From Candidatus Tepidiaquacellales bacterium UBA2330 (GTDB lineage Bacteria; Bacteroidota; Ignavibacteria; Tepidaquicellales; Tepidaquicellaceae), in contig DDUU01000010.1 in NCBI GenBank assembly GCA_002344965.1, positions 3,773 to 67,772 of the forward strand: a DNA stretch of 64,000 bases, given 5' to 3'. The notes beneath the pieces were generated by a model. It saw nothing but the letters and a program-made list of their open reading frames with translations. It did no database searches and had not been told where the DNA came from. Both the position numbers and the translations under genes were made by a program. This document shows positions 1 through 64,000 of the stretch, piece after piece. How positions within the stretch are numbered: position 1 is the first letter of the stretch; every line of letters begins with the position of its first letter.

Positions 1-2
1 TT

Positions 3-134
3 GATAATGATGTTTCGTTTTTTCTTCAGGGATATGTGCTGACAGATCTGGACGGAGATTTCTTCGTTGATTCTTCAGATATGGCGATAGCTGAAAACAA
101 TGCTAACAATTTTGTTTCCAGGATGAGACCTTAA
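3..134 (+). CDS. C-terminal fragment of an unidentified CDS entering from upstream of the window (partial)
   Basis: Frame 3 is open from the window edge to TAA at 132-134 and is followed by a hairpin/T-run at 210-237. The 43 aa visible carry no recognisable motif. Confidence 0.3.
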   Translation, partial: DNDVSFFLQGYVLTDLDGDFFVDSSDMAIAENNANNFVSRMRP

Positions 135-209
135 TCCTAAAGCTTCTTTACATTTTCAAAGATTGTCTCATGATAAACAGCTGATAAATAACTTCACATC
201 AGCGGGATA

Positions 210-237
210 AGCAGGATAAAATATATCCTGCTTTTTT
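210..237 (+). terminator. Rho-independent terminator-like hairpin
   Basis: AGCAGGATA (210-218) pairs with TATCCTGCT (224-232): 9-bp stem, 5-nt loop, then T6. It overlaps the stop codon of the convergent peptidase gene. Confidence 0.6.
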
Positions 238-2197
238 ATTTGCTTTCACCGAGCAGATATTTTCTGACAAACATCACAGTTACATACCTCTGAAAATCCG
301 CATTGCTTTTTTTAGCAAAACCGTGACCTTCGTCTTTAGCTTCAAGATACCAGACTGTTCCGCCGATAGATTTTATTGTTTTCATCATCTGTTCCGCTTC
401 AGTCCTCGGCACTCTCGGATCATTCCCTCCCTGAACGATTAGTATTGGTTTAGTAATCTTATCCGCATTATTCAAAGGTGAAATTTTTTCGAGAAACTCA
501 TACATCTCAGGATCGCGTTCATCACCGTATTCCACTCTTCTGAGATCCGTTCTGTAGCTCTCTGTATTTTTCAGAAAAGTATTGAAATTGGAAATGCCTA
601 CTATATCCACTGCGCATCGGATTCTTTCGGCATAATCTACAGAAACAGCAAGAGCCATATATCCGCCGTAGCTTCCGCCCATCACCATTACCCGTTCCGC
701 GTCCAGATCAGGCTGCAATGCGATCCAGTCAAGGAGCGCGCCGATATCCTTAACGGAATTTTTTCTGTTATAACCGTTATCAAGTTTAAGGAATTTTTTA
801 CCAAATCCTGAAGACCCTCTTACGTTTGGAAAAATTACGGCAATGCCGAGTTCATTGACATAATAATTCATCGAACCTATAAATCCCGGTCTTGACTGAC
901 TTTCAGGACCGCCGTGAACATCAATTATAACCGGACGTTTGCCTTCAAATTTAACCGGAGGCTTATAATAAAACCCGCTGATCTCAAGTCCGTCAAAGCT
1001 TTTCCACTTTATCAGTTCAGGAATACTCAACTCATCCGGAATAAGACCGCCCATATCGCTTTCCGTCCAGACCGTTACTTCGTCTGAGTTTAAATTGTAA
1101 ACATAAATATCGCGTGTAGATCTTGAAGAACTTACTGAGACTGCAAGGTCTTCGGAGTTATTATGAAAAGACAGACTGCTGTATAGTCCGACCGGTAATT
1201 TATCAATTTTTTTTGAAACACCTGAAGCTGTATTAAGAATATACAAAACAGACTGCCCGCTCTCGTTTACTGTATAAGCGAGATGCTTTCCGTCAGGAGA
1301 AAGTCTCATTCCCTCAGTATCTCCGGTTGTATTCTCAGAAAGGAATCTGATTGAATTGTCAGTAAGATTCATATATGCAAGAGTTTTAAATTCATGATCC
1401 TTATCAGTGATAAAAAAAAGTCCTTTTCCGTCAGCGCTGAATACTGCATTACCGTAATAAACTTCTTCGCCGCTATTTGAAATGAGCGGAGTAAGATTTC
1501 CGTTTGTCAGATCTGCAATATGATAATGTGAAACTGTGCTGGAAAAAAATTCCATCAGTAAGAGATTCTTTCCGTCAGCAGAGCAGTCAATGATTCCCCA
1601 TCCGCCTCCTTTTAATTCCATGAAAACGGAATCTGATTCAGGAAATTTTGGATTCATAATATATATGTCTCTGTCTGAGCCGTTTCTTCTTGTAGAAGTA
1701 TAAGCTATTTTATCCGAACCTTTTATCCACTCAATGCTTCCGTTTTGTTCGCGTCCGCCTTTAGTCAGCAAAGTTACTTTACCATCGGCAACATCAAACC
1801 TGTAAATCTGTCTGAACTCATCGCCGCCGGTATCTTTATAAAAAAGAAAATATTCGCCTCTTATCGGTTCATAAATTGCGCTTCTTACCGGTTCATCAAA
1901 AAATGTAATCTGTTGTGTTTCCTCAAGCGGATAATTTAGGTAGCTAAGCTGACTTGTATTTCCAAATCTTGTTGATATGATCATTTCCTTTCTTTCAGGA
2001 TGCCAGTCGCAGAATATTGCGCTTTTAGACTGTGTATATTTTTCAAGTTCAGCCGCAAGTGAAGAAGGTATGTCAGGTATTCCGTCAGTGATAAGATTTT
2101 CACCGGGGACTATAAATTCAGAGCTTTGAGAAATGCTCAGACTGAACGGGATAAAAATAAAACTTAACGCAGTCAGAAATTTTTTCATTCTAGTCAT
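236..2197 (-). CDS. Secreted S9-family serine peptidase (prolyl oligopeptidase/acylaminoacyl-peptidase type) with N-terminal TolB-like beta-propeller
   Basis: 653-aa ORF with signal peptide (MKKFLTALSFIFIPFSLSISQ). Repeated propeller-like segments precede a C-terminal alpha/beta-hydrolase with a GGSYGG nucleophile elbow and a late EGHGF histidine motif. Confidence 0.85.
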   Translation of the reverse strand: MTRMKKFLTALSFIFIPFSLSISQSSEFIVPGENLITDGIPDIPSSLAAELEKYTQSKSAIFCDWHPERKEMIISTRFGNTSQLSYLNYPLEETQQITFFDEPVRSAIYEPIRGEYFLFYKDTGGDEFRQIYRFDVADGKVTLLTKGGREQNGSIEWIKGSDKIAYTSTRRNGSDRDIYIMNPKFPESDSVFMELKGGGWGIIDCSADGKNLLLMEFFSSTVSHYHIADLTNGNLTPLISNSGEEVYYGNAVFSADGKGLFFITDKDHEFKTLAYMNLTDNSIRFLSENTTGDTEGMRLSPDGKHLAYTVNESGQSVLYILNTASGVSKKIDKLPVGLYSSLSFHNNSEDLAVSVSSSRSTRDIYVYNLNSDEVTVWTESDMGGLIPDELSIPELIKWKSFDGLEISGFYYKPPVKFEGKRPVIIDVHGGPESQSRPGFIGSMNYYVNELGIAVIFPNVRGSSGFGKKFLKLDNGYNRKNSVKDIGALLDWIALQPDLDAERVMVMGGSYGGYMALAVSVDYAERIRCAVDIVGISNFNTFLKNTESYRTDLRRVEYGDERDPEMYEFLEKISPLNNADKITKPILIVQGGNDPRVPRTEAEQMMKTIKSIGGTVWYLEAKDEGHGFAKKSNADFQRYVTVMFVRKYLLGESK

Positions 2198-2461
2198 AGA
2201 GATTAAATGGTCAAAAATTAATTTACTTCAATTTTTTAATTTAAAATATACTAAATATTTTTTTAAAATTTTATTTTTTAAATTTCCCGAAGGAATATAT
2301 TACAGTGAACAAATATGTTATGCCTGACTGATAATATTTTAAAGAAAAATCAGAACTCCTTAAAGCCCTGCTGCAAACTTGACATTTAAAATCAAAACAC
2401 TTAATTTGCATAAGTGCTTATATAAAGATAAACATAACTATAAATTAAAACAACGAATTTA

Positions 2462-3460
2462 ATGAATACGATAAAACAGCTTGGTAATATTGCTATTGGT
2501 ACACGACTGAGAATGCTGACCGATAAATTTATCAGCGATGCGGATAAAATTTATAAGACGCTGGATGTGGATTTTGAGCCGAGACTGTTTACGGTGTTTT
2601 ATCTCATTAACCAAAAAAAGTCAATCACGATAACTGAGCTTGCAGAACAGCTCGGATACACTCAGCCTGCCGTTACGCAGATCGCAAACACTTTAATTTC
2701 AAAAAAGCTCATTAGCGCTGTAAAAGAGAAAAAGGACAGCAGAAAAAAGATTCTGACTATTACTAAAAAAGGTGATGAGCTTTTGCTTGAGCTAATACCC
2801 GTATGGCAGGATATTGAAAATTCCGTAAAAGAATTAATTCATGAAACCGGATATGATGTGCTGTTTGTGCTGAGTAAACTAGAATCTGTACTCGAAAAAA
2901 AAGACATCTTCACAAGAGTAATGGAAAAAACCAAAAAGAGACAGATTGCTGAAGTCAGAATATTTGAATACAGCAATAACAGTCCCGGGGATGCCAGATT
3001 TAAGAAAGAACTTGATAAAAATTTCAGAGATATAAATTATGAATGGATCAAAAAATATTTCAAGGTTGAGAAAGAAGACAGAAAACAGCTTGAGAATCCC
3101 GGAAAGGAAATAATTGAAAACGGCGGAGTTATTTTTTTTGCGGAATATAAGGATATGATTGCGGGAACCGCAGCTCTTTTAAAAAAAGAAAATAATTCCT
3201 ATGAACTCGCAAAAATGGCGGTGAGGGATGAAGTTCAGGGTAAACAAATAGGAAAAAAATTAGGCATCGCCGTAATTGAAAAAGCAAAGCGGCTTAAGTG
3301 CAATAATCTCTATCTTGAAACAAATGCCACCCTAACACCGGCAATTAACTTATACAAAAGTATTGGCTTTGAGGAAGCGGAAATGAAAGATCCTTCAAAA
3401 TATGAAAGAGCTACATTCAGAATGAATTATAATTTCAATAAAAAATTATCTGAAATTTAA
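2462..3460 (+). CDS. MarR-type winged-helix regulator fused to a GNAT N-acetyltransferase domain
   Basis: The N-terminal half has a MarR-like HTH (ITITELAEQLGYTQPAVTQIANTLISKKLI). The C-terminal half has the GNAT acetyl-CoA motif (VRDEVQGKQIGKKLG) and a LYLETN...AINLYKSIGF tail. Confidence 0.75.
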   Translation: MNTIKQLGNIAIGTRLRMLTDKFISDADKIYKTLDVDFEPRLFTVFYLINQKKSITITELAEQLGYTQPAVTQIANTLISKKLISAVKEKKDSRKKILTITKKGDELLLELIPVWQDIENSVKELIHETGYDVLFVLSKLESVLEKKDIFTRVMEKTKKRQIAEVRIFEYSNNSPGDARFKKELDKNFRDINYEWIKKYFKVEKEDRKQLENPGKEIIENGGVIFFAEYKDMIAGTAALLKKENNSYELAKMAVRDEVQGKQIGKKLGIAVIEKAKRLKCNNLYLETNATLTPAINLYKSIGFEEAEMKDPSKYERATFRMNYNFNKKLSEI

Positions 3461-3593
3461 ATTTTAATAATGGATACAACTATTGAAAAAAAATACAGGC
3501 TTCTTATTATTTTAATGAAATCAGCATTTATCGGTCTGATGGCTTATTCGCTTTTTAAAAGTAACGTTTAAAAGTTTTGATTTAATAATTGAA

Positions 3594-4229
3594 CTATGTT
3601 TTATAAATGCTCAGGGACTCCCTTAAATCTGCCGGAATTGTTTCATTATTTAAAATAAGTTCAAGTTTTTCACGGTCTTCACCTTTTGATCTTTTACAGT
3701 TCACTATGTCAGCTATTGTTAAATCAAATTGAGATCTATGATCAAGAATAATTTCATCACCGGCGTTAAGATAACCTTCTTCTACGACTCTGAAGTAAGT
3801 TCCGAAAAATCCGAGATCATAAAATCTGTTAAGAATGTAATCCTCACCGAATCTTATATTCAGTTTAAAACAGGGAAATCTCGGCTGAACAGCTTTGAGT
3901 TTTACAGAACCCACAATATAAATGTCACCGATAAAAACTAAGTCGTCTGTCATGCCGAGCGTGGTAAGGTTTTCACCAAACAAACCGTACAGCGGATTAT
4001 CTTCTTTAAAATACTTTTTCCAGTTATTGTAATAAGAGTAGTCGTATGAATAAACCGCTTTATCCAATCCTCCGTGATGTATCAGATCAGATTGTCTGTC
4101 ATCGCCGGCATTAGTGAAAGTTACTCTGCATTTTCCGGGATAAGGTTTTTTAAAAATACTTGTAGCAACTTCTTTCCCGTTCCATAAAAAATTTTGCGGA
4201 CCGCCGGTATTTACTGATATCAGTTTCAT
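3594..4229 (-). CDS. MOSC domain-containing protein (YiiM-like)
   Basis: 211 aa. The pattern MKLISVNTGGP...HHGGLDKAVY...GENLT...QPRFPCFKL is typical of MOSC/YiiM proteins, including the conserved Cys in RFPC. Confidence 0.75.
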   Translation of the reverse strand: MKLISVNTGGPQNFLWNGKEVATSIFKKPYPGKCRVTFTNAGDDRQSDLIHHGGLDKAVYSYDYSYYNNWKKYFKEDNPLYGLFGENLTTLGMTDDLVFIGDIYIVGSVKLKAVQPRFPCFKLNIRFGEDYILNRFYDLGFFGTYFRVVEEGYLNAGDEIILDHRSQFDLTIADIVNCKRSKGEDREKLELILNNETIPADLRESLSIYKT

Positions 4230-4309
4230 TTAAAATTTTAAGTTTAAATTTAAATATAATCTTGAATTTACTTACTAATAATTTTAATTTGTAAAAACGT
4301 AAGATAAAA

Positions 4310-4735
4310 ATGAATTCAAAAGATACAGTTAATTCATCAAAAGCTCCGGAGCCTGTCGGACTCTATCCTCATGCAAGACGTTTCGGGAATCTGCTTTTCC
4401 TTTCAGGAGTGGGACCGAGAGAAAGAGGTACAAAGGAAATTCCGGGCGTAGAGCTGGATAGTGAAGGAAACATTATTTCTTACGACATAGAAACTCAGTG
4501 CCGTTCAGTCTTTAAAAATGTAAAATACATACTTGAAGACGCCGGCTCAGACTGGAGCAAACTCCTTGACGTAACTGTCTTTCTGACAAATATGAAAAAA
4601 GATTTTCAAACCTATAACAGAATTTACGCTGAATATTTTAAAGATAATCAGCCCTGCAGAACGACAGTTGAAATTCTTTCGCTTCCGACTCCGATTGCTA
4701 TAGAGCTTAAATGTATTGCTTATACCGGTGAATGA
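4310..4735 (+). CDS. RidA/YjgF/L-PSP family reactive-intermediate deaminase
   Basis: 141 aa with the family pattern APEPVGLYPHARRFGNLLFLSGVGP...VTVFL...Y...PCRTTVEI..LP....ELKCIA. Confidence 0.8.
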   Translation: MNSKDTVNSSKAPEPVGLYPHARRFGNLLFLSGVGPRERGTKEIPGVELDSEGNIISYDIETQCRSVFKNVKYILEDAGSDWSKLLDVTVFLTNMKKDFQTYNRIYAEYFKDNQPCRTTVEILSLPTPIAIELKCIAYTGE

Positions 4736-4805
4736 AATCTCACCTGTATTTGTAATTTAAATTTTAAAATTTGTAACCGGGAATATTTATTAAAGATTAT
4801 AAAAA

Positions 4806-5132
4806 ATGGGAATTATAGTTATCGCCTGCTTCAAACCTAAAGAAGGAAAAGATAATGAACTGCTTGAAGTAATTAAAGATCACATGCCTGTATTAAAAAA
4901 GGAAGGACTAATTACAGAAAGAGATTCCGTAGTTATGAGATCAACTAACGGGTGTATACTGGAAGTGTTTGAATGGAAATCAAAAGAAGCAATTGATCAT
5001 GCACATGAAAACCCGAATGTACTTGAGCTTTGGAAAAGATTCGAAAGTACATGCAGTTACGAAACACTTTCCTCTATTGAAGAATCCGGGTCAATGTTTC
5101 CTGGATTTCAGCCGGTGGATTTTAAAAATTAA
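4806..5132 (+). CDS. Small ABM-like (dimeric alpha/beta-barrel) domain protein
   Basis: 108-aa ORF. The beta-alpha-beta pattern (IIVIACFKPKEGKDNELLEVIK...ILEVFEWKSKEAIDHAH) resembles antibiotic-biosynthesis-monooxygenase-like proteins. The assignment is by eye only. Confidence 0.45.
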   Translation: MGIIVIACFKPKEGKDNELLEVIKDHMPVLKKEGLITERDSVVMRSTNGCILEVFEWKSKEAIDHAHENPNVLELWKRFESTCSYETLSSIEESGSMFPGFQPVDFKN

Positions 5133-5154
5133 AATATAAAGTAATAATATTGAA

Positions 5155-6351
5155 TTGAGACAATCTGCAAAAATATTTTTTATAATCTTATTTTCCCTCT
5201 CAATAAACTATACTTCGCTGTATTCCTGCACTACATTCTGTTTGAAAACTGAAAATGAAAATATATTCGGAAAAAATTATGACTGGGAAATAGATTACGG
5301 AATTGTATTTGTAAATAAAAGAAATGTTTATAAAACGGCTTTTGCAAAAACAGGAAAACCCGCGGAATGGACATCCAAATACGGCAGCGTAACTTTTAAT
5401 CAGTTCGGCAGAGAGTTTCCCACGGGAGGAATGAATGAATCCGGTTTAGTCGTCGGACTTATGTGGCTTGAAGGAACTGAATATCCTGAAAGCGATGACA
5501 GATCGACTGTCGGCGGAATACTTCAGTGGATTCAGTATCAGCTTGATAATTGCGAAACTATAGCAGAAGTATTTGAAACTGATGACTTTATCAGAATACC
5601 TGAAGGCGCTGTTCCCGTTCATTATCTTATAAGCGACAGATTCGGAAATACAGCAACAGTGGAATTTCTCAACGGTAAAATGATAACGCATTACGGTGAA
5701 AAACTTCCGCATCCTGTTCTTACAAATGATTCTTATTCCCGCTCATCAGAATATATAAATCAACTGAAAGATTTCGGCGGTGAAAAAGAGTTGATAAATG
5801 ATAAGAGTTCGTTAAACAGATTTGCAAAGACTTGCTCAATGCTGAAAGATTTTACAAAAGGTTATTATGAAAATGCGGTGCAGTACGGATTTAAAATTCT
5901 GGATGAAGTAAGTCAGGGAGAACATACAAAATGGAGTATTATATATGACATAAAAAATATGGAAATATATTACAGGACTTTATCGAACAGAGATATTAAA
6001 AATATTGATTTAAAATCTCTGAATTTCGACTGTAATTTTCCTGTGATGATGACTGACGTTAATGAAGGCAGCGAAGGAAAAATAAATGATCATCTTATAG
6101 AATACAGTTATGAAAAAAACAGGGAGCTTATAGAAAGATCTTACAGTTCAATTGACTTTTTAAAGAATATCCCGAATGATACAAAGGATTTAACGGCGGC
6201 ATTTCCTGACAGATACCATTGCGTATTCAAATCCCAAACTGAATTATCCGATGAAGTGGAAATACATGAATTCAATTATTCAATATTATTTTTACTGATT
6301 CCTTTTCTTTTAATTTTATTTATCATTGCCAGAAGCGTAATAAAAATATAA
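5155..6351 (+). CDS. Choloylglycine hydrolase/linear amide C-N hydrolase family (Ntn hydrolase) with C-terminal membrane anchor
   Basis: The signal peptide ends directly at the nucleophile Cys (SLYS|CTTFCLK...GKNYDWE). The C-terminal hydrophobic helix is ILFLLIPFLLILFIIA. The start codon is TTG. Confidence 0.75.
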   Translation: MRQSAKIFFIILFSLSINYTSLYSCTTFCLKTENENIFGKNYDWEIDYGIVFVNKRNVYKTAFAKTGKPAEWTSKYGSVTFNQFGREFPTGGMNESGLVVGLMWLEGTEYPESDDRSTVGGILQWIQYQLDNCETIAEVFETDDFIRIPEGAVPVHYLISDRFGNTATVEFLNGKMITHYGEKLPHPVLTNDSYSRSSEYINQLKDFGGEKELINDKSSLNRFAKTCSMLKDFTKGYYENAVQYGFKILDEVSQGEHTKWSIIYDIKNMEIYYRTLSNRDIKNIDLKSLNFDCNFPVMMTDVNEGSEGKINDHLIEYSYEKNRELIERSYSSIDFLKNIPNDTKDLTAAFPDRYHCVFKSQTELSDEVEIHEFNYSILFLLIPFLLILFIIARSVIKI

Positions 6352-6383
6352 TTAACAATATTTAATAATTTAAAAAAAACAAT

Positions 6384-6911
6384 ATGCTCGAAACTATACA
6401 AAAGAGATGGTGGGTTTTTCTCTTAAGAGGAATACTTCTGCTGATATTCGGTATTCTGGCTGTCAGCACACCTGGAATGGTTTTAGCTACAATACTTTTT
6501 TATTTCGGATTCATTGCAATAATCAGCGGAATAATTGTAATAATTGAAGATGTAAGATCTAAGTCCAAAGAAGGCGCCGGAAAACTTGAAGGATTGTTTT
6601 ATATTTTTATCGGTCTGCTTTTCTTGATAAAGCCGGGATTTGTAGTTTCTGTTACGCTGTATTTCATTGCAATATGGGCGGTGATAGCAGGGCTGTTTAT
6701 GATCATTTCAGCAATAAAAATGCGCAAGGTGATTCAGAATGAATTTCTTGCAATACTTAACGGGATTATAACTGTTGTTTTTGGAATACTGATATTTGCC
6801 AATGTGCTTGCCGGAGCTGAAGCTCTTGTAATAGTATTTGGATTTTACGCTATACTATCAGGAGTATTAATGATAATTCTTTCTTTCAAAGTAAAAGGAT
6901 TAAAAAATTAA
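6384..6911 (+). CDS. HdeD/DUF308 family membrane protein
   Basis: 175 aa with six hydrophobic helices and an N-terminal RWWVFLLRGILLLIFGILAV signature. Confidence 0.7.
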   Translation: MLETIQKRWWVFLLRGILLLIFGILAVSTPGMVLATILFYFGFIAIISGIIVIIEDVRSKSKEGAGKLEGLFYIFIGLLFLIKPGFVVSVTLYFIAIWAVIAGLFMIISAIKMRKVIQNEFLAILNGIITVVFGILIFANVLAGAEALVIVFGFYAILSGVLMIILSFKVKGLKN

Positions 6912-6935
6912 TTTCCGTTTGTTAAATTATTTTAT

Positions 6936-6975
6936 ACTCCGTGAATAATTTTTTTACGGAGTTTTTTTTTATTTT
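6936..6975 (+). terminator. Rho-independent terminator-like hairpin after the hdeD-like gene
   Basis: ACTCCGT (6936-6942) pairs with ACGGAGT (6956-6962), followed by a long T-run. Confidence 0.6.
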
Positions 6976-7013
6976 TTGTTACGAATTTTATATTCAATCT
7001 TATTGATATCATA

Positions 7014-7043
7014 TTGACAATAACAACTATAATGTTATATTTG
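7014..7043 (+). promoter_or_regulatory. Candidate promoter for the ATP-grasp/GNAT/aminomutase cluster
   Basis: TTGACA (7014-7019), a 16-nt spacer, then TATATTTG (7036-7043). This fits both a sigma70-like -35/-10 and the Bacteroidota-type TAnnTTTG -7 element. It lies about 30 nt upstream of the TTG start at 7075. Confidence 0.45.
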
Positions 7044-7074
7044 CAAAAATTATTTTTAATCAAATTAATATTTT

Positions 7075-8184
7075 TTGAGAATAGCATTAGCGTTCAACGT
7101 TAAAAAAGAAAACGAAAGTATACTTTCGGATTCAGATGAATCCTTAAAAATCTTATCCCCCAAAACTGACTTCAGAAAATATCTCAGTGAAAATCTGATC
7201 AACAATTATCCTGAAAGACTTGACGATACATACGCCGAATGGGATTCGGAAGAAACGATTACGGCTGTGAAATCGGCTCTGGAAGCGGACGGACACGATG
7301 TCACGCTTGTGGAAGGCGACAGCGATGCTTATGAAAAATTTAAATCGATACGACCGGAATTTGTTTTTAATGTTGCTGAAGGTCTGAACGGAGTGTCAAG
7401 AGAATCACAGATTCCTTCCATGCTTGAAATGCTGAATATTCCTTTTACCGGAAGCGATTCCGTTACGAACGGAATATGTCATGACAAATCGCGATGCAAA
7501 GAAATTTTATCCTATTACAATATTCTTAATTCAAAATTTTTTATTACCGATGCTATTCACAAAACCGAAAAGGATTTAACTTTTCCGAAATTTATTAAAC
7601 CGCTTCATGAAGGTTCATCAAAAGGAATATTCAATTCATCGGTTGTAAGAAACTGCGCAGAGTTAAGAAATGAAATATTAAGAATAAAGGATTGTTATGA
7701 CCAGCCATCACTTGTGGAAGATTTTCTCGAAGGAAAAGAATTTACGGTTGCTATGCTCGGAAACGGAAATGATGTTAAAGTTCTGCCGATTGTAGAAATT
7801 AATCTTGACTCCGTTCCTGAAGGGTTCAATAAAATTTATTCCTATGAAGTGAAATGGTTTTTTGATACAAGGGAAAGCAAACTGGATATATTCAGATGCC
7901 CCGCGGATATAGATGAAAAATTATACAGCAGAATCGAATCGGTCTGCAAAGCGGCGTATAAAGTATTAAGACTAAGAGACTGGGCTCGGATAGACGTCCG
8001 GCTTGACGGTGACGGTAATCCGAATATAGTAGAGATCAATCCTCTTCCGGGCATATTGCCGGACCCCGCGGATAATTCATGTTATCCTAAAGCAGCAAGA
8101 GAAGCCGGAATGGATTATAATACAATGATCAATGCAGTACTCGGAGCTGCGGTTAAAAGAATTAGAAACGGATTTAATTTATAA
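7075..8184 (+). CDS. D-alanine--D-alanine ligase-like ATP-grasp amidoligase (paralogue 1)
   Basis: 369 aa. It shows a Ddl-family layout (IPFTGSDS...DKSRCKEIL..., FIKPLHEGSSKGI, LVEDFLEGKEFTVAML, RIDVRLD..GNPNIVEINPLPG). TTG start. Confidence 0.75.
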   Translation: MRIALAFNVKKENESILSDSDESLKILSPKTDFRKYLSENLINNYPERLDDTYAEWDSEETITAVKSALEADGHDVTLVEGDSDAYEKFKSIRPEFVFNVAEGLNGVSRESQIPSMLEMLNIPFTGSDSVTNGICHDKSRCKEILSYYNILNSKFFITDAIHKTEKDLTFPKFIKPLHEGSSKGIFNSSVVRNCAELRNEILRIKDCYDQPSLVEDFLEGKEFTVAMLGNGNDVKVLPIVEINLDSVPEGFNKIYSYEVKWFFDTRESKLDIFRCPADIDEKLYSRIESVCKAAYKVLRLRDWARIDVRLDGDGNPNIVEINPLPGILPDPADNSCYPKAAREAGMDYNTMINAVLGAAVKRIRNGFNL

Positions 8185-8190
8185 TCAGAA

Positions 8191-9276
8191 ATGAAAATTA
8201 ATATAATTTATAACGATCCGACGCAGTATTCTACCGGCAGGATTTATGATGACGGTGTTACGGATATTGATAAGATAGAAGAGCCGATAGACATGAGCGA
8301 ATACGGAGTTCTCGATGAACTAAAGTCTGTTCAGCGGGCGCTCATACCTACAGGTCATCAGACCAAGATCACTGCGGTTGCGCTTGATGTTTATAAATTA
8401 ATAGATGAACTCAGAGATGACAGACCTGATATGATTTTTAATCTTTGCGAATCTCTTGACGGTGATCCTACTCAGGAAATGAATATTGCTGCATTGTTTG
8501 AGATTCTTAAAATACCATATACAGGATCGCGGGCACTTACACTGGGTCTTGCTCTGAATAAATGGCGGGTAAAGGAAATTCTTAATTATTATGAAATTCC
8601 TACTGCGCCTCATTATGTCTGCTCAAATTCCGGTGAGTTCAGAAATAACGGATATTCGAAACTGAAGGATAAATTTCCGCTGATAGTAAAACCTTCAAGA
8701 GAAGACGCAAGCATTGGAATAGAAAATAAGTCAGTAGTATATAATGACAGTGAGCTGAAGGAAAGAATAGAATTTATACTTGATGAACATAAACAGCCGG
8801 CGCTCGTGGAGCAGTATATAGACGGAAGGGAAATTAACGTAAGTGTAGTAGGTAATGTAAAAAAAGATGAAAGCGATCTGATAGTCTTTCCGGTATCGGA
8901 AATTGATTTCAGCAATATGCCTGATGATTATCAGAAGATAGTTAGTTATAACAGCAAATGGATGTATAAGACAGTAGAGTTTGCGGGAACTAAAGCGGTG
9001 TGTCCTGCAAAGAATATTTCCCCGGAGCTTGAAGAAAGAATAAAAGAGACTGCAAAGAAAGTTTACAGAATAATCGGAGCGTCTGATTATGCAAGAGTGG
9101 ATTTTAGGGTAAAGGATAATGTGCCGTATGTGCTTGAGATGAATCCTAACCCGGATATAGCTTCTGATGCGGATGAAGATACGGGATTTACAAGGAGCGG
9201 AAAGGCGTACGGGTGGAGTTATGAGGAGCTGATACAGAGGATAATCGGGTTTGCGTGTGAGAGGTGGGGGGTATGA
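8191..9276 (+). CDS. D-alanine--D-alanine ligase-like ATP-grasp amidoligase (paralogue 2)
   Basis: 361 aa with the same motif order as the upstream paralogue (IPYTGSRAL..NKWRVKEIL, IVKPSREDASIGI, LVEQYIDGREINVSVVG, RVDFRVKDNVPYVLEMNPNPD). It starts 7 nt after the preceding stop. Confidence 0.75.
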   Translation: MKINIIYNDPTQYSTGRIYDDGVTDIDKIEEPIDMSEYGVLDELKSVQRALIPTGHQTKITAVALDVYKLIDELRDDRPDMIFNLCESLDGDPTQEMNIAALFEILKIPYTGSRALTLGLALNKWRVKEILNYYEIPTAPHYVCSNSGEFRNNGYSKLKDKFPLIVKPSREDASIGIENKSVVYNDSELKERIEFILDEHKQPALVEQYIDGREINVSVVGNVKKDESDLIVFPVSEIDFSNMPDDYQKIVSYNSKWMYKTVEFAGTKAVCPAKNISPELEERIKETAKKVYRIIGASDYARVDFRVKDNVPYVLEMNPNPDIASDADEDTGFTRSGKAYGWSYEELIQRIIGFACERWGV

Positions 9277-9295
9277 CGGAATTGTATTCCGTCAT
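9270..9295. repeat. Palindromic 26-nt element, copy 1 (GGTATGACGGAATTGTATTCCGTCAT)
   Basis: A 10-bp perfect inverted repeat, ATGACGGAAT/ATTCCGTCAT, with a 3-nt loop. It overlaps the stop codon of the second ATP-grasp gene. A near-identical copy lies at 55310-55335. Confidence 0.7.
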
Positions 9296-9409
9296 GCGGT
9301 TTAAAGTAATGCCGCAGCTTAATTTTGCTGTGTATGAAGTTAGCATAAACCGCCACTTGCAGTTACATCGAATACAGAATTTGAATTTAAAAGTATTTAA
9401 TATTTAATT

Positions 9410-9877
9410 TTGATCAGAACTCTGATACAGGATGACAGGGAAAAGATCATTTGCATTCTTAAAGATACGCGGAATTTTTCTGATGACGAAATTGATATTG
9501 CAGTTGAACTTTTGGATGTTTATCTGAATAATCCGGTTCAGAAAGACTATGAAATTTTTGTTGATGAGGATGTTAATATCAGAGGTTATGTCTGCATTGG
9601 ACCAAGACCTCTTACGGAAGGGACATACGACCTTTACTGGATTGCAGTCAATCCTTCTGTTCAGTCTTCAGGAGTCGGAAGCGGATTGATAAATTTTATA
9701 GAGGGTCATATAAAAAATAAAAACGGAAGACTCGTACTTATTGAAACTAGCGGCAAAGAATCTTATGAAAAGGAAAGAAGATTTTATGAGAAAAATAATT
9801 ATAGGTTACTAGTTAATATAAAGGATTTTTATAAACCCGGAGATGATCTTATAGTTTACGGGAAATATCTTAATTAA
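9410..9877 (+). CDS. GNAT family N-acetyltransferase (possible beta-lysine acetyltransferase)
   Basis: 155 aa with the GNAT core (LYWIAVNPSVQSSGVGSGLINFIE...RFYEKNNY). The functional suggestion rests only on adjacency to the lysine 2,3-aminomutase gene. TTG start. Confidence 0.7.
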   Translation: MIRTLIQDDREKIICILKDTRNFSDDEIDIAVELLDVYLNNPVQKDYEIFVDEDVNIRGYVCIGPRPLTEGTYDLYWIAVNPSVQSSGVGSGLINFIEGHIKNKNGRLVLIETSGKESYEKERRFYEKNNYRLLVNIKDFYKPGDDLIVYGKYLN

Positions 9878-9992
9878 TTTTGTGATCAGATTTTTTCTGA
9901 TCTCAGCTGACAATAGATTTTTAAAATGAAGGTTAAACAATGCTTGTTTTTTTTATAAGCATGTTATCTTAAAAAACTAAAAAGGAGAAATA

Positions 9993-11150
9993 ATGGAACT
10001 CTGGCAGGAAATGATCAGAAACAGCGTCAGCTCTGTAGATCATCTTGTTGAGAAATTCAGCATTGAAAGAGAAACAGCGGAAAAGCTCGATGAATTTTTT
10101 CAGGCGAGGATAAATCCGTATTACCTTTCTTTAATCAGATATCCCGGCGATCCCATATGGCTTCAGTGTGTACCTGATATTGCGGAACTTGAAGATATTG
10201 ATTCAGAAGAAGATCCGCTTAATGAAGACGACATGAGCCCGGTTCCCAATATTACTCACAGATATCCTGACAGAGCTTTGTTTCTTGTTACTTCACAATG
10301 CGGACTTTACTGCAGATTCTGTACCAGAAAAAGAAAAGTCGGAGATCAGAGTAAAATATCTATGAGAACTCTGGAGTCTGCTTTTCAGTATCTGGAATCA
10401 CACCCGGAGATCAGTGATGTAATTTTATCCGGAGGAGATCCGCTAATGCTTACTGATAATATGCTGGAAAAAATAATTTTCAGACTGAGACAGATAAAAC
10501 ACATTCAGATTATAAGGCTTGGTACTAAAATGCCCTGTGTACTCCCGCACAGGATTACTCCGCAACTGTGTGAAATGCTAAAAAAATATCATCCGATTTA
10601 TGTTAATACGCATTTTAATCATCCGTGGGAACTGACAGATGAAAGCAAGAGAGCATGCGCAATGCTCGTAGATTCAGGTATCCCTGTAGGTAATCAGTGT
10701 GTTTTGATGAAAGGCGTAAATGATAATGCAGATGTCATGAAAGATCTTATGAAAGGTTTACTTGCAATGAGAGTCAGACCTTATTATATTTATCAGGCGG
10801 ATCTGACCAAAGGAGCTAACCATTTCAGAACTCCTCTTAAAACCGGTCTTGAGATAATGGATAAATTAAGAGGTCATATCTCCGGTCTTGCCGTTCCGCA
10901 TTTTGTCGTTGATGCGCCGGGAGGCGGCGGAAAAATTCCGTTACTTCCGGATTATGTGATCTCTAAAGATGATGAAAAAATTGTTCTGCGAAATTTCAAA
11001 TATAACATTTATGAATATCCTGAAATAGACGGTGATGCCAATTCAAACAATGCTGACCTTTTTATGCGAAGGAAAAAAATCCGCAGGAGATCAGTCAGCA
11101 AGAAGGATAAGATAAGAAAAATTAATATACCCGTACTGAATAATTCCTGA
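9993..11150 (+). CDS. kamA: Lysine 2,3-aminomutase (KamA/AblA family radical SAM, PLP-dependent)
   Basis: It has the CGLYCRFCTRKR radical-SAM cluster motif followed by Arg, plus SGGDPL, HFNHP, GNQCVLMKGVND, YYIYQADL and VVDAPGGGGK (PLP lysine). A strong SD (AAAAGGAG) precedes the ATG. Confidence 0.9.
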   Translation: MELWQEMIRNSVSSVDHLVEKFSIERETAEKLDEFFQARINPYYLSLIRYPGDPIWLQCVPDIAELEDIDSEEDPLNEDDMSPVPNITHRYPDRALFLVTSQCGLYCRFCTRKRKVGDQSKISMRTLESAFQYLESHPEISDVILSGGDPLMLTDNMLEKIIFRLRQIKHIQIIRLGTKMPCVLPHRITPQLCEMLKKYHPIYVNTHFNHPWELTDESKRACAMLVDSGIPVGNQCVLMKGVNDNADVMKDLMKGLLAMRVRPYYIYQADLTKGANHFRTPLKTGLEIMDKLRGHISGLAVPHFVVDAPGGGGKIPLLPDYVISKDDEKIVLRNFKYNIYEYPEIDGDANSNNADLFMRRKKIRRRSVSKKDKIRKINIPVLNNS

Positions 11151-11172
11151 ACTTAAAAGAGTTCTCATACAA

Positions 11173-11206
11173 AAACCCGGCTCTCTGAGTCCGGGTTTTT
11201 TTTTTA
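11173..11206 (+). terminator. Rho-independent terminator after kamA
   Basis: ACCCGG...CCGGGT hairpin (about 11175-11196) followed by T10. Confidence 0.75.
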
Positions 11207-11387
11207 TATAAAGTTGAAACCTTTGTGAATATTATAAGTCATAACCTTTAGAATTATTAAATACTTTAAAATGACTGAAGCCGTTATTATTCTGATTACA
11301 TTTCTGATATTATTTGTAATGTCTTTGGTAAAATCAAAATATTCAAAAAATTAAAATTCGCTGAAAAGCGGAAAGGAGTTATCTAAA

Positions 11388-11771
11388 ATGCATGGTGTAG
11401 TAGAAGAGTTTATCCCTGTAGTAGCGATTGTTTTTACTTTCGGAATACCGGGTATCATTTTATTCTGGTGGATCTATACAAAGCACAGGGAAAAAATGAG
11501 ACTGATTGAAAAAGGTTTATCGCCGGAAGAAGTAAAAGCTTATTTTGCCGAAAATACTAAACCGAAAAACCCTTACAGCTCTCTGAAGTTCGGTCTGATA
11601 CTTCTCTTCTTCGGGATTGGTATATTTCTGGCAAATGTAGCTGAAAGTATTTATGATGTGGAAGAAGGCGTAATGATGGGAATTATTGTAACATTCATTG
11701 GTCTGGGATTCCTTATATACTTTTTAGTTGTAAGCTCAAAAACAAAAAGCGAATCCTCGGTCAATCAGTGA
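11388..11771 (+). CDS. Small integral membrane protein of unknown function
   Basis: 127 aa with three hydrophobic helices. SD GGAAAGGAG lies upstream. It is followed in the same direction by the lipoprotein/ECF sigma genes. Confidence 0.55.
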   Translation: MHGVVEEFIPVVAIVFTFGIPGIILFWWIYTKHREKMRLIEKGLSPEEVKAYFAENTKPKNPYSSLKFGLILLFFGIGIFLANVAESIYDVEEGVMMGIIVTFIGLGFLIYFLVVSSKTKSESSVNQ

Positions 11772-11800
11772 TTTTTAAATTAGAAGAAAAAATTATCATT

Positions 11801-12598
11801 ATGAAATTATCATTTATTTTTATTGTCTTATTAACATTCTTTATGAACGGATGTGGGCTGCTCTCTAAAAAATACGTGAAGTCAGATAAAGAAGTCCACA
11901 GGGTTTCCGCTGTAGGCAAGAAAACATTATTGATCGAAAATATAAACGGCAATATCAGCTTTGTCAGTTCTTCTGATTCCGGAATTGTAAAGATTGTTGC
12001 GGAAAAGGAAATTAAAGTTAAGAAAAAATATCTTAATACTCCGTTTGATGAAATTACAATTGAAATAGATTCAACAGGAAATGAAATAAAAATTGAATCT
12101 ATTATTAATAATAAAGGAAGAGATGACGGATTCAATTTTAATTTCGACAGAAAACAGAAAGTTGATTATGAAATTTCTGTACCTGAAGGAATCTCAATTT
12201 CTGTTGAAAATGTGAACGGGAAAATATCAGCTGACAATATTTCAAATGATCTGAAAATTGATCAGGTGAACGGCAGCGTCGATCTGGATAATTATTCCGG
12301 ACTACTCGAATGCGACCTGACCAACGGTTCATTTTCAGGAGTTATAGATTCCACAAAAGGTATTAATATTAATGTAATTAACGGAAGCGTTACTCTGAAT
12401 CTAAGTAATTACATAAGTGCGCGCGTAAATGCTCAGTCTGAGAACGGAAAAATAAGTACTGACAATCTGAAATTCTCTGACATGATTCAGGAAAAGAAAT
12501 CATTTAAGGGAAATCTGGGAACAGAAGATAACAGGTCAGAGATAATTATAAAAACAGTTAACGGGAAGATTGTTTTCACGGGGAATAAGGAAATTTAA
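11801..12598 (+). CDS. DUF4097-like beta-strand-repeat lipoprotein (putative adhesin fold)
   Basis: The internal ATG gives a lipoprotein signal, MKLSFIFIVLLTFFMNGC. Repeated NGxI/NGSV beta-strand units (VNGKISADN, VNGSVDLDN, TNGSFSG, INGSVTLN, ENGKISTDN, VNGKIVF) follow. Confidence 0.65.
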   Translation: MKLSFIFIVLLTFFMNGCGLLSKKYVKSDKEVHRVSAVGKKTLLIENINGNISFVSSSDSGIVKIVAEKEIKVKKKYLNTPFDEITIEIDSTGNEIKIESIINNKGRDDGFNFNFDRKQKVDYEISVPEGISISVENVNGKISADNISNDLKIDQVNGSVDLDNYSGLLECDLTNGSFSGVIDSTKGININVINGSVTLNLSNYISARVNAQSENGKISTDNLKFSDMIQEKKSFKGNLGTEDNRSEIIIKTVNGKIVFTGNKEI

Positions 12599-12661
12599 TC
12601 ACTGTTTGATTTTAAAATTTGATTTTTGCAATTTGTCTGTATTAATAAAAGGTATAATCCA

Positions 12662-13309
12662 ATGATTCTGTCTGATTCTGAGATAATAAAAAAAATTAAC
12701 GAAGGAGACACTGCTTCATTCAGGATCATAGTAGATGAATTAAAGGACAAAGCATTATCTTTAACCATGAAAATTCTGAAAAACAGGGAAGATGCCGAAG
12801 ATTGTCTGCAGGAATCATTCCTTAAACTCTTCAGGTCCATTTCATCTGGTAAGTTTGAAGAGAGATCAAAACTGTCAACATATTTTTACACAATAGTTTA
12901 TAATACAGCAGTGGATAATTATAAAAAATTAAAATCACGAAGATTCAGTATAGTTTCTATAGATGTCGAAGGATCAAGTTTTGAAGAAGGCGATGATCTG
13001 CTGCGAAAGTATTATGATGCAAAAATTGAGAAAAGTGAGTTTGATGATAAGTATGACCTGAGCACTGAAAGTAAAATATCAGAGTCCGAAATAAAGCAGA
13101 TCATTAGTGACTATATTAATTCTATTCCGGAACAGTATTCAGTCATTTTAACAATGTTCTATATTAATGATCTTTCTCATGACGATATTGCCGGAATACT
13201 TAAGCTACCGCTCGGAACTGTCAAAAACAGAATTTTCCGCGCAAAGAGTAAATTAAAAGAAATCATTTTAAAAAAATTTTCCGAAGAGGAAATTCTTCAG
13301 TATGTATGA
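12662..13309 (+). CDS. ECF-type RNA polymerase sigma-70 family factor
   Basis: Region 2 reads EDAEDCLQESFLKLF...YFYTIVYNTAVDNYKK. Region 4 HTH reads LSHDDIAGILKLPLGTVKNRIFRAKSKLK. An unusually long acidic linker separates regions 2 and 4. Confidence 0.8.
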   Translation: MILSDSEIIKKINEGDTASFRIIVDELKDKALSLTMKILKNREDAEDCLQESFLKLFRSISSGKFEERSKLSTYFYTIVYNTAVDNYKKLKSRRFSIVSIDVEGSSFEEGDDLLRKYYDAKIEKSEFDDKYDLSTESKISESEIKQIISDYINSIPEQYSVILTMFYINDLSHDDIAGILKLPLGTVKNRIFRAKSKLKEIILKKFSEEEILQYV

Positions 13310-13788
13310 AAAAATTTAGTTTTACTATTAAAAATTTTTACAGTATTTTTAACACGATGCCGGACGGTAATAATAAAAATATTGATTCTTATCTCGATGA
13401 TAACATAAGACAGTCTCTGAAGTCAAAAACTTCTGATGATTTTTCTTTTGAAATGATGAAACGGGTCGAGATTGAAAAAGAGTTTGCCAGGCAGGACAGA
13501 AAAACAGACAATGTTGCAAAGTTTGTTATCGGCAGTTTGCTTGCCGCTATGATAATATTATCTGTAGGTATTCCGCTTCTTTTCGGAGTTTCGGATACAG
13601 ACCAAAGTCCCGGCTTTTTCAGTATGCTGACGGATAATCTTACAGACGCTATTGAATATTTCAGTATTATTACGGCTGAAAATCTTGGAATAGCATTTAA
13701 CTTAAAAACATTGTCCGTTATTATTGTTTCATCTGTCTTTATTTTTCTTTTTTCAAAAGCTGACAAGCTGTTATTGAAAAAGTTTTAA
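13306..13788 (+). CDS. Putative anti-sigma factor/membrane protein
   Basis: Its start overlaps the sigma gene stop (ATGA). It is 160 aa with a central and a C-terminal transmembrane helix. The call rests on position only. Confidence 0.45.
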   Translation: MKKFSFTIKNFYSIFNTMPDGNNKNIDSYLDDNIRQSLKSKTSDDFSFEMMKRVEIEKEFARQDRKTDNVAKFVIGSLLAAMIILSVGIPLLFGVSDTDQSPGFFSMLTDNLTDAIEYFSIITAENLGIAFNLKTLSVIIVSSVFIFLFSKADKLLLKKF

Positions 13789-13846
13789 ATATCCGGAGTC
13801 ATAGATTTTATTCTCAAACTTGTTTCACCATGAAAAAAGTTTTTAA

Positions 13847-14599
13847 TTAGTACTCTATAAATCCCCTGTTAATACTGTTCACTTTTCTTCCGGTCCTTCT
13901 GAATACGCCAATTCCTTCACGACTTCCCCCTTCATTTGTATTGCCTTCTATCGTAGTAAGATATCCGCCGTTAACTGATTCTACTATACCCGTATGACCT
14001 AATCCTCCGCCGTATGACATTATAAATACCTGACCCGGCTTTATCAGAGAAGGATTAGCTGTGGCTGCTGCTGATGTTATTTTCTTACCTTTAGTATTAT
14101 TCCAGTGATTAAGCACTCCGGCAGTTTTATAAACAGGATTTTTTATACCGGTGCTTTTTGATACTTCGTCAAAACACCAGTACACAAAAGCAGCACACCA
14201 TGCGTAACCTTTTCCCAGTCCTACGCTTTTAAGGTAAGCGTCCACTTCAGGTCCGCTGTTGCTGCCTCTCGGCTTTTCAACAACTCCGATCTGACTTTTT
14301 GCTTTTGCAAGAACCTTTTTTGCAAACTCCGGCAATGGTCCCGGTTCCGGTCCGATAGACTTTAAACTAAACAACGTCGCCCACGTGATAGGACCTACTT
14401 TACCGTCAACAATCAAAGGTCTTCCCTGCTGATCAGTAAATCTGCTCTGAAAAAGTTTGACGGCATTGAAAGTCTTTGGACCGTATCCGCCGTCCACGTC
14501 TACCGGCCCGCATCCGTTCTCATTTAATTTCTTCTGAATTTCTTTTACAATTTTTTTATCTTTCTCTCCTTTGACAATTACTCTTTTTGGATATTCCAT
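13847..14599 (-). CDS. Peptidoglycan-binding domain + CHAP domain cell-wall hydrolase
   Basis: The N-terminal PG_binding_1-like motif is GGYGPKTFNAVKLFQ...VDGKVGPITWATL. The C-terminal CHAP-like region has the Cys in GKGYAWCAAFVYWCF and the later GHTGIV histidine. No signal peptide is visible. Confidence 0.7.
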   Translation of the reverse strand: MEYPKRVIVKGEKDKKIVKEIQKKLNENGCGPVDVDGGYGPKTFNAVKLFQSRFTDQQGRPLIVDGKVGPITWATLFSLKSIGPEPGPLPEFAKKVLAKAKSQIGVVEKPRGSNSGPEVDAYLKSVGLGKGYAWCAAFVYWCFDEVSKSTGIKNPVYKTAGVLNHWNNTKGKKITSAAATANPSLIKPGQVFIMSYGGGLGHTGIVESVNGGYLTTIEGNTNEGGSREGIGVFRRTGRKVNSINRGFIEY

Positions 14600-14896
14600 T
14601 ATTTTAAATTTTTTAGATTTATAAAAAAGTTAAATCAAAATAGATAAATGACATATTAATTTCAATAAGCGTAACTACTCAATACTTAAAATTATTAGTC
14701 CAATAACATTTTTAATGATTGATTTATTTCTAAGGAAAATTATTACTGCCGGTATTAATTCACATACATTAAACCGTAATTGAGTTTTTATTATCAAACA
14801 GCTGTGAATTTAAATAAATAAAATTTTTTAAAATTTCCTGCAGAATTGTTTCGACAACGAATTTTATATTTAAACTTCAAATCATTTAAGTTATAA

Positions 14897-15511
14897 TTGA
14901 TAAACCAATATTCTTACTTTTTAAAATTGAGAAACCGATCTGTCTTATTCATAAAAAACATGGTAAGTCTCAGATGCATAAGTGATTTAGAGAATATTCT
15001 GAGTAATCTGGAAAGCGTTAAGGTTCTGAATATATCACTTGGTAAAGCTGAGATTTTTTATGATGAGGAAAAGATCTCCGCAGAGGAAATCTCAGCCGAA
15101 CTTTCCAGAAATAACTTTCAGATCATCAGCGACAGAAATATTCAGTTAGTGGAACAAATTAAGAACGCCTGTATTGAATTGATCTATTTCGGCAATAATA
15201 CCAACTCGCTGATCAGAAATTCCGAATATCTGAGTGAAAGATTAAATTTACAGTATTCCTATATCAGTAAATTCTTTTCTGAAAATACCAATACTACACT
15301 TGAAAAATTTTTAATAAAAGTTAAAATAGAAAAAGTAAAAGAGCTGTTAAGTTATAATGAAATGACATTAAGTGAAATTGCATATATGATGGGATACAGC
15401 AGTGTTCAGTATCTAAGTAATCAGTTCAGACAAATAACCGGAGTTTCTGTTACCGAGTACAGGCACGGCGCAGATATAAAAAGAATACCTCTTGAAAATC
15501 TTCTGCTGTAA
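14897..15511 (+). CDS. AraC/XylS-family transcriptional regulator with N-terminal degenerate HMA-like domain
   Basis: The C-terminal AraC HTH reads TLSEIAYMMGYSSVQYLSNQFRQITGVSVTEYR. The N-terminus resembles a ferredoxin-fold HMA domain, but the MxCxxC metal site reads NMVSLRC. TTG start, with an alternative ATG at 14960. Confidence 0.7.
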   Translation: MINQYSYFLKLRNRSVLFIKNMVSLRCISDLENILSNLESVKVLNISLGKAEIFYDEEKISAEEISAELSRNNFQIISDRNIQLVEQIKNACIELIYFGNNTNSLIRNSEYLSERLNLQYSYISKFFSENTNTTLEKFLIKVKIEKVKELLSYNEMTLSEIAYMMGYSSVQYLSNQFRQITGVSVTEYRHGADIKRIPLENLLL

Positions 15512-15603
15512 ATTACCTACCGCTGTAATCTTATAACAAATTGTATTTAAACTGTAACAATTTATTTCTTCATGTTTTATAGTTTTGTATAACAATTATA
15601 AAT

Positions 15604-15858
15604 ATGAAAATAAAAAATAATATAGCAATAAGTGATTCGGGTTTTATTTTTAATCCGGCTACAGGTGATTCATTTTCTGCAAATCCTGTCGGTCAGAAGA
15701 TTTTTAAAATGCTTCAGACCTCAGCAACCGAAGAAGAGATAACAGCTGATATTCTCGAAACTTATCAGATTGACAAAGTTCATTTTGAAAAGGATTTTTA
15801 TGATTTTATTAATGTACTGAAAAAGTACAAACTCCTGGAGGAAATTGAAAAAGACTGA
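15604..15858 (+). CDS. PqqD-family protein (RRE-type peptide chaperone-like)
   Basis: 84 aa. The pattern GFIFNPATGDSFSANPVGQKIFKMLQTSATEEEITADILETYQIDKVHFEKDFYDFINVLKKYKLLE matches the PqqD/RRE consensus. It has an acidic C-terminus, EEIEKD. Confidence 0.7.
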   Translation: MKIKNNIAISDSGFIFNPATGDSFSANPVGQKIFKMLQTSATEEEITADILETYQIDKVHFEKDFYDFINVLKKYKLLEEIEKD

Positions 15859-16894
15859 TATCACAATTGCAGTTACCGGTCTTAACGCAATTGACAGTCC
15901 GGGACCCGGTATCTCAGTAATCAGAGCAATAAGGAAAAGCAATTTTTATAATCCGCGCATTATAGGTCTTTCATATGATACAATGGAACCCGGCATTTAT
16001 ATGCATGACCTGGTTGATAAATCTTATCAAATCCCGTTTCCTTCTGTCGGAACAGATAATCTTCTTTTCAGATTAAAGGAAATTAATGACAAGGAAAAAA
16101 TTGATGTTATAATACCAAACTTTGACGCCGAACTGTTCAATTTCATAAAATTGGAAAAAAGACTTCTGGAACAATGTAATATAAGAATGTTCCTTCCTTC
16201 AATGAAACAGTTTGAAGAAAGACAGAAAGCAAACCTTTATGAATTCGGGAAAAAATATAATCTGAAAGTTCCTAAGAATAAAACAATATATTCTCTGAAT
16301 GATATTAATAAAATAGAATATGAATTTTCATTTCCCGTTGTAGTTAAAGGAAAATACTATGATGCTAAAGTAGCTTATAATAAAGATCAGATCGCGGAAC
16401 ATTTTAACAGAATAAGCATCAAGTGGGGACTTCCGATAATAATTCAGGAATATGTTTTCGGTTCGGAAGTTAATGTCACTGCAATAGGCGACGGGACGGG
16501 AAAAACTATCGGGGCTGTACCGATGAGAAAACAGTATATAACCGATAAAGGAAAAGCATGGTCAGGAATTTCACTCGATGATGATAAACTCTTAAAAATT
16601 ACATCAGATCTAATCAAGTCAACTAAATGGAAAGGATCAATGGAACTTGAATTTATCAAGACTTCAAATGATGAATATTTTTTACTTGAAATAAATCCCC
16701 GGTTTCCGGCATGGGTTTATCTTGCTGTCGGCTGCGGTCAGAATCATCCGGATGCGCTGCTTAAAATGGCTCTGGGAAAAAAAGTAAACGCTTTCCCAAA
16801 ACATGAAACGGGAAAAATGTTCATAAGGTATTCCTATGATATGATTATAAATTTAAAAGAATTTGAAAAAATCTCAACTTCAGGAGAATTATAA
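15845..16894 (+). CDS. ATP-grasp domain ligase (carboxylate-amine ligase type)
   Basis: 349 aa with FPVVVKGKYYDA, IIIQEYVFGSEVNVTAIGD and ELEFIKTSNDEYFLLEINPRFPAW motifs. It overlaps the PqqD-like gene by 14 nt. Confidence 0.75.
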   Translation: MKKTDITIAVTGLNAIDSPGPGISVIRAIRKSNFYNPRIIGLSYDTMEPGIYMHDLVDKSYQIPFPSVGTDNLLFRLKEINDKEKIDVIIPNFDAELFNFIKLEKRLLEQCNIRMFLPSMKQFEERQKANLYEFGKKYNLKVPKNKTIYSLNDINKIEYEFSFPVVVKGKYYDAKVAYNKDQIAEHFNRISIKWGLPIIIQEYVFGSEVNVTAIGDGTGKTIGAVPMRKQYITDKGKAWSGISLDDDKLLKITSDLIKSTKWKGSMELEFIKTSNDEYFLLEINPRFPAWVYLAVGCGQNHPDALLKMALGKKVNAFPKHETGKMFIRYSYDMIINLKEFEKISTSGEL

Positions 16895-18277
16895 ATGAAA
16901 AAACAGCAGTATGAAAGACCTGTTTTACAGTTACTGAATTCAGGCACTATGAACAAATACGGGACAAAGACTGAGTATGCGCCTTTTACGCATATTGACG
17001 GCGCAAGCATTCAAGATCTTACGGATAAATTCGGTTCCCCCCTTTTTGTAGTTTCCGAAAAAAAAATCAGATCAAATTTTAAGGATGCAAACCGTTCATT
17101 TAAAACACGGTATCCGAAAGTACAGTTTGCCTGGTCATACAAAACAAATTATCTGAATGCGGTATGCAATGTATTTCATCAGGAAGGCTCATGGGCGGAA
17201 GTAGTTTCCGGATTTGAATACAGTAAAGCGCTTAATAACGGCGTACCCGGAAGTAAGATTATTTTCAACGGACCGGATAAAACTGATGAAGATCTTCGCA
17301 CTGCAATTATGAATAATTCTCCGATTCATATTGATCATCTGGACGAACTGTACATGCTGCAGGAAATTTCCGAAGAGACCGGCATAAGACCAAAAGTCGC
17401 TATCAGAGTGAATATGGATACCGGCATTTATCCGATGTGGGACAGATTCGGATTTAATTATGAAAACGGTCAGGCATGGGATGCAATTAATAAAATCATG
17501 CTGAATGATAAACTTGATCTGGTCGGATTGCACTGCCATATCGGCACTTTTATGCTTGCTCCGAATGCATATTCAATTGCTGCAGCAAAACTTTCTGATC
17601 TTGCTTTAAACATAAAGTATAAATACAAAAGGAATATTCAGTATATCGATATGGGCGGCGGTTTCCCGTCGAAGAATACTCTGAAAGGTTCTTACCTTCT
17701 TGGCATAGACACTGTCCCGACTATAGATCAGTTTGCTGAGGCAATTTGCTCATCAATTCTAAACGCAGGATTTCTGGAGGAAGAGCTTCCGCTGCTTATT
17801 CTAGAAACAGGAAGAGCGCTGATTGATGACGCCGGATATCTTATAGGAAGCGTGATCTCAAACAAAAGATTATCAGACGGAAGAAGAGCTGTCATTATGG
17901 ACTTCGGTGTGAATATAATGTTTACCTCATTTTGGTATGATCATAAGATCACGCCGGCTCAGGAGTTCAGTGATTTTACTGAAGACATGGTGCTTTACGG
18001 ACCGCTTTGTATGAATATAGATGTAATCAGAGAGCATGTAACTCTGCCGCTGCTTAAAAGAAATGATAAAGTCGTTGTCCATACTGTCGGCGCATATAAT
18101 ATGACACAATGGATGCAGTTCATTTCATTAAGACCGGCTGTTGTCATGATTGATAAGAAAGGTGTACCTCATGAAATCAGAAAACGCGAATCAATAAATT
18201 CAATTGAATCTGAAGAAATAGTACCTGAATATTTAAAGACATTCAGTTTAAACGGAATTGAAAAAAGAACAGGCTAA
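16895..18277 (+). CDS. Orn/DAP/Arg decarboxylase family-2 PLP-dependent decarboxylase (LysA/BtrK-like)
   Basis: 460 aa. It has a PLP-lysine context (FAWSYKTNYL), a glycine loop (IDMGGGFPS) and an active-site Cys context (YGPLCMNIDVI). Its start abuts the ATP-grasp stop. Confidence 0.8.
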   Translation: MKKQQYERPVLQLLNSGTMNKYGTKTEYAPFTHIDGASIQDLTDKFGSPLFVVSEKKIRSNFKDANRSFKTRYPKVQFAWSYKTNYLNAVCNVFHQEGSWAEVVSGFEYSKALNNGVPGSKIIFNGPDKTDEDLRTAIMNNSPIHIDHLDELYMLQEISEETGIRPKVAIRVNMDTGIYPMWDRFGFNYENGQAWDAINKIMLNDKLDLVGLHCHIGTFMLAPNAYSIAAAKLSDLALNIKYKYKRNIQYIDMGGGFPSKNTLKGSYLLGIDTVPTIDQFAEAICSSILNAGFLEEELPLLILETGRALIDDAGYLIGSVISNKRLSDGRRAVIMDFGVNIMFTSFWYDHKITPAQEFSDFTEDMVLYGPLCMNIDVIREHVTLPLLKRNDKVVVHTVGAYNMTQWMQFISLRPAVVMIDKKGVPHEIRKRESINSIESEEIVPEYLKTFSLNGIEKRTG

Positions 18278-20459
18278 GGAATATTTATATTTCTATTTTG
18301 AAGGCATAATTAACAGTTACTCACGTGTTTTCTTTTCTAAAAGTAAAATCTTTGCTTTCATTATTATTGTTGCAACGTTTATCAATCCCGCATCGGGTCT
18401 AAGCGGGCTGATAAGTCTTGCCGCTACGCTTTTATTTGCTGTATGGTTTGGTTATGACAAAATTTTTATAAGGGACGGTTATTACGGATTCAATTCGCTT
18501 CTGACAGGTTTAGCGCTTGGCGTTTACTATGAATTCTCTCCGGCATTCATTTTTGTTCTTTTGTTTGCATCAATGCTGACTCTATTGATAACAGTCTGGC
18601 TTGCCGTATTCCTCGGTTACTATAACATCCCTTTTCTTACAATGCCGTTTCTTCTCAGCACATGGATTTCAATTCTTAGTATCAGAACATTTAAGGCAAT
18701 TGAATTAAGCGAACGCGGAATTTATGTCTTCAATGAAGTTCAGAATTTCGGCGGAGTTTATCTTTTGAAATTCTATGATCAGATCATTAGTCTGAATATT
18801 CCGTTTGTCATCGACGCATATCTCAAATCACTCGGGGCTATTTTTTTTCAGTATAATATTTTTGCAGGTTTTATAATTGCAGCAGGAATTCTTTATTATT
18901 CCAGGATTGCATTTTCTCTTTCACTTGTCGGATTTTTCTCCGGTTACTTTTTTTATTTTTTTCAGAAAGCTGAATTCTCGGATGTGTATTACAGCTATAT
19001 CGGATTTAATTTCATCCTGACCGCTGTTGCGCTCGGAGGATTTTTCTTTGTTCCGTCCGGAAAAACTTTTTTACTTGTTATAATTGCAAGCCCCCTCGTT
19101 GCCGTTATACTCAGCGCATTCAGCTATATATTCAATATTATACAGCTTCCGATTTATTCTCTTCCTTTTTCTCTTATTGTAATTCTCTTTATTTTTGCCA
19201 TGAGCAGCAGGTTAACTCCCAAAGGAATTAACTATGTTACAAATCAGCAGAACTCCCCAGAGAATAATTTATACAAATATGCAAACAGGATTGAGAGATT
19301 TCAAAGGGATACTTATTATCATTTCCAGCTTCCGTTTTACGGAAAATGGTTTGTATCGCAGGGCATTAACGGAAAGATCACTCACATGGAAGACTGGAAA
19401 TATGCATGGGATTTTGTAGTGAAAGATGAATCCGGCAGGACTTTTAACAATACGGGAACATCGCTGAATGATTTTTACTGTTTCAATCTTCCCGTATTAG
19501 CATCTGCTGCAGGTTATGTTTCGGAAGTCGTAAATGATGTTGAAGATAATGAGATTGGCGGAGTTAATATTTCTGAGAACTGGGGAAATACTGTTGTAAT
19601 TAAACACGATAATTTCCTTTACAGTAAAGTTTCACATCTCAGGAAAAACAGTATCAGATTAAAGAAAGGTGATTATGTGAAAAAAGGTGACATTCTGGGA
19701 CACTGCGGAAATTCAGGCAGATCTCCGGAGCCGCATCTGCATTTTCAAATTCAGTCCAGTGATCTTATTGACGGTAAGACAATTAAATATCCTTTCTGTT
19801 ATTACCTTTTGGAAAAAGACAATGAAAATCTTTTCAGGTCTTTCGATTACCCGGAAGAGGGTGAAACGGTTATGAAAGTTCAAAGCACAAATCTTATAAG
19901 GGAATCTTTCAGATTTTCTCCCGGCACAGTTATGAATTTTGAATCTGAAAATGAAAAAGGAGAAAAGCAAAAAGTAAAATGGGAAGTATTCGTAGATGCT
20001 TATAACTATCCTTATATTTACTGTTACAATTCAAAATCATTCGCATATTTTATAAACAATGAAACGCTTCATTACTTTACTGACTTTACAGGAGACAGAA
20101 AATCACTATTGTATTATTTTTATTTGGCAGCGAATAAAATACTTCTCGGATATTATGATAATATGGAAATCAAAGACAAACTTCCTCTTTCAGGCATTTA
20201 TTCCGGTCCGTTAAAAATACTGCAGGATTTTATAGCTCCGTTTTATATTTTTCTGAAAGCGGATTATTCTTTTTCATTTAAATATATTGATAATGAATTA
20301 AACCCTTCTGAGATCGTAATTTCCTCACAGGCAGTTACCGGATTCGGTAAAACCATAAACAGAAAATTAGACTTTGAATTAACTTTAATTAATAACAATT
20401 TAAAAAAAATATTAATATCAGACGGCAAAAAAAACATATCGGCGGAATACATTTCCTGA
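18258..20459 (+). CDS. Fusion protein: urea-transporter (UT) family membrane domain + M23 (LytM-type) metallopeptidase domain + uncharacterised C-terminal domain
   Basis: The N-terminal roughly 330 aa are polytopic, with UT-like signatures (INSYSRVFFSKSKIF..., DGYYGFNSLLTGLALG). The central M23 domain reads WKYAWDF...GYVSEV...GNTVVIKHD...GDILGHCGNSGRSPEPHLHFQI. TTG start overlaps the decarboxylase gene by 20 nt. Confidence 0.7.
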   Translation: MKKEQAKEYLYFYFEGIINSYSRVFFSKSKIFAFIIIVATFINPASGLSGLISLAATLLFAVWFGYDKIFIRDGYYGFNSLLTGLALGVYYEFSPAFIFVLLFASMLTLLITVWLAVFLGYYNIPFLTMPFLLSTWISILSIRTFKAIELSERGIYVFNEVQNFGGVYLLKFYDQIISLNIPFVIDAYLKSLGAIFFQYNIFAGFIIAAGILYYSRIAFSLSLVGFFSGYFFYFFQKAEFSDVYYSYIGFNFILTAVALGGFFFVPSGKTFLLVIIASPLVAVILSAFSYIFNIIQLPIYSLPFSLIVILFIFAMSSRLTPKGINYVTNQQNSPENNLYKYANRIERFQRDTYYHFQLPFYGKWFVSQGINGKITHMEDWKYAWDFVVKDESGRTFNNTGTSLNDFYCFNLPVLASAAGYVSEVVNDVEDNEIGGVNISENWGNTVVIKHDNFLYSKVSHLRKNSIRLKKGDYVKKGDILGHCGNSGRSPEPHLHFQIQSSDLIDGKTIKYPFCYYLLEKDNENLFRSFDYPEEGETVMKVQSTNLIRESFRFSPGTVMNFESENEKGEKQKVKWEVFVDAYNYPYIYCYNSKSFAYFINNETLHYFTDFTGDRKSLLYYFYLAANKILLGYYDNMEIKDKLPLSGIYSGPLKILQDFIAPFYIFLKADYSFSFKYIDNELNPSEIVISSQAVTGFGKTINRKLDFELTLINNNLKKILISDGKKNISAEYIS

Positions 20460-20467
20460 TCATTATT

Positions 20468-21835
20468 TTGTTTATGATTTCCTTTTCTGAAGTCAGATCT
20501 CAGAGCGATTCAGCTTTGAATAACGCTGAAAAGATTTCTTATGATCTTTTCAGCAAAGGAAAATGGAACGAGCTTATCTCGTTTTCAGAAAACGCATTAA
20601 AGAAAAATATTGATTTTATTTTTCTGGGAGTCAGACTTGGTATCGCATATTATGAAACGGAGAAATACTTTGATGCAATTGTCCATTTAAAAAAAGCTTT
20701 TGACCTCGGATATGAAACTCCTTCTGCAATTGAATATCTGTATTACTCATATCTTCAGGCTGGCAGACAGGAAGATGCTGATTTTTATTTTTACCGGCTT
20801 CCTAAAAATAAAAGAGACAGAATAAAGCCGCAGGATAATTCATTTATGAATAAATTTTATGCAGACGGAGGGTTCGGATTCAGCAATGATAAAAGTAAAA
20901 ATGAAAACACTGATATTGACGGGAGCGATAATATATACGGAGAGCAGCTTATTAACAAAAACTATTTTTTTATCAGCCTGGGTTTTAAGCAGCTTCCTCT
21001 GAGATGGCTGAATTTAACATATAACTATAATTATCTGGATCTGAAAAAAGCAAAGGTAATAAAATATAATGATGTCAGTATCACTGATGACTACAAGCAG
21101 CAGCAGCAGCAGTTCTATCTTAAATTTGATATCAGAGCGGGAGACGGTTTTGTTATAAGTCCATCAGGTCATTATGTCTTTGTAAAGGATAAAACCATTT
21201 ATGCGGATTATGACAGCGCGACTTTCAGCTATAATGCGCAGACTATGAGTTATGATTCATTGAAATATTATTACAGCATACTTCAAAGAGAAAATATTCA
21301 GGATGATTACGTAATTTCCCTCTCGCTGTCCAAACAGTTTTATATTTACAAAACAGCTCTGCACGGCAGTTACTCGTTTCTTAACGGAAGCAATCAGACT
21401 CAGCTCGGAGCAAATATGACTTTTTATCCGAAAAAGAAAAATACTCTTTATACATTTTCAGATATAACTCTTCACAGTCAGAATGATGTAACGAATTTAA
21501 TTTTCTTTCAGTCAGCAGGCGGCAAACTTTATAAAGATCTGTGGGGTGAAGTCTTTGCGGCTTTCGGCAGAATGAATAATTACAATGAGCAGAACGGTGC
21601 GCTTGTATTTAATAATCCGGATGTGACCGTTTTTAAATTCGGCGCAGAGTTTAATTATTATTTCAGTAAAAATATTTCAGCATCGCTTGTGTACGTTAAT
21701 CAGCAGAGAGAAAAAAAGTATCTGACATATTCGTTATCAGGATTCAGTAACAATCTTCCTGTTACTTATCCTGAATTAGTTGATCTTAAATATTCAGTTA
21801 ATACAATCCTCGGAGGTTTTAAAATTTATTTTTAA
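20468..21835 (+). CDS. TPR-like N-terminal domain + predicted outer-membrane beta-barrel protein
   Basis: 455 aa with TPR-like helices at the N-terminus. The second half has alternating aromatic beta-strand patterning, and the protein ends in ...ILGGFKIYF with a terminal Phe. The N-terminus is uncertain because the signal-peptide h-region lies in-frame upstream of the first canonical start. Confidence 0.55.
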   Translation: MFMISFSEVRSQSDSALNNAEKISYDLFSKGKWNELISFSENALKKNIDFIFLGVRLGIAYYETEKYFDAIVHLKKAFDLGYETPSAIEYLYYSYLQAGRQEDADFYFYRLPKNKRDRIKPQDNSFMNKFYADGGFGFSNDKSKNENTDIDGSDNIYGEQLINKNYFFISLGFKQLPLRWLNLTYNYNYLDLKKAKVIKYNDVSITDDYKQQQQQFYLKFDIRAGDGFVISPSGHYVFVKDKTIYADYDSATFSYNAQTMSYDSLKYYYSILQRENIQDDYVISLSLSKQFYIYKTALHGSYSFLNGSNQTQLGANMTFYPKKKNTLYTFSDITLHSQNDVTNLIFFQSAGGKLYKDLWGEVFAAFGRMNNYNEQNGALVFNNPDVTVFKFGAEFNYYFSKNISASLVYVNQQREKKYLTYSLSGFSNNLPVTYPELVDLKYSVNTILGGFKIYF

Positions 21836-21851
21836 TAATAATCATAATAAC

Positions 21852-22484
21852 ATGAAGACATTTAAAATGTATTATAAATTATTTTTTTTCCTTTTCACAG
21901 CGTTTCTTATTAATGTAAATACGTCATTATCACAAAATGATCCCGTTACGGAAGCATTCTCTAAAAGCCTGAAAAACGAAGCGATTCCGGATTATACTCA
22001 GGCGATAAAAGATATCCGGGAAGTTTATCTTGCTGATTCCTATGAAATGAATCTCAGACTCGGTTGGCTTTATTATAAAAGTGAAAACTATAACGAATCT
22101 ATGAATTATTACCAGAAGGCAATTGATCTAATGCCTTATTCCATTGAAGCAAAACTTGGATATAACCTTCCTGCATCGGCTGCTAATCTCTGGGATAAAG
22201 TAATTGAAAATTATGATAAGATACTTCTGCAGGATCCGCAGAATACTTTTGTAAATTATCAGCTTGGAAATATTTATTACTACAGACAGGAATATTCCAA
22301 AGCCAGTTCGCTTTTTGAAAAAGTAGTGAATTTGTATCCGTTCGGATATGATGCACTGTTAATGTATGCTTGGACAAACTATCAGCTCGGACTTTACAGG
22401 GAAGCAAAAATTTTATTTAATAAAGTTCTTATGCAGAGTCCCGGTGACGCTTCTGCGCTTGAAGGACTCGGACTCATTAAATAG
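21852..22484 (+). CDS. Secreted tetratricopeptide-repeat protein
   Basis: The signal peptide is MKTFKMYYKLFFFLFTAFLINVNTSLSQ. Several TPR units follow (YNESMNYYQKAIDLMP, YQLGNIYYYRQEYSKASSLFEKVVNLYP, REAKILFNKVLMQSP). Confidence 0.7.
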   Translation: MKTFKMYYKLFFFLFTAFLINVNTSLSQNDPVTEAFSKSLKNEAIPDYTQAIKDIREVYLADSYEMNLRLGWLYYKSENYNESMNYYQKAIDLMPYSIEAKLGYNLPASAANLWDKVIENYDKILLQDPQNTFVNYQLGNIYYYRQEYSKASSLFEKVVNLYPFGYDALLMYAWTNYQLGLYREAKILFNKVLMQSPGDASALEGLGLIK

Positions 22485-22497
22485 GAACTGATAAAAT

Positions 22498-24687
22498 TCA
22501 TTTTAGAAGTATTAAACGATTTATCATTGCAGTATTTTCGAATTCCATTCTGCAAAAATAAAGACCTCCGGGCAGATCGCTGCCGTTAAACTCAATATGA
22601 TATTTTCCTTCTTTCCTAATATCATTTAAAAGAATTGCGACTTCTTTACCCAGAATGTTATAAACTTTTATATTTACAAATCCGCGCCGGGGAATTGAAA
22701 AACTGATCTGCGTGACCGGATTAAAAGGATTAGGATAATTTGTGAGTGATGAGATACTTTTTACACTTTTTTTATTTTTAAAAATCTCTGCAGATTGAAG
22801 GATAATGTCTTTCTCTGAATATAAGATACTTCCGTTTTCTCCAAATGCATAAATACCCGCACCGTCATAATTTAAAGATAGTATATTATTGTTTGTAATT
22901 AAGTTTATTTTTTGCCAGCTGACTCCTGCATCTTCTGAAAAAATCATGGTTCCTTTATTTCCGGCTGATATGACATTCAGATCATCAGTGAATAAAACTG
23001 AATTAAGATTTTTAAATTGAATGGGGCTGATGTAATGCCAGCTTTTCCCGCCGTCTGAGGTTCTGAATATCACTCCGTTTTCTCCGGTGATAATTCCCGT
23101 TCCGCTCCGGTTAAAAATTACTGCGTGAAGATCATAAGGCGTCAGATTTTTTATATTCCAGCTTACTCCGCCGTCATAAGTTGTTGCTGTACTTCCGTTG
23201 CCGCCAACGGCAAATCCGGTCATATAATCCTTAAAGTATATATCCCGAAACATTCCTTCACCCGGATTTTGGAAAATAATTTTCCAGCTTAATCCTCTGT
23301 CAGTTGTTTTATATATGATCCCTTTCCCGGAATTCTCAATTCCGCCGGCTAAGAATCCGCTGTATTTATCTTTGAAAAAAATTTTATTAACTGCTATACA
23401 CTTTACTGGCGGAGAAATTTCCATCCAGAAATCACCGCCGTCTGTTGTCCGGAATAACTTTCCTTTATTACTGCATACAAATCCTGTAAGCGGATCTGAA
23501 AACGTTACGCTGTTTAAAATTATATCCTTTGATATAAAAATTTTTTCCCATTCCGGAGAGCCGGCTTTTTTTCTCATTATCAGACCGCTGTCACCGGTGC
23601 AGTAAATCACGCTTTTATCTGTTACATAGCTGTCATTAAGATTACAATTATTTCCCGAAAGATTAACTAAATCTTTTCCGATGCCCGGCATTTTCAAAAC
23701 TCTGCCTCCGTTTCCCGATAATAATATATTATGATTATCATAGTAAAAGACATCTTTGAAAATTTCCGTTTTCAGATAACTGAATCTCTGTGAAGAGTCT
23801 GCATTCCAGCTGCTGCCTTCGTCAGTTGTCCATAGTATAGTTCCGAGGTCTGTAACTATAAATCCGCTGTCCGCATTTTCAAAATCCATTGCTCTTACAA
23901 GATCAACGCTGCCTCCGAAGAGATAGTGAAGACCGAGAGAATTTCTCTGCCAGTAATTTCCGCCGTCATTTGAGAAATAAAAATCTCCTGATGGGGAATT
24001 TCCCGCTGCATAAATTTTATTACTGTCTATATACTTGATTCCGGTAATCTGAGTCGCCGGCAGTATGCCTGCATTCAGCGCATTCCAGCTGATCCCGCCG
24101 TCTGTTGTTTTTATGATAATATTATACCCGCCGCAAACGCCTGTCAATTCATCTATAAAGCTTATACAAAAAAGCGGTAAACCGGTTTGGGCATTTATGC
24201 TTGTCCAGTTTTTCCCGCTGTCAGCGCTCCTCATTATAAATCCGTTTAATCCGCATATAAAATAATTATTGCCCGCAATATCAATGTCATGTAAATCCGG
24301 CATAGAAAAACCTGTTACATTTTCCCAGTTGATTCCGCCGTCTTCAGTTCTCGAAAGTACACCGTTTTTACCGGCGGCGATTCCGTTAACGGTATTGAGA
24401 AATTTTATTTTGTGAATGTTATTCTCAGTTCCTGATGAAAGTTTCTCCCAGTTTTTTCCTCCGTCAGTAGTTTTTAAAATGCATCCTAAATCACCTGCGG
24501 CAAATCCGGTTTGCTCGTTTATAAATTCTACAGAGTTTAATGTATTTCCTGCCGGAAGAGGATGTTGCCAGTGCCATTCGCTTTGGGAAAAAACTGACAC
24601 TCCTGATAAAAATATAAACGTAAAAGAAAACTGCACAATTCGTACAGCAGAATACATAATTTCAATAACTCTTTTCATAATGATCAT
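22498..24687 (-). CDS. BNR/Asp-box (Ycf48-like) multi-propeller protein with T9SS C-terminal sorting domain
   Basis: 729 aa with at least 11 S/T-x-D-G-G-x-x-W repeats (TTDGGKNWEKL, TEDGGINWENV, TTDGGISWNAL and others). The C-terminus reads NYPNPFNPVTQISFSIP...GGLYFCRME...RLILLK. Confidence 0.8.
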   Translation of the reverse strand: MIIMKRVIEIMYSAVRIVQFSFTFIFLSGVSVFSQSEWHWQHPLPAGNTLNSVEFINEQTGFAAGDLGCILKTTDGGKNWEKLSSGTENNIHKIKFLNTVNGIAAGKNGVLSRTEDGGINWENVTGFSMPDLHDIDIAGNNYFICGLNGFIMRSADSGKNWTSINAQTGLPLFCISFIDELTGVCGGYNIIIKTTDGGISWNALNAGILPATQITGIKYIDSNKIYAAGNSPSGDFYFSNDGGNYWQRNSLGLHYLFGGSVDLVRAMDFENADSGFIVTDLGTILWTTDEGSSWNADSSQRFSYLKTEIFKDVFYYDNHNILLSGNGGRVLKMPGIGKDLVNLSGNNCNLNDSYVTDKSVIYCTGDSGLIMRKKAGSPEWEKIFISKDIILNSVTFSDPLTGFVCSNKGKLFRTTDGGDFWMEISPPVKCIAVNKIFFKDKYSGFLAGGIENSGKGIIYKTTDRGLSWKIIFQNPGEGMFRDIYFKDYMTGFAVGGNGSTATTYDGGVSWNIKNLTPYDLHAVIFNRSGTGIITGENGVIFRTSDGGKSWHYISPIQFKNLNSVLFTDDLNVISAGNKGTMIFSEDAGVSWQKINLITNNNILSLNYDGAGIYAFGENGSILYSEKDIILQSAEIFKNKKSVKSISSLTNYPNPFNPVTQISFSIPRRGFVNIKVYNILGKEVAILLNDIRKEGKYHIEFNGSDLPGGLYFCRMEFENTAMINRLILLK

Positions 24688-24859
24688 CTCCTTTAATTAA
24701 TACCGGTTCAAATTATTTAAGCTGATGCCTAATGTCAAATGTTAATATTCTTCAGTTGTGAAAAGCGATTATCAATATTTATAATGTTTAACATTAATTT
24801 GCCGGAATTAAAACAATACCGAGTTTTTATTTATAAATTTCTATTGAGATTGATTAGTT

Positions 24860-25879
24860 TTGCAAATGCAGAAAAGGATTCTGATAGTCCGGACAGACAA
24901 GGTCGGAGATGTGGTAATGATAACTCCTGTGATTAGGGAGTTACGAAAGAAATTCCCGGATTCATTTATTGGTGTACTTACGAATGAAAATTCTTCTGAT
25001 GTATTAACAGGAAATCCGAATCTTGATGTGATCATAAAAGACAGTATGAGGAAAGATACTTTTACGAAAGTTGTAAAAGAGCTAAGATCATATAAATTCA
25101 CTGACGGACTTCTCATTATGCCGACAGAGCGGGCGGCTTATCAGATGTTTCTGGCAGGAGTTAGAAACCGCATAGGCGTCGGAAGAAAGCTTTACGAAGT
25201 TATTACATTAATGAAAAGCGTATCGAGAAATAAATACATTCCTCTCCGTCATGAAGCTGACTACTGTATGGATCTTGCAAGAAAACTCGGCGTTGTTACG
25301 AATGATCTTACTCCTGAGATTTTCTTGAGTGATGAAGAAATTATGGAAGGATTTGAGATACTAAACAGTATCGGATGTAAAGAGGACAGTGAAAAAATTA
25401 TAATTCACACCGGCTCGGGAAATTCATCACGCAACTGGAGTGAAGAAAAGTATTCTTTACTGATAAAGGAAATAATCCGGATTAAACCATCATCACAAAT
25501 TATTCTTACAGCTAAGGAAATGACTTCATCATTTCGAAATAAAATCAACGCATTGAAAAACAGTAATATTTTTTTTGCAGATCAGTCAGTCCGCAGGTTA
25601 AGAGATTTAATAAAGATCATTTCTAACTCTGATCTCCTGATAGCTTCATCCACCGGTCCGCTTCATATTGCGTCAGCGCTGAATATAAAGACCGTCGGAC
25701 TATATTGTCACAGACCGATGAATTGCGCTAAACACTGGGGTGCTTTGGGAAATATCGCTGTCAATCTGGAAGTCAGTAAGGAATTCTGTGATCTGAACTG
25801 CAGCAGCGATAAGGAAGTTTGTAATTTTGAAAACGGCATTGAGATAAGCGAAGTCATCAGAAATATCGGCTTAAAATGA
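24860..25879 (+). CDS. Glycosyltransferase family 9 (LPS heptosyltransferase-like)
   Basis: The N-terminal RILIVRTDKVGDVVMITPVIRELRKKFP is typical of GT9, as is the C-terminal SSTGPLHIASALN. The start may be the ATG at 24866. Confidence 0.8.
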   Translation: MQMQKRILIVRTDKVGDVVMITPVIRELRKKFPDSFIGVLTNENSSDVLTGNPNLDVIIKDSMRKDTFTKVVKELRSYKFTDGLLIMPTERAAYQMFLAGVRNRIGVGRKLYEVITLMKSVSRNKYIPLRHEADYCMDLARKLGVVTNDLTPEIFLSDEEIMEGFEILNSIGCKEDSEKIIIHTGSGNSSRNWSEEKYSLLIKEIIRIKPSSQIILTAKEMTSSFRNKINALKNSNIFFADQSVRRLRDLIKIISNSDLLIASSTGPLHIASALNIKTVGLYCHRPMNCAKHWGALGNIAVNLEVSKEFCDLNCSSDKEVCNFENGIEISEVIRNIGLK

Positions 25880-25957
25880 CATAAAATTTTAACTTTTATT
25901 TAATATATATCATTTTAAATTGCAAACTATTCTTAAACTTAATTAAAAAAGCGCAAA

Positions 25958-26656
25958 ATGAAATTTAAAAATCTAGGTTTAACAAAATACTTTTTATTAT
26001 CACTGTCTGTTATTGCTTCCTCTCTTAATTTCTATGGCTGTGAAGAAGATAATCCGGTGAATCCGGTTGTCAGCTACGGTTACATGAGCGTTTATCATAC
26101 GCTTGCGGGCGGACCTGCTGTCAATATTGAAATTAACGGAACCGTAGCAGCATCCGGAGTAACATATCTTCAAAGACTGGGGTATCAGCAGCTGACTTCA
26201 GGCAATAATAATCTGAAAATATTAGCGGGCAGCACAACAGTGATAGATACAACAATTTTCCTTTCTGAAAATAAATATTACTCCGTATTTGTTTATGAAA
26301 ATGCAGGAAATGTAATTGCTTTGATAACAACTGATAATCTAACGTCACCCGGATCCACAAACGCATCAGTCAGATTTATTCACCTTGCTCCGGGTACAGC
26401 AGCATTGGATATCGGCGCTGTCGGTAAAACTACTCCGTGGTTTCCGTTTTACACATACGGACAGGTAGCTGATTTCAGACCTGTCGTTGGCGGTATATAT
26501 GATCTTTATATGAATCAGGCCGGAACAAGTAATACACTGGCTACTCTTATAGACCAGGATCTTGTAGCCGGAAAAATTTATACTGTAATAGCAAAAGGCG
26601 TTCCGGGCGGAACAGGAGTTCAGGCGCTCGGATTAGCAACATATCAGAATCAGTAA
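25958..26656 (+). CDS. DUF4397-like lipoprotein
   Basis: The lipoprotein signal reads ...SSLNFYGC. The motif is repeated (HTLAGGPAVNIEING..., VRFIHLAPGTAALDIG). Confidence 0.6.
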   Translation: MKFKNLGLTKYFLLSLSVIASSLNFYGCEEDNPVNPVVSYGYMSVYHTLAGGPAVNIEINGTVAASGVTYLQRLGYQQLTSGNNNLKILAGSTTVIDTTIFLSENKYYSVFVYENAGNVIALITTDNLTSPGSTNASVRFIHLAPGTAALDIGAVGKTTPWFPFYTYGQVADFRPVVGGIYDLYMNQAGTSNTLATLIDQDLVAGKIYTVIAKGVPGGTGVQALGLATYQNQ

Positions 26657-26671
26657 TCTTTATTTTTTTTA

Positions 26672-26708
26672 AAAGAGAGTTCGCTATTTAACGGACTCTC
26701 TTTTTTTA
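26672..26708 (+). terminator. Rho-independent terminator
   Basis: AGAGAGTTC...GGACTCTCT hairpin followed by T7. Confidence 0.7.
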
Positions 26709-26723
26709 TTAATATAAATTGAA

Positions 26724-27470
26724 TTGAATCAGTCTGTTGTCTGTAAAAATTGCGGCAGCGAATTCACAGGCATCTTCTGCAGTAATTGCGGACAGAAAAA
26801 AATTCACGGCAGAATAACACTTCGTGAGATCACGCATAATTTTTTCCACTCATTTACTCATCTTGACTCGGGAATATTTTTTCTGATGAAAGAGCTTCTG
26901 TTCCGTCCGGGAACAGTAGTAAGAGAATATCTAGACGGCAAAAGAAAGAAATATTTCAATCCTTTTCAGTTCCTTATACTTGCAATAGCAGCGGCTACAT
27001 TTCTTGCCGTTAAATTTACACTGTTCGGTCCAAACATAAACCCTGATCTGATAAAAGGGATTACCGAACAGCAAAGATTCTTCATACTTTTCAATAATTT
27101 CATTTACAAATATTTCAATATCATACTATTTGTAAGCGTACCAGTTGCCGCCGCTTATTCAAGATTGATTTTCAGAAAGTCGGGATATAACTATGCTGAA
27201 AATCTTATATTTCAAACTTTTATTGCGGCGGAGAGAACGGTATTCTATATTGTGCTGACTCCGATGATTTACTTTACAAAATCAAACTGGACGATCGGCG
27301 TAGGAATATATTATTTGCTGTGGATAATTTATTTCGGATATGCCTTTGTCGGTTTTTTCGGAGGGAACAGATTCAGGACAATTTTAAAATATATTGCCGT
27401 GCTTTTGCTGCTTATTCTAACGAGTCAGACATTATCTATGAGTCTGTTTTATTTGTTTTTTTATGAGTGA
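26724..27470 (+). CDS. DUF3667-like zinc-ribbon membrane protein
   Basis: The N-terminal zinc ribbon is CKNCGSEFTGIFCSNCGQK, followed by multiple transmembrane helices. TTG start. Confidence 0.6.
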   Translation: MNQSVVCKNCGSEFTGIFCSNCGQKKIHGRITLREITHNFFHSFTHLDSGIFFLMKELLFRPGTVVREYLDGKRKKYFNPFQFLILAIAAATFLAVKFTLFGPNINPDLIKGITEQQRFFILFNNFIYKYFNIILFVSVPVAAAYSRLIFRKSGYNYAENLIFQTFIAAERTVFYIVLTPMIYFTKSNWTIGVGIYYLLWIIYFGYAFVGFFGGNRFRTILKYIAVLLLLILTSQTLSMSLFYLFFYE

Positions 27471-27589
27471 TGAAGAGTAATATTTTTAAAATTTATTTAT
27501 ACTTTTTTATAAAGCTATCTTCTTCTAAATTGATTTACACTTCATATTTATTTAATTTGCCGTACTTCATTCCCACATAAAAAATTAGA

Positions 27590-28531
27590 ATGTCAGATCT
27601 GAAAATTTTTGCCGGAAGATTTTCGAGTAAACTCGGTAAGAAAATCGCAGCAAGCATGAAGGTACCTCTCGGCAAGTGTTCGATACGGAACTTTAAGGAC
27701 GGAGAGATTTGGGTGAAATACAATGAAAACATCCGCGGTTCGGATGTATTCATAGTGCAGTCCACAATTCCTCCCGCAGATAATCTGATGGAACTCCTAA
27801 TTATGATAGATGCAGCAAAGAGAGCTTCGGCAAGACGCGTCAATGCAGTCATTCCTTATTTCGGTTATGCAAGGCAGGACAGAAAGGATCAGCCGCGGGT
27901 TTCCATAACAGCAAAGCTCGTCGCGAATCTTATTACCGAAGCAGGCGCTGACAGAGTTATCTCAATGGATCTTCACGCTTCCCAGATACAGGGATTTTTC
28001 GATATTCCGGTAGATCACTTATACGGATCTGCTGTCTTCATGAAAAAATTCAGAAAACTTAATATACCGAATGTCGCTGTTGTATCTCCGGATGTAGGCG
28101 GTATAAAAATGGCCAGAGCTTACGCCAAAAGACTTCATGCGGATTTAATTGTAATTGACAAAAGAAGACCAAAGCCGAATGTAGCTGAAGTAATGGACAT
28201 CATAGGTGATGCTAAAGGAAAAAATATTATTATTATAGATGATCTTATTGATACAGGCGGAACGTTTGTAAATGCAGTCAACGCTCTCAAAGAGGAAGGC
28301 GCGAATAATATTTTCGGAGCCTGTACTCATGCAGTATTTTCAGGAGAATCTCTTGAAAGAATTAATAAGTCTGCTCTGAAAAAACTATACGTCACCGATA
28401 CTCTGCCTTTGACGCATTTCTCAAAAAAAATTGAAGTAGTTTCCGTAGCTGAAATTTTCGGAAAATCTATTTACAGAACAAACAGAAACCAGTCTATCAG
28501 TTCTCTCTTTGATGTGGATAAAGCTTTGTAA
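27590..28531 (+). CDS. prs: Ribose-phosphate pyrophosphokinase
   Basis: 313 aa with IPYFGYARQDRK, DLHASQIQGFFDIPVDHL and the PRPP-binding loop IIIDDLIDTGGT. Confidence 0.95.
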   Translation: MSDLKIFAGRFSSKLGKKIAASMKVPLGKCSIRNFKDGEIWVKYNENIRGSDVFIVQSTIPPADNLMELLIMIDAAKRASARRVNAVIPYFGYARQDRKDQPRVSITAKLVANLITEAGADRVISMDLHASQIQGFFDIPVDHLYGSAVFMKKFRKLNIPNVAVVSPDVGGIKMARAYAKRLHADLIVIDKRRPKPNVAEVMDIIGDAKGKNIIIIDDLIDTGGTFVNAVNALKEEGANNIFGACTHAVFSGESLERINKSALKKLYVTDTLPLTHFSKKIEVVSVAEIFGKSIYRTNRNQSISSLFDVDKAL

Positions 28532-28619
28532 TTTGGATTGAAAGCAACATATCATATTCCTATTTTCCCTAAAATTAATTCCTGATAAAACTATATTTAA
28601 TCAAATTTAAAATTATATA

Positions 28620-29999
28620 ATGAGTGTTGACATAATAATGCCGAAGATGGGCGAATCAATAATGGAAGGTACTATTTTAAAATGGCATAAAAAGCCGGGT
28701 GACAGTGTGGAAGTTGATGAAACTATTCTCGAGATCTCCACTGATAAAGTAGATACCGAAGTTCCGTCGCCTGAAGCCGGCGTAATATCAGAGATCCTGT
28801 TTAACGAAGGTGACGTGGTCGAAGTCGGAAAAGTAATTGCGCGTCTCGGCTCCAACGGAGTCGCTTCCTCAGGTGCGGAAAAATCTGATACCAAAACTTC
28901 CGAAACTATTCCCGTAAATGCGCCTGTGAAAACTGCGCCGGATCCTGTACCTGATTTTAAAGCTGCTGAAGAACCGAAAAAAGAAGAGTCATCACAGTCT
29001 CAAGATATTCCGGACGGAGGCAGATTTTATTCACCGCTTGTAATGAATATTGCAAAGACTGAAGGAATTGGATTTTCCGAACTTGAGAAAATTCCGGGAA
29101 CAGGTATCGCAGGAAGAGTTTCCAAGAAAGACATTCTTGCATATCTTAAAAACAGAAAAGCTGCTCCGGTACCAGCTGCGGAACCACCGATGAAATCAGT
29201 AGAAATTAAACTTGAAACCAAAGAAAGCAAACCTGCTGCAGCCGAAAGGAAAATTGAAATTCCGCATACGAAGATCGATTATAATGAAGAAGGTCTTTCC
29301 GTCATGGAGTTTGATAATATCAGACAGAAAATGGCTGAGCATATGATAACTTCAGTGAAGATCTCGCCTCACGTTCAGGCTGTTGCCGAATGTGATCTTA
29401 CAAACGTTGATAAGGTGCGCGCAGCTATGAAGGATGAGTTTATTCAGAAGGAAGGTTTCAATCTGACTTACATGCCGTTTATCTGTGAAGCGGTAATCAG
29501 AGCATTAAAAGATTTTCCACTGATAAATTCAGTTATAGATGACTCGTCAGTTCCTTATAAAGCAATAACAAGAAATTCCATAAATCTCGGCATTGCCGTT
29601 GCTATGGATAACGGCGGACTTATTGTACCCGTCATTCACAATTCAGACGGAATGAATCTGATCGGCATAGCAAGGAGTCTTAATGATCTTGCAAAGCGAG
29701 CAAGGATCAAAAAACTTACTCTGAATGAAATTCAGGGAGGCACTTTCTCCATTACAAATTTCGGAGTTTTTGGAAATGATATCGGAATTCCGATCATCAA
29801 TCAGCCGCAGGTAGCGATACTCGGACTCGGATCCATAAAGAAAAGACCGGTAGTCGTAGAGACAGGTGAAGGTGATTTTATCGTTCCGAGAAAGACAATG
29901 TATATTACTTTGTCATTTGATCACAGACTTGTTGACGGTGCTCTCGGCGGTATGTTTGTAATGAAGATTGCGCATTATCTCGAAAGTTATAAACTTTAA
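28620..29999 (+). CDS. 2-oxoacid dehydrogenase complex E2 (dihydrolipoamide acyltransferase)
   Basis: It has a lipoyl domain (ILEISTDKVDTEVPSP), an E3-binding domain (SPLVMNIAKTEGI...GTGIAGRVSKKDI) and a catalytic domain with SFDHRLVDGA. Substrate specificity is not assignable, and no E1/E3 genes lie in the window. Confidence 0.9.
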   Translation: MSVDIIMPKMGESIMEGTILKWHKKPGDSVEVDETILEISTDKVDTEVPSPEAGVISEILFNEGDVVEVGKVIARLGSNGVASSGAEKSDTKTSETIPVNAPVKTAPDPVPDFKAAEEPKKEESSQSQDIPDGGRFYSPLVMNIAKTEGIGFSELEKIPGTGIAGRVSKKDILAYLKNRKAAPVPAAEPPMKSVEIKLETKESKPAAAERKIEIPHTKIDYNEEGLSVMEFDNIRQKMAEHMITSVKISPHVQAVAECDLTNVDKVRAAMKDEFIQKEGFNLTYMPFICEAVIRALKDFPLINSVIDDSSVPYKAITRNSINLGIAVAMDNGGLIVPVIHNSDGMNLIGIARSLNDLAKRARIKKLTLNEIQGGTFSITNFGVFGNDIGIPIINQPQVAILGLGSIKKRPVVVETGEGDFIVPRKTMYITLSFDHRLVDGALGGMFVMKIAHYLESYKL

Positions 30000-30020
30000 A
30001 TTCGTATGTCGCGTTGATAA

Positions 30021-30056
30021 AAGGGAATAAAGAATTTTTATTCCCTTTTCTTTTTT
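30021..30056 (+). terminator. Rho-independent terminator
   Basis: AAGGGAATAAA (30021-30031) pairs with TTTATTCCCTT (30037-30047): 11-bp stem, then a T-rich run. Confidence 0.8.
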
Positions 30057-30082
30057 AAACAATATAAATTTATTTTTTCCTT

Positions 30083-31849
30083 ATGACTAAAATACGCTTG
30101 TTAATTATACTGCAGTTACTTTTTATATTTTTTCTTTCGGACAAGAATGCTTTCTCACAGTCTGATGCTGATACAAAATACTGGATAATTTTTAAAGACA
30201 AAGGTGAATTTGATCCCGGCGAAAAAATTACGCCCGGCAGTAAAGCGTATGAAGAAGGAAAAAAACTTCTGACCGAAAGAGCTGTTCAGAGAAGACTTAA
30301 AGTTCTGACAGAAGAAAACTTAATTGACTATGCAGATCTTCCGCTTGAAAATTCTTATGTCAAAAAAATTAAGGAAAACGGCGTTGACATTATTGCTCAG
30401 TCAAGATGGCTGAACGGTGTAAGCGCTTATTTGTCAGCAGCGGAAGCGGAAAAAATTATAGGACTGGATTTTGTAGATCACCTGATGTTTGTAAACACTT
30501 TAGTTAAACAGATAATAGAACATGATCAGGAATCCGGCGGATCAGAAAAGTCAGACACACTTAATAAATTAAATTACGGCAAGTCCCTCAGACAAATGGA
30601 ATCGGTGAATGTTCCGAAAGTTCACAATCTTAACATTACAGGCAAAGGAGTTTTAATAGCAAGTTTTGATGACGGATTTGACTGGAGAAATCACGAAAGT
30701 CTTTCGGAACTGAATATTACTGACGAATATGATTTTATAAATAAAGACGGTAATACTTTCCCTGAAAAAAATCAGAAGTATAAAGATTCGAAGAAGCAGG
30801 GATCTCACGGTACTGCAACAGTTTCCTCAATGAGCGGATTTAAAGAAGGATATCTGATCGGACCGGCTTTTGATTCAGAAATTATTCTTGCCAAGACCGA
30901 ATACATAGATACTGAAACTCCGATGGAAGAAGACTTCTGGCTTGAAGCGACTGAGTGGGCTGAGGCAAAAGGAGTTGATATCATTACAAGCTCGCTGATT
31001 TATAAAAAATACGATGCCCCATACAATAACAACTCTTATGCTTATGATAACTTTGACGGAAACACTGCAATAATTACAAACGCAGCCGACAGGGCTGCTT
31101 ATCTTGGGATAGTTGTATGTCAGGCAATGGGTAATTACTTTCAGACTGATGAACCGTCACTCGGCTCGGCTGCTGACGCTGACTCCATTATATCAGTTGG
31201 CGCAGTAACTTTCTCCGGAGATCCGGCAAGCTTTACTTCAAACGGTCCGACTAAAGATGGCAGAACCAAACCAGATGTAGTTGCACCCGGTGTAAACGTT
31301 TATACAGCCACCATGAAAGATGTTTCAGGAAATACCTCAACATATGAATATTCAAGCGGGACTTCATTCTCTACGCCTATCGTAGCCGGTATTTGCGCGC
31401 TGATACTTTCAGCGCATCCCGAACTGACTCCGATGCAGGTAAGAGATGCAATCAGAAATACGGCTTCACAGTCAGGCACACCTGACAATACGCTCGGCTG
31501 GGGGATGGTCAATGCATATGATGCAATGCTTTATCACGGTATGATATGGAGTAATGATTTTACAGTTGAAAAAATTAAAAATGATGAATTAAAGATATCA
31601 ACTTATCTTGCATCAAAGGATATTGTTGATGTCAGTTCAGTAAAAATGAATTTTAGTTTCGATAACGGTAAAAATTTTGAAAGCATGAATATGGATCTCG
31701 TATCTGTGACTGATGAGAAAACCAATTCAGGAAAATACTCGGCTGTGATTAAATTAGACAGGAACATGGATGACTTTAAAGTGTATTTCAGCGCGGAAGA
31801 TAATTCAGGTAAAAAATCTGAATTTCCAAAGGTAAGTTTTTCAAATTAA
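30083..31849 (+). CDS. Secreted S8 (subtilisin-like) serine peptidase
   Basis: The signal peptide precedes a catalytic triad: FDDGFD (Asp), GSHGTA (His) and SGTSFSTP (Ser). Confidence 0.85.
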   Translation: MTKIRLLIILQLLFIFFLSDKNAFSQSDADTKYWIIFKDKGEFDPGEKITPGSKAYEEGKKLLTERAVQRRLKVLTEENLIDYADLPLENSYVKKIKENGVDIIAQSRWLNGVSAYLSAAEAEKIIGLDFVDHLMFVNTLVKQIIEHDQESGGSEKSDTLNKLNYGKSLRQMESVNVPKVHNLNITGKGVLIASFDDGFDWRNHESLSELNITDEYDFINKDGNTFPEKNQKYKDSKKQGSHGTATVSSMSGFKEGYLIGPAFDSEIILAKTEYIDTETPMEEDFWLEATEWAEAKGVDIITSSLIYKKYDAPYNNNSYAYDNFDGNTAIITNAADRAAYLGIVVCQAMGNYFQTDEPSLGSAADADSIISVGAVTFSGDPASFTSNGPTKDGRTKPDVVAPGVNVYTATMKDVSGNTSTYEYSSGTSFSTPIVAGICALILSAHPELTPMQVRDAIRNTASQSGTPDNTLGWGMVNAYDAMLYHGMIWSNDFTVEKIKNDELKISTYLASKDIVDVSSVKMNFSFDNGKNFESMNMDLVSVTDEKTNSGKYSAVIKLDRNMDDFKVYFSAEDNSGKKSEFPKVSFSN

Positions 31850-31850
31850 T

Positions 31851-31875
31851 TTTTTCCGGAAATTCCGGGAAAAAG
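31851..31875. terminator. Bidirectional terminator-like palindrome between convergent genes
   Basis: TTTTTTCCGGAAATTCCGGGAAAAA, a CCGGAA/TTCCGG stem flanked by a T-run on one side and an A-run on the other. Confidence 0.55.
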
Positions 31876-31897
31876 CAGAAAGATTTTTTCGGCTTAC

Positions 31898-32488
31898 TTA
31901 ATTCTGATATAGCTCTCTCTCTGTAATTTCACATAAGATATGTCCGACTGTAATATGTCCTTCCTGAATCCTTTGAGTATTTTCAGATGGTATTATGATT
32001 GGCACGTCACAAATATCTTTAAGTTTTCCACCTTTGTTTTTTCCGAGAAGTCCGATTATTTTCATTCCTTTATCTTTTGCTTTCATCACGGCTTTAATGA
32101 TATTCGGAGAGTTTCCGCTTGTTGAAATCGCTATCAGTATATCTCCGCCGGTGCCCAGTCCTTCAATATTTCTCGAGAATACATTTTCAAATCCAATATC
32201 ATTTCCTCCGGCAGTGAGATTTGACGTATCAGTTGTGAGCGCAATAGCTGCAATTGCAGGTCTGTCGATATCATGCGAGAGTCTGATCATAAATTCAGTA
32301 GCAAGATGCTGACAGTCAGCGGCGCTGCCGCCGTTTCCGCAAAGCAGAATTTTTTTTCCGTTTCTTACAGAATCAGTTAACAGGTCGGCTGCTTCGCATA
32401 TACTGTCAAAACATTTTTCAAAAATCAGCCGCTTGGTATCAGCGCTTTCGGTTAATGATGTTTCGATAAATTCTTTTCTGTCAAACAT
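31898..32488 (-). CDS. gmhA: D-sedoheptulose-7-phosphate isomerase (SIS domain)
   Basis: 196 aa with CGNGGSAADCQHLATEF and ISTSGNSPNI SIS motifs. Confidence 0.9.
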   Translation of the reverse strand: MFDRKEFIETSLTESADTKRLIFEKCFDSICEAADLLTDSVRNGKKILLCGNGGSAADCQHLATEFMIRLSHDIDRPAIAAIALTTDTSNLTAGGNDIGFENVFSRNIEGLGTGGDILIAISTSGNSPNIIKAVMKAKDKGMKIIGLLGKNKGGKLKDICDVPIIIPSENTQRIQEGHITVGHILCEITERELYQN

Positions 32489-32493
32489 ATTTA

Positions 32494-33771
32494 TTATGTT
32501 ATTTGATTTACGATATTTTCGGCAATGCCGATTGAATTTTCAAACACAAGTTTACTTTTCATGCCGGTATCATCCCGGAGTTTTTTATCTTTGAGAAATT
32601 CTCTGAAGACGCGGTAAAACTGTCTTGTATCTTTTATAACAATTCCGCACCCCTTTTCGATAAGTATTTCATCTTCATCGGAATTTTTCACTTTATTAGA
32701 AAATAAAATCGGCATATTAAATATAGCGGGTTCAAGAATATTATGAAGTCCCGTTTTGAATCCGCCTCCGACATAACTCAGATATGCCGCGCCGTAAAGT
32801 TTTGAAAGTAATCCGATCCTGTCCACTATGATAAGATTTTCTCCGTTATAATTATTCAGATTACCGAAACGAATGGTTTTAATATTCCCGTATCTTTCAC
32901 CTATCATTTTTTCTATTGCGGATATTTTTGTTTCTTTTGGCTCATGAGGAACAAGAATTGTCAGCAGATTTTTTTCAAAGTTAAGTGTTTTATCTATCGC
33001 AGGTAAAATGATATCCTCATCTTCTTTCCATGAACTTCCCATTACGAATATTTTTTTTCCGTCTTTGACAAAGGAAGGTAAAATTTCTTCACCTGTCTTG
33101 TTTCCTGCTGTCTGAAGTACTCTTTCAAATTTGGAATCTCCGATCTTTATAATATCTGTTTTTTCCTTTCCAAGTTTCTCTTTGTAATTTTTCTCATCAA
33201 AGTCATCTATTACAAATGCGGTATCGATCATACCGTAAAGATTTTTTTTGAATGAACTTATAACCGGTATATTCCATGTGGAATCATTCTCATCATACCT
33301 TGCGTTTGCCAGAACTCTTTTAATTCCGGTTTTACCCGCTTCATTTAAAATATTATACCAGAGATCGTATCTCATAAAAATAATAATTTCCGGTCTTATC
33401 ATTTCAAGAAACTTTTTCTGATTTGAAATTGAGTCAAACGGAAGATAGGTTTTTATCACGTTCTCATTTATGATCCCGGAATTGTTAAATCCGGATGGTG
33501 AAAAAAATGATAACACAACATTGTAATTTTTTTTAATAAATTCCTGCACAAGAGGAAGCGCCTGCTGATATTCTCCCAGTGAAGATGAATGTATTATCAC
33601 TGCTTTTTTAGGGCTGAATGCAGAAAGAGATTTATCCAGTTCACTGAATAAATCTCTTCTGCCTTTTAAACCTTCTTTAACTTTTGAATTAAAAACCGAA
33701 TAGATCCTGAAAAAAAACCATATTGCCGGAATGCCAATTGTGTTATATATTATATACCAGAATTTTTTCAC
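32494..33771 (-). CDS. waaA: 3-deoxy-D-manno-octulosonic acid (Kdo) transferase
   Basis: 425 aa with an N-terminal membrane helix, then HSSSLGEYQQALPL and C-terminal VGGGF...HNILEPA motifs typical of WaaA/KdtA. Confidence 0.85.
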   Translation of the reverse strand: MKKFWYIIYNTIGIPAIWFFFRIYSVFNSKVKEGLKGRRDLFSELDKSLSAFSPKKAVIIHSSSLGEYQQALPLVQEFIKKNYNVVLSFFSPSGFNNSGIINENVIKTYLPFDSISNQKKFLEMIRPEIIIFMRYDLWYNILNEAGKTGIKRVLANARYDENDSTWNIPVISSFKKNLYGMIDTAFVIDDFDEKNYKEKLGKEKTDIIKIGDSKFERVLQTAGNKTGEEILPSFVKDGKKIFVMGSSWKEDEDIILPAIDKTLNFEKNLLTILVPHEPKETKISAIEKMIGERYGNIKTIRFGNLNNYNGENLIIVDRIGLLSKLYGAAYLSYVGGGFKTGLHNILEPAIFNMPILFSNKVKNSDEDEILIEKGCGIVIKDTRQFYRVFREFLKDKKLRDDTGMKSKLVFENSIGIAENIVNQIT

Positions 33772-33809
33772 GGCTCCGGGTAGTTAGACTTTGTAAATAG
33801 ACTTAGAAA

Positions 33810-34367
33810 TCAGACTTCCATTATATCTTTCTCTTTCTGTGCAAGTATAGTGTCAATACCTTTTATAAATTTGTCTGTCAGCTTCTGAATTTCCGCTTCA
33901 CCGTGCTTTCTTTCATCTTCAGAAAAGTGATCTTCCTTCTCGGCTTTTTTCAAATGCTCAATAGCGTCCCTTCTTAAATTTCTGACCGCGATCTTTCCGT
34001 CTTCGCCGAATTTTTTAACAAGCTTTACTATCTCTTTTCTTCTTTCTTCATTCAGCGGCGGAATCGGTATTCTTATCAGGTTTCCGTCGTTTGAAGGATT
34101 CAGTCCCAGATTTGCCGATTGAATCGCTTTCTCTATCATTGGAATGGCTGTCTTGTCCCAGGCTTGTACCGTGATTGTATGGTAATCTGGTGTACTGACA
34201 TTTCCAAGCTGATTCAGCGCAGTAGGAGTTCCGTAATAATCTACTTTTACACCGTCAAGAAGATTGGTTGTAGCTTTTCCGGTTCGGATCTTTATTAATT
34301 CCTGATGGACATGATCAACCGCCTTTTCCATTTTATCGGATGAGCTTTTTAAAATATCCTTTATCAT
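33810..34367 (-). CDS. frr: Ribosome recycling factor
   Basis: 185 aa with LIKIRTGKAT..LLD.VKVDYYG...IPIPPLNEERRKE...RNLRRDA. Confidence 0.95.
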   Translation of the reverse strand: MIKDILKSSSDKMEKAVDHVHQELIKIRTGKATTNLLDGVKVDYYGTPTALNQLGNVSTPDYHTITVQAWDKTAIPMIEKAIQSANLGLNPSNDGNLIRIPIPPLNEERRKEIVKLVKKFGEDGKIAVRNLRRDAIEHLKKAEKEDHFSEDERKHGEAEIQKLTDKFIKGIDTILAQKEKDIMEV

Positions 34368-34393
34368 AAAATTAAAATTAATTTTAAATTATT

Positions 34394-35104
34394 CTAACAA
34401 ACAAGAGTTCCGATGTTTTCACCCATGACAAGCTTCTTAAGATTGCCTTTAACGTTCATATTGAAAACCTTTATCGGGAGGCCGTTTTCCTGACATAAAG
34501 TAATTGCAGTAAGATCCATAACCCTTAGGTCTTTTTCAAGTACATCCAGATAAGATAATTTTCTGAACATTTTAGCTTTGGGATTTTTTTCAGGATCAGA
34601 ATCATAAACTCCGTTTACTCTCGTGCCTTTAATAATTATATCAGCTTTAATTTCTATTGCTCTTAGCGCAGCGGCTGTATCAGTTGTAAAATAAGGACTT
34701 CCCGTACCTGAAGAAAAAATTACGACACGCTTTTTTTCAATATGCCTTAACGCTTTCCTGAGTATAAACGGCTCCGCTATTTCATCCATCTTTATTGCAG
34801 ACTGCACTCTTGTATATATTCCTCTTTTTTCGAGAGAGTTCTGAATTGCAAGAGAGTTGATTACAGTTGCAAGCATTCCCATCTGATCACCGGTTACTCT
34901 GTCCACTCCCTGTTCATGCGCTGACAAACCTCTGTAAATATTTCCTCCTCCGATTACAATTCCGATCTCGATTCCGAGTTTGGAAATGCTCAGCAATTCG
35001 GAAGAAATTGTTTCAAGCACTTCGGAATCAATTCCGTAATTCTGTTTTCCCATCAGCGATTCACCGCTGAGCTTGAGTATGATCCTTTTATATTTTAAAG
35101 GCAT
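34394..35104 (-). CDS. pyrH: UMP kinase
   Basis: 236 aa with [20 protein letters not shown] and [10 protein letters not shown]...GVYDSDP. Confidence 0.95.
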
Positions 35105-35119
35105 GTAAATTTTTCAGGT

Positions 35120-35983
35120 TTATTTATTCTCTTCACCGAGCTGAAATCTGACCATGCTTACTATTTCAATATTGTTGCCGTTTGTTTTATTGAAATCAGA
35201 AATAATGTCCTTGATCGACTTGCCGGATTCGTTTATGTATTCCTGTTCGAGAAGACAGTTATCCTGAAAATATCTTTCCACTTTATTGTTAACTATTGTC
35301 TGCGCAATGTTGTCAGGTTTGTTTTCATTTTTTGCCTGTGATAAGTATATTTCCTTTTCCTTTTCAATAATTTCCTTGGCAATCCCGTCACGGTTTACGG
35401 CGGCAGGATTCATTGCTACTACCTGCATAGCAATATTTTTTCCGAGCGAGTCGGCTTTTTCGTCAAATGTTCCTTTGAATCCGACTAATGATCCGAGTTT
35501 GCTGCCGAAGTGAATATAGCCGGATACAAATCCGTCCGGAGCATTTATAATTTTAGCTCTTTTCAGTTCTGTTCTCTCGCCTACCTTTCCCATGATCTCA
35601 TCAATTTTTTCTTTAACAGTAAGTCCGTCACTGCTTTTTGAAGATAAAATATCTTCAACTTTATCAGAATTAATGCTTAAAGCCGCAGCTGCAATGCTTT
35701 CAGCGAAATTCTGGAATTCATCGCCTTTGGATACAAAGTCAGTTTCGCAGTTTACTTCTATCAAAGCGCCTGTTTTTTTATCATCGGATATCTTTAACTT
35801 AACAGCTCCTTCATTAGTAATCTTATCAGCTCTTTTCACAGCCATTGCTGCGCCTTTTTTTCTGAGTACATCAATTGCTTTATTAATGTCGCCGCCGGTT
35901 TCTTCAAGAGCTTTTTTACAGTCATTGATACCCGCGCCAGTCTTATTTCTTAATTCTTTTATTAGATCTAAAGTAATCTCCAT
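35120..35983 (-). CDS. tsf: Translation elongation factor Ts
   Basis: The N-terminal UBA-like motif is LIKELRNKTGAGINDCKKALEETGGDINKAIDVLRKKG, followed by VNCETDFV. Confidence 0.95.
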   Translation of the reverse strand: MEITLDLIKELRNKTGAGINDCKKALEETGGDINKAIDVLRKKGAAMAVKRADKITNEGAVKLKISDDKKTGALIEVNCETDFVSKGDEFQNFAESIAAAALSINSDKVEDILSSKSSDGLTVKEKIDEIMGKVGERTELKRAKIINAPDGFVSGYIHFGSKLGSLVGFKGTFDEKADSLGKNIAMQVVAMNPAAVNRDGIAKEIIEKEKEIYLSQAKNENKPDNIAQTIVNNKVERYFQDNCLLEQEYINESGKSIKDIISDFNKTNGNNIEIVSMVRFQLGEENK

Positions 35984-36014
35984 AATTATAAGTGAATTTG
36001 TTTTAATTTATATA

Positions 36015-36755
36015 TTAATTCTGTTCCAGTTTTTCTTTCATCTCTTCCGACTCGTCCTCTGCTTTTATCTTTGCAACCTGATTTCCTATAATGGCTGCGT
36101 CAGCAATTGCCTTTGTAATAATTTCAATAGATTTTACTGCGTCATCATTTGCGGGAATAGGGTAGTCCACAAGGTCAGGATCACAGTTTGTATCTACAAT
36201 TGCGTAAACAGGGATATTCAGTTTTCTCGCTTCGCTGATTGCAATATGTTCCTTTTTGATATCGACCACGAAAATAGCTCCGGGGATTTTAGTCATGTTG
36301 ACAATTCCGTTCAGAACTTTTTCAAGCTTCTCCTTATCTCTTGATAAAATAAGTCTTTCCTTTTTTACAAACTGATCAATCGTTCCGTCAGTCTCCATCT
36401 TCTGAATATTGGTAAGCTTCTTAATACTTTTTCTTACAGTGTTAAAATTTGTAAGCATACCGCCGAGCCATCTTTCGCAGACATAAAAGGATCCGCTTCT
36501 TTCAGCCTGGTCTTTTATTATCTGCTTAGCCTGCTTTTTTGTGCCGATGAAAAGAACTTTCTTTCCTTCTGTAGAGATCTTTGAGATTGAGTTGCACGCT
36601 TCCTCGAGAAGTTCGAGTGTTTTTTTGAGATCAATAATATGGATGCCGTTTCTCTCCATAAAAATGAATTTCTTCATTTTCGGATCCCATCTTCTTGTAA
36701 GATGACCGAAATGTGAACCTGCCAGTAACAGATCCTCGATTTGTACTTTTGTCAA
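36015..36755 (-). CDS. rpsB: 30S ribosomal protein S2
   Basis: It has [30 protein letters not shown] and [14 protein letters not shown] start preceded by AGGAGG. Confidence 0.95.
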
Positions 36756-37033
36756 GATTAATCCTCCTAGGGTTTAAAAAGCCGAATCAGAATTGCAGAA
36801 CTCAAATAGTTGGAATTTAAAATCTCCGGGAAGGAGATTTAGATAATGAGTTTATCATCAATAAAGAATTGACTTTTGTTTTTTCTTCTACCCCCGTCAT
36901 CTCCGGTTTTACATCCGCTGAAAGCGGACACTGGTAAAACAGGATCAGGGAATATGTATTTTTAAATAGTGTTAATAATAAATCTTTTAAAACAGACGGA
37001 ATATAAATTCCGGAATAAAATGAATCTCTGTTT
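36756..37033 (-). promoter_or_regulatory. Structured 278-nt spacer: rpsI terminator and/or rpsB-tsf 5' leader
   Basis: There is a composite hairpin at 36906-36940 (GTTTTAC/GTAAAAC outer stem, TCCGCT/AGCGGA inner stem). A second hairpin at 36820-36840 (AAATCTCC/GGAGATTT) is followed on the minus strand by a U-rich tract about 65 nt before the rpsB start. Confidence 0.4.
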
Positions 37034-37426
37034 TTATCTTTTAGAGAACTGAAATTTCTTTCTTGCTTTCGGCTGTCCGCATTTTTTTCTTTCTACGGCT
37101 CTCGGATCACGCGTCATAAGTCCTGCTTTTCTAAGAGGACTTTTTAATTCTTCATTGGTTTCTACCAAAGCTCTTGCAATCCCAAGTTTTATAGCTCCTG
37201 CCTGACCGGTAAATCCGCCGCCGTTGACATTTACCTGCGCATCGAATGTTCCTGATGTATTTGTTACCTGAAACGGCTGTATGATCTCGGTATAAAGATT
37301 TTCAGTTTTAAAATAATCCTTAGCCTCTTTATTGTTGATTCTGATCAGTCCGTTTCCCGGTTTTAATAAAACGCGGGCGGTTGCTGTCTTTCTCCTGCCT
37401 ACTTTTAATGTTGAGTTTGAACTCAT
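37034..37426 (-). CDS. rpsI: 30S ribosomal protein S9
   Basis: 130 aa with [10 protein letters not shown]...GGG.TGQAGA...ARAL, ending in ...[10 protein letters not shown]. Confidence 0.95.
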
Positions 37427-37479
37427 GTGTATGTTTATATAAATAAATTAAAATTCTTAACTTTGATTAACTCCGGATA

Positions 37480-37935
37480 TTACAGCTCAAGTACAGCTGG
37501 ATTCTGCGCTGAATGCGGATGATCCGTGCCTGAATATACTTTAAGTTTATTAATAAGTTTATTTCCGAGTTTGGTCTTTGGAAGCATTCTCTTGACTGCA
37601 AGTCTTATAACCCTGTCCGGATGTTTCTGCATCATTTCATTGAATGTTCTTTTTTTCTGACCTCCGGGATAAAGAGTGTGAGTGAGATATACTTTCTGTT
37701 CGGCTCTTTTATCTGCGATCTTGATTTTGTCTGCGTTTAACACTACCACCCAGTCGCCTGTATCTGCATTCGGCGTATACTGCGGATTGTATTTTCCTCT
37801 GATTCTTTTTGCAACTTCACTTGCAAGTCTTCCGAGGATTTTACCTTCTGCATCCACTACGAACCATTTGTTTGAATTTTCTGACCGGGTCGAGAATTTT
37901 GTGATCCTGTTTGTCTTTTTTATTCCAGATTTCAT
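37480..37935 (-). CDS. rplM: 50S ribosomal protein L13
   Basis: It has WFVVDAEGKILGRLASEVAKRIRGK and MLPK..LG......LKVY.G..HPH. Confidence 0.95.
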   Translation of the reverse strand: MKSGIKKTNRITKFSTRSENSNKWFVVDAEGKILGRLASEVAKRIRGKYNPQYTPNADTGDWVVVLNADKIKIADKRAEQKVYLTHTLYPGGQKKRTFNEMMQKHPDRVIRLAVKRMLPKTKLGNKLINKLKVYSGTDHPHSAQNPAVLEL

Positions 37936-38137
37936 ATCGATTTTTAGTAAGCGTTAAAACTACCATTATTAGATTAAAAAATCAATGATATGATTTGTCT
38001 TCAGGGAAGAATTTTACATCGATAAATAAATTGTTTAAGTCCGGCTTGAATGGTTTTAATTACTTCAGAAGTGAACGCCTTGCAGCTTTGTCATTTCTAT
38101 GAAAAATTTAATTTATTCTGCACTCGGTTCTTTTTTA

Positions 38138-38348
38138 TTAACATTCTATGTTTGGATGTTAACAGTTTATGTTTTGATATTAATTGTCTTCAACTTAATG
38201 TTAATTGTCTTTGTTTCCATGTTATATTTCTTCATTTAGATGTTTGCAGTCTTCGCTCGAAAGTTAAATGTCTGCTTTTTCAATTTAAGTGTCTTCGCTC
38301 AAAAGCTGAATGTCTGCTTTTTTAAAGTTAATAGTATTGTATGACAGG
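38138..38348. repeat. Ten tandem degenerate 21-bp direct repeats (consensus roughly TTAAnnGTCTtnnnTTnnAnG)
   Basis: The units begin at 38138, 38159, 38180, 38201, 38222, 38243, 38264, 38285, 38306 and 38328. Nine are 21 bp and one is 22 bp. No spacers separate them. Confidence 0.8.
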
Positions 38349-38635
38349 TTTCGGATTAAACAAATGAAGTTGCCCAACTGCTGAACTGTAATCAGGAAGC
38401 GGGAAGTTATGAAGCTGAGTTTATTTTACTGTATTGAAGTAGGTGAGTTTGTTCAGTCGAAGCGAATGTTATTGGTCAAATAACCCGAAGAAATTTTATT
38501 AATAAATAAAGGAACCCGTAATTTTTTTTTATGGGTTTTTTATTTTCACTCTAAGAGGTTAACTAAACCGCTAATGCGGTTTAGTCAATTATTAATGATC
38601 AATATATTTGTAAACGTTTGGACTTTACAGAGAAT

Positions 38636-40648
38636 TTACTTCACCAGCGACAGCTTCTTTGTCTGGTTAAAATTATCCGCGGCGAGCTTGCAGAAATAAA
38701 TTCCGCTTGCAAGTCCGCTGCCGTCAAATACGGATTTATAATATCCGGCTTCTTTGAATTCATTTACTAGAGTCTTAACTTCGCGTCCGGAGTTATCAAA
38801 CACTTTTAAAGTAATAAATCCATTTTCCGAAAGTCTGTAGGAAATATTTGTGACGGGATTAAATGGATTCGGATAATTCTGCATAAGCTCGGTCGTAGCC
38901 GGAATTCCTATCACGACTTCATTCGAAAGATTGATGTATTCAAAACCGCCGTTGAAATCGATCTGCTTCAAACGGTATTTGTATTTTCCTGAAGAAAGAT
39001 TTTTGTCATCGTATGTATAATTATTCTGCGAACTTGAATTTCCCGCGCCGTTTACAAAGCCCGCTTTCTTCCACGCTTCCTGACCTGCGGCGTCATTATC
39101 CGATCTCTGAATTTCAAAACCGGAATTATTTTGTTCAAGAGAAGTAGACCAGCTAAGTTTTACGGAATTTAGGATTACGCTCGAAGTAAATGACGAAAGC
39201 TCTACCGGCAAAGGACTGTCGCCGTTGAGGAGGATTGCAACTTCGTCTGTATTATATTCTTTAACGGCAATATCAATATCTCCGTCATTATCGAAATCTG
39301 CTGAGACAGATAATGGAGCATAATTAACACTATTGTGTACTATATAAGTAAATGTACCATCTCCATTATTAAAGTATTGAAGTAAAGGAGAAGCTTCAAA
39401 TATTGTAATAAAATCTAAAAACCCATCAGCGTTAAAATCATCATCCAAAGAATTATGGAAAATAGAAAAAAAACCATTTTCAATAAATAATCCGGTTCCA
39501 TTATTTTTAATATTAACGCCTGGAGATATTAAGTCAATATATCCATCATTATTATAATCGAATAACTTTGAATCTTTTACAAATAAGATAAACGGACCTG
39601 CCGGTCCTAAATTATGTGAATAAATAGTTTGGTTTGTAAATTCACCCTCTCCTACATTTGATAATGTAAAGTATGTTTTACAAAGATTATAAAATGTAAT
39701 ACTATTGCCCTCACGAAATCCATTAATACCAACTATATCAAGAGTACCATCATTATTAAGATCTTCTAACAAAGGAGTTTCTTCAATATAGTTTGCTGAA
39801 TTATTATTACATTGTGAAAGAAGATAATATGAAGTATCAGGAATAAAATTACCACTTATATTGAAAACCATTTTTATATCACTGTTTGAAAGATAATAAC
39901 AATAATCAAGAAATCCGTCTCCATTTAAATCCCCAAAATTTCCCAATCCACCTTGGAAAGTAGATAAAAAACTGAAGTTACCAAAGCCGTCATTTATAAA
40001 ATAATAATTGTCAAAAATATTATCTCTTCTCACTATGATATCAAGATCACCGTCATTATCAAAATCAGCCAATATTGAATATCCGGCTTCCGGCAAAGAT
40101 GAAAAATAAGTGAATACCGCTGCTCCGTTATTTTTATATGTTTTTTCATTAATAATAAGATCAACATCCCCGTCTGAGTCTAGATCTCCCGCTAATAAAC
40201 TATTTGCCAGCGGAGAAACAATTCCGGATGATTTTATAAAACTCCCCGTTCCCCCTATAGCTTTCGCTCTGAATGAATACACAAAAGGCGTTATGCTTTC
40301 GTTTGAAATTGTCTTTAATCCTGAAGTAAGAGTAACGCTTATTTTCTCACCGTTCTTAAATTGATTTACAGGATTTATTGTCAGCGTATTTGAAACTGAA
40401 TTATAATCTAATGATGCCGTCATCAGTCCCGTCTGATAACCGAATACTTTTATATTTTCGGCGGTCATTAGTGAACCGTTCATAAGCTGAGCGAAAGTAA
40501 TGACAATGTCCGATGACTTAACTACGCTATTAGCGTTCATTGGAGGAGATACAGTATTGATAAATTGATTAATTGGATTTGACTTTAGGGAAATCGAACA
40601 GGCGAAAGTAAGAATAAAGATTAATATTAGTTTGTTTGGGCTTTTCAT
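38636..40648 (-). CDS. FG-GAP/VCBS-repeat (integrin-alpha-like) protein with N-terminal Ig-like domain and T9SS C-terminal sorting domain
   Basis: A signal peptide is present. The Ca-binding loop is repeated (DLDSDGDVDL, DFDNDGDLDI, DLNGDGFLD, DLNNDGTLDI, DYNNDGYIDL, DFNADGFLDF, DFDNDGDIDI). The C-terminus reads NYPNPFNPVTNISY...SGIYFCKL...KLSLVK. Confidence 0.8.
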   Translation of the reverse strand: MKSPNKLILIFILTFACSISLKSNPINQFINTVSPPMNANSVVKSSDIVITFAQLMNGSLMTAENIKVFGYQTGLMTASLDYNSVSNTLTINPVNQFKNGEKISVTLTSGLKTISNESITPFVYSFRAKAIGGTGSFIKSSGIVSPLANSLLAGDLDSDGDVDLIINEKTYKNNGAAVFTYFSSLPEAGYSILADFDNDGDLDIIVRRDNIFDNYYFINDGFGNFSFLSTFQGGLGNFGDLNGDGFLDYCYYLSNSDIKMVFNISGNFIPDTSYYLLSQCNNNSANYIEETPLLEDLNNDGTLDIVGINGFREGNSITFYNLCKTYFTLSNVGEGEFTNQTIYSHNLGPAGPFILFVKDSKLFDYNNDGYIDLISPGVNIKNNGTGLFIENGFFSIFHNSLDDDFNADGFLDFITIFEASPLLQYFNNGDGTFTYIVHNSVNYAPLSVSADFDNDGDIDIAVKEYNTDEVAILLNGDSPLPVELSSFTSSVILNSVKLSWSTSLEQNNSGFEIQRSDNDAAGQEAWKKAGFVNGAGNSSSQNNYTYDDKNLSSGKYKYRLKQIDFNGGFEYINLSNEVVIGIPATTELMQNYPNPFNPVTNISYRLSENGFITLKVFDNSGREVKTLVNEFKEAGYYKSVFDGSGLASGIYFCKLAADNFNQTKKLSLVK

Positions 40649-40691
40649 AAATACTCCGTTATTTTTAAAAAAGTTAATAAAAAATTTTTTA

Positions 40692-42317
40692 TTATGGTTT
40701 AACTGTTGTTACAAAGTTATAAGAATTAGTTTCAACTATACTTAAATCATCTATATCGACGATATAATCTCCGGTTAAATCAGATTTAACATAACCGGTT
40801 ACAGAATTAAAAACGTCGACATCAATTATCCCGACATCTTTAATATCAATAAAATTATCATTATTCACATCTCCTGAAAAAATGCAATATTCGCTCCCTG
40901 CATTTACCAAATTCCCTCCGTAGGCGGCGGAATATCCGGTAGTAAAATCATAATTTGCGACAGCGCCGTTAGAAATTGAAATTGTACCCGAGCTCCATGT
41001 CTCAAGAGAATTTCTTCCAAATACGGCAACATAATAATTCCCCGGAGTTACATGCGGAAAATTAAAATTACCAAGGAATGTTACAGAATCAATCACGGAT
41101 TTTACTTCGGAAGCAATACCGTAAGGAGTAGTCGAATTTCTTAACTGCGCGGATAAAGTGTCGCGTAAATTATGCTTTCCGGTTCCGGTATTTAAAAAGC
41201 CTTCTACCGCACAATTTATACTTACAACTGAAGGAGGTCTCCATTCATTTAATTTATCAATGCTCATTTTATATAGATGAATATTATAATACTTTCCATT
41301 AATTTCAGAAAAATTGATTGAACCATTACAACCGCCAGTTCTATATGTAGCATGTAAAAGAGTGCTTTCGGATGAATAAAAATAAACTGAATCTCCTACA
41401 ATTGTACCTACAGAATAAATTGTATTTATTGAATCGTGTAAAGCCATAAAAGGCTGTCTGTTATTTGTTCTGTGCCAATCCTCACCATTGTCTGACCAAA
41501 CTAATTCAACATCTGATGTATATTCGGGGTAAGTATATGGATAATCATTAGTCTCACCTCCATTATTACCTACTCTATACATTCCAACTAAGCCCCACCA
41601 GTCATCACCATTCCGGAAAACCTGCATATAATAAATTTGTGTTCTGAAATCGGGCGAACCTGAATTTATATATTCCATAGTATCAATTTCTACTATTGTT
41701 TTTCTGTTACTCCAGTCACCTGAATTTGCAAAATGCATACTGTTTTTCATTAATGCAATTTTTCTAACCCCGTTACCGAATGATATACATCCGGAAGTGA
41801 AACAACAAGACGGTTCTATATTATAAGGTCTGACATATCGCCAATATTCATAAGTGTCTTCATTCCATATAAAAGATTTATCCTCTCCAAGTTCCATTAC
41901 TTGAGTTTTATTCGAAAAATTAAATCCACCATCAGTTGAGAACATAGAATAAAAGTATGATCTATTTTTAAGACTAACAACTCTCCAATCATTATATCCC
42001 ATATACATTTTCATTGAATCCGGATTTAATACTATCGATTCATACATAGTATCAGTATAAACTCTTTGAGTATCTGCCCAAGTAATACCATAATCAGTTG
42101 ACCGAGCTAGATATCTTTTATCCCAGGAATTGCTATTGAGATAATACATTTTAAAAGTATCCTGCACTTCATAATCCTCATATATCATCGGCATGTAAAG
42201 AAAAAATAATCTGTGACCATCGCTGTTATGCGGAATTACTGCTGTCGGATATCTGACCGGATAAGTAAGCTGACTGAAAGATGGCGCAGGATTGAGAATG
42301 TTTAAGCAAGCAAGCAA
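40692..42317 (-). CDS. Asp-box (sialidase-like) beta-propeller protein with C-terminal dockerin-like repeat pair; N-terminus out of frame with its likely ATG/RBS
   Basis: Asp-boxes are STDYGITWAD, STDGGFNFSN and WSDNGEDWHR. The C-terminal dockerin-like pair is GDVNNDNFIDIKDVGII...DLTGDYIVDIDDLSIVE. The long ORF opens only at TTG 42317, while AAGGAG-N5-ATG at 42349 is in another frame across a (GCTT)4 repeat. Confidence 0.6.
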   Translation of the reverse strand: MLACLNILNPAPSFSQLTYPVRYPTAVIPHNSDGHRLFFLYMPMIYEDYEVQDTFKMYYLNSNSWDKRYLARSTDYGITWADTQRVYTDTMYESIVLNPDSMKMYMGYNDWRVVSLKNRSYFYSMFSTDGGFNFSNKTQVMELGEDKSFIWNEDTYEYWRYVRPYNIEPSCCFTSGCISFGNGVRKIALMKNSMHFANSGDWSNRKTIVEIDTMEYINSGSPDFRTQIYYMQVFRNGDDWWGLVGMYRVGNNGGETNDYPYTYPEYTSDVELVWSDNGEDWHRTNNRQPFMALHDSINTIYSVGTIVGDSVYFYSSESTLLHATYRTGGCNGSINFSEINGKYYNIHLYKMSIDKLNEWRPPSVVSINCAVEGFLNTGTGKHNLRDTLSAQLRNSTTPYGIASEVKSVIDSVTFLGNFNFPHVTPGNYYVAVFGRNSLETWSSGTISISNGAVANYDFTTGYSAAYGGNLVNAGSEYCIFSGDVNNDNFIDIKDVGIIDVDVFNSVTGYVKSDLTGDYIVDIDDLSIVETNSYNFVTTVKP

Positions 42318-42319
42318 GC
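42304..42319. repeat. Tetranucleotide repeat (AAGC)4, which reads (GCTT)4 on the coding strand
   Basis: It is read directly as tttAAGCAAGCAAGCAAGCAttttt. It lies between the RBS-linked ATG (42349) and the long ORF. Confidence 0.9.
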
Positions 42320-42496
42320 ATTTTTAAGAGCAGTAATATGATTCTTCATAACTTCTCCTTTTTTATTTATAGAAAGTTATGGATAAGGATTTTTGAAAAC
42401 AAGACTTATTTACAAGAAGATAGAAAAAAGAAGCGTTTAAAATAGTTCTCAATAATTCACACCAAATTAATTATATTTGTAAAAAATTATACTATC

Positions 42497-43525
42497 ATGG
42501 AAAAGAAAATCAACAGAAGAGATCTTTTAAAAAGTCTCGGCGCAATTAGCGTCGGCTCCGCAATATCCGGAATTTTACCGGCAAAAACTTTTTCTGCGGA
42601 TAATGAAATTACTGATATTTCAAAGCTGCCTTCATTATATAAAGGTTCTCCCATTTGCTGGCTTACACCGCAGAAAACAGAAGGTCCCTACTATTTCAAT
42701 CCGAATCTCATGAGAAGTGATATCAGGATAAGCACAAATAATAATGTATTTCACGACGGCATACAGCTGAATATGGCAATCACTGTAATAGATATTGACT
42801 GTAATCCCGTGCAGAATGTTTTGGTCGATGTATGGCATTGTAATAAGGACGGAATTTATTCAGGATATTCGCAGCCCGGCGGAAATTATGTAGGTCACGA
42901 TTTTATGAGAGGAATACAGATGACCAATGTAAAAGGTGTTTCGAATTTTATAACAAGTTATCCGGGGTGGTATCCGGGAAGAGCCACTCATGTTCATTTC
43001 AAGGTTCGTTTAAATTCCACAACATTTGTAACATCTCAATACTGTTTCCTTGACAGTGTTAATAATGTTATATACGCAACACCTTTATATTCAGGCAGAG
43101 GACCTAATCCAACTACTAATGCAGGTGACGGAATATTTAACAGCCCGGATCCGCAGTATCTTAGAATGACAGCAGAGCCGAATGCTAACGGAGGTTATGA
43201 CGGAACATATACTATAGGAATTACAGCCCCGACTGTGATACTCGATCCGCAGTATGAAGCAGACGGTTATTATCTGGAGCAGAATTATCCTAATCCGTTT
43301 AATCCCTTTACAAATATTAAATATAAAATACCTGCAAGCTCAAATGTCAGATTGACAATTTATGATATTCACGGAAAAGAACTTTTAAAGCTAATTGATA
43401 AAAGACAGACAGCAGGTGAATACACAGTAATATTTGACGGAACAAATTTCGGAAGCGGTTATTATTTTTATAAACTCGAAGCGGGAGATTATTCAAGAAG
43501 CAGGGAAATGTTGCTGCTGAAATAA
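42497..43525 (+). CDS. Intradiol ring-cleavage dioxygenase-like protein with twin-arginine signal and T9SS C-terminal sorting domain
   Basis: The Tat motif is NRRDLLKSLGAISVGSA. The dioxygenase core reads TEGPYYF...VDVWHCNKDGIYSGY...GWYPGRATHVHFKV. The C-terminus reads NYPNPFNPFTNIKYKIP...GYYFYKLEA...EMLLLK. Confidence 0.75.
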   Translation: MEKKINRRDLLKSLGAISVGSAISGILPAKTFSADNEITDISKLPSLYKGSPICWLTPQKTEGPYYFNPNLMRSDIRISTNNNVFHDGIQLNMAITVIDIDCNPVQNVLVDVWHCNKDGIYSGYSQPGGNYVGHDFMRGIQMTNVKGVSNFITSYPGWYPGRATHVHFKVRLNSTTFVTSQYCFLDSVNNVIYATPLYSGRGPNPTTNAGDGIFNSPDPQYLRMTAEPNANGGYDGTYTIGITAPTVILDPQYEADGYYLEQNYPNPFNPFTNIKYKIPASSNVRLTIYDIHGKELLKLIDKRQTAGEYTVIFDGTNFGSGYYFYKLEAGDYSRSREMLLLK

Positions 43526-43579
43526 AAATCAGCATTTATAACATAATATATTTTTAGAAAAATAATTTAAAAAAATCAT

Positions 43580-45577
43580 ATGAAATTTTTTACAAAGTTT
43601 TTATTGACATGTGTTTTTCTTTTCTCAATAAATTCAGGATCTGATGCTCAATGGTCTCAGAGCTCAGCCGGCATTAATGGCGGAGATGTGTTTTCAGTCG
43701 CAGCATACGGAAATAATGTCTTTGCCGGTACAAGTCTTTATGGTGTGTACAAGTCCGGAAACAACGGTTTGACATGGGATCAGACTTCACTGAATAACAG
43801 AACAATTTACTCTCTCACCTCAAATGGAAATGTGATCTGTGCAGGCACAAATCTGTTCGGAATTTATGTTTCAAGTGATAACGGAATTAGCTGGACACAG
43901 ACTTCTTTGAATTCACAATCGGTATTTTCTCTTTACTCCGCCGGAACAATTATTTATGCAGGTACAAATGAAGGTGTATATGTAAGTTCAAATAACGGGA
44001 GCAGCTGGAATCCGGCAGGTCTAAATTCAAATGAAATTTATTCAGTTACAGCTTCCGGTAGTTTTCTTTATGCAGGTGTAGGATTTGAAGCAGGTGTATA
44101 TTTATCATCTAACAACGGCGCAAATTGGACACAGACTACACTTAACAACAGAGCGGTATTTTCACTGCTTGCTCAAGGCAATTTTTTATGGGCAGGCACG
44201 AGAAATTACGGAATATACATATCAACAAACAATGGAAGCAACTGGACACAGTCATCATTTAATAGCGCAATTGTATATTCGCTGTCAGGATCAGGATCAA
44301 ATATTTATGCAGGCACAGAAAACGGAGTATTTGTTTCTTCTGATGCAGGAATAAGCTGGAATCAGACAGGGCTTGCAGGACAGATTGTTCAGGGTATTGC
44401 ATCATCGGGAAATGATTTTTTTGCAGGGAGTAAACGAGGAATTTATCACACGCCGGTTACAAGTATAAACTGGACCAAAAGTCAGCTGCACAATGTTTCC
44501 GTATTTACAATAAAAGATCTGGGAGGCAGGATATTTTCCGGATCCGGAGAAAACGGAATTTATTTCAGTGATGACGGAGGTTCAGTCTGGAATCAGTCCT
44601 CATTTAATGACAAGACAGTTGCCTCGCTTGCATTCGGAAATAATAAAATTTATGCCGGCGCAGAAAACGGAGTTTATATTTCTTCTGATAACGGTGCGAC
44701 ATTCAGCCTGTCTTCTATAACAAACGAACTTGTATTTTCACTCGCTGTAAATGGAAATTATGTATTTGCCGGCGGCGGTTACGGATTTCATTTTTCTTCG
44801 GACGCAGGGAATACATGGGAAGGTACTTCCTTTCAGCAGGTTTGTCTCTCCCTGGTTTACAGCGGAAATACTTTATATGCCGGCACATATAACGGAGTAT
44901 TCTATTCAACGGATAATGCGGCAAGCTGGACACAGACTTCACTAAGCGGTGAAATAGTTAACACGTTACTTGTTAACGGCAGCACTTTAATTGCCGGTAC
45001 AAGTTTCAGCGGAGTATTTATTTCAAATAACGGCGGAACAGACTGGGCGCAGACGGCTCTGAATAACAGGGATATATATTCTCTCGCAGTTTATAATGAA
45101 TATATTTTTGCCGGTTCTTATGAAAACGGAATTTTTGTTTCAGCCGATAACGGACAAACCTGGCTACAGAGAAATCAAAATTTAGGTAATCAGAATATTT
45201 TCGGATTGCTTGTAAAAGACGGTTTTATATTTGCGGGAACAGAAGGCAACGCTGTCTGGAAAAGAAGTCTGACGGATATAACAGGTATAAGTCAGTTAAG
45301 CTCTGAAACACCTGCAGAGTATAATCTCAAACAGAATTATCCCAATCCATTCAATCCGGTTACAAATATTTCATATGAAGTTTTAAAATCCGGAAATGTG
45401 AAAATCTCTGTATTTGATATCTCAGGAAAAAAATTGACTGACATTGTTAATCAGTTTCACAGTACAGGAAGTTATAATGTAACTTTCGACGGAACAGATT
45501 TTCCAAGCGGATCTTATTTTTACAGAATGGAATCTGCAGATTTCTCTTTGGTAAAAAAAATGATCTTATTGAAATGA
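43580..45577 (+). CDS. Asp-box/BNR multi-blade propeller protein with T9SS C-terminal sorting domain
   Basis: A signal peptide is followed by about 13 units of roughly 40 aa, each with an S-x-(D/N)-x-G-x-x-W-x-Q-T box (SSDNGISWTQT, SSNNGANWTQT, STNNGSNWTQS and others). The C-terminus reads NYPNPFNPVTNISYEV...SYFYRME...KMILLK. Confidence 0.8.
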   Translation: MKFFTKFLLTCVFLFSINSGSDAQWSQSSAGINGGDVFSVAAYGNNVFAGTSLYGVYKSGNNGLTWDQTSLNNRTIYSLTSNGNVICAGTNLFGIYVSSDNGISWTQTSLNSQSVFSLYSAGTIIYAGTNEGVYVSSNNGSSWNPAGLNSNEIYSVTASGSFLYAGVGFEAGVYLSSNNGANWTQTTLNNRAVFSLLAQGNFLWAGTRNYGIYISTNNGSNWTQSSFNSAIVYSLSGSGSNIYAGTENGVFVSSDAGISWNQTGLAGQIVQGIASSGNDFFAGSKRGIYHTPVTSINWTKSQLHNVSVFTIKDLGGRIFSGSGENGIYFSDDGGSVWNQSSFNDKTVASLAFGNNKIYAGAENGVYISSDNGATFSLSSITNELVFSLAVNGNYVFAGGGYGFHFSSDAGNTWEGTSFQQVCLSLVYSGNTLYAGTYNGVFYSTDNAASWTQTSLSGEIVNTLLVNGSTLIAGTSFSGVFISNNGGTDWAQTALNNRDIYSLAVYNEYIFAGSYENGIFVSADNGQTWLQRNQNLGNQNIFGLLVKDGFIFAGTEGNAVWKRSLTDITGISQLSSETPAEYNLKQNYPNPFNPVTNISYEVLKSGNVKISVFDISGKKLTDIVNQFHSTGSYNVTFDGTDFPSGSYFYRMESADFSLVKKMILLK

Positions 45578-45628
45578 AATCGAGATTCAATAAATTTTGT
45601 CTAACAATAAAACTTTAAATAAATATTC

Positions 45629-46825
45629 ATGAAAAAAATAATTTTACTTCTGGCAATTATGATAATGATATCGGCTGAATCAGATGCGCAGCTTGTACAG
45701 TCAAATTTTACAGGTGTACTCGTTCCTTCTTATATTGGATCAGGTACATCTTCAAGACTTCCGTTTATTTACAGAGCGACGGTAACAGGTCTTGAGCCTT
45801 TCACTAAATACAGATATTATTCTAATGCCTGCAGATATACTGATTTCGGAGGCACGAATTCCGGTGCAGGAAATCCGATTTTTATAAACGGATCAAACTA
45901 CAGATACTCTACATCCACTAATCTCGGCAATCCTTCAGGATATGATTCCATCACGACAGATGCATCAGGTTCATACACCGGCTGGTTTGGAATTGTGAAT
46001 ACAGGTAATGCAAGATTTACAGCGGGAAATTATGTTATACCTACCATTACTCTTGACAGTGCCGGTAACGGATCTGCAAAATACAGATTTGCATTAAACG
46101 ACTCTATAAAAGTTCTCGGGTTTTCAGATTCGGCTAATTCTAATTCCTGTACAGGATTTTACGGAATTTCTCTTGCAAGCCCGAAAAATATTGTTTCTGT
46201 TTATGATAATGTAAATAATTCAGGAAGACCTTTAACAATGGTCTATGTTGAAAATGAAGGTCTTGACACTAATGTAATTTCATCGCTTGCAGTATTTTAT
46301 AAGGATAGTGTGGATTCACGAAACGGAAGATGGGGAACTATGATTCCGAACATTCTATCGACAGGTGTAAGACGCGTAAATGTTCACAGAATCTCAGACG
46401 GTTCAATTGCAAATTTTAATACTGATGATGACGGTATCTGGCCAAGCGGAACCAGTACAATAAATCCGTCAGGCGGTTTAGTATCGCCGATACGATTATC
46501 GTCACAGGATATAATCCTCTCTGTGAAATTTGACAACACAATTCCGGAAAAATTTTCGCTCAATCAGAATTATCCGAACCCGTTCAATCCTTCTACAAAC
46601 ATAGATTTTGAAATACCTGTAAGCGGAGTATTAAAATTAAAGATTATGAATATTCTGGGTGAAGAAGCAGCTGTAATTCTAAACGGTTATTTTCATGCGG
46701 GACTTTATTCTGTTAAATTTAACGCAGGTAATTTAATGTCCGGCGTTTATTTTTATTCTCTTGAACTGAATGGAGAAGGGGGAAAATTTTTCAAAGAAAC
46801 AAAGAAGTTAATTCTGATTAAATAA
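45629..46825 (+). CDS. Secreted protein of unknown function with T9SS C-terminal sorting domain
   Basis: The signal peptide is MKKIILLLAIMIMISAESDAQ. The C-terminus reads NYPNPFNPSTNIDFEIP...GVYFYSLE...KLILIK. I do not recognise the N-terminal domain. Confidence 0.7.
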   Translation: MKKIILLLAIMIMISAESDAQLVQSNFTGVLVPSYIGSGTSSRLPFIYRATVTGLEPFTKYRYYSNACRYTDFGGTNSGAGNPIFINGSNYRYSTSTNLGNPSGYDSITTDASGSYTGWFGIVNTGNARFTAGNYVIPTITLDSAGNGSAKYRFALNDSIKVLGFSDSANSNSCTGFYGISLASPKNIVSVYDNVNNSGRPLTMVYVENEGLDTNVISSLAVFYKDSVDSRNGRWGTMIPNILSTGVRRVNVHRISDGSIANFNTDDDGIWPSGTSTINPSGGLVSPIRLSSQDIILSVKFDNTIPEKFSLNQNYPNPFNPSTNIDFEIPVSGVLKLKIMNILGEEAAVILNGYFHAGLYSVKFNAGNLMSGVYFYSLELNGEGGKFFKETKKLILIK

Positions 46826-46896
46826 ATCAGACGCTACTTTTTTCCGGTCATTTTTTCCGGAAATATATTTTTATATTAATCTAAAAATTTAACCAG

Positions 46897-48486
46897 ATGT
46901 TAAAATTTAAAAAGTGCTTCATTCAGCTTGCTTTAAAACTTCTCCTGCTGATTTCAGTTTCTTTGATTTCAGAAAATTCTAAAGCAGCTCCGGGAGACAG
47001 TTTATTTTCCGGAATAAAAATTCATACTCTAAACATGATTTTTTCCCAGCCGAATTACTGGGACTCGCTTGTATATTATTATGAACAGGGGGATGAGCAG
47101 TATCTTGCCGCAACTGTCATAGCAAACGGAATTACTTTTAATAATGTCGGAGTGAGGCTGAAAGGAAATTCTTCTTACACTCATCCCAACAATAAAAAAT
47201 CATTCCGGCTTAGTTTCAATGAATTTGTAAGCGGTCAGAAATGGGACGGACTTAAGGGAGTTCATTTGAATAATTTCTGGAACGATCCGACATTCATCAG
47301 GGAAAAACTTCATTTAGACTATTGTCAGAATGCAGGCATTACAGCACCGCGGGCAAATTATGTACGTGTCTATATTAATGATACATTGTTTGCATTTTAT
47401 TCTCTGATAGAACATGTGGACAAAACATTTCTTGATGCAAAATACGGCAATGAAGACGGAGATGAATTCAAAGCTGTGGATGCATACGGATCTACAAGTC
47501 ATATAGTGTCTGATTTCAGATGGTATGGAAATGATACAGCTTTATATACAAACCGTTATGAGCTGAAATCAGAGCTTGAAACTTCGCCATGGAGGAGACT
47601 GGTAAATTTTATAGACACGCTTAATCATTCAGCGAATATACATTCTTCATTGTCTTCGCTTGTCAATCTTAATGCATTTTACAAAGCAATGTCTGCTGAT
47701 ATACTTATGGGAAATCTTGATGCTTATGTTTATAACGGAAGAAACTATTACATTTATTTTTATCATCCGGAATATAAACTGAACTGGATAGTATGAGATG
47801 CAAGCCTGAGTTTCGGCGCACTGCCGGGAGGACCGTCCAATCCTGAAACTTTGCCTGTTACTTACGTCAGCAGCGATACAGGAAGACCTTTATTCGGAAG
47901 GATCATTAATGATCCGGCGCTGAGAACGGAATATCTTAATGCGTTCTGTAATATGTTTTATAATGATTTTACTACAGCAAAGCTGTATCCTAAAATTGAC
48001 AGTATAGCAAATATTATCCGAACTTCAGTTTATGAAGATCCGAGAAAGATGTATTCAAATTCACAGTTTGAAACAAACATCAGTACAGATCTGATTATTT
48101 CCGGAAGCAGAAAGCCGGGTCTGAAATCTTTTATTTCAGCAAGGAGAACCAGTGTGTTATCACAACTAAATACTCTCGGAATAAACTGTGAGACTGGTAT
48201 TTACGGAAATGAAACCGGAATAATTAATTTTAATTTATATCAGAATTTTCCGAATCCGTTTAACCCTGAAACTAAAATAAAATTCGAACTGAATCAAACA
48301 GGATTTGTAACGCTTAAGGTATTTAACATTAAAGGTGATGAAATAAAAACACTTGTAAAAGAAAAGTTGAATTCGGGAAGTTATGAAACTGTATTTGACG
48401 GCGCTGCTCTGCCGAGCGGATTATACTTTTATAAACTTGAAATTAACGGTTCGGGTGTTACAAAAAAAATGCTGCTAATAAAATAA
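46897..48486 (+). pseudogene. CotH kinase-family protein with T9SS C-terminal sorting domain, interrupted by one in-frame TGA (47794-47796)
   Basis: ORFs 46897-47796 and 47851-48486 share one frame, and the 54 nt between them contain no further stop. The sequence reads ...YKLNWIV*DASLSFGALPGG... and the C-terminus reads NFPNPFNPETKIKFEL...GLYFYKLE...KMLLIK. Confidence 0.7.
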
Positions 48487-48593
48487 TCAGTCTACGGGAA
48501 AAAGAAAAATGACCGGGATTTTTTAAAAAAATAAATTCCGGTATTTAGAAGAAAATATTTTTAAAAATAATAATTAAAACTTAAGTTATTCAA

Positions 48594-50129
48594 ATGCCTA
48601 AATTCAAATTTAACATAATATTAGCTTTATTATTTTTTACATTAATATTTGAAAATAATACTGCAGTTTCGCAGCCATATCCGGGATATACATTATATAC
48701 GGCGAGTTCAACGAGAACAAATCTTCTTGACTTAAATAACAATATCGTAAAATTCTGGACACACACAAGGAGCGGCGGTTATTCGGTATATTTATTGAGA
48801 AACGGTGATCTGATGCGTCCGGCTGCTTCTACTGGATCGCCTATAAACGGCGGAGCTGCAGCAGGTATTGTTCAGAAATATTCCTGGAGCGGATCACTTA
48901 TTTGGGAATTTACTTACAGCAGCAATACATACAGAACACATCATGACATCTGTCCTATGCCGAATGGTAATGTACTTCTTATAGCCTGGGAAGTCAAAAC
49001 AGCTGCTGAAGCAGTTGCTGCCGGACTTAATCACAGTGCTGTGATCTGGCCGGATCATATTATTGAAGTTCAGCCGTCAGGAAGTAACGGCGGGACTATA
49101 GTCTGGAAATGGCATTTCTGGGATCATCTGATTCAGGACTTTGATTCGACAAAAGCAAATTACGGAGTTGTTGCTGATCATCCCGAACTATTAAATATAA
49201 ATGAAGGCAGCGCAGGATCAGGGGACTGGATGCATATTAACGGAATCAGCTACAATGAGAGACTTGATCAGATAGTAATTTCTTCACATGAGCTTGATGA
49301 AATTTATGTTATTGATCACAGTACAACTACAGAAGAAGCTGCCGGGCATACAGGCGGCAGATACGGTAAAGGAGGGGATATACTTTACAGATGGGGACGG
49401 CCTTCTAATTATGGTGCGCCCGGACCACAGATTTTTAATGTAGTGCACAGCGGCTCATGGGTTCCTGACAGTGTACCGGGTGGTGGAAATTTAATGGCAT
49501 TTAATAACAGAGAAGGAACAAATGCATCAATGGTCGTTGAGATCATACCGCCGCAGGACAGTCTTGGATTTTTTTACCTGGCTCCCGGAACGGCATACGG
49601 ACCTGCGACACACACGTGGAGCTACAGCGCATCCGGTTTTTATTCAAATCATCTCGGGGGTCTTCAGCGCCTCCCAAACGGAAATACAATGATTTCAGAA
49701 TCTACCAGCGGAAATTTGTTTGAAGTAAACTCTGCTGGAAATATCGTATGGAATTTTTCTCCCGGTGGACAGATCGTAAGAGTATTAAGATATGGTTTTG
49801 AGTATCCCGGACTTGTGGGGATTTCAAACACAAATTCTGCTATACCGGAAAATTATTCGCTTGAACAAAACTATCCCAATCCTTTTAATCCTGTTACAAC
49901 TATAAGGTATTCAGTTCCAAAATCCTCTATAGTATCTCTGAAAATTTATGATGTTTTAGGGAATGAAATCAGGACAATTGTAAACGAAGAGAAACAAAAT
50001 TCCGGTTCTCACAGCGCTGTCTGGGACGGCAGGACTGATAATGGAATGAATGCAGCTTCAGGAGTATATTTTTACAAACTGACTGCAGATAATTATGCCA
50101 ATACGATGAAAATGATCCTTACAAAATAA
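48594..50129 (+). CDS. Arylsulfotransferase (ASST)-like beta-propeller protein with T9SS C-terminal sorting domain
   Basis: Motifs are HHDICPMPNGNVLLIAWE, WHFWDHLIQD, DWMHINGISYN and LPNGNTMISES. The C-terminus reads NYPNPFNPVTTIRYSVP...GVYFYKLTA...KMILTK. Confidence 0.7.
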   Translation: MPKFKFNIILALLFFTLIFENNTAVSQPYPGYTLYTASSTRTNLLDLNNNIVKFWTHTRSGGYSVYLLRNGDLMRPAASTGSPINGGAAAGIVQKYSWSGSLIWEFTYSSNTYRTHHDICPMPNGNVLLIAWEVKTAAEAVAAGLNHSAVIWPDHIIEVQPSGSNGGTIVWKWHFWDHLIQDFDSTKANYGVVADHPELLNINEGSAGSGDWMHINGISYNERLDQIVISSHELDEIYVIDHSTTTEEAAGHTGGRYGKGGDILYRWGRPSNYGAPGPQIFNVVHSGSWVPDSVPGGGNLMAFNNREGTNASMVVEIIPPQDSLGFFYLAPGTAYGPATHTWSYSASGFYSNHLGGLQRLPNGNTMISESTSGNLFEVNSAGNIVWNFSPGGQIVRVLRYGFEYPGLVGISNTNSAIPENYSLEQNYPNPFNPVTTIRYSVPKSSIVSLKIYDVLGNEIRTIVNEEKQNSGSHSAVWDGRTDNGMNAASGVYFYKLTADNYANTMKMILTK

Positions 50130-50139
50130 AATTTAAAAT

Positions 50140-50168
50140 AAAGTCCGGCTTGCCGGACTTTATTAATT
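50140..50168 (+). terminator. Rho-independent terminator-like hairpin ending the T9SS cargo array
   Basis: AAAGTCCGG pairs with CCGGACTTT: 9-bp stem, CTTG loop, followed by a T-rich sequence. Confidence 0.7.
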
Positions 50169-50505
50169 TGTATTAATAAAAATTTTTAAGTCGTTATACA
50201 AAGTATAAGTTAGTAAACTCCTTATACCTTACTGATTCTTCTGACTGCTCAGATAATTATCTCTTTCCTTTTTCGTTTTGCTTTAATGGAACAGTAATTC
50301 CAAATTATTTTATCTATTCAACTTTAAGAAATATTTTATTGCAGTAATCAATCCCGGCTTTCTAATATAATTGTCAAAGCTCCGAGATAAATATTGAAAT
50401 TGTAATGAGTAATTCTATTTTATAATTTAAGTAAAACATAATCCAAAAATTTTTGAAATCTGCTATGCGGAATGTTTATTCTCAAAACAGTCTTAATATA
50501 AATTA

Positions 50506-51123
50506 ATGTTCATAACTTTCGAAGGAATTGATCTCAGCGGAAAATCCACACAGATAAGACTGCTTGAAGAATATTTAAAAAGTATAAACAAAAAAGTAAT
50601 TTCGGTGCGTGAACCCGGCGGCACAGAGATCTCGGAAAAAATAAGAGATATTCTGCTTGACAAAATGAATCTTCATATGGAGTATGTTACGGAATTTCTG
50701 CTGTTTTCAGCTTCGAGATACCAGCTTACAAATGAAATAATAATTCCGAAATTAAAAAAGAAATATTTTGTTCTCTGTGACAGGTATTACGACTCATCGA
50801 CAGCTTACCAGGGATTCGGCGGAAAGACGGATCTTAAGAGTATTTACAAAGTCAATAAAATAGCAACCGGAAAACTTGTTCCTGATATTACGTTTCTGAT
50901 CAATATTACATCTGATGAGTTTGTAAGAAGAAAAAAACTTATAAATAAAGACGAAGACAGAATAGAACAGAAGGATATCGCTTATTATAAGAAAGTTATT
51001 AAAGGTTATCTGAAAATATCCCGAAACAATAAGAAAAGATTTGTTGTAATAGACGGCAGTAAGACAATTGACGAAATCCATTCTGTTATTATAAAGCATT
51101 TAAAAAAAATTAAGAAAGTATAA
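50506..51123 (+). CDS. tmk: Thymidylate kinase
   Basis: The P-loop is FITFEGIDLSGKSTQ, with REPGGT and DRYYDSSTAYQG. Confidence 0.9.
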   Translation: MFITFEGIDLSGKSTQIRLLEEYLKSINKKVISVREPGGTEISEKIRDILLDKMNLHMEYVTEFLLFSASRYQLTNEIIIPKLKKKYFVLCDRYYDSSTAYQGFGGKTDLKSIYKVNKIATGKLVPDITFLINITSDEFVRRKKLINKDEDRIEQKDIAYYKKVIKGYLKISRNNKKRFVVIDGSKTIDEIHSVIIKHLKKIKKV

Positions 51124-51134
51124 TACCAATAAAA

Positions 51135-52802
51135 ATGAATTATTTAAAAAGTAAATTAAAGAATGCATATCCTGTTCTGATTACTGCCGGCATTGCATTG
51201 TTTGCCGGATTCACTCTCAGAGGCGACGACGATATTTATCAGAAGATCAACAGGAACATGGAACTCTTCGGTCAGGTTTACCGCGAGATCGCGCTTAACT
51301 ATGTGGATGAGATTGACGCGGATAAATTTATGACAGCCGGCATAGAAGGTATGCTGTCAACTCTCGATCCTTATACAAACTATGTGGATGAAAACAGCCG
51401 CGATCAGATAGATCTGATAACTACGGGAAAATACGGCGGTATCGGCATTACAGTAAATGTCAGAGACAGTCAGGTAGTTATATCTGAAGTTATGAACGGA
51501 TATGAAGCGCAGAAAAAAGGACTGAGAGCCGGTGATATTTTTCTGGAGATCGACGGCGTGAAAATGGAAAGCGATAAAGTAAAAAACATGAGAAGTTTTG
51601 TAAGAGGTCCTGTCGGGACTGAAGTGAATGTAAAAATTCAGAGAGGTGATGAGATACTTGACTTTGTGCTCACAAGACAGGAAATTATTTTAAAGAACGT
51701 TTCTTATTACGGATATCTTGAACCTGAGAGTGACGGCATTGCATATATTAAGCTTGACAGATTTACAAATATATCCGAAAGCGAAGTGGAAAATGCAATC
51801 AAGACGCTGAAAAGTGAAAGAGAAATGAAAGGACTTGTGATCGATCTCAGAGATAATCTCGGAGGTCTGCTCGATGCTGCAACAGGAATTCTTAATAAGA
51901 TTGTGGATAAGAACAGTCTACTGGTGATCACTAAAGGAAAAAGAGCTGATTCGGAAAAAAAATATTTTTCAAAAGAAGAACCGATGGTAGGTTCTCAGAT
52001 ACCGGTAGCGGTAATAATAAATAATAAATCTGCGTCAGCATCTGAAATAGTTGCAGGAGCAGTGCAGGATCTTGACAGGGGAGTAATAGTCGGCAATAAA
52101 TCTTTCGGCAAAGGTCTTGTTCAGCAGATCAAAGATCTGGATAAAAAAGCGCAGATGAAAATCACAAGTTCAAGATATTATACTCCTTCAGGACGATGGA
52201 TTCAGGAGAAAGATTATTTCAAGGAAAACAAATACGGTGTGTTCATTGATAAGGAAAAATACAATCAGACGGAATTCAAAACTCTGGGAGGAAGAATAGT
52301 AAAAGCATTCGGAGGAATTACACCTGATCTGGAAATAACAACTGACCCTGAAAGCGAAATACATTTTGCTCTGCTTTCAAAGGATATGTATTTTAAATTT
52401 GCAGATGCCTATATTAAAAATAATCCCGGCGTTACGAGTATATTCCCTGATGAAAATTTGTTTGTTCAGTTTAAGGAATTTTTACGTGAACAGAATTTCA
52501 ATTATAATTCTGGCATTGAAAGAAAAATAAAAGAGATAGAAGAGCTTGCATCTGAAAAAAATTACGGGTCTGAAATGAAGGATCTTTTGGACAAGCTTGA
52601 GTTTGAAGCAAATGCTGGAGAATCTGCTGAACTTGAAGCATCCAGAAACGCTGTTATTTTAAAAATCACAGATGAAATTAATAAAAGAATAATCAATGAA
52701 AAAGATCAGATGAGAACAGCTTTAACTTATGATAAAATGGTTATTGAATCAAAAAAAATACTTGAAGATCCGGTTCAGTACAGAGCAATACTGGGGAAGT
52801 AA
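51135..52802 (+). CDS. S41 family C-terminal processing peptidase with PDZ domain
   Basis: The PDZ region (GIGITV...VISEVMNGYEAQKKGLRAGDIFLEIDG) is followed by LRDNLGGLL, SASASEIVAGAVQD and KSFGKGLVQ. Confidence 0.85.
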   Translation: MNYLKSKLKNAYPVLITAGIALFAGFTLRGDDDIYQKINRNMELFGQVYREIALNYVDEIDADKFMTAGIEGMLSTLDPYTNYVDENSRDQIDLITTGKYGGIGITVNVRDSQVVISEVMNGYEAQKKGLRAGDIFLEIDGVKMESDKVKNMRSFVRGPVGTEVNVKIQRGDEILDFVLTRQEIILKNVSYYGYLEPESDGIAYIKLDRFTNISESEVENAIKTLKSEREMKGLVIDLRDNLGGLLDAATGILNKIVDKNSLLVITKGKRADSEKKYFSKEEPMVGSQIPVAVIINNKSASASEIVAGAVQDLDRGVIVGNKSFGKGLVQQIKDLDKKAQMKITSSRYYTPSGRWIQEKDYFKENKYGVFIDKEKYNQTEFKTLGGRIVKAFGGITPDLEITTDPESEIHFALLSKDMYFKFADAYIKNNPGVTSIFPDENLFVQFKEFLREQNFNYNSGIERKIKEIEELASEKNYGSEMKDLLDKLEFEANAGESAELEASRNAVILKITDEINKRIINEKDQMRTALTYDKMVIESKKILEDPVQYRAILGK

Positions 52803-52838
52803 TAAAGATTAAATAAATAAAAGAAACAGTTCAGTTAG

Positions 52839-53960
52839 ATGAAGATTGGCATACTCGGAGGCGGTCAGCTTGCAAGGATGATAATTGAAGAATGCAATAA
52901 ATATGCATTTGAATTTTATGTGCTTTCGAATGAAAAAAATTCTCCCGCAGGACAGATTACAAAGTATGAAACTGAAGGCGACTGGAATGATGAGAATATT
53001 TTAAAGGAGTTTGCCGGTAAATGCGATATCATTACGCTTGAAAATGAATTTATAGATTATAAAAAATTAGAGGCGATCGAAAATACGGGTAAAAAAGTTT
53101 TCCCCTGTCCGGAAAATATCAAGCTCATACAGGATAAATATATTCAGAAAAAAACTCTTCACGCATCCGGAATTCCGGTTGCGGATTTTATTAAGGTAAA
53201 TGAAGTTTCGGATATAACTGATTTTTCGAAAAAGAACGGCTTCCCTCTTATTCTCAAGTCAAGAACAATGGGTTATGACGGCAAAGGCAACATCACTCTG
53301 AATTCTGAATCTGAAATTGAAAAAGCTTTCGGAGAGTTGAGAGAAAGAGGCGAGCTGATGTGTGAAAAGTTTGTAAATTTTGATAAAGAAATTGCAACTC
53401 AGGTTGTAAGAAATAAATCCGGAGAGATAAAAGTCTATCCTGTAGTGGAGACAATACAGAAAAATCATATATGCGAGCTTGTTATTTCATCAGCTAAATT
53501 TAATAAGGAGATAACAGAAAGAGTAAATGAAATTGCAGTCAGGATAGTATCGGATTTAAAATATACCGGAGTGATGGGGATTGAAATGTTTCTCAGAGGT
53601 AATGAAATTTTAGTAAATGAGTTAGCGCCGAGAGTTCATAACTCAGGACATTATACCATAGAAGGTTCTTATACTTCGCAGTTTGAAAATCATATAAGAG
53701 CGGTGCTTGACCTGCCGCTGGGAAATACTGAAAAAATTTCGGAAAATTGCGTGATGATAAATCTTCTGGGAAAGAGAGACGGTGAGAGTAAAATAAGAAG
53801 AACGGGAAAAGTACTCTCGTTAAAAAATACTTACCTTCATATTTACGGTAAAAAGCTCACAAGAGCCGGCAGGAAAATGGGACATATAACCGTCATTGAT
53901 AAAGATCTGAATACAGCAATTAACACGGCATACAGTTCTGCAGACGAACTGGAATTTTAA
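52839..53960 (+). CDS. purK: N5-carboxyaminoimidazole ribonucleotide synthase (ATP-grasp)
   Basis: It has MKIGILGGGQLARMI, YDGKGN, VNELAPRVHNSGHYTIEG and GRKMGHITV. Confidence 0.9.
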   Translation: MKIGILGGGQLARMIIEECNKYAFEFYVLSNEKNSPAGQITKYETEGDWNDENILKEFAGKCDIITLENEFIDYKKLEAIENTGKKVFPCPENIKLIQDKYIQKKTLHASGIPVADFIKVNEVSDITDFSKKNGFPLILKSRTMGYDGKGNITLNSESEIEKAFGELRERGELMCEKFVNFDKEIATQVVRNKSGEIKVYPVVETIQKNHICELVISSAKFNKEITERVNEIAVRIVSDLKYTGVMGIEMFLRGNEILVNELAPRVHNSGHYTIEGSYTSQFENHIRAVLDLPLGNTEKISENCVMINLLGKRDGESKIRRTGKVLSLKNTYLHIYGKKLTRAGRKMGHITVIDKDLNTAINTAYSSADELEF

Positions 53961-53978
53961 TAATTAAATATCACTGTC

Positions 53979-54917
53979 ATGATATCCTTTATAATATTTT
54001 TAGTAGTAATAATAATTTTAATGACTATTCTCAAAGGTCAGTTTAAGGAGAATATACATTTTGATAAAATTATAAACACTCTCAGATTAGCAGCAGGTAT
54101 AGGAATTCTCCTCGCAGTTTTATTTGCGTCTGTTGTGCAGATTGGTCCCGGAGAAGTCGGCGTGCAGATTTTATTCGGTAATGTGCAGAACAAAGTGCTC
54201 AGGAGCGGACTGAATTTCGTAAATCCGCTGGTTGAAGTTCAGGAACTTGACATCAAAACTCAGGCATATACAATGAGCGGTCTTAATGATCAGGATAACA
54301 ATGAAATTAAAATTAAAAAAAGCGATCCGATTCAGACGCTTTCTTCTGACGGACTGACGCTTATACTGGATGTAACTGTCTGGTACAGGATCGATGCTGA
54401 AGCTACTCCTGATCTGATAAGAAATATCGGAATTGATTACGAATCTAAAATTGTGCTTCCTGCAATCAGGACGGCAATCAGAGACGTAGCTGTTAACTTT
54501 GTAGCTACGGATATTTATTCATCAAAGAGAGATGATTATGTGAATTTTGTTTCAAAAAAACTTGAGACGTCATTTCAGGGAAGAGGCATAATACTCGAAA
54601 AAGTTCTGCTGAGAAATGTGGAGCTGCCGCAGAAAGTAAGGGAAGCTATAGATGAAAAAATATCTGCTGAGCAGAGAGCACAGCAAATGGTTTATATACT
54701 ACAGAAAGAAAGACAGGAAGCTGAAAGAAAAACAGTTGAAGCAACTGGCGTAGCCGAAGCGCAGAAGATAATTAACAGCACTATAAGTAATTCATATCTT
54801 CAGTGGAAATATATAGAAACTCTTAAAGAACTGGTAAACTCTCCGAACAATTCTTTCATAATAGCGCCATATGATCAAAAGCTTACTCCACTTTTAAATT
54901 TTAGTCAGGGAAAATAA
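53979..54917 (+). CDS. SPFH/Band-7 (prohibitin/HflC-like) membrane protein
   Basis: An N-terminal transmembrane helix is followed by GPGEVGVQILFG, the SPFH core and a C-terminal coiled coil (EQRAQQMVYILQKERQEAERK). Confidence 0.8.
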   Translation: MISFIIFLVVIIILMTILKGQFKENIHFDKIINTLRLAAGIGILLAVLFASVVQIGPGEVGVQILFGNVQNKVLRSGLNFVNPLVEVQELDIKTQAYTMSGLNDQDNNEIKIKKSDPIQTLSSDGLTLILDVTVWYRIDAEATPDLIRNIGIDYESKIVLPAIRTAIRDVAVNFVATDIYSSKRDDYVNFVSKKLETSFQGRGIILEKVLLRNVELPQKVREAIDEKISAEQRAQQMVYILQKERQEAERKTVEATGVAEAQKIINSTISNSYLQWKYIETLKELVNSPNNSFIIAPYDQKLTPLLNFSQGK

Positions 54918-54920
54918 CCG

Positions 54921-55187
54921 ATGGAAGGATTTCAGGAAGTTTACACTACATATGATCCGATGGAAGCAAGTCTTATAAAAGCAAAATTAAGCGATGAAGA
55001 GATACAGTTTGAAGTGACGGGTGATTTTAATATTGCAATGTCTATGGAAACATTCAATACTGAGCTCGGCAGAATGGCGCTTAAAAGACCTATAAAATTT
55101 TTTGTTCATGAGAAAGATATAGAAATTGCAAAGGTAGCTATAAATACGGACAAGTCTTCGTTTTTTGAGGATGATATGGAATATTGA
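54921..55187 (+). CDS. DUF2007-like small protein (putative signal-transducing fold)
   Basis: 88 aa. The N-terminal YTTYDPMEASLIKAKLSDEEIQFEV pattern is typical of DUF2007. Confidence 0.5.
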   Translation: MEGFQEVYTTYDPMEASLIKAKLSDEEIQFEVTGDFNIAMSMETFNTELGRMALKRPIKFFVHEKDIEIAKVAINTDKSSFFEDDMEY

Positions 55188-55210
55188 CGGGGAAAATTTT
55201 TCAAAAAGAA

Positions 55211-56404
55211 ATGAGAAACATGAGAATAAAAAATTTGATAAAGTTTTTTGTGCCGCTTGCAGTGATAGGAGCGGTGGTGTATATGAACAGGGGGAATTTT
55301 GGCGGAGGCGGTATGACGGAATTGCATTCCGTCATAAACAATGCCGGAATAAGTTTGCCGCAGTATGAGAATAATTCAGAATTAAAACTTACAGAAATGA
55401 CGGACAGCACAGTCTATGAAGATCCCGTAAAGCTGCATTTCGATGCTTTGCTGGTCGACACGCATAATGACCTGATATGGCAGGTATATAATAAAGGAGC
55501 GGATTTTAATGTCCGTAATAGTTTTACGCATTCTGATATTTTTAAATTCAGAGAAGGCGGACTTGATATCCAGGTCTTTGCAGTATGGATACCGCTGAAT
55601 AAAGCAAAAAGCTCGTTTGATTTTACAATGTCTCAGATAGAAAGGCTGAAAAAATTTCAGACTGAAAGCAACGGTGAATTTGAATTTGCAAAATCTTATG
55701 ATGATATAATGAGAATTACCGGCAATAAAAAAATATGCGGACTGATAGGAATTGAAGGAGGTACAGCCGTTGAAAGTGATGTTGAAAATGTCCGGAGGTT
55801 TTTTGATGAAGGCGTAAGATATATAGGACTTACATGGAATAATTCTAATCTCATTGCAACCTCCGCTAAAGATGCAGTTACCGCAGGTAAAAGCAGCGGA
55901 CTTACTGAATATGGAAAAGAAGTTGTTAAGAAAATGAATGAAACCGGGATGCTGATAGACGTTTCTCATCTGAGTGAAGCGGCATTCTGGGATGTGATGG
56001 AAATTTCCTCCGATCCGGTGATCGCTTCACATTCGAACTGCTATTCCTTAAATCCACATTACAGAAATCTTACTGACGAACAGATCAAAGCAATTGCTGA
56101 AAGCAATGGATATATCGGCATAAATTTTTATGATGAATTTCTTGTAAAGGGCGGTAAAAAATACGGAGCCAGTATTGATGATATTATCAGACATATAGAT
56201 CATATTAAAAGTATAGCCGGAGTGGATTATATCGGCATCGGATCGGATTTTGACGGCGGTATTTCTGCACCATCAGATCTTCAGGACGCAACGCAGTATC
56301 CTGAGCTTACTAAAAAATTATTTGAAAAAGGTTATAATCCTGAAGAAATAAAAAAAATACTCGGATTGAATTTTCTTAGAGTTTTTAAACAGGTTTGCGG
56401 TTAA
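55211..56404 (+). CDS. Membrane-anchored M19 family dipeptidase
   Basis: An N-terminal anchor helix is followed by LLVDTHNDL, VFAVWIP, IGIEGG, DVSHLS, ASHSN and GIGSDFDG motifs. The ORF is open from TTG 55184, and the ATG at 55211 is preferred. Confidence 0.85.
   Translation: MRNMRIKNLIKFFVPLAVIGAVVYMNRGNFGGGGMTELHSVINNAGISLPQYENNSELKLTEMTDSTVYEDPVKLHFDALLVDTHNDLIWQVYNKGADFNVRNSFTHSDIFKFREGGLDIQVFAVWIPLNKAKSSFDFTMSQIERLKKFQTESNGEFEFAKSYDDIMRITGNKKICGLIGIEGGTAVESDVENVRRFFDEGVRYIGLTWNNSNLIATSAKDAVTAGKSSGLTEYGKEVVKKMNETGMLIDVSHLSEAAFWDVMEISSDPVIASHSNCYSLNPHYRNLTDEQIKAIAESNGYIGINFYDEFLVKGGKKYGASIDDIIRHIDHIKSIAGVDYIGIGSDFDGGISAPSDLQDATQYPELTKKLFEKGYNPEEIKKILGLNFLRVFKQVCG
55310..55335. repeat. Palindromic 26-nt element, copy 2 (GGTATGACGGAATTGCATTCCGTCAT)
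   Basis: It matches 9270-9295 at 25 of 26 positions, differing only in the loop. It lies inside the dipeptidase ORF, in the linker after the membrane anchor, where it encodes GGGGMTELHSV. Confidence 0.7.
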
Positions 56405-56411
56405 ATTTTTT

Positions 56412-58433
56412 TTACTTATCCAGCTTTAAAATCTCGTCACGCAGTTCCGCAGCTCTCTCAAATTCCAGGTCTTTCGCGGCGTTGATCATTTCTTTTCTTA
56501 ACTGTTCTATCAATTCTTTTCTCTGCTCTGAATTTATTTTCTTATTCACAGGATCGGTTATTATGCTTAATGCTGATTTTTTTTCTTCCTTTCCTTTCTT
56601 GTTGTATTCGTTATTTGATTTTGAATCCGCGACAATTGTCGCTGACATGATTTCCTCTAAGGTTTTAAGCACAGTCTCGGGAGTTATTTTGTGTTCCTTA
56701 TTATATTGTATCTGTATTTCTCTTCTTCTCGCAGTTTCCTTTATTACCTTATCCATCGATTCGGTTACTTTATCCGCATACATGATTACAAGTCCGTTCA
56801 CATTTCTTGCCGTTCTTCCCGCTGTCTGCATCAGAGATTTTTCCGAACGGAGAAATCCTTCTTTATCCGCATCAAGTATTGCAACCAAAGATACCTCCGG
56901 CAGATCAAGACCCTCTCTTAAAAGATTTACTCCGACCAGAACATCGAAATTTCCCAGTCTCAGACTTCTCAGTATTTCCACACGGTCGAGAGTATCAACT
57001 TCAGAGTGCATATATTTGACTCTTATCCCGATACCTTCAAGGTAATCAGTAAGATCCTCGCTCATTCTTTTCGTAAGTGTTGTTACCAGAACTCTTTCGC
57101 CTCTTTTGCTTCTCACCCTGACTTCGTTGATCAGATCATCTATCTGATTTTTAACAGGTCTCACCTGTATTTCAGGATCAAGCAGTCCTGTCGGTCTTAT
57201 GATTTGCTCGACTACAACTCCTTCGCTTTTTTCAAACTCATAATTGCTCGGCGTTGCGCTGACAAAGACAGCCTGTTTTATCATTGATTCCCATTCTTCA
57301 AATGTCATAGGCCTGTTGTCAAGCGCCGACGGCAGACGAAATCCGTACTCTACTAATGTTTTTTTTCTCATCCTGTCACCGTTATACATTCCTCTGATCT
57401 GGGGTATAGTTACATGCGATTCGTCCACCACAAGCAGAAAATCTTTTGGAAAATAATCAAACAGACACGACGGTCTTGTACCCGGAGCGCGTCTGTCCAT
57501 GTGTCTGGAGTAATTTTCAATGCCGTTGCAGTAGCCGATCTCCTGTATCATTTCAATGTCAAAGTTAGTCCGCTGTTCAATCCTCTGTGCCTCGATCATT
57601 TTACCCTGAGCTTTGAAATATTCTATCTGCTTCTCAAGCTCCTGACGGATATCAACTATCGCTGCGTCAACTTTATCCTGACTTGTGAGAAAATATTTCG
57701 CCGGATATATAACTACGCTGATATCATTTCCTGTCACCTTTCCGTCTTCCCTGTTTATATAAGATATTTTTTCAATCGTGTTATCAAAGATCTCGATTCT
57801 CACACCGGTATTATTTTCATAAGCCGGGATTAGATCAATATTATCACCTCTTACTCTGAACGTGCCTCTTAGAAAATCAGTGTCATTCCTTACATAATGA
57901 ATATTTACAAGCTTTGACATTAATGCTTTTCTCGATATCCTGTCACCGGTTTTAAGAAGCAGCATCTGCTCTGCATATTCTTCCGGCGCGCCGATACCGT
58001 ATATACAGCTGACAGACGAAACGACTATTACATCTTTCCTTCCTTCAAGAATGGATGCAGTCGCTCTTAACCGCAGTCTGTCTATCTCTTCGTTAATTGA
58101 AAGGTCTTTTTGAATGTAAGTATCTGAAGATGGAATATATGCCTCGGGCTGATAATAATCGTAATAAGATATAAAAAACTCTACGCGGTTGTTCGGAAAA
58201 AATCTTTTAAACTCTCCGTAAAGCTGCGCTGCAAGTGTCTTGTTGTGAGACATTACAAGGACCGGTTTGCCGATATTCTCTATTACATTTGAAATGGAAT
58301 AAGTTTTTCCCGAACCGGTCACACCGAGAAAAGTCTGATACTTATCGCCTCTTATAATTCCTTCTGTCAGTTCCTTGATCGCTCTCGGCTGATCACCGGC
58401 AGGCTTGTATTTGGATTCAAGTTTAAAATTCAA
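56412..58433 (-). CDS. uvrB: Excinuclease ABC subunit B
   Basis: 673 aa with Walker A (GVTGSGKT), DESH, helicase motifs and a C-terminal UVR domain ([12 protein letters not shown]). Confidence 0.97.
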
Positions 58434-58556
58434 TATAAGTCGGATTAATTTCTTTATTTATTAATTTAATGTTAATGGGCTGCCATGGTTTGAAGAAATA
58501 AAAACTCTTTATTTTTTCAGGTTTGGGAATTTAATATTTGTCTTCGACGGTAAAAT

Positions 58557-58826
58557 TCAGCTTATTTCAGTAATGAGATTTATTTCTTTCAGAACAGAAT
58601 TTATGTAGTTCAATTTTGGAATTTCACCAGTGCTTACAACCGCTTTGCCTCTTGTGTGAGCGATAATGGCAATCTGTTCGCATTGTATGTTACTATATCC
58701 GGTTGCTTTTCTCAGCTGAATTATAACATCGTCCCAGATATGGTTTGAATTAAAAAGTATAAGCTTATGCAGGACTGCATTTTTATCAGTTGAATTATAT
58801 TCGGTTTCTGTAATTGTACTATTCAT
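58557..58826 (-). CDS. clpS: ATP-dependent Clp protease adaptor ClpS
   Basis: The core reads HKLILFNSNHIWDDVIIQLRKATGYSNIQCEQIAIIAHTRGKAVV. The ATG at 58826 lies 5 nt after the upstream stop. The ORF is also open to TTG 58853. Confidence 0.75.
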   Translation of the reverse strand: MNSTITETEYNSTDKNAVLHKLILFNSNHIWDDVIIQLRKATGYSNIQCEQIAIIAHTRGKAVVSTGEIPKLNYINSVLKEINLITEIS

Positions 58827-58831
58827 AAAAT

Positions 58832-60088
58832 TTAATTCCTCGAAAACATGCAAAGCTGTTCGCAGATCTGATCCTGAATACTTCTCGGTAATTCTCTCCC
58901 GCTGCCGAATCCGTTCATAACAATATAAAACAGAAGCAGTTCGTTATCTCTCGATACCGCATAGCCCGAAAGCGCACTTACTGAATTCAGCGTGCCTGTT
59001 TTGGCATGAACATTACTTTCAGCTTCAGTGCCGATCATTCTGTTTCTCAGAGTGCCGTCTTTGCCGGCTATGGCGAGCGATCCGTAAAAATAATCAAATG
59101 TCTTCAGATCATCATACATATATTTCAGCAGACGGATATACAGATCGGAATTAACCGTATTAAATCTTGTAAGACCGGAACCTTCCAGTATTTCAAAGGT
59201 GTTCCTGTCATTTCCCATTGCAGTCAGAAAATTAATCACGGCTGATTCTCCTTTATCCAGACTTCCGGGAGGCGAATCAAATGCCGCGCCTGCAACTTTA
59301 AAAACTGTAATTGCTGAATGGTTATCACTTTCCTTATTCATCTGCGCCAAAACATTATACATGGAATGCGAAACTTCAGCTACTTCCTTTGCGCCTGCCG
59401 GAGTCACACCTGAGATTACAATTCCGTTAAGTTTTATATTAAGCGCCATTAACTCATCCGCAAGCAGATTGCCCGCAGATGCCGCAGGATCATAATTGCC
59501 GGGATTTTTATTTAAATTAAGTGCGCTGACATAAGGCCAGTAATTGCTCTTTGTATCACCCTGATAATAATTTGATAATCCGAAATACTGGTTATCCAGA
59601 TAAGATTCATCATATACTATATTTCCTGTAACTGCCCTGATATTTTTTTCAGAAAATAATTTAGCAAGATAGCTTATATCGGATGAATTAAGATCCGGAT
59701 CTCCGTATCCCTTTAAATAAATATTCCCGTCTACTATTCCGTCACTGATATTACTGTCGTCTGTATATATTACCGTACGGAAATTATGATCTTTACCTAG
59801 ATACTCCAGAGCAATTGCTGCCGTGATCATTTTGGTAATGGATGCAGGTATCATTTTAATCCTGGGATTTTTCTCGTATAAGAGATCATACTTTTCTGCA
59901 CTCGCAACCTGCACGGAAACTGTGCAGTTGATACCGCTTAGTATAAGCTCAATGTTCTCTGCAAGTATATCAACGTTATCCTTTGCCCGGGATCCTGCAG
60001 GAATAATAAAAATGGTAATGAGAATCAGCAGTACTGCTTTTGAAAAAATTTGTTTTGGTGTTTCTGATTTAAGAAAATTCTTTGTCAT
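58832..60088 (-). CDS. dacB: D-alanyl-D-alanine carboxypeptidase/endopeptidase (PBP4, S13 family)
   Basis: A signal/anchor is followed by the SxxK motif PASITKMITAA, then SDNH (SxN) and KTGT. Confidence 0.8.
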   Translation of the reverse strand: MTKNFLKSETPKQIFSKAVLLILITIFIIPAGSRAKDNVDILAENIELILSGINCTVSVQVASAEKYDLLYEKNPRIKMIPASITKMITAAIALEYLGKDHNFRTVIYTDDSNISDGIVDGNIYLKGYGDPDLNSSDISYLAKLFSEKNIRAVTGNIVYDESYLDNQYFGLSNYYQGDTKSNYWPYVSALNLNKNPGNYDPAASAGNLLADELMALNIKLNGIVISGVTPAGAKEVAEVSHSMYNVLAQMNKESDNHSAITVFKVAGAAFDSPPGSLDKGESAVINFLTAMGNDRNTFEILEGSGLTRFNTVNSDLYIRLLKYMYDDLKTFDYFYGSLAIAGKDGTLRNRMIGTEAESNVHAKTGTLNSVSALSGYAVSRDNELLLFYIVMNGFGSGRELPRSIQDQICEQLCMFSRN

Positions 60089-60518
60089 TCTTGTTTAAAA
60101 TTTTTTTATAAGCTTTTTTCAGTAAGTTTTCGGATTCGGAAAATGTTACAAGATTTAACCCTTCCTCCAGACCGCACCACTGAAAATTTACTATTTCCTT
60201 TTTATCTATATAAACTGTTTCAGAAAAAACTTCTGCTATAAAATAATCAACCGACTTTTCTACTCTGTGATTTTTCCCTGAGTTAAATTTATACACCTCG
60301 CTTAATTCGATTCTGTCCGAAATAAATTTTACATTAGTAATTCCTGTTTCTTCTTTCAGTTCGCGTATTGCAGTCTGTATATCGGTTTCTCCTTTTTCTT
60401 TATGCCCTTTCGGAAATGCCCAGTGACCCTGCCTGTGTTTGATTATCAGAAATACCGGCTTTCCCGGTTTCATATGAAAAATAATCACGCCGATCGATCT
60501 GTCCTTCTTAATGTTCAA
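60069..60518 (-). CDS. NUDIX hydrolase
   Basis: The Nudix box is GHKEKGETDIQTAIRELKEETG. Confidence 0.85.
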   Translation of the reverse strand: MNIKKDRSIGVIIFHMKPGKPVFLIIKHRQGHWAFPKGHKEKGETDIQTAIRELKEETGITNVKFISDRIELSEVYKFNSGKNHRVEKSVDYFIAEVFSETVYIDKKEIVNFQWCGLEEGLNLVTFSESENLLKKAYKKILNKNDKEFS

Positions 60519-60536
60519 TTGTTTTTAAAATTCGTT

Positions 60537-61313
60537 TTACTTTTTTGCTTTATTCCAGATTACATCCATTTCTTCAAGAGTCATGTCTTCGATAGCAATT
60601 TTATTCTCCTCTGCAAATTTTTCAATGCTGTTAAATCTCTCTTTGAATTTACCGACAGTCCTTCTCAATGCGTCTTCGGGATTTATTTTATGAAACCTCG
60701 CAAAGTTAACTATTGAAAACAGGACATCGCCGAATTCATCTTCGATTTCCTTATGCGATTTATTCAAACTGACATTGACTTTTAATTCTTCCAGCTCTTC
60801 GCGTATTTTATCAAACACCGGCACTTCGTCTTTCCAGTCAAAGCCGACTTTAGATGCTTTCTCCTGTATCCTGTATGCTTTAAGTAACGCCGGCAGCTGT
60901 TCGGGGATTCCTTCGATCACGGATTTTCTGCCTTCTTTCTTTTTCAGATTTTCCCAGTTGCGTTTTACTTCATCACTGTCTTTCACTTTCACATCACCGA
61001 ATACGTGAGGGTGTCTGTTTATTAGTTTCAGTGTTTCAGATTCAATGACATCTTTCAGCGTAAATTCTTTTTCTTCTTCAGCTATATTTGAATGGAAAAC
61101 CACCTGAAGAAGTAAATCTCCAAGTTCTTTTTTTAGTTCTTCCGGGTTATTATTGTCAATAGCTTCAAGCACTTCATATGTTTCTTCAAGCAGACACCTT
61201 CTTAATGACAAATGTGTCTGTATCCTGTCCCACGGACAATCAGTCCTTAGTTTTTTGACAATCTCAACGAATTCATTGAATTCATCCGTTAATGTTGTAT
61301 TATTTTTTTTCAA
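60537..61313 (-). CDS. mazG: Nucleoside triphosphate pyrophosphohydrolase MazG
   Basis: 258 aa with two MazG repeats (CPWDR.QTH.SL...LEETYEVLEAI; ELGDLL; EEFGDVLFSIVNFAR). Confidence 0.9.
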   Translation of the reverse strand: MKKNNTTLTDEFNEFVEIVKKLRTDCPWDRIQTHLSLRRCLLEETYEVLEAIDNNNPEELKKELGDLLLQVVFHSNIAEEEKEFTLKDVIESETLKLINRHPHVFGDVKVKDSDEVKRNWENLKKKEGRKSVIEGIPEQLPALLKAYRIQEKASKVGFDWKDEVPVFDKIREELEELKVNVSLNKSHKEIEDEFGDVLFSIVNFARFHKINPEDALRRTVGKFKERFNSIEKFAEENKIAIEDMTLEEMDVIWNKAKK

Positions 61314-61519
61314 AATTATGTTTTCATAAGATAAAAATTTTAAATTTTATTGTCAGTGTTTAAAAGCTTATGCACGTTTTAAATTTAATTTTATGAATTT
61401 ACATTATAAAAATACCTGCCATTTTTGAATAATTAATATGAGTTTCTAATTTTATATGTCTGTTTTAAATTGATTAAATAAAAAATCAGGTATATGTTTG
61501 CCTGATCGGATTTTTTTAA

Positions 61520-61828
61520 ATGAGCAGAAAATTTCAAAAAACGAAAGAGGATTTTACATGTCTTTACTGCGGCTGCAAAGTTTCAGGCGACGGATATACA
61601 AATCATTGTCCCGAATGTCTTTACAGCAGACATGTAGATATAAATCCCGGAGACAGAATGTCTGACTGCGGTGGTATTATGAAACCCGTCGGGTTGAAAA
61701 TATCTTCAGGCGACTATATAATTATTCACAGGTGCGTCAAATGCGGTTTTGAAAAAACGAATAAATCCGGAAAACATGATAATTATGAAAAGCTTATCGA
61801 ACTCAGCGTCAGCAAAGACTTGCGCTAA
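61520..61828 (+). CDS. RNHCP domain-containing zinc-ribbon protein
   Basis: It has FTCLYCGCKV...YTNHCPECLYSRHVD...CGG.M...IIHRCVKCGF. Confidence 0.7.
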   Translation: MSRKFQKTKEDFTCLYCGCKVSGDGYTNHCPECLYSRHVDINPGDRMSDCGGIMKPVGLKISSGDYIIIHRCVKCGFEKTNKSGKHDNYEKLIELSVSKDLR

Positions 61829-61900
61829 CATATAATCTGAATTGAATAACAGAATCAAATAGCATATTTTTGTTTATTCTTAAAACATTAAATCAATCAA

Positions 61901-63013
61901 ATGAAAATAGGTGTACCAAAAGAAATCAAGCCGAATGAGAACCGAATAGCTCTTACTCCTGTCGGTGCGGAAGTTTTAAAAAGACACGGACACAAAGTAT
62001 ATATAGAAACAAACGCCGGCACAGGAAGCGGATTTTCTGATTCAGAATATAAAAAAGCCGGTGCTGTAATTCTTAAAAAAGCTAAAGAAGTTTTTGATAC
62101 CGCTGATATGATTATGAAAGTAAAAGAACCAATAAAACAGGAATACGGTCTGATCAGAAAAAATCAGGTTGTCTTTACTTACTTTCATTTCGCGTCTTCA
62201 AAAGATCTTACCGAAGCAATGATAAAATCAAAATGTATTGCAATCGCTTACGAAACCGTTCAAAAAGAGGATCTGTCTCTGCCTCTGCTCATTCCGATGA
62301 GCGAAGTAGCCGGCAGGATGGCTCCGCAGGAAGGCGCGAAATATCTGGAGAGGACAATGGGCGGAAGAGGCGTGCTGCTCGGAGGAGTCCCGGGAACTGA
62401 ACCTGCAAATGTGATTGTACTTGGCGGAGGTATCGTTGGAACAAATGCCGCAAAAATAGCCGCAGGTTTCGGAGCAAAGGTAACTATTATGGATAATAAT
62501 CTTTACAGACTCAGATATCTCGATGATGTTATGCCGAGGAATGTTACTACTATGATGAGCAATCCTTTTAATATCAGAGAAGCAATCAAAACCGCCGATC
62601 TTGTTATCGGAGCTGTATTGATAGCGGGAGCAAAAGCTCCGAAACTTATCACAAAAAATATGCTGAAGCTTATGAGACCCGGTTCGGTAGTAGTGGATGT
62701 CTCTGTGGATCAGGGAGGATGCATCGAAACCTGCAGACCGACCACTCACGCGAATCCGACTTATGTAGTAAATGATGTCCTTCATTATTGCGTTGCGAAT
62801 ATGCCGGGAGCAGTTCCTTTTACTTCTACTATCGCTCTTACAAACGCTACTCTTCCATATGCAGTAGAGCTTGCGAATAAAGGCTGGCATAAAGCGTGTA
62901 CGGAAAATCCGGAACTCAAACTCGGTCTTAACATTATAAACGGAGAGATCACTTATAAAGGAGTTGCTGACGCATTTAAATTCAAATATACTGATGTGGA
63001 TGAAATGATGTAA
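61901..63013 (+). CDS. ald: Alanine dehydrogenase
   Basis: It has MKIGVPKEIK.NE.R.ALTP, the Rossmann motif VLGGGIVGTNAA and VDVSVDQGGC.E. Confidence 0.95.
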   Translation: MKIGVPKEIKPNENRIALTPVGAEVLKRHGHKVYIETNAGTGSGFSDSEYKKAGAVILKKAKEVFDTADMIMKVKEPIKQEYGLIRKNQVVFTYFHFASSKDLTEAMIKSKCIAIAYETVQKEDLSLPLLIPMSEVAGRMAPQEGAKYLERTMGGRGVLLGGVPGTEPANVIVLGGGIVGTNAAKIAAGFGAKVTIMDNNLYRLRYLDDVMPRNVTTMMSNPFNIREAIKTADLVIGAVLIAGAKAPKLITKNMLKLMRPGSVVVDVSVDQGGCIETCRPTTHANPTYVVNDVLHYCVANMPGAVPFTSTIALTNATLPYAVELANKGWHKACTENPELKLGLNIINGEITYKGVADAFKFKYTDVDEMM

Positions 63014-63040
63014 ATATTTCATTTTATATTAATAATATTA

Positions 63041-63075
63041 AAGCCTGATAAAATTTATCAGGCTTTTTCTGTTTT
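63041..63075 (+). terminator. Rho-independent terminator after ald
   Basis: AAAGCCTGATAAA pairs with TTTATCAGGCTTT in a long perfect stem, followed by TTTTCTGTTTT. Confidence 0.85.
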
Positions 63076-63389
63076 ACGGGTATATCTTTAAAGGAATATA
63101 TTATCAGACAAGATTTTGGCACAGAAACATAAATCAACATTTTTAAGTGTTTTCTCTTCCGCAGAAATTATTTTGTAAGCATTCATAAAAGTGTGTAAAA
63201 AGAAGTTGGAAAAAAATGCCTCCCAAAAAAGTAAATTGTTTTTCAGCCGTCGGGCGTGAACAACAACAAACCGAAACGTGCTTTGGAAGCGGTATGACTT
63301 TCGGCTAACAAAAATATTACTTTGGACTCCGCCTTGCCCACCACATATTAAGGCGAGGGCTGAGGAAACGACGAAGGTCATGAAACTGA

Positions 63390-63485
63390 AAATTCAGCGG
63401 CACAGACCTTTCGAGCGGGATTTATTATTATAAAATAAAAGCCGGAGATTTTGAGCAGGTGAGGAAGATGATTCTTCTTAAATAA
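63390..63485 (+). pseudogene. Orphan remnant of a T9SS C-terminal sorting domain (last ~31 codons only)
   Basis: It translates to KFSGTDLSSGIYYYKIKAGDFEQVRKMILLK*, matching the ends of the intact sorting domains in this window (for example FDGTNFGSGYYFYKLEAGDYSRSREMLLLK*). The frame is closed by TGA at 63387-63389, and no NYPNPFNP box lies upstream. Confidence 0.65.
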
Positions 63486-63520
63486 TTACGAATTACGAGT
63501 TACGAGTTACGAGTTACGAA
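63486..63520. repeat. Heptanucleotide tandem repeat (TTACGAR)x5
   Basis: TTACGAA TTACGAG TTACGAG TTACGAG TTACGAA, immediately after the remnant stop codon. Confidence 0.9.
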
Positions 63521-63954
63521 TTTCAAATTACATAAAAATATTTTATACCGCAGAGAGAGATACTTTGCGGGATTTTTATAACTGCCCGTTAACAATCTTT
63601 CAGACTGTCCGAGAACAAATTTATTTAAACTATCTATACAGCTCAAAGTAATTTAATTTTAATTTTTTTTTTAATTTAGTCTTTAAGACTTTAATAGGTT
63701 GTCTATGTTTTCAGACTGTCAGTCTTTCTGATTGGTAATGCATATGCAGATCAGGTTCCGCCTGAACTTAACTTAAAACCTTAAGATAAAAATTCTACGG
63801 GATAACTCTGCTGTGACTGAAAAAAAAACATCTTGCACAAGAAATTAACTTGTATTTTTTTTTTTTTATATATAATTATATCAAAGTACAAAAAAAGATT
63901 TTCCCGCCCAAACGAGAACGTCTGAAAAAATCATAACATTAATATGATGCAAAT

Positions 63955-64000
63955 ATGAAAAAGATAATTTTAATTCTTTTCTTATACACTCTTACATTTT
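63955..64000 (+). CDS. 5' end of a CDS with signal-peptide-like N-terminus (partial, runs off the window)
   Basis: The ATG at 63955 gives MKKIILILFLYTLTF..., similar to the other signal peptides in the window. Confidence 0.35.
   Translation, partial: MKKIILILFLYTLTF

Follow-up and report, generated by a model that had tools for sequence, protein, structure and literature searches.

Four co-directional open reading frames on the forward strand encode, in order, two ATP-grasp ligases (AG1 and AG2), a GNAT acetyltransferase, and a KamA-family aminomutase within the 64,000-nt window, the whole stretch of DNA that was analyzed. A promoter lies 5' of these genes and a strong terminator 3', and the neighbors include DUF308, DUF6249, and ECF-type sigma factor genes. 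The locus contains the following features:

6936..6970, + strand: intrinsic terminator of the upstream DUF308 gene, a 10-bp stem followed by a T-run
7014..7043, + strand: operon promoter, with -35 TTGACA, a 16-nt spacer with a TG extension, and the -10/-7 element TATATTTG
7075..8184, + strand: AG1, Ddl-fold ATP-grasp ligase and partner of KamA (369 aa, TTG start; Dala_Dala_lig_C, 128.7 bits)
8191..9276, + strand: AG2, Ddl-fold ATP-grasp ligase and partner of the GNAT (361 aa; Dala_Dala_lig_C, 106.2 bits)
9277..9409, + strand: AG2-GNAT spacer with hairpins (fold z = -1.29; 20 of 200 shuffles fold equally well)
9410..9877, + strand: GNAT acetyltransferase (155 aa, TTG start; matches to Acetyltransf_7 and Acetyltransf_1)
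9878..9992, + strand: GNAT-KamA spacer with weak AT-rich hairpins (fold z = -2.0)
9993..11150, + strand: KamA, predicted radical-SAM/PLP lysine 2,3-aminomutase (385 aa; TIGR00238 match)
11173..11206, + strand: operon-ending intrinsic terminator, AAAAACCCGG...CCGGGTTTTTTTTTT (-17 kcal/mol, z = -3.68)

The four genes AG1-AG2-GNAT-KamA form a genuine operon that is strongly conserved. The open reading frame list, a promoter scan, and folding agree with an earlier note on this DNA, which had placed four co-directional genes between the promoter at 7014-7043 and the terminator at 11173-11206. TTGACA-16-TATATT at 7014-7041 scored highest among the promoter candidates of the region (11 of 12 positions matched, plus the TG extension), and phylogenetic footprinting showed the block TTGACA...TATAATGTTATATTTG to be invariant across relatives within intergenic DNA that otherwise diverges. 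The promoter core AATGTTATATTTG is retained in 68 of 74 relatives; the core AATGTTATATT likewise lies 5' of AG1 in 68 of 74, at a fixed distance of ~47 nt ahead of the start codon. The exact promoter 16-mer was found in 40 of the 74 relatives and occurs once in the 3.4-Mb genome. Further TTGAC(A/T)-N16-17-TAnnTTTG sites elsewhere in the genome precede plausible genes.

No shuffled sequence (0/200) was as stable as the hairpin at 11173-11206, and the terminator at 6936..6970 shields the operon from transcription coming from upstream. A terminator scan and folding of the spacers detected no internal T-tracts of the terminator type in the operon. The one conserved promoter, the one terminator, and this lack of internal terminator-like T-tracts indicate a single transcription unit. 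A search for RNA sequencing runs from this organism found none. Both internal spacers do contain hairpins, as previously described, but these are barely more stable than shuffled sequence. The further suggestion of internal attenuation or processing was not borne out, given weak folds without T-tracts, no Rfam match for either spacer, and lengths that vary among relatives from ~9 nt to >500 nt across the two spacers (~25 nt to >500 nt for GNAT-KamA). The AG2-GNAT spacer shows no sign of conserved function.

Gene order was identical at every Ignavibacteria locus of sufficient length to hold the four genes (66 loci), and KamA and AG2 are within 2 kb of each other in all 52 genomes sampled from the class. 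In 44 further genomes of the phylum, a more distant KamA (≤54% identity) is encoded and AG2 is absent. Nearly all members of the class have the cassette, as a single copy that is inherited vertically, and the four-gene set is also present in many other bacteria and archaea, recurring in at least 10 other lineages, some with genomes of 0.8 to 1.5 Mb. Archaeal versions occur in Thermoplasmatota and DPANN archaea, and an alternative order, KamA-AG1-AG2-GNAT, was found in Fusobacteriota, Bacillota, Bacteroidales, Spirochaetales, Desulfobacterota, Myxococcota, and Planctomycetota. AG1 proteins of both gene orders form one clade in our tree (support, 96/91), apart from AG2-like proteins.

The co-occurrence of the four genes, which the earlier note had named as a check on its proposal, is complete at these loci of the class, and elsewhere it extends to gene fusions of the Rosetta-stone type. 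KamA is fused to AG1 (P0124, P0270, and L094), AG2 to the GNAT (L144, L151, L153, L158, L160, and, again, L094), and AG1 to AG2 (16 clusters), and in one Nitrospinota genome the set is split between two contigs, one with KamA next to AG1 and the other with AG2 and the GNAT. Based on the fusions and this split locus, we define two putative modules, KamA+AG1 and AG2+GNAT. Cassettes of Woesearchaeota and CPR-like genomes have no GNAT, which places acetylation outside the core. Conserved accessory genes vary by lineage, with a PLP decarboxylase encoded in Nanoarchaeia and a deacetylase of the HDAC type in Bacteroidales, so the product may differ between lineages.

The genome has no other KamA-family gene, and the sole model that KamA passed was that of the general family (TIGR00238; 307.4 bits, cut-off 199.2). 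The best specific model was AblA, at 464.6 bits and under its cut-off of 525.4, and scores fell below the cut-offs for glutamate 2,3-aminomutase (Eam; 417.8, cut-off 650) and EpmB (238, cut-off 369). In the alignment with the Clostridium subterminale enzyme (PDB 2a5h; E = 6.9e-121), C103, C107, and C110 correspond to C125, C129, and C132, R112 to R134, and K314 to K337, matching every CxxxCxxC, arginine, and PLP-lysine motif that had been read from the sequence. D270 (YIYQADL) and D307 (VVDAPGGGGK) align with the lysine-binding D293 and D330, whose conservation had been taken to favor lysine over glutamate as the substrate. Based on the HMM scores and the retention of both aspartates, we rejected EpmB and Eam as identities, and KamA is predicted to be a lysine-type aminomutase. 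Nearly all cassette-linked KamAs of the lineages examined retain the catalytic and lysine-binding residues; a few have an altered glycine run beside the PLP lysine.

AG1 and AG2 are paralogues (34 to 35% identity), and their AlphaFold2 models support the earlier description of two Ddl-like ligases. The AG1 model (pLDDT 88.7) has DdlB structures as its top Foldseek matches (TMt 0.81 to 0.85) and the AG2 model (pLDDT 91.3) has Ddl structures (TMt 0.83 to 0.90), consistent with the three-domain fold of the Ddl/Van enzymes. Both retain equivalents of the ATP, Mg, and acyl-phosphate residues of Ddl (K215, R255, D257, E270, and N272) as well as of Glu15, and across 31 AG1 sequences that span many phyla, the invariant residues include E55, D57, E102, R109, E110, K260, R305, D307, N322, and S335. 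Unlike Ddl, however, both have Glu at the H63 position and Trp at the Y216 position, AG1 contains a conserved inserted PDPxxNS loop, and the family occurs in archaea that lack murein. The top Ddl models gave 172.5 bits for AG1 and 135.2 bits for AG2 (cut-off 243 for each), with both proteins under every Ddl cut-off, and a canonical Ddl, which has the motif GGxSxEREVS, is encoded on another contig of the same genome. We therefore rejected an assignment as ordinary Ddl; sequences and models together predict that AG1 and AG2 are active ligases distinct from Ddl. By sequence, AG1 is nearest to Ddl and then to the L-amino-acid ligase BL00235. As the partner of KamA, it is the candidate beta-lysine-activating ligase.

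The GNAT was not assignable to AblB, since a profile search found no TIGR03827 match in the protein; none was found genome-wide either, in keeping with the earlier remark that so short an acetyltransferase departs from the ablA-ablB pattern. Its closest solved relative is PDB 2r7h (E = 4e-31, residues 8 to 150), an uncharacterized entry titled "putative D-alanine N-acetyltransferase of GNAT family," a name that is putative only; a literature search found no paper on it. The best locus match to 2r7h is 53% identical.

A search of the available literature library also found no paper describing this gene set, in agreement with the earlier note, which knew of no characterized pathway with these four genes. 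Each in silico check that the note had proposed favored its reading. On balance, we consider it probable that the four genes, acting as one unit, yield a small amide-linked compound based on beta-lysine, probably a molecule resembling an N-acetylated beta-lysyl di- or tripeptide. KamA would convert L-lysine to beta-lysine, a step for which the sequence support is strong. AG1 would then phosphorylate the beta-lysine carboxylate and couple it to an amine acceptor, as the fusions and linkage suggest; PylC and EpmA suggest, by analogy, that an amino acid or diamine probably accepts it through an amino group, such as the lysine N-epsilon. AG2 would form a second amide bond, and the fused or linked GNAT would N-acetylate one free amino group; lineages without the GNAT would make a product with a free amine. 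In this scheme, the acceptors, the sequence of the two ligation steps, and the acetylated position are tentative. We consider it most likely that the product is a small cytoplasmic molecule of general physiological use, for example, as a solute or organic cation, and it would be neither an antibiotic nor murein nor merely N-epsilon-acetyl-beta-lysine.

Known systems offer partial analogies. In pyrrolysine biosynthesis, PylB and PylC follow a logic that the cassette may share: lysine is rearranged by a radical-SAM enzyme into an unusual diamino acid, whose carboxylate is then activated by an ATP-grasp ligase and coupled to the epsilon-amine of another lysine. However, PylB is neither a KamA-family nor a PLP enzyme, no PylD partner was seen next to the cassette, and no PylC chain is among the best 60 PDB matches to the AG1 profile. 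In EpmB/EpmA, similarly, a KamA-family aminomutase provides the beta-lysine from which a dedicated ligase makes a beta-lysyl amide, but there the ligase is a lysyl-tRNA-synthetase paralogue rather than an ATP-grasp enzyme, and the cassette adds a second ligase and a GNAT. The Ngg/AsnO pathway of Sinorhizobium and Pseudomonas makes N-acetylglutaminylglutamine amide, an N-acetylated dipeptide solute, using fused GNAT and ATP-grasp domains. The cassette also combines ATP-grasp ligases with a GNAT, although the Ngg/AsnO pathway has one ligase instead of two and no aminomutase or beta-amino acid, and its amidotransferase partner is absent from the cassette.

The ligases might instead modify a protein or envelope polymer, adding beta-lysine and one further group, with the GNAT capping the new amine; the target could be a ribosomal protein, an EF-P-like translation factor, or a polymer of the envelope. 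The beta-lysyl amide that EpmB and EpmA form on a lysine of EF-P is a precedent, the cassette is inherited in the class like a housekeeping function, and retention of its core in 0.8- to 1.5-Mb genomes with few biosynthetic pathways would suit an essential modification of a macromolecule no less well than it would a free metabolite. We nonetheless regard this as rather unlikely, since the enzymes nearest to both ligases by sequence and fold (Ddl, then L-amino-acid ligase) act on small molecules, unlike the RimK-, TTL-, and LysX-type protein ligases, and no candidate target gene recurs next to the cassette at the loci examined. The cassette also spans bacteria and archaea, two domains with different EF-P/aIF5A modifications and different envelopes (murein is lacking in Thermoplasmatota and DPANN archaea), and the genome encodes no EpmA above the cut-off.

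[quoted passage not shown] A KamA-family lysine 2,3-aminomutase beside an acetyl-CoA-dependent N-acetyltransferase is the ablA-ablB (YodO/YodP) pattern, KamA has AblA as its best-scoring specific model, and green sulfur bacteria, which are relatives of Ignavibacteria, accumulate the compound, according to a statement in PMC9337991 that cites other work. We consider this improbable, however, because KamA scores below the AblA cut-off, AblB is missing from both the GNAT and the genome, and the AblAB pathway needs no ligase; here, two conserved ones are integral, and in other lineages they are fused to KamA and to the GNAT. That some cassettes dispense with the GNAT, that murein-free archaea have the ligases, and that an ordinary Ddl is encoded elsewhere in the genome argue in the same direction. 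Least probable, to the point of being scarcely credible, is a catabolic cassette in which KamA, the first enzyme of clostridial lysine fermentation, starts lysine degradation and the other genes handle intermediates. Two ATP-consuming ligases would make no sense in an energy-yielding fermentation, and the operon flanks contain no genes for beta-lysine 5,6-aminomutase, a dehydrogenase, a cleavage enzyme, or a CoA-transferase. Many genomes of the phylum do have KamA without the ligases, but those KamAs are the more distant group described above.

Exactly the four co-directional genes that the earlier note had placed between 7014 and 11206 of the window appear there in the ORF list, bracketed by terminators on both sides.

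Features of the operon region, in window coordinates
6936-6970: terminator of the upstream DUF308 gene, the 5' bracket of the operon
7014-7041: promoter TTGACA-16-TATATT with a TG extension, the best site of the promoter scan
7075-8184, + strand: AG1, Ddl-fold ATP-grasp ligase, 369 aa (ORF list)
8191-9276, + strand: AG2, paralogous Ddl-fold ATP-grasp ligase, 361 aa (ORF list)
9410-9877, + strand: GNAT, small acetyltransferase, 155 aa (ORF list)
9993-11150, + strand: KamA, lysine 2,3-aminomutase type, 385 aa (ORF list)
11173-11206: strong intrinsic terminator, the 3' bracket of the operon (z = -3.7, no shuffle as stable)

The TTG start codon of AG1 lies within a T-run (TTTTTTG), as it does in most relatives; a few have ATG instead. 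The GNAT start codon is also TTG. The genome is 3.4 Mb in size with a G+C content of 35.8%. The closest matches of the window's proteins all carry an Ignavibacteria label. A search for sequencing runs containing the organism found DNA runs, from bioreactor sludge and wastewater metagenomes, and no RNA runs.

In an alignment of the corresponding upstream regions from relatives, the block TTGACA...TATAATGTTATATTTG was identical and the remaining intergenic DNA had diverged. Among 74 relatives with enough upstream sequence, the promoter core AATGTTATATT is kept in 68 and the exact 16-mer in 40, with the core usually starting ∼47 nt 5' of the start codon. Class-wide, conservation covers the core AATGTTATATTTG, i.e., the extended -10/-7 element. 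Based on these comparisons, we take the operon promoter, TTGACA...TATATTTG, to be real. The genome's other TTGAC(A/T)-N16-17-TAnnTTTG sites are located 5' of plausible genes; this appears to be the main type of promoter in the organism, of which the operon promoter would be a near-consensus, extended version. The exact 16-mer occurs only once in the whole genome, and sites with one or two mismatches look like chance, so we rejected a regulon sharing it. A palindromic operator, ATAACA-N7-TGTTAT, was promising in six close relatives, but this palindrome of the promoter spacer is present in the nearest relatives only and is therefore not read as an operator.

Hairpins occur in both internal spacers, where attenuation or processing had been proposed. 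This proposal found no support: the folds are hardly above shuffled sequence (z = -1.29 and -2.0), an Rfam search of the two spacers matched no family, and spacer lengths are unconserved among relatives, ranging from about 9 nt to >500 nt. On these grounds we rejected attenuators and riboswitches in the spacers. The GNAT-KamA spacer, 115 nt in the window, measures 300 to 520 nt in four of the relatives' loci (L009, L011, L015, and L016).

KamA, the sole KamA-family gene in the genome, passed only the general family model TIGR00238 (307.4 bits; cut-off, 199.2). The best specific model was the AblA equivalog TIGR03820 (464.6 bits, under its cut-off of 525.4). The glutamate, arginine, and EpmB-type models all ranked behind it, each under its own cut-off (glutamate 2,3-aminomutase TIGR04368, 417.8 against 650; EpmB, 238.2 against 369.3), and neither an EpmB nor a glutamate-aminomutase assignment resulted. 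The protein aligned over 365 residues to the Clostridium subterminale lysine 2,3-aminomutase (PDB 2a5h; E = 6.9e-121). In this alignment, C103/C107/C110 and K314 correspond to C125/C129/C132 of the CxxxCxxC motif and the PLP-binding K337, and R112, D270, and D307 correspond to Arg134, Asp293, and Asp330. In lysine 2,3-aminomutase, Arg134 binds the alpha-carboxylate, and Asp293 and Asp330 bind the epsilon-ammonium group. The residues that the earlier note had named (the cluster cysteines, the arginine, the two lysine-binding aspartates, and the PLP lysine) are thus all conserved, and neither aspartate is replaced as a glutamate 2,3-aminomutase assignment would require. Every cassette-linked KamA extracted from other lineages has the same Cys, Arg, Asp, and PLP Lys residues, and the few that deviate do so solely in the glycine run preceding the PLP lysine. 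By its sequence, KamA is predicted to be a lysine 2,3-aminomutase.

The partners known from two lysine 2,3-aminomutase-type systems are missing. An AblB-type acetyltransferase, the partner in AblA/AblB, is absent from both operon and genome: TIGR03827 matched neither the GNAT protein nor, at E <= 0.01, anything in the whole genome, which answers the comparison with AblB that the earlier note had called for. The EpmA partner is likewise absent from the genome, where the best genX match (199 against a cut-off of 287) is a 521-aa frame of aminoacyl-tRNA-synthetase size. The operon GNAT scored above the Pfam gathering thresholds of Acetyltransf_7 (38.2 against 27) and Acetyltransf_1 (31.5 against 20.7), and its sequence profile is that of a minimal GNAT-family acetyltransferase without AblB similarity. 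Its closest solved relative is PDB entry 2r7h (E = 4e-31), which its depositors named "putative D-alanine N-acetyltransferase." Literature searches on 2r7h or guessed locus tags found no paper, and no functional evidence for the name was found. The best locus matched to 2r7h is 53% identical.

Among solved structures, Ddl is the best match of AG1 and AG2. Their AlphaFold models (pLDDT, 88.7 and 91.3, respectively) superpose on Ddl structures in all three domains (Foldseek TMt, 0.81 to 0.90), and the ATP-grasp catalytic residues K215, R255, D257, E270, and N272 of DdlB have equivalents in both ligases. Among homologues, K260, R305, D307, and N322 of AG1 are invariant and E320 nearly so; K256, R302, D304, E316, and N318 are invariant in AG2. 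The Glu15 equivalent is also retained. Against a cell wall role, scores with Ddl model NF002378 (172.5 for AG1 and 135.2 for AG2) are below the cut-off of 243, and all remaining Ddl and Van models scored lower still. Two substrate-site residues of Ddl have changed: Glu stands in place of His63 (E102 in AG1, where it is invariant), and Trp in place of Tyr216. AG1 also carries a conserved insertion, the loop PDPxxNS, ahead of the Ser281 equivalent. Another contig (C6) encodes a canonical Ddl, which has the GGxSxEREVS motif, and homologues were found in archaea without murein. We therefore rejected the assignment of AG1 and AG2 as the cell's murein Ddl. Based on the kept fold and catalytic residues, the changed substrate-site residues, and the separate Ddl, AG1 and AG2 are predicted to be active amide ligases with new specificities and not cell wall enzymes.

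The two ligases share 34 to 35% identity, and AG1 relatives with E <= 1e-30 fall into 919 clusters at 50% identity. In a maximum-likelihood tree, AG1 proteins from two different gene orders of the cassette group together (support, 96/91) and separately from AG2-like proteins; thus, the duplication is old and the ligases are not interchangeable.

Linkage of the four genes, for which the earlier note had proposed a co-occurrence check, proved strong. All four stand in the same order in 66 of 66 Ignavibacteria loci long enough to show them. An even sample of the phylum (301 genomes) gave AG2 homologues in 64 (E <= 1e-30) and KamA in 106 (E <= 1e-50). Of the sampled genomes, 52 belong to the window's class and have a KamA at least 64% identical; in every one of these, KamA lies <2 kb from AG2. 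In 44 further genomes, KamA is more distant (identity of 54% or less) and AG2 is absent. All cassette genes occur, in dispersed positions, in one family of another class. Many genomes of the class (G121, G177, G229, G125, G189, and G097) carry a further full-length AG2-like gene (38 to 43% identity) far from the single KamA. NspC, for spermidine synthesis, is absent class-wide whether or not the cassette is present, and a spermidine anticorrelation is therefore uninformative.

The cassette extends well beyond the class, although the labels of some bins are doubtful. The window's gene order also occurs in records named Kapabacteria, Melioribacteraceae, and Deltaproteobacteria. A second order, KamA-AG1-AG2-GNAT, was found in Ilyobacter (twice), Bacillota, Bacteroidales, Spirochaetales, Desulfobacteraceae, Desulfovibrionaceae, Myxococcota, and Pirellulales. 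Archaeal versions occur in Thermoplasmatota, Woesearchaeota, and Nanoarchaeia, and Patescibacteria-type genomes have just three of the genes. Some cassette-bearing genomes are only 0.8 to 1.5 Mb. KamA is fused to an AG1-type ligase in two clusters and in Thermoplasmatota, and AG2 is fused to GNAT in Desulfobacterota, Myxococcota, Planctomycetota, and Thermoplasmatota, the last with a GNAT of a different subfamily. AG1-AG2 fusions are common. A Nitrospinota genome splits the set, with KamA next to AG1 on one contig and AG2 and GNAT on a second contig. Judged from these arrangements, the cassette appears to be built of two modules, KamA+AG1 and AG2+GNAT.

Several lineages carry additional genes. 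In two Nanoarchaeia-type loci (L123, 2867-9588; L118, 2799-8972), a 441- to 444-aa protein whose sole match, a weak one, is MurL-like (E = 1.8e-9) and a LysA/FslC-like PLP decarboxylase of 456 to 460 aa are encoded between AG2 and KamA, and a PEBP-family gene follows KamA. A Bacteroidales bin (L141, 1208-7375) has a 595-aa fusion of a GNAT (weak match) and an HDAC-type deacetylase between KamA and AG1, which suggests reversible acetylation in that lineage, and an AsnC/Lrp regulator gene at the cassette end. Another bin has the cassette with a SpeG-like GNAT. In two genomes of 0.8 to 1.0 Mb (L129, 7872-10898; L131, 7953-11000), a three-gene variant without GNAT comprises a divergent third-type Ddl-like ligase, AG1, and a short KamA (311 to 312 aa; best model, AblA_like_2) and adjoins tRNA modification (MnmA) or RuvA genes.

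What the sequence establishes is a predicted lysine 2,3-aminomutase, two catalytically intact ATP-grasp ligases, and a GNAT in one operon, with strong functional linkage. Beta-lysine would pass directly from KamA to AG1, which would activate its carboxylate; a second amide bond and an acetyl group would then be introduced by AG2 and GNAT. Activation of the beta-lysine carboxylate is suggested by four conserved acidic residues in the AG1 N-domain (E55, D57, E102, and E110), and the invariant Ser335 of AG1, the Ser281 equivalent, hints at an acceptor carrying a carboxylate. The accessory genes that vary by lineage (decarboxylase, deacetylase, SpeG-like GNAT, and others) fit amine-rich intermediates. 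A tentative and rather improbable reading is that the product belongs to an unrecognised class of organic polycations, joined by AG1 and extended by AG2, with a polyamine-like housekeeping role in bacteria and archaea. In that case, AG1 would couple the beta-lysine carboxylate to a side-chain amine, with lysine, ornithine, a diamine, or a second beta-lysine as the acceptor. EF-P carries an N-epsilon-beta-lysyl linkage, and the same linkage would here occur in a free molecule. After extension of the product by AG2, its charge would be adjusted by GNAT, joined in some lineages by the HDAC-type deacetylase or a decarboxylase. Such a role, if true, would explain retention of the cassette in CPR-like and DPANN genomes of 0.8 to 1.5 Mb.

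Among known systems, the operon comes nearest to AblA/AblB, PylB/PylC, EpmB/EpmA, Ddl, and the Ngg pathway. It has logic in common with each and lacks a defining feature of each. Full-text searches on aminomutase, ATP-grasp, beta-lysine, and kamA/ddl yielded no description of the gene set. The set is kept together in nearly the whole class, ∼10 further bacterial lineages, and several archaeal lineages, some with very small genomes, and such retention points to a metabolite made by many organisms. So far, beta-lysine biochemistry consists of one osmolyte, the modification of EF-P, and a small number of antibiotics. Identification of the product would add a new branch, give functions to two large families misannotated as "D-alanine--D-alanine ligase," and explain the orphan structural-genomics structure 2r7h.

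The window also holds other genes 3' of the operon. At a distance of 1.5 kb, a gene for an ECF-type sigma factor (sigma-70 regions 2 and 4) runs into the start of the gene for a 160-aa membrane protein, possibly the cognate anti-sigma factor (12626-13788); no link of this pair to the operon was seen. A second amide-bond cluster (14897-21835) lies 4 kb 3' of the operon.

Features of the second amide-bond cluster, in window coordinates
14897-15511: AraC-type regulator
15845-16894: ATP-grasp ligase with PylC-like/"Ter"-type matches
16895-18277: PLP decarboxylase directly after the ATP-grasp gene; best match, N-citrylornithine decarboxylase FslC; under the LysA cut-off
18258-20459: urea-transporter~M23-peptidase fusion
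after the fusion: 455-aa protein, no family match

The decarboxylase is the genome's only PF02784 member and scores under the LysA cut-off, so a normal LysA was not found in the genome. It shares only 26% identity with the decarboxylase of the Nanoarchaeia cassettes, and its 455-aa neighbour shows no relationship to the 441-aa protein of those cassettes. We rejected the ligase-decarboxylase pair (15845-18277) as part of the cassette, since its orthologues are patchy and lie elsewhere on other contigs or distant from the cassette. They occur in 26 of the 301 genomes, with the best matches (72% identity) in other classes of the phylum.

Follow-up and report, generated by a model that had tools for sequence, protein, structure and literature searches.

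FigC, SbnH, AcsE, MccE and BtrK, which according to the work on FigC form one clade together with DAPDC and D-ODC, all act on conjugated amino acids. B1-type RREs (RiPP-recognition elements) bind the YxxPxL element of lasso leaders, located at leader positions -17 to -12. We found relatives of both protein types in one operon of Candidatus Tepidiaquacellales bacterium UBA2330, within a window of 64,000 nucleotides (the whole stretch of DNA analysed, to which all positions refer). No NCBIfam model covers the operon proteins above threshold, and we found neither a paper nor a curated family describing the system, in agreement with the initial annotation, which could name no matching pathway. Since it lacks a gene for a precursor peptide and its product has not been described, the operon looks like an undescribed pathway.

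Operon layout and conservation

The features are collected in Table 1. All seven open reading frames lie on the plus strand; the UT/M23 fusion is encoded at 18258-20459, the barrel protein at 20468-21835 if TTG 20468 is taken as the start, and the last frame opens at 21780 or 21852. The PqqD and ATP-grasp genes overlap by 14 nt, the ATG of the decarboxylase (16895) directly abuts the ATP-grasp stop (16894), and the decarboxylase and UT/M23 genes overlap by 20 nt. Gaps of 8 nt (UT/M23 to barrel gene, with the TTG start) and 16 nt (barrel to TPR gene, with ATG 21852) follow, and 13 nt separate the end of the TPR gene from a convergent gene at 22498. Re-reading the coordinates returned every reading frame, overlap, gap and distance annotated at the outset, and the description of the six genes behind the regulator as a translationally coupled unit holds, as do all domain assignments in HMM searches and predicted structures.

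Table 1. Features of the operon (window coordinates).
Feature	Position	Strand	Support
AraC-family regulator, degenerate HMA-like N-terminal domain	14897..15511	+	HTH_18 1.5e-15
TAGTTTTG, Bacteroidota-type -7 promoter-like element	15580..15587	+	16 nt before PqqD ATG 15604
PqqD-family RRE, lasso-B1-like, 84 aa	15604..15858	+	PF05402 8.4e-11
ATP-grasp carboxylate-amine ligase, 349 aa	15845..16894	+	ATPgrasp_Ter 2.8e-10, ATP-grasp_3
Alanine-racemase-fold PLP decarboxylase, FigC/BtrK/DAPDC clade, 460 aa	16895..18277	+	Orn_Arg_deC_N 5.5e-28 and C-terminal domain
Leader-like N-terminal tail of decarboxylase, residues 1-28	16895..16978	+	YERPVL 16910-16927; Lys21 16955-16957
UT (urea-transporter-fold) inner-membrane channel domain	18258..19217	+	PF03253 1.2e-57, residues 16-314
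Cytoplasmic M23/LytM-fold domain, non-canonical metal site	19320..19787	+	PF01551 6.6e-16, residues 411-500
All-beta C-terminal domain of UT/M23 fusion, residues 513-733	19794..20459	+	many invariant residues
Outer-membrane protein: signal peptide, TPR-like helices (periplasmic), ~14-strand beta-barrel	20411..21835	+	AlphaFold model
Exported (periplasmic) TPR protein, 210 aa	21852..22484	+	TPR_2 3.8e-19 among others

Relatives are encoded in at least 586 species genomes; the system is spread over hundreds of Bacteroidota and Ignavibacteria species, with variant forms in other phyla. The order of the six post-regulator genes is unchanged in about 80 fetched genomes, with synteny conserved across Ignavibacteria and Bacteroidota. 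When 85 fetched loci were searched with tblastn, the ATP-grasp gene was found in 85, PqqD in 83, the decarboxylase in 81, UT/M23 in 74, the TPR gene (syntenic) in 67 and the barrel gene in at least 59; missing genes mostly correspond to contig ends, and order and strand of the matched genes are identical throughout. This six-gene arrangement is far beyond chance. The PqqD, ATP-grasp and decarboxylase trio also occurs in Riflebacteria and further lineages. Given the natural fusions PqqD::ATP-grasp (P0393) and ATP-grasp::decarboxylase (P0349), together with the variants in other phyla, we conclude that these three genes are the invariant core. It is usually accompanied by a UT-like membrane protein and exported TPR proteins, and the latter, with signal peptides, are found beside every distant core variant. 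Within a phylum the enzymes share 60-80% identity, a level that fits fixed housekeeping-like chemistry and not a diversifying natural product.

In 33 of the 85 loci (about 40%) the unit is immediately preceded by an AraC homologue with about 50% identity, and in about 10 a hybrid histidine kinase and a LytTR regulator take its place. Of the proposed seven-gene operon, the six-gene unit therefore stands, but AraC is not a constant member; it is an optional accessory outside the conserved core. Residues 13-75 of the regulator give weak CopZ-like matches, and its homologues have NMVSxxC, with one conserved Cys, in common. The promoter-like motif noted before the PqqD gene is present in the sequence as described. 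Among 80 loci, the strict TAnnTTTG occurs upstream of PqqD in only 8 (3% in shuffles), A..TTTG in 39% (9% in shuffles) and the TTTG core in 66% (26% in shuffles).

The cytoplasmic core and the decarboxylase tail

The PqqD-like family is nearest to the lasso B1 leader-binding proteins and not to true PqqD: by the family profile, TbiB1 (5v1u) is matched at 3.2e-16 and TfuB1 (6jx3) at 5.3e-11, true PqqD (3g2b) only at 0.02. Its conserved core reads GFxFNPxTGDSFSxNPIG...FEKDxYDF. The C-terminal tail varies among homologues in length and last residue, and therefore a LysW-like ligation site is ruled out; the suggestion that the acidic tail is ligated thus falls. In no lineage does the locus encode a precursor peptide in cis: the intergenic spaces contain no conserved ORF of 12-79 aa. 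The 22-codon ORF at 14715-14783, put forward as a weak candidate, is conserved nowhere and was rejected.

For the ATP-grasp enzyme, CPSase-like and PylC profiles match below threshold only. Orthologues across Bacteroidota share 59-72% identity, and E282 and N284 of the ExN Mg site are invariant; other phyla have the enzyme as a tandem duplicate or as a fusion with the decarboxylase.

The decarboxylase has FigC (7kh2, 1.5e-54) as its top PDB match, followed by MjDAPDC and BtrK, and K83 as its PLP lysine. T344 occupies the position of the carboxylate-binding Arg of DAPDC, Y348 corresponds to Y331 of FigC, and the Cys loop reads C372-M, FigC-like, where other enzymes have C-E/D. K83, T344, Y348 and C372-M are invariant in 71 orthologues. 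These specificity residues match FigC, and hence point to a conjugated amino acid as substrate, and do not match DAP decarboxylase. Overall, FigC/FslC is the nearest relative of the enzyme, and BtrK is related too; the early analogy with BtrJ/BtrK, in which an amino acid is ligated and then decarboxylated while tethered, fits these FigC-like residues.

Additionally, the decarboxylase possesses an N-terminal tail that is absent from FigC, MjDAPDC and BtrK. Within it Y6 is conserved in 70 of the 71 orthologues, E7, R8, P9, K21 and G23 each in all 71, and position 11 is I or L in 70-71. The tail carries the lasso-leader motif YxxPx[L/I] with a Lys 15 residues past the Tyr, a motif that the initial annotation did not mention. 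This Lys corresponds to lasso position -2, the residue shown to the processing enzymes. Of all the operon proteins, only the decarboxylase bears a conserved motif of the kind that B1 proteins recognise, and it lies at its N-terminus.

Conservation of the motif could have a structural or catalytic cause unconnected to the RRE. Its co-occurrence with the RRE has exceptions: in locus L095 the PqqD gene is present and the decarboxylase is tail-less, in the L090/L096 lineage L-x5-G-x3-K is all that is retained and Tyr and Pro are out of register, and the L088 fusion has Arg instead of Lys at Y+15 and is without the UT protein. Y..P.[LIVM] combined with K at Y+15 tracks the decarboxylases (70/72 vs 0/1061 other ORFs). 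The motif is also kept in L087, L092 and L094, and the linker of the L088 fusion has YVRPSI.

Membrane and envelope proteins

The UT domain aligns full-length to dvUT (3k3f, 5e-32), and the AF2 model of the fusion (pLDDT 86.6) gives a Foldseek match to 3k3g with a TMt of 0.85. Two GFN motifs and LTxPF are retained; the urea-recognition residues are only partly retained, with Ala at the Q(Pb) position and mostly Ser at T5a/T5b. Urea-type pores are very narrow; this and the partial retention weigh against the scheme proposed below. The fused M23 domain is placed in the cytoplasm, because no TM segment is present beyond residue 330 and the linker abounds in K/R. Foldseek relates it to DipM, EnpA, ShyA and EnvC, and H460, H493-x-H495, H376 and D385 are invariant. 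The domain could nevertheless be non-catalytic, as it is without the canonical HxxxD zinc ligands and has at their position N398-T-G-T-S402, which is not conserved. Residues 513-733 form confident beta structure in the model, with no match in Pfam, NCBIfam or the PDB. Depending on lineage, the cytoplasmic domain of the UT-like partner is M23, SIR2 or SIR2+GNAT, the latter two in L086, L090 and L094. SIR2 needs NAD and GNAT needs acetyl-CoA; sirtuins cleave N-epsilon-acyl-lysine.

The barrel protein (AF2 model, pLDDT 91.2) shows helices over residues 14-119 and strands over residues 129-454, and Foldseek returned generic FadL and porin barrels only. The domain search gave no Pfam hit for the 455-aa form; the only Pfam hits otherwise obtained were TPR and a weak OMP_b-brl, and no Slam/DUF560 match was found. 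Homologues carry A-Q signal peptides. Very probably the true start of the gene lies before TTG 20468, at the non-canonical ATT 20411 or ATC 20417. This reading adds the signal peptide that is lacking with the TTG start, and it overlaps the UT/M23 stop; L006 shares the in-frame RRQKKHIGGIHFLIIILFMISFSEVRSQ found upstream. The signal peptide of the 210-aa TPR protein is MKTFKMYYKLFFFLFTAFLINVNTSLSQ. Signal peptides, barrel model and topology agree with the layout first assigned, from the cytoplasm through inner membrane and periplasm to the outer membrane.

A possible pathway

We tentatively propose, rating the scheme somewhat below even, that the RRE docks the decarboxylase tail for ATP-grasp ligation, that decarboxylation comes next, and that the amidase fused to the UT domain then sets the product free. 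The whole operon would then be a conserved, inducible, envelope-spanning pathway around a cytoplasmic three-protein machine of lasso-B1-type RRE, ATP-grasp ligase and FigC/BtrK-type PLP decarboxylase. With a free precursor peptide absent, the RRE would bind the leader-like tail YERPV[I/L]...NK21xG, and the docked tail, most plausibly Lys21, would be presented to the ATP-grasp enzyme. The ligase would join an amino acid via its side chain, so that its alpha-amino and alpha-carboxyl groups stay unblocked, and the decarboxylase would remove the alpha-carboxylate of the tethered residue. An amide-cleaving cytoplasmic domain fused to the UT-like channel (M23 here, a sirtuin-type N-epsilon-acyl-lysine deacylase in other phyla) would free a small product at the mouth of the channel, which the exported TPR protein and the TPR/beta-barrel outer-membrane protein may handle in the envelope. 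The sequences and models show the conserved gene order, the domains and natural fusions, the FigC-like residues, the B1-like RRE, the tail motif, the cytoplasmic position of the fused domain, the signal peptides and the barrel fold. Tail binding by the RRE, attachment at Lys21, which amino acid is ligated, release, what, if anything, is transported, and the physiological role are points that we infer.

The net chemistry of such a tether-decarboxylate-release cycle is plain decarboxylation, and thus some essential part of the pathway logic is probably still missing. It could be a second ligation, as the tandem ATP-grasps in other phyla suggest; alternatively, the product could be a lactam or an acyl-ADP-ribose, or be passed on to an acceptor in the envelope.

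If the proposed docking scheme is true, the role of the leader falls to the decarboxylase's own N-terminus, and the logic by which an amino acid is first ligated and then decarboxylated as a conjugate would be that of BtrJ/BtrK, FslA/FigC and MccD/MccE.

Composition, conservation and regulation of the operon

A mechanical ORF list reproduced the seven forward-strand reading frames that the initial annotation had listed, from the sequence alone, as an uncharacterised operon with the content of a make-process-export module, and with them the described packing. The PqqD-like and ATP-grasp genes overlap by 14 nt, the decarboxylase ATG directly abuts the ATP-grasp stop, and the decarboxylase and UT/M23 genes overlap by 20 nt. 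The next gaps are 8 nt and, with the last gene starting at its ATG, 16 nt, and the operon ends 13 nt before the convergent gene. This start of the last gene yields a clean signal peptide. The barrel gene, if read from the annotated TTG, lacks the A-Q signal peptide found in all its homologues. The frame upstream of this TTG is open, reads RRQKKHIGGIHFLIIILFMISFSEVRSQ and is conserved at the protein level in the near-identical sister genome L006. Because this upstream frame provides the signal peptide that the TTG start does not, the true start is probably the ATT or the ATC listed in the table, overlapping the UT/M23 stop. Pfam searches bore out the domain calls: HTH_18/AraC, PqqD (PF05402, 8.4e-11), ATPgrasp_Ter/ATP-grasp_3, Orn_Arg_deC_N with its C-terminal domain, UT (PF03253, 1.2e-57), Peptidase_M23 (6.6e-16) and TPRs. 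The NCBIfam scan of the six operon proteins gave sub-threshold matches only, so that they stand outside any curated family.

Features of the window (nucleotide positions; + forward strand, - reverse strand)
Feature	Position	Strand	Remark
MarR-GNAT fusion gene	2462-3460		counted with the upstream amide-ligase-type cluster
Amide-ligase-type cluster	4310-11150	+	several small ORFs
Ntn hydrolase gene	5155-6351	+	choloylglycine-hydrolase/AAT family
Tandem ATP-grasp genes	7075-8184 and 8191-9276	+	D-Ala-D-Ala-ligase-like
Radical-SAM gene	9993-11150	+	lysine-2,3-aminomutase-like
Gene for 276-aa protein	11768-12598		no Pfam match
Sigma-70 gene	12626-13309		ECF type
Gene for 160-aa membrane protein	13306-13788		likely anti-sigma factor
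CHAP + PG_binding_1 gene	13847-14599	-	divergent from the AraC gene
22-codon ORF	14715-14783		found in this window only
N-terminal domain of AraC	14897-15130	+	degenerate ferredoxin-like HMA
TAGTTTTG motif	15580-15587		16 nt 5' of the PqqD ATG
PqqD-like gene	15604-15858	+
ATP-grasp gene	15845-16894	+
Decarboxylase gene	16895-18277	+	starts with ATG
UT/M23 fusion gene	from 18258	+
Codon of residue 23, Q(Pa)	18324-18326	+	Arg
Frame upstream of the barrel TTG	20396-20470	+	open
TPR/beta-barrel gene	from 20468	+	annotated TTG; probable start ATT 20411 or ATC 20417
TPR gene	from 21852	+	starts with ATG
Convergent repeat-protein gene	22498-24687	-	729 aa

The grouping of these genes proved to be conserved well beyond the window: the operon is syntenic in Ignavibacteria, Bacteroidota and beyond. 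Thousands of relatives are 64-71% identical to the ATP-grasp protein and carry no other names than "ATP-grasp domain-containing protein" or "carbamoyl-phosphate synthase large subunit", and a pattern scan in which each species was represented by one genome gave at least 586 genomes encoding a relative. By tblastn the protein is 96% identical to its counterpart in an Ignavibacteria MAG. The identical six-gene order was seen in three neighbourhoods, from Flavobacteriales, Chitinophagales and an unclassified 366-kb contig. When 85 fetched loci were searched with tblastn, the ATP-grasp was recovered in 85, PqqD in 83, the decarboxylase in 81, UT/M23 in 74, the TPR protein in 67 and the fast-evolving barrel protein in at least 59, always collinear, and all-against-all ORF clustering returned the same six families as the sole near-universal ones. 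Within a phylum the enzymes share 60-80% identity. Single loci deviate. A Bacteroidales MAG (L058, 8760-11567) has its PqqD frame in two pieces, with the decarboxylase recovered only at residues 167-450, which suggests frameshifts by pseudogenisation or assembly error. Locus L003 holds an extra 115-aa gene (12466-12813) between the decarboxylase and UT/M23 genes, with a weak cytochrome-c-like match only.

The AraC gene, counted at first as an integral seventh member, did not keep this place, as it lies directly 5' of the operon in only 33 of the 85 loci and other regulators occur elsewhere. In about ten loci (L017, L023, L029, L030, L036, L042, L052, L053, L062 and L080) the AraC gene is absent; there the operon is immediately preceded by the gene of a hybrid histidine kinase (~735 aa) and immediately followed by that of a LytTR response regulator. 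Because AraC and the kinase/LytTR pair alternate between loci, we regard the unit as a six-gene operon with interchangeable regulators. The metal site GMxCxxC of the HMA-like domain of AraC is reduced to NMVSxxC with one conserved Cys (32 loci, e.g., L008, L010 and L024); judged from these residues, the domain may be ligand-sensing, with no classical metal binding. The TAnnTTTG-type motif TAGTTTTG is present as described. The strict form is rare upstream of the PqqD gene (8 of 80 loci) and its conservation was dropped as weak; only the TTTG core is enriched there, being found in 66% of loci vs 26% in shuffles.

Additionally, the window holds several neighbours of the operon. A second, separate amide-ligase-type cluster lies upstream and has no synteny with the operon in other loci. 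The ECF-type sigma-70 gene overlaps the gene of the likely anti-sigma factor by 4 nt, and the gene for the 276-aa protein lies just upstream of it. The CHAP protein has a homologue only in the near-identical L006 among the 85 loci and is therefore probably unrelated to the operon. The convergent gene encodes a BNR/Ycf48-like/sortilin-repeat protein with a type IX secretion C-terminal sorting domain (Por_Secre_tail).

The enzyme core and the N-terminal tail of the decarboxylase

The closest solved relative of the decarboxylase is the N-citrylornithine decarboxylase FigC/FslC (1.5e-54), followed by an archaeal DAP decarboxylase and BtrK, whose structures 7ru7 and 2j66 match at ~1e-24. According to the FigC paper, FigC, SbnH, AcsE, MccE and BtrK share a clade with DAPDC and D-ODC, all five act on conjugated amino acids, and specificity is determined by the specificity helix and by whichever residue follows the catalytic Cys. 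At these positions the window enzyme has Thr344 where DAPDC binds the distal carboxylate with an Arg, Tyr348, which equals FigC Y331, and the Cys loop C-M-N-I-D (C372-M373), which is like C-M-Q-H-D of FigC and unlike C-E-S of DAPDC. Thr344, Tyr348 and the Cys-loop residues are invariant in 71 orthologues. The lysA model scores the protein at 213 bits with a cut-off of 298, and the FslC NCBIfam model gives 227 bits vs a 500-bit cut-off. Because the FigC-like, non-DAPDC specificity residues are invariant, the enzyme is not LysA; these residues together with the NCBIfam cut-off rule out a true DAP decarboxylase. From the residue pattern, its substrate is most likely an amino acid attached to something via its side chain. 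The ATP-grasp protein has intact Mg/ATP motifs and remote similarity only, to CPSase, 2pn1 and PylC; in NCBIfam it gave sub-threshold CPSase-like, PylC and Ddl matches and no match to a graspetide maturase model.

A profile search of 1.8 billion representatives gave 280 relatives below 1e-30, many of which are tandem double ATP-grasps. Two natural Rosetta-stone fusions join the ATP-grasp to the decarboxylase (P0349) and PqqD to the ATP-grasp (P0393). Because of these fusions and of the gene orders tabulated below, we take PqqD, ATP-grasp and decarboxylase as the invariant core. The locus L095 (4626-10402), a more distant relative, has a 66-aa PqqD and two ATP-grasp genes separated by that of a 296-aa membrane protein. 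Its decarboxylase is 418 aa long and has no tail, and the locus further encodes a Cys-rich protein of 376 aa and two URO-D proteins; this may be a sister pathway whose RRE has another ligand.

Gene order in distant variants of the operon (:: denotes a fusion)
Locus	Gene order	Regulator
L087 (Riflebacteria)	TPR, PqqD, ATP-grasp, decarboxylase, UT::M23
L086	TPR, PqqD::ATP-grasp, second ATP-grasp-like, decarboxylase, UT::SIR2::GNAT
L090/L091	TPR, PqqD, tandem ATP-grasp, decarboxylase, UT::SIR2	divergent sigma-54 two-component system
L094	PqqD, tandem ATP-grasp, decarboxylase, membrane SIR2
L088	TPR, TonB_C-like, HEAT, PqqD, ATP-grasp::decarboxylase; without UT	PAS hybrid kinase
L095	PqqD, ATP-grasp, membrane protein, ATP-grasp, short decarboxylase

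The profile of the PqqD family has its best matches in the lasso leader-binding proteins TbiB1 (3.2e-16) and TfuB1 (5.3e-11). Two further lasso PqqD chaperones follow at ~2e-5, and the true PqqD structures reach only 0.02 and 1.6. The partner expected for such a RiPP recognition element (RRE) is a precursor peptide. Clustering of all 12-79 aa intergenic ORFs from ~80 loci gave no conserved family, these loci share no small ORF over about 9 kb, and none is evident in the distant variants. The 22-codon ORF, offered at first as a weak precursor candidate, is unique to the window, and a precursor encoded in cis, this ORF included, is ruled out as no small ORF is conserved. The acidic PqqD tail had been considered as a possible ligation site. 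Because this tail varies in its length and in its last residue, a fixed ligation site of the LysW type is excluded.

The decarboxylase, in turn, has an N-terminal extension of ~28 residues that is absent in FigC, DAPDC and BtrK. In 71 orthologues E7, R8, P9, I/L/V11, K21 and G23 are conserved in all, and Y6 and N20 in 70 each. Y+15 of the tail, here Lys21, equals lasso position -2, the residue that an RRE-bound leader presents to the processing enzymes. B1 proteins recognise the element YxxPxL at leader positions -17 to -12, and a motif of this type stands on the decarboxylase N-terminus in 71 of 72 orthologues and not on a precursor peptide. The combination of Y..P.[LIVM] with a Lys at Y+15 occurs in 70 of the 72 decarboxylases and in none of 1061 other ORFs of the same loci. 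The distant variants have it as YEKPSL in Riflebacteria, YEKPRL in L092 and YRPPQI in L094, each with the Lys at +15, and as YQPPLI in L086 with the Lys at +14. The fusion in L088 carries YVRPSI in the linker between its ATP-grasp and decarboxylase domains, with Arg at Y+15, and the L090/L096 lineage retains only L-x5-G-x3-K. A perfect co-occurrence of PqqD and tail fails in L095, where a PqqD gene stands next to the tail-less decarboxylase.

The UT/M23 fusion and the envelope proteins

The UT/M23 protein belongs to a family of 4233 relatives, all of about 725-745 aa. Its model (pLDDT 86.6) superposes on dvUT (TMt 0.85, Foldseek) and on LytM domains. The UT domain aligns with dvUT over its full length (5e-32) and keeps the ten-helix fold of urea transporters (TC 1.A.28) with both pairs of motifs, GFN and LTxPF. 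Of the urea-recognition motif that recent structures define (Q-V...Y/F...T in both halves), only a part is kept: the Q(Pb) position is Ala194, a feature of the whole family, and T5a/T5b are mostly Ser. Q(Pa) at residue 23 is Arg in the window and Gln in at least 90% of the family. The urea_trans_yut model gives the domain 119 bits vs a cut-off of 275. In the M23 domain H460 and H493-x-H495 are invariant, as are two additional residues upstream, H376 and D385. The HxxxD position (residues 398-402) reads NTGTS and is not conserved. Because the canonical HxxxD is absent, the domain would have either a non-canonical metal site or no catalytic function.

The known topology of UT proteins is N-in/C-in. 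Beyond residue 330 the protein has no hydrophobic segment, and K/R are abundant in its N-terminus and linker; hence the M23 domain and the conserved beta domain at residues 513-733 are cytoplasmic. Foldseek on the full model returned UT and M23 matches only and so no identity for this beta domain. The usual membrane partner of the enzymes across the lineages is indeed the UT domain, to which M23, a sirtuin or a sirtuin with GNAT is fused at the C-terminus. SIR2 requires NAD and GNAT requires acetyl-CoA. Since these domains take the fusion position in L086, L090 and L094, this position is cytoplasmic as well. M23, sirtuin and GNAT enzymes all act on amide bonds, the sirtuins specifically on N-epsilon-acyl-lysine. 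Topology and SIR2/GNAT replacements rule out a periplasmic, peptidoglycan-cleaving M23.

Exported TPR proteins with signal peptides are found in most variants with enough flank (L086, L087, L088, L090 and L092); none was called in L094 or L095. The 455-aa barrel protein has no Pfam match. In its AlphaFold model (40 homologues, pLDDT 91.2) residues 14-119 form TPR-like helices, after which comes a ~14-strand beta-barrel, whose resemblance to FadL and porin barrels in Foldseek is generic only. Slam/DUF560 or another named barrel family was dropped after a relaxed Pfam scan of 40 members, which returned TPR and weak OMP_b-brl matches only.

Proposed mechanism and relation to known systems

These observations can be combined into one tentative mechanism. 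The B1-like RRE would dock the leader-like tail of the decarboxylase itself and hand it to the ATP-grasp ligase, to which the RRE is fused in P0393. The ligase would join an amino acid via its side chain, most plausibly onto the epsilon-amine of Lys21. The tethered residue, with its alpha-amino and alpha-carboxyl groups free, would be decarboxylated by the FigC/BtrK-type active site. A UT-anchored cytoplasmic amidase, M23 here and a sirtuin elsewhere, would free the product beside the channel as the putative permeant, and the exported TPR protein and the TPR/barrel protein would handle it in the envelope. We regard this whole sequence of tethering, ligation, decarboxylation and release as possible and as the likeliest of the readings compared here, while stopping short of calling it probable. 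Gene content, synteny, fusions, specificity residues, RRE type, tail motif and compartments are observed; the contact of RRE and tail, the site and kind of the attached amino acid, its release, what passes the channel and the function of the whole are inferred from them. A step is probably missing, because a bare cycle of tethering, decarboxylation and release amounts to simple decarboxylation; this step could be another ligation, the formation of a lactam or an acyl-ADP-ribose, or a transfer onto some acceptor in the envelope. The weak points of the mechanism are L095, the L090/L096 lineage, L088, which has no Lys at Y+15 and no UT, and the non-canonical M23 site. That the RRE was co-opted for an enzyme-embedded leader, with the tail as carrier arm, Lys21 aminoacylated, the decarboxylation proceeding in cis and a UT-fused M23- or sirtuin-type deacylase performing the release, is in our judgement doubtful.

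An unlikely alternative to the tethered mechanism is a free small-molecule pathway of the FslA/FigC type. Here the ATP-grasp would join two soluble metabolites, for example an acid to Orn, Lys or Dap at the amine of the side chain. Trimmed by the decarboxylase to an N-acyl-diamine or a similar small amide, the conjugate would leave via the UT-like channel and the outer-membrane barrel, while PqqD and tail would merely assemble a channelling complex. The invariant FigC-like residues fit this reading, as do the absent precursor ORF, the UT-type pore, which suits a small neutral polar solute, and L095 with its PqqD gene and no decarboxylase tail; moreover, the 60-80% enzyme conservation suggests a single fixed small substrate. 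However, every characterised PqqD/RRE domain we know of binds a peptide, and the RRE of the operon is specifically B1-like. Mere docking needs no invariant Lys at a fixed distance from YxxPx[L/I]. The recurrent partners M23, sirtuin and GNAT are protein or peptide amide-bond enzymes rather than small-molecule tailoring enzymes, and the exported TPR partners are of a kind that usually binds peptides or proteins.

A peptide ligand of the RRE is also the basis of another reading, a pathway of the classical RiPP or scaffold-peptide kind, similar to those of PQQ or the pearlins. Its precursor would be encoded elsewhere in the genome, be modified by ATP-grasp and decarboxylase and be processed by M23 or SIR2, and the product would be exported. 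We consider this improbable. The missing conserved small ORF within about 9 kb (~80 loci) and in the distant variants speaks against it, and so does the position of the operon's only conserved B1-type recognition motif on the decarboxylase; a peptide cannot pass the UT pore, and the enzymes are atypically conserved for RiPP tailoring. In its favour are the B1-like RRE and its fusion to the modifying ligase in P0393, the membrane protein with a fused peptidase domain, which recalls peptidase-containing exporters, the exported TPR proteins, and the RRE of L095, which exists without a decarboxylase tail.

Cell-wall or lysine metabolism is where M23 peptidases and homologues of DAP decarboxylase normally belong, and a CHAP/PG-binding gene adjoins the operon in the window, so that one may think of peptidoglycan or muropeptide remodelling. 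Stem peptides would then be the substrate of a Ddl-like ligase, an enzyme like DAP decarboxylase and an M23 endopeptidase, which would, e.g., convert peptide-linked meso-DAP. This is very improbable, because the M23 domain is cytoplasmic, lacks HxxxD and is replaced by SIR2 or GNAT in other lineages, the decarboxylase has neither the DAP-binding Arg nor an acidic residue after the catalytic Cys, and the CHAP gene recurs in no fetched locus other than the near-identical L006. Finally, the UT protein might be a plain channel for urea or small amides that serves to take up or sense nitrogen, with a regulatory fused domain and neighbours from an unrelated pathway or a defence system. The UT fold with most of its channel motifs and the frequency of SIR2 domains in defence systems speak for this reading. 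Against it, and making it hardly credible, stand the strict synteny and translational coupling with the enzyme trio across phyla, the absence of urease or nitrogen genes nearby, and the PADLOC models, which gave no match for the six window proteins or the UT::SIR2 variants, so that a known defence system was rejected.

If the reading with an enzyme-embedded leader and carrier arm holds, the operon would represent an undescribed phylum-wide route that makes and exports a small amine or amide metabolite or passes a metabolite to an envelope acceptor, and a first function would be given to UT-fusion proteins and to a cytoplasmic M23 domain. The operon is abundant, with thousands of protein clusters and at least 586 species genomes in several phyla, strongly conserved and tightly regulated, and despite this abundance it has no curated family, literature or predicted product. 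It breaks several expectations: the RRE comes without a precursor peptide, a lasso-leader motif sits on an enzyme, an M23 domain lies inside the cytoplasm, and a urea-channel fold is the membrane partner of a biosynthetic machine, with M23 and sirtuin/GNAT fusions interchangeable. Solving it would add a new use of the RRE, give UT-fusion proteins a function and probably bring to light a metabolite or modification that is directed to the envelope and widespread in Bacteroidota, a phylum that matters in the ecosystems of gut, soil and fresh water. With the tail motif, Lys21, the natural fusions and the SIR2 variants at hand, a few constructs would suffice to test the hypothesis directly. Being widespread, strongly conserved, wholly uncharacterised and testable via specific residues and constructs, the operon is of high interest.

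The initial annotation could match this gene combination to no described pathway, and this still stands, since the literature found and the curated models describe none such. The sole exception is a survey (Biol Direct 2026) that lists the UT-M23 architecture and gives neither function nor operon context. From each of the families compared here the operon is set apart by a missing defining feature, such as the precursor, the PP carrier or the NIS synthetase. Compared with graspetide clusters, the operon has no microviridin-type maturase match and no adjacent precursor, and the graspetide survey does not describe its layout. The LysW/LysX and ArgW systems share the small acidic-tailed protein beside an ATP-grasp and the concept of a protein-tethered amino acid; unlike them, the operon has an unconserved PqqD C-terminus, no zinc-ribbon LysW fold and no RimK/LysX-type match. 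To the dvUT/Yut urea channels it is linked by the full-length UT fold, and separated from them by the partial urea-recognition motif and the lack of a urease context.

Synthase-dependent polymer secretion pairs (PgaA, BcsC, AlgK/AlgE) and Slam use TPR and beta-barrel proteins for export. Like these, the operon joins a periplasmic TPR domain to an outer-membrane barrel and adds a separate periplasmic TPR protein; with a ~14-strand barrel, no sequence-family match and no glycosyltransferase, this likeness is an architectural analogy only. The decarboxylase is of the same clade as MccE of microcin C, which is fused to GNAT, a domain that is also linked in the L086 variant. MccE acts on a peptide-linked carboxy-aminopropyl group (FigC paper), whereas the operon has no MccA, MccB or MccD, no nucleotide chemistry and different membrane components.

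Some known pathways first ligate and then decarboxylate. With FslA/FigC (rhizoferrin), SbnH and AcsE the operon shares this order and the FigC-type Thr and Tyr of the specificity helix with the Cys-Met loop; it differs in using an ATP-grasp as ligase and in W347 and I375 vs FigC T330 and H357. A NIS synthetase (IucA/IucC) and siderophore uptake genes are absent from the operon and its neighbours. In the butirosin side-chain pathway, the ATP-grasp BtrJ and the decarboxylase BtrK act on an amino acid whose side chain links it to a small carrier protein, BtrI (FigC paper). Of the analogy drawn to BtrJ/BtrK at the outset, the ATP-grasp with an adjacent or fused BtrK-related decarboxylase of the alanine-racemase fold stood, and the tandem or double ATP-grasps of the variants recall BtrJ, which acts twice; the phosphopantetheinyl carrier did not, as no PP-binding domain is found in the operon or its recurrent neighbours. 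The proposed tether would be an RRE-recognised tail, probably carrying a Lys amide and not a thioester, and the operon has a UT membrane fusion and envelope proteins and no aminoglycoside context.

Recognition, finally, is shared with the lasso peptides TbiB1 and TfuB1 serve: the PqqD family is closest to B1 proteins, and YxxPx[L/I] is followed by a conserved residue 15 positions after the Tyr (lasso -2). Unlike in lasso clusters, the motif stands on an enzyme N-terminus, the partner is an ATP-grasp ligase, and no separate precursor accompanies it; neither a B2 transglutaminase-like protease nor an Asn-synthetase-like cyclase occurs among the six genes or the recurrent neighbours. By analogy, the operon would work like a carrier-tethered "ligate then decarboxylate" pathway, as in BtrI/J/K, FslA/FigC and MccD/MccE, that uses a lasso-type recognition element and places it in a membrane and envelope architecture that is unprecedented.
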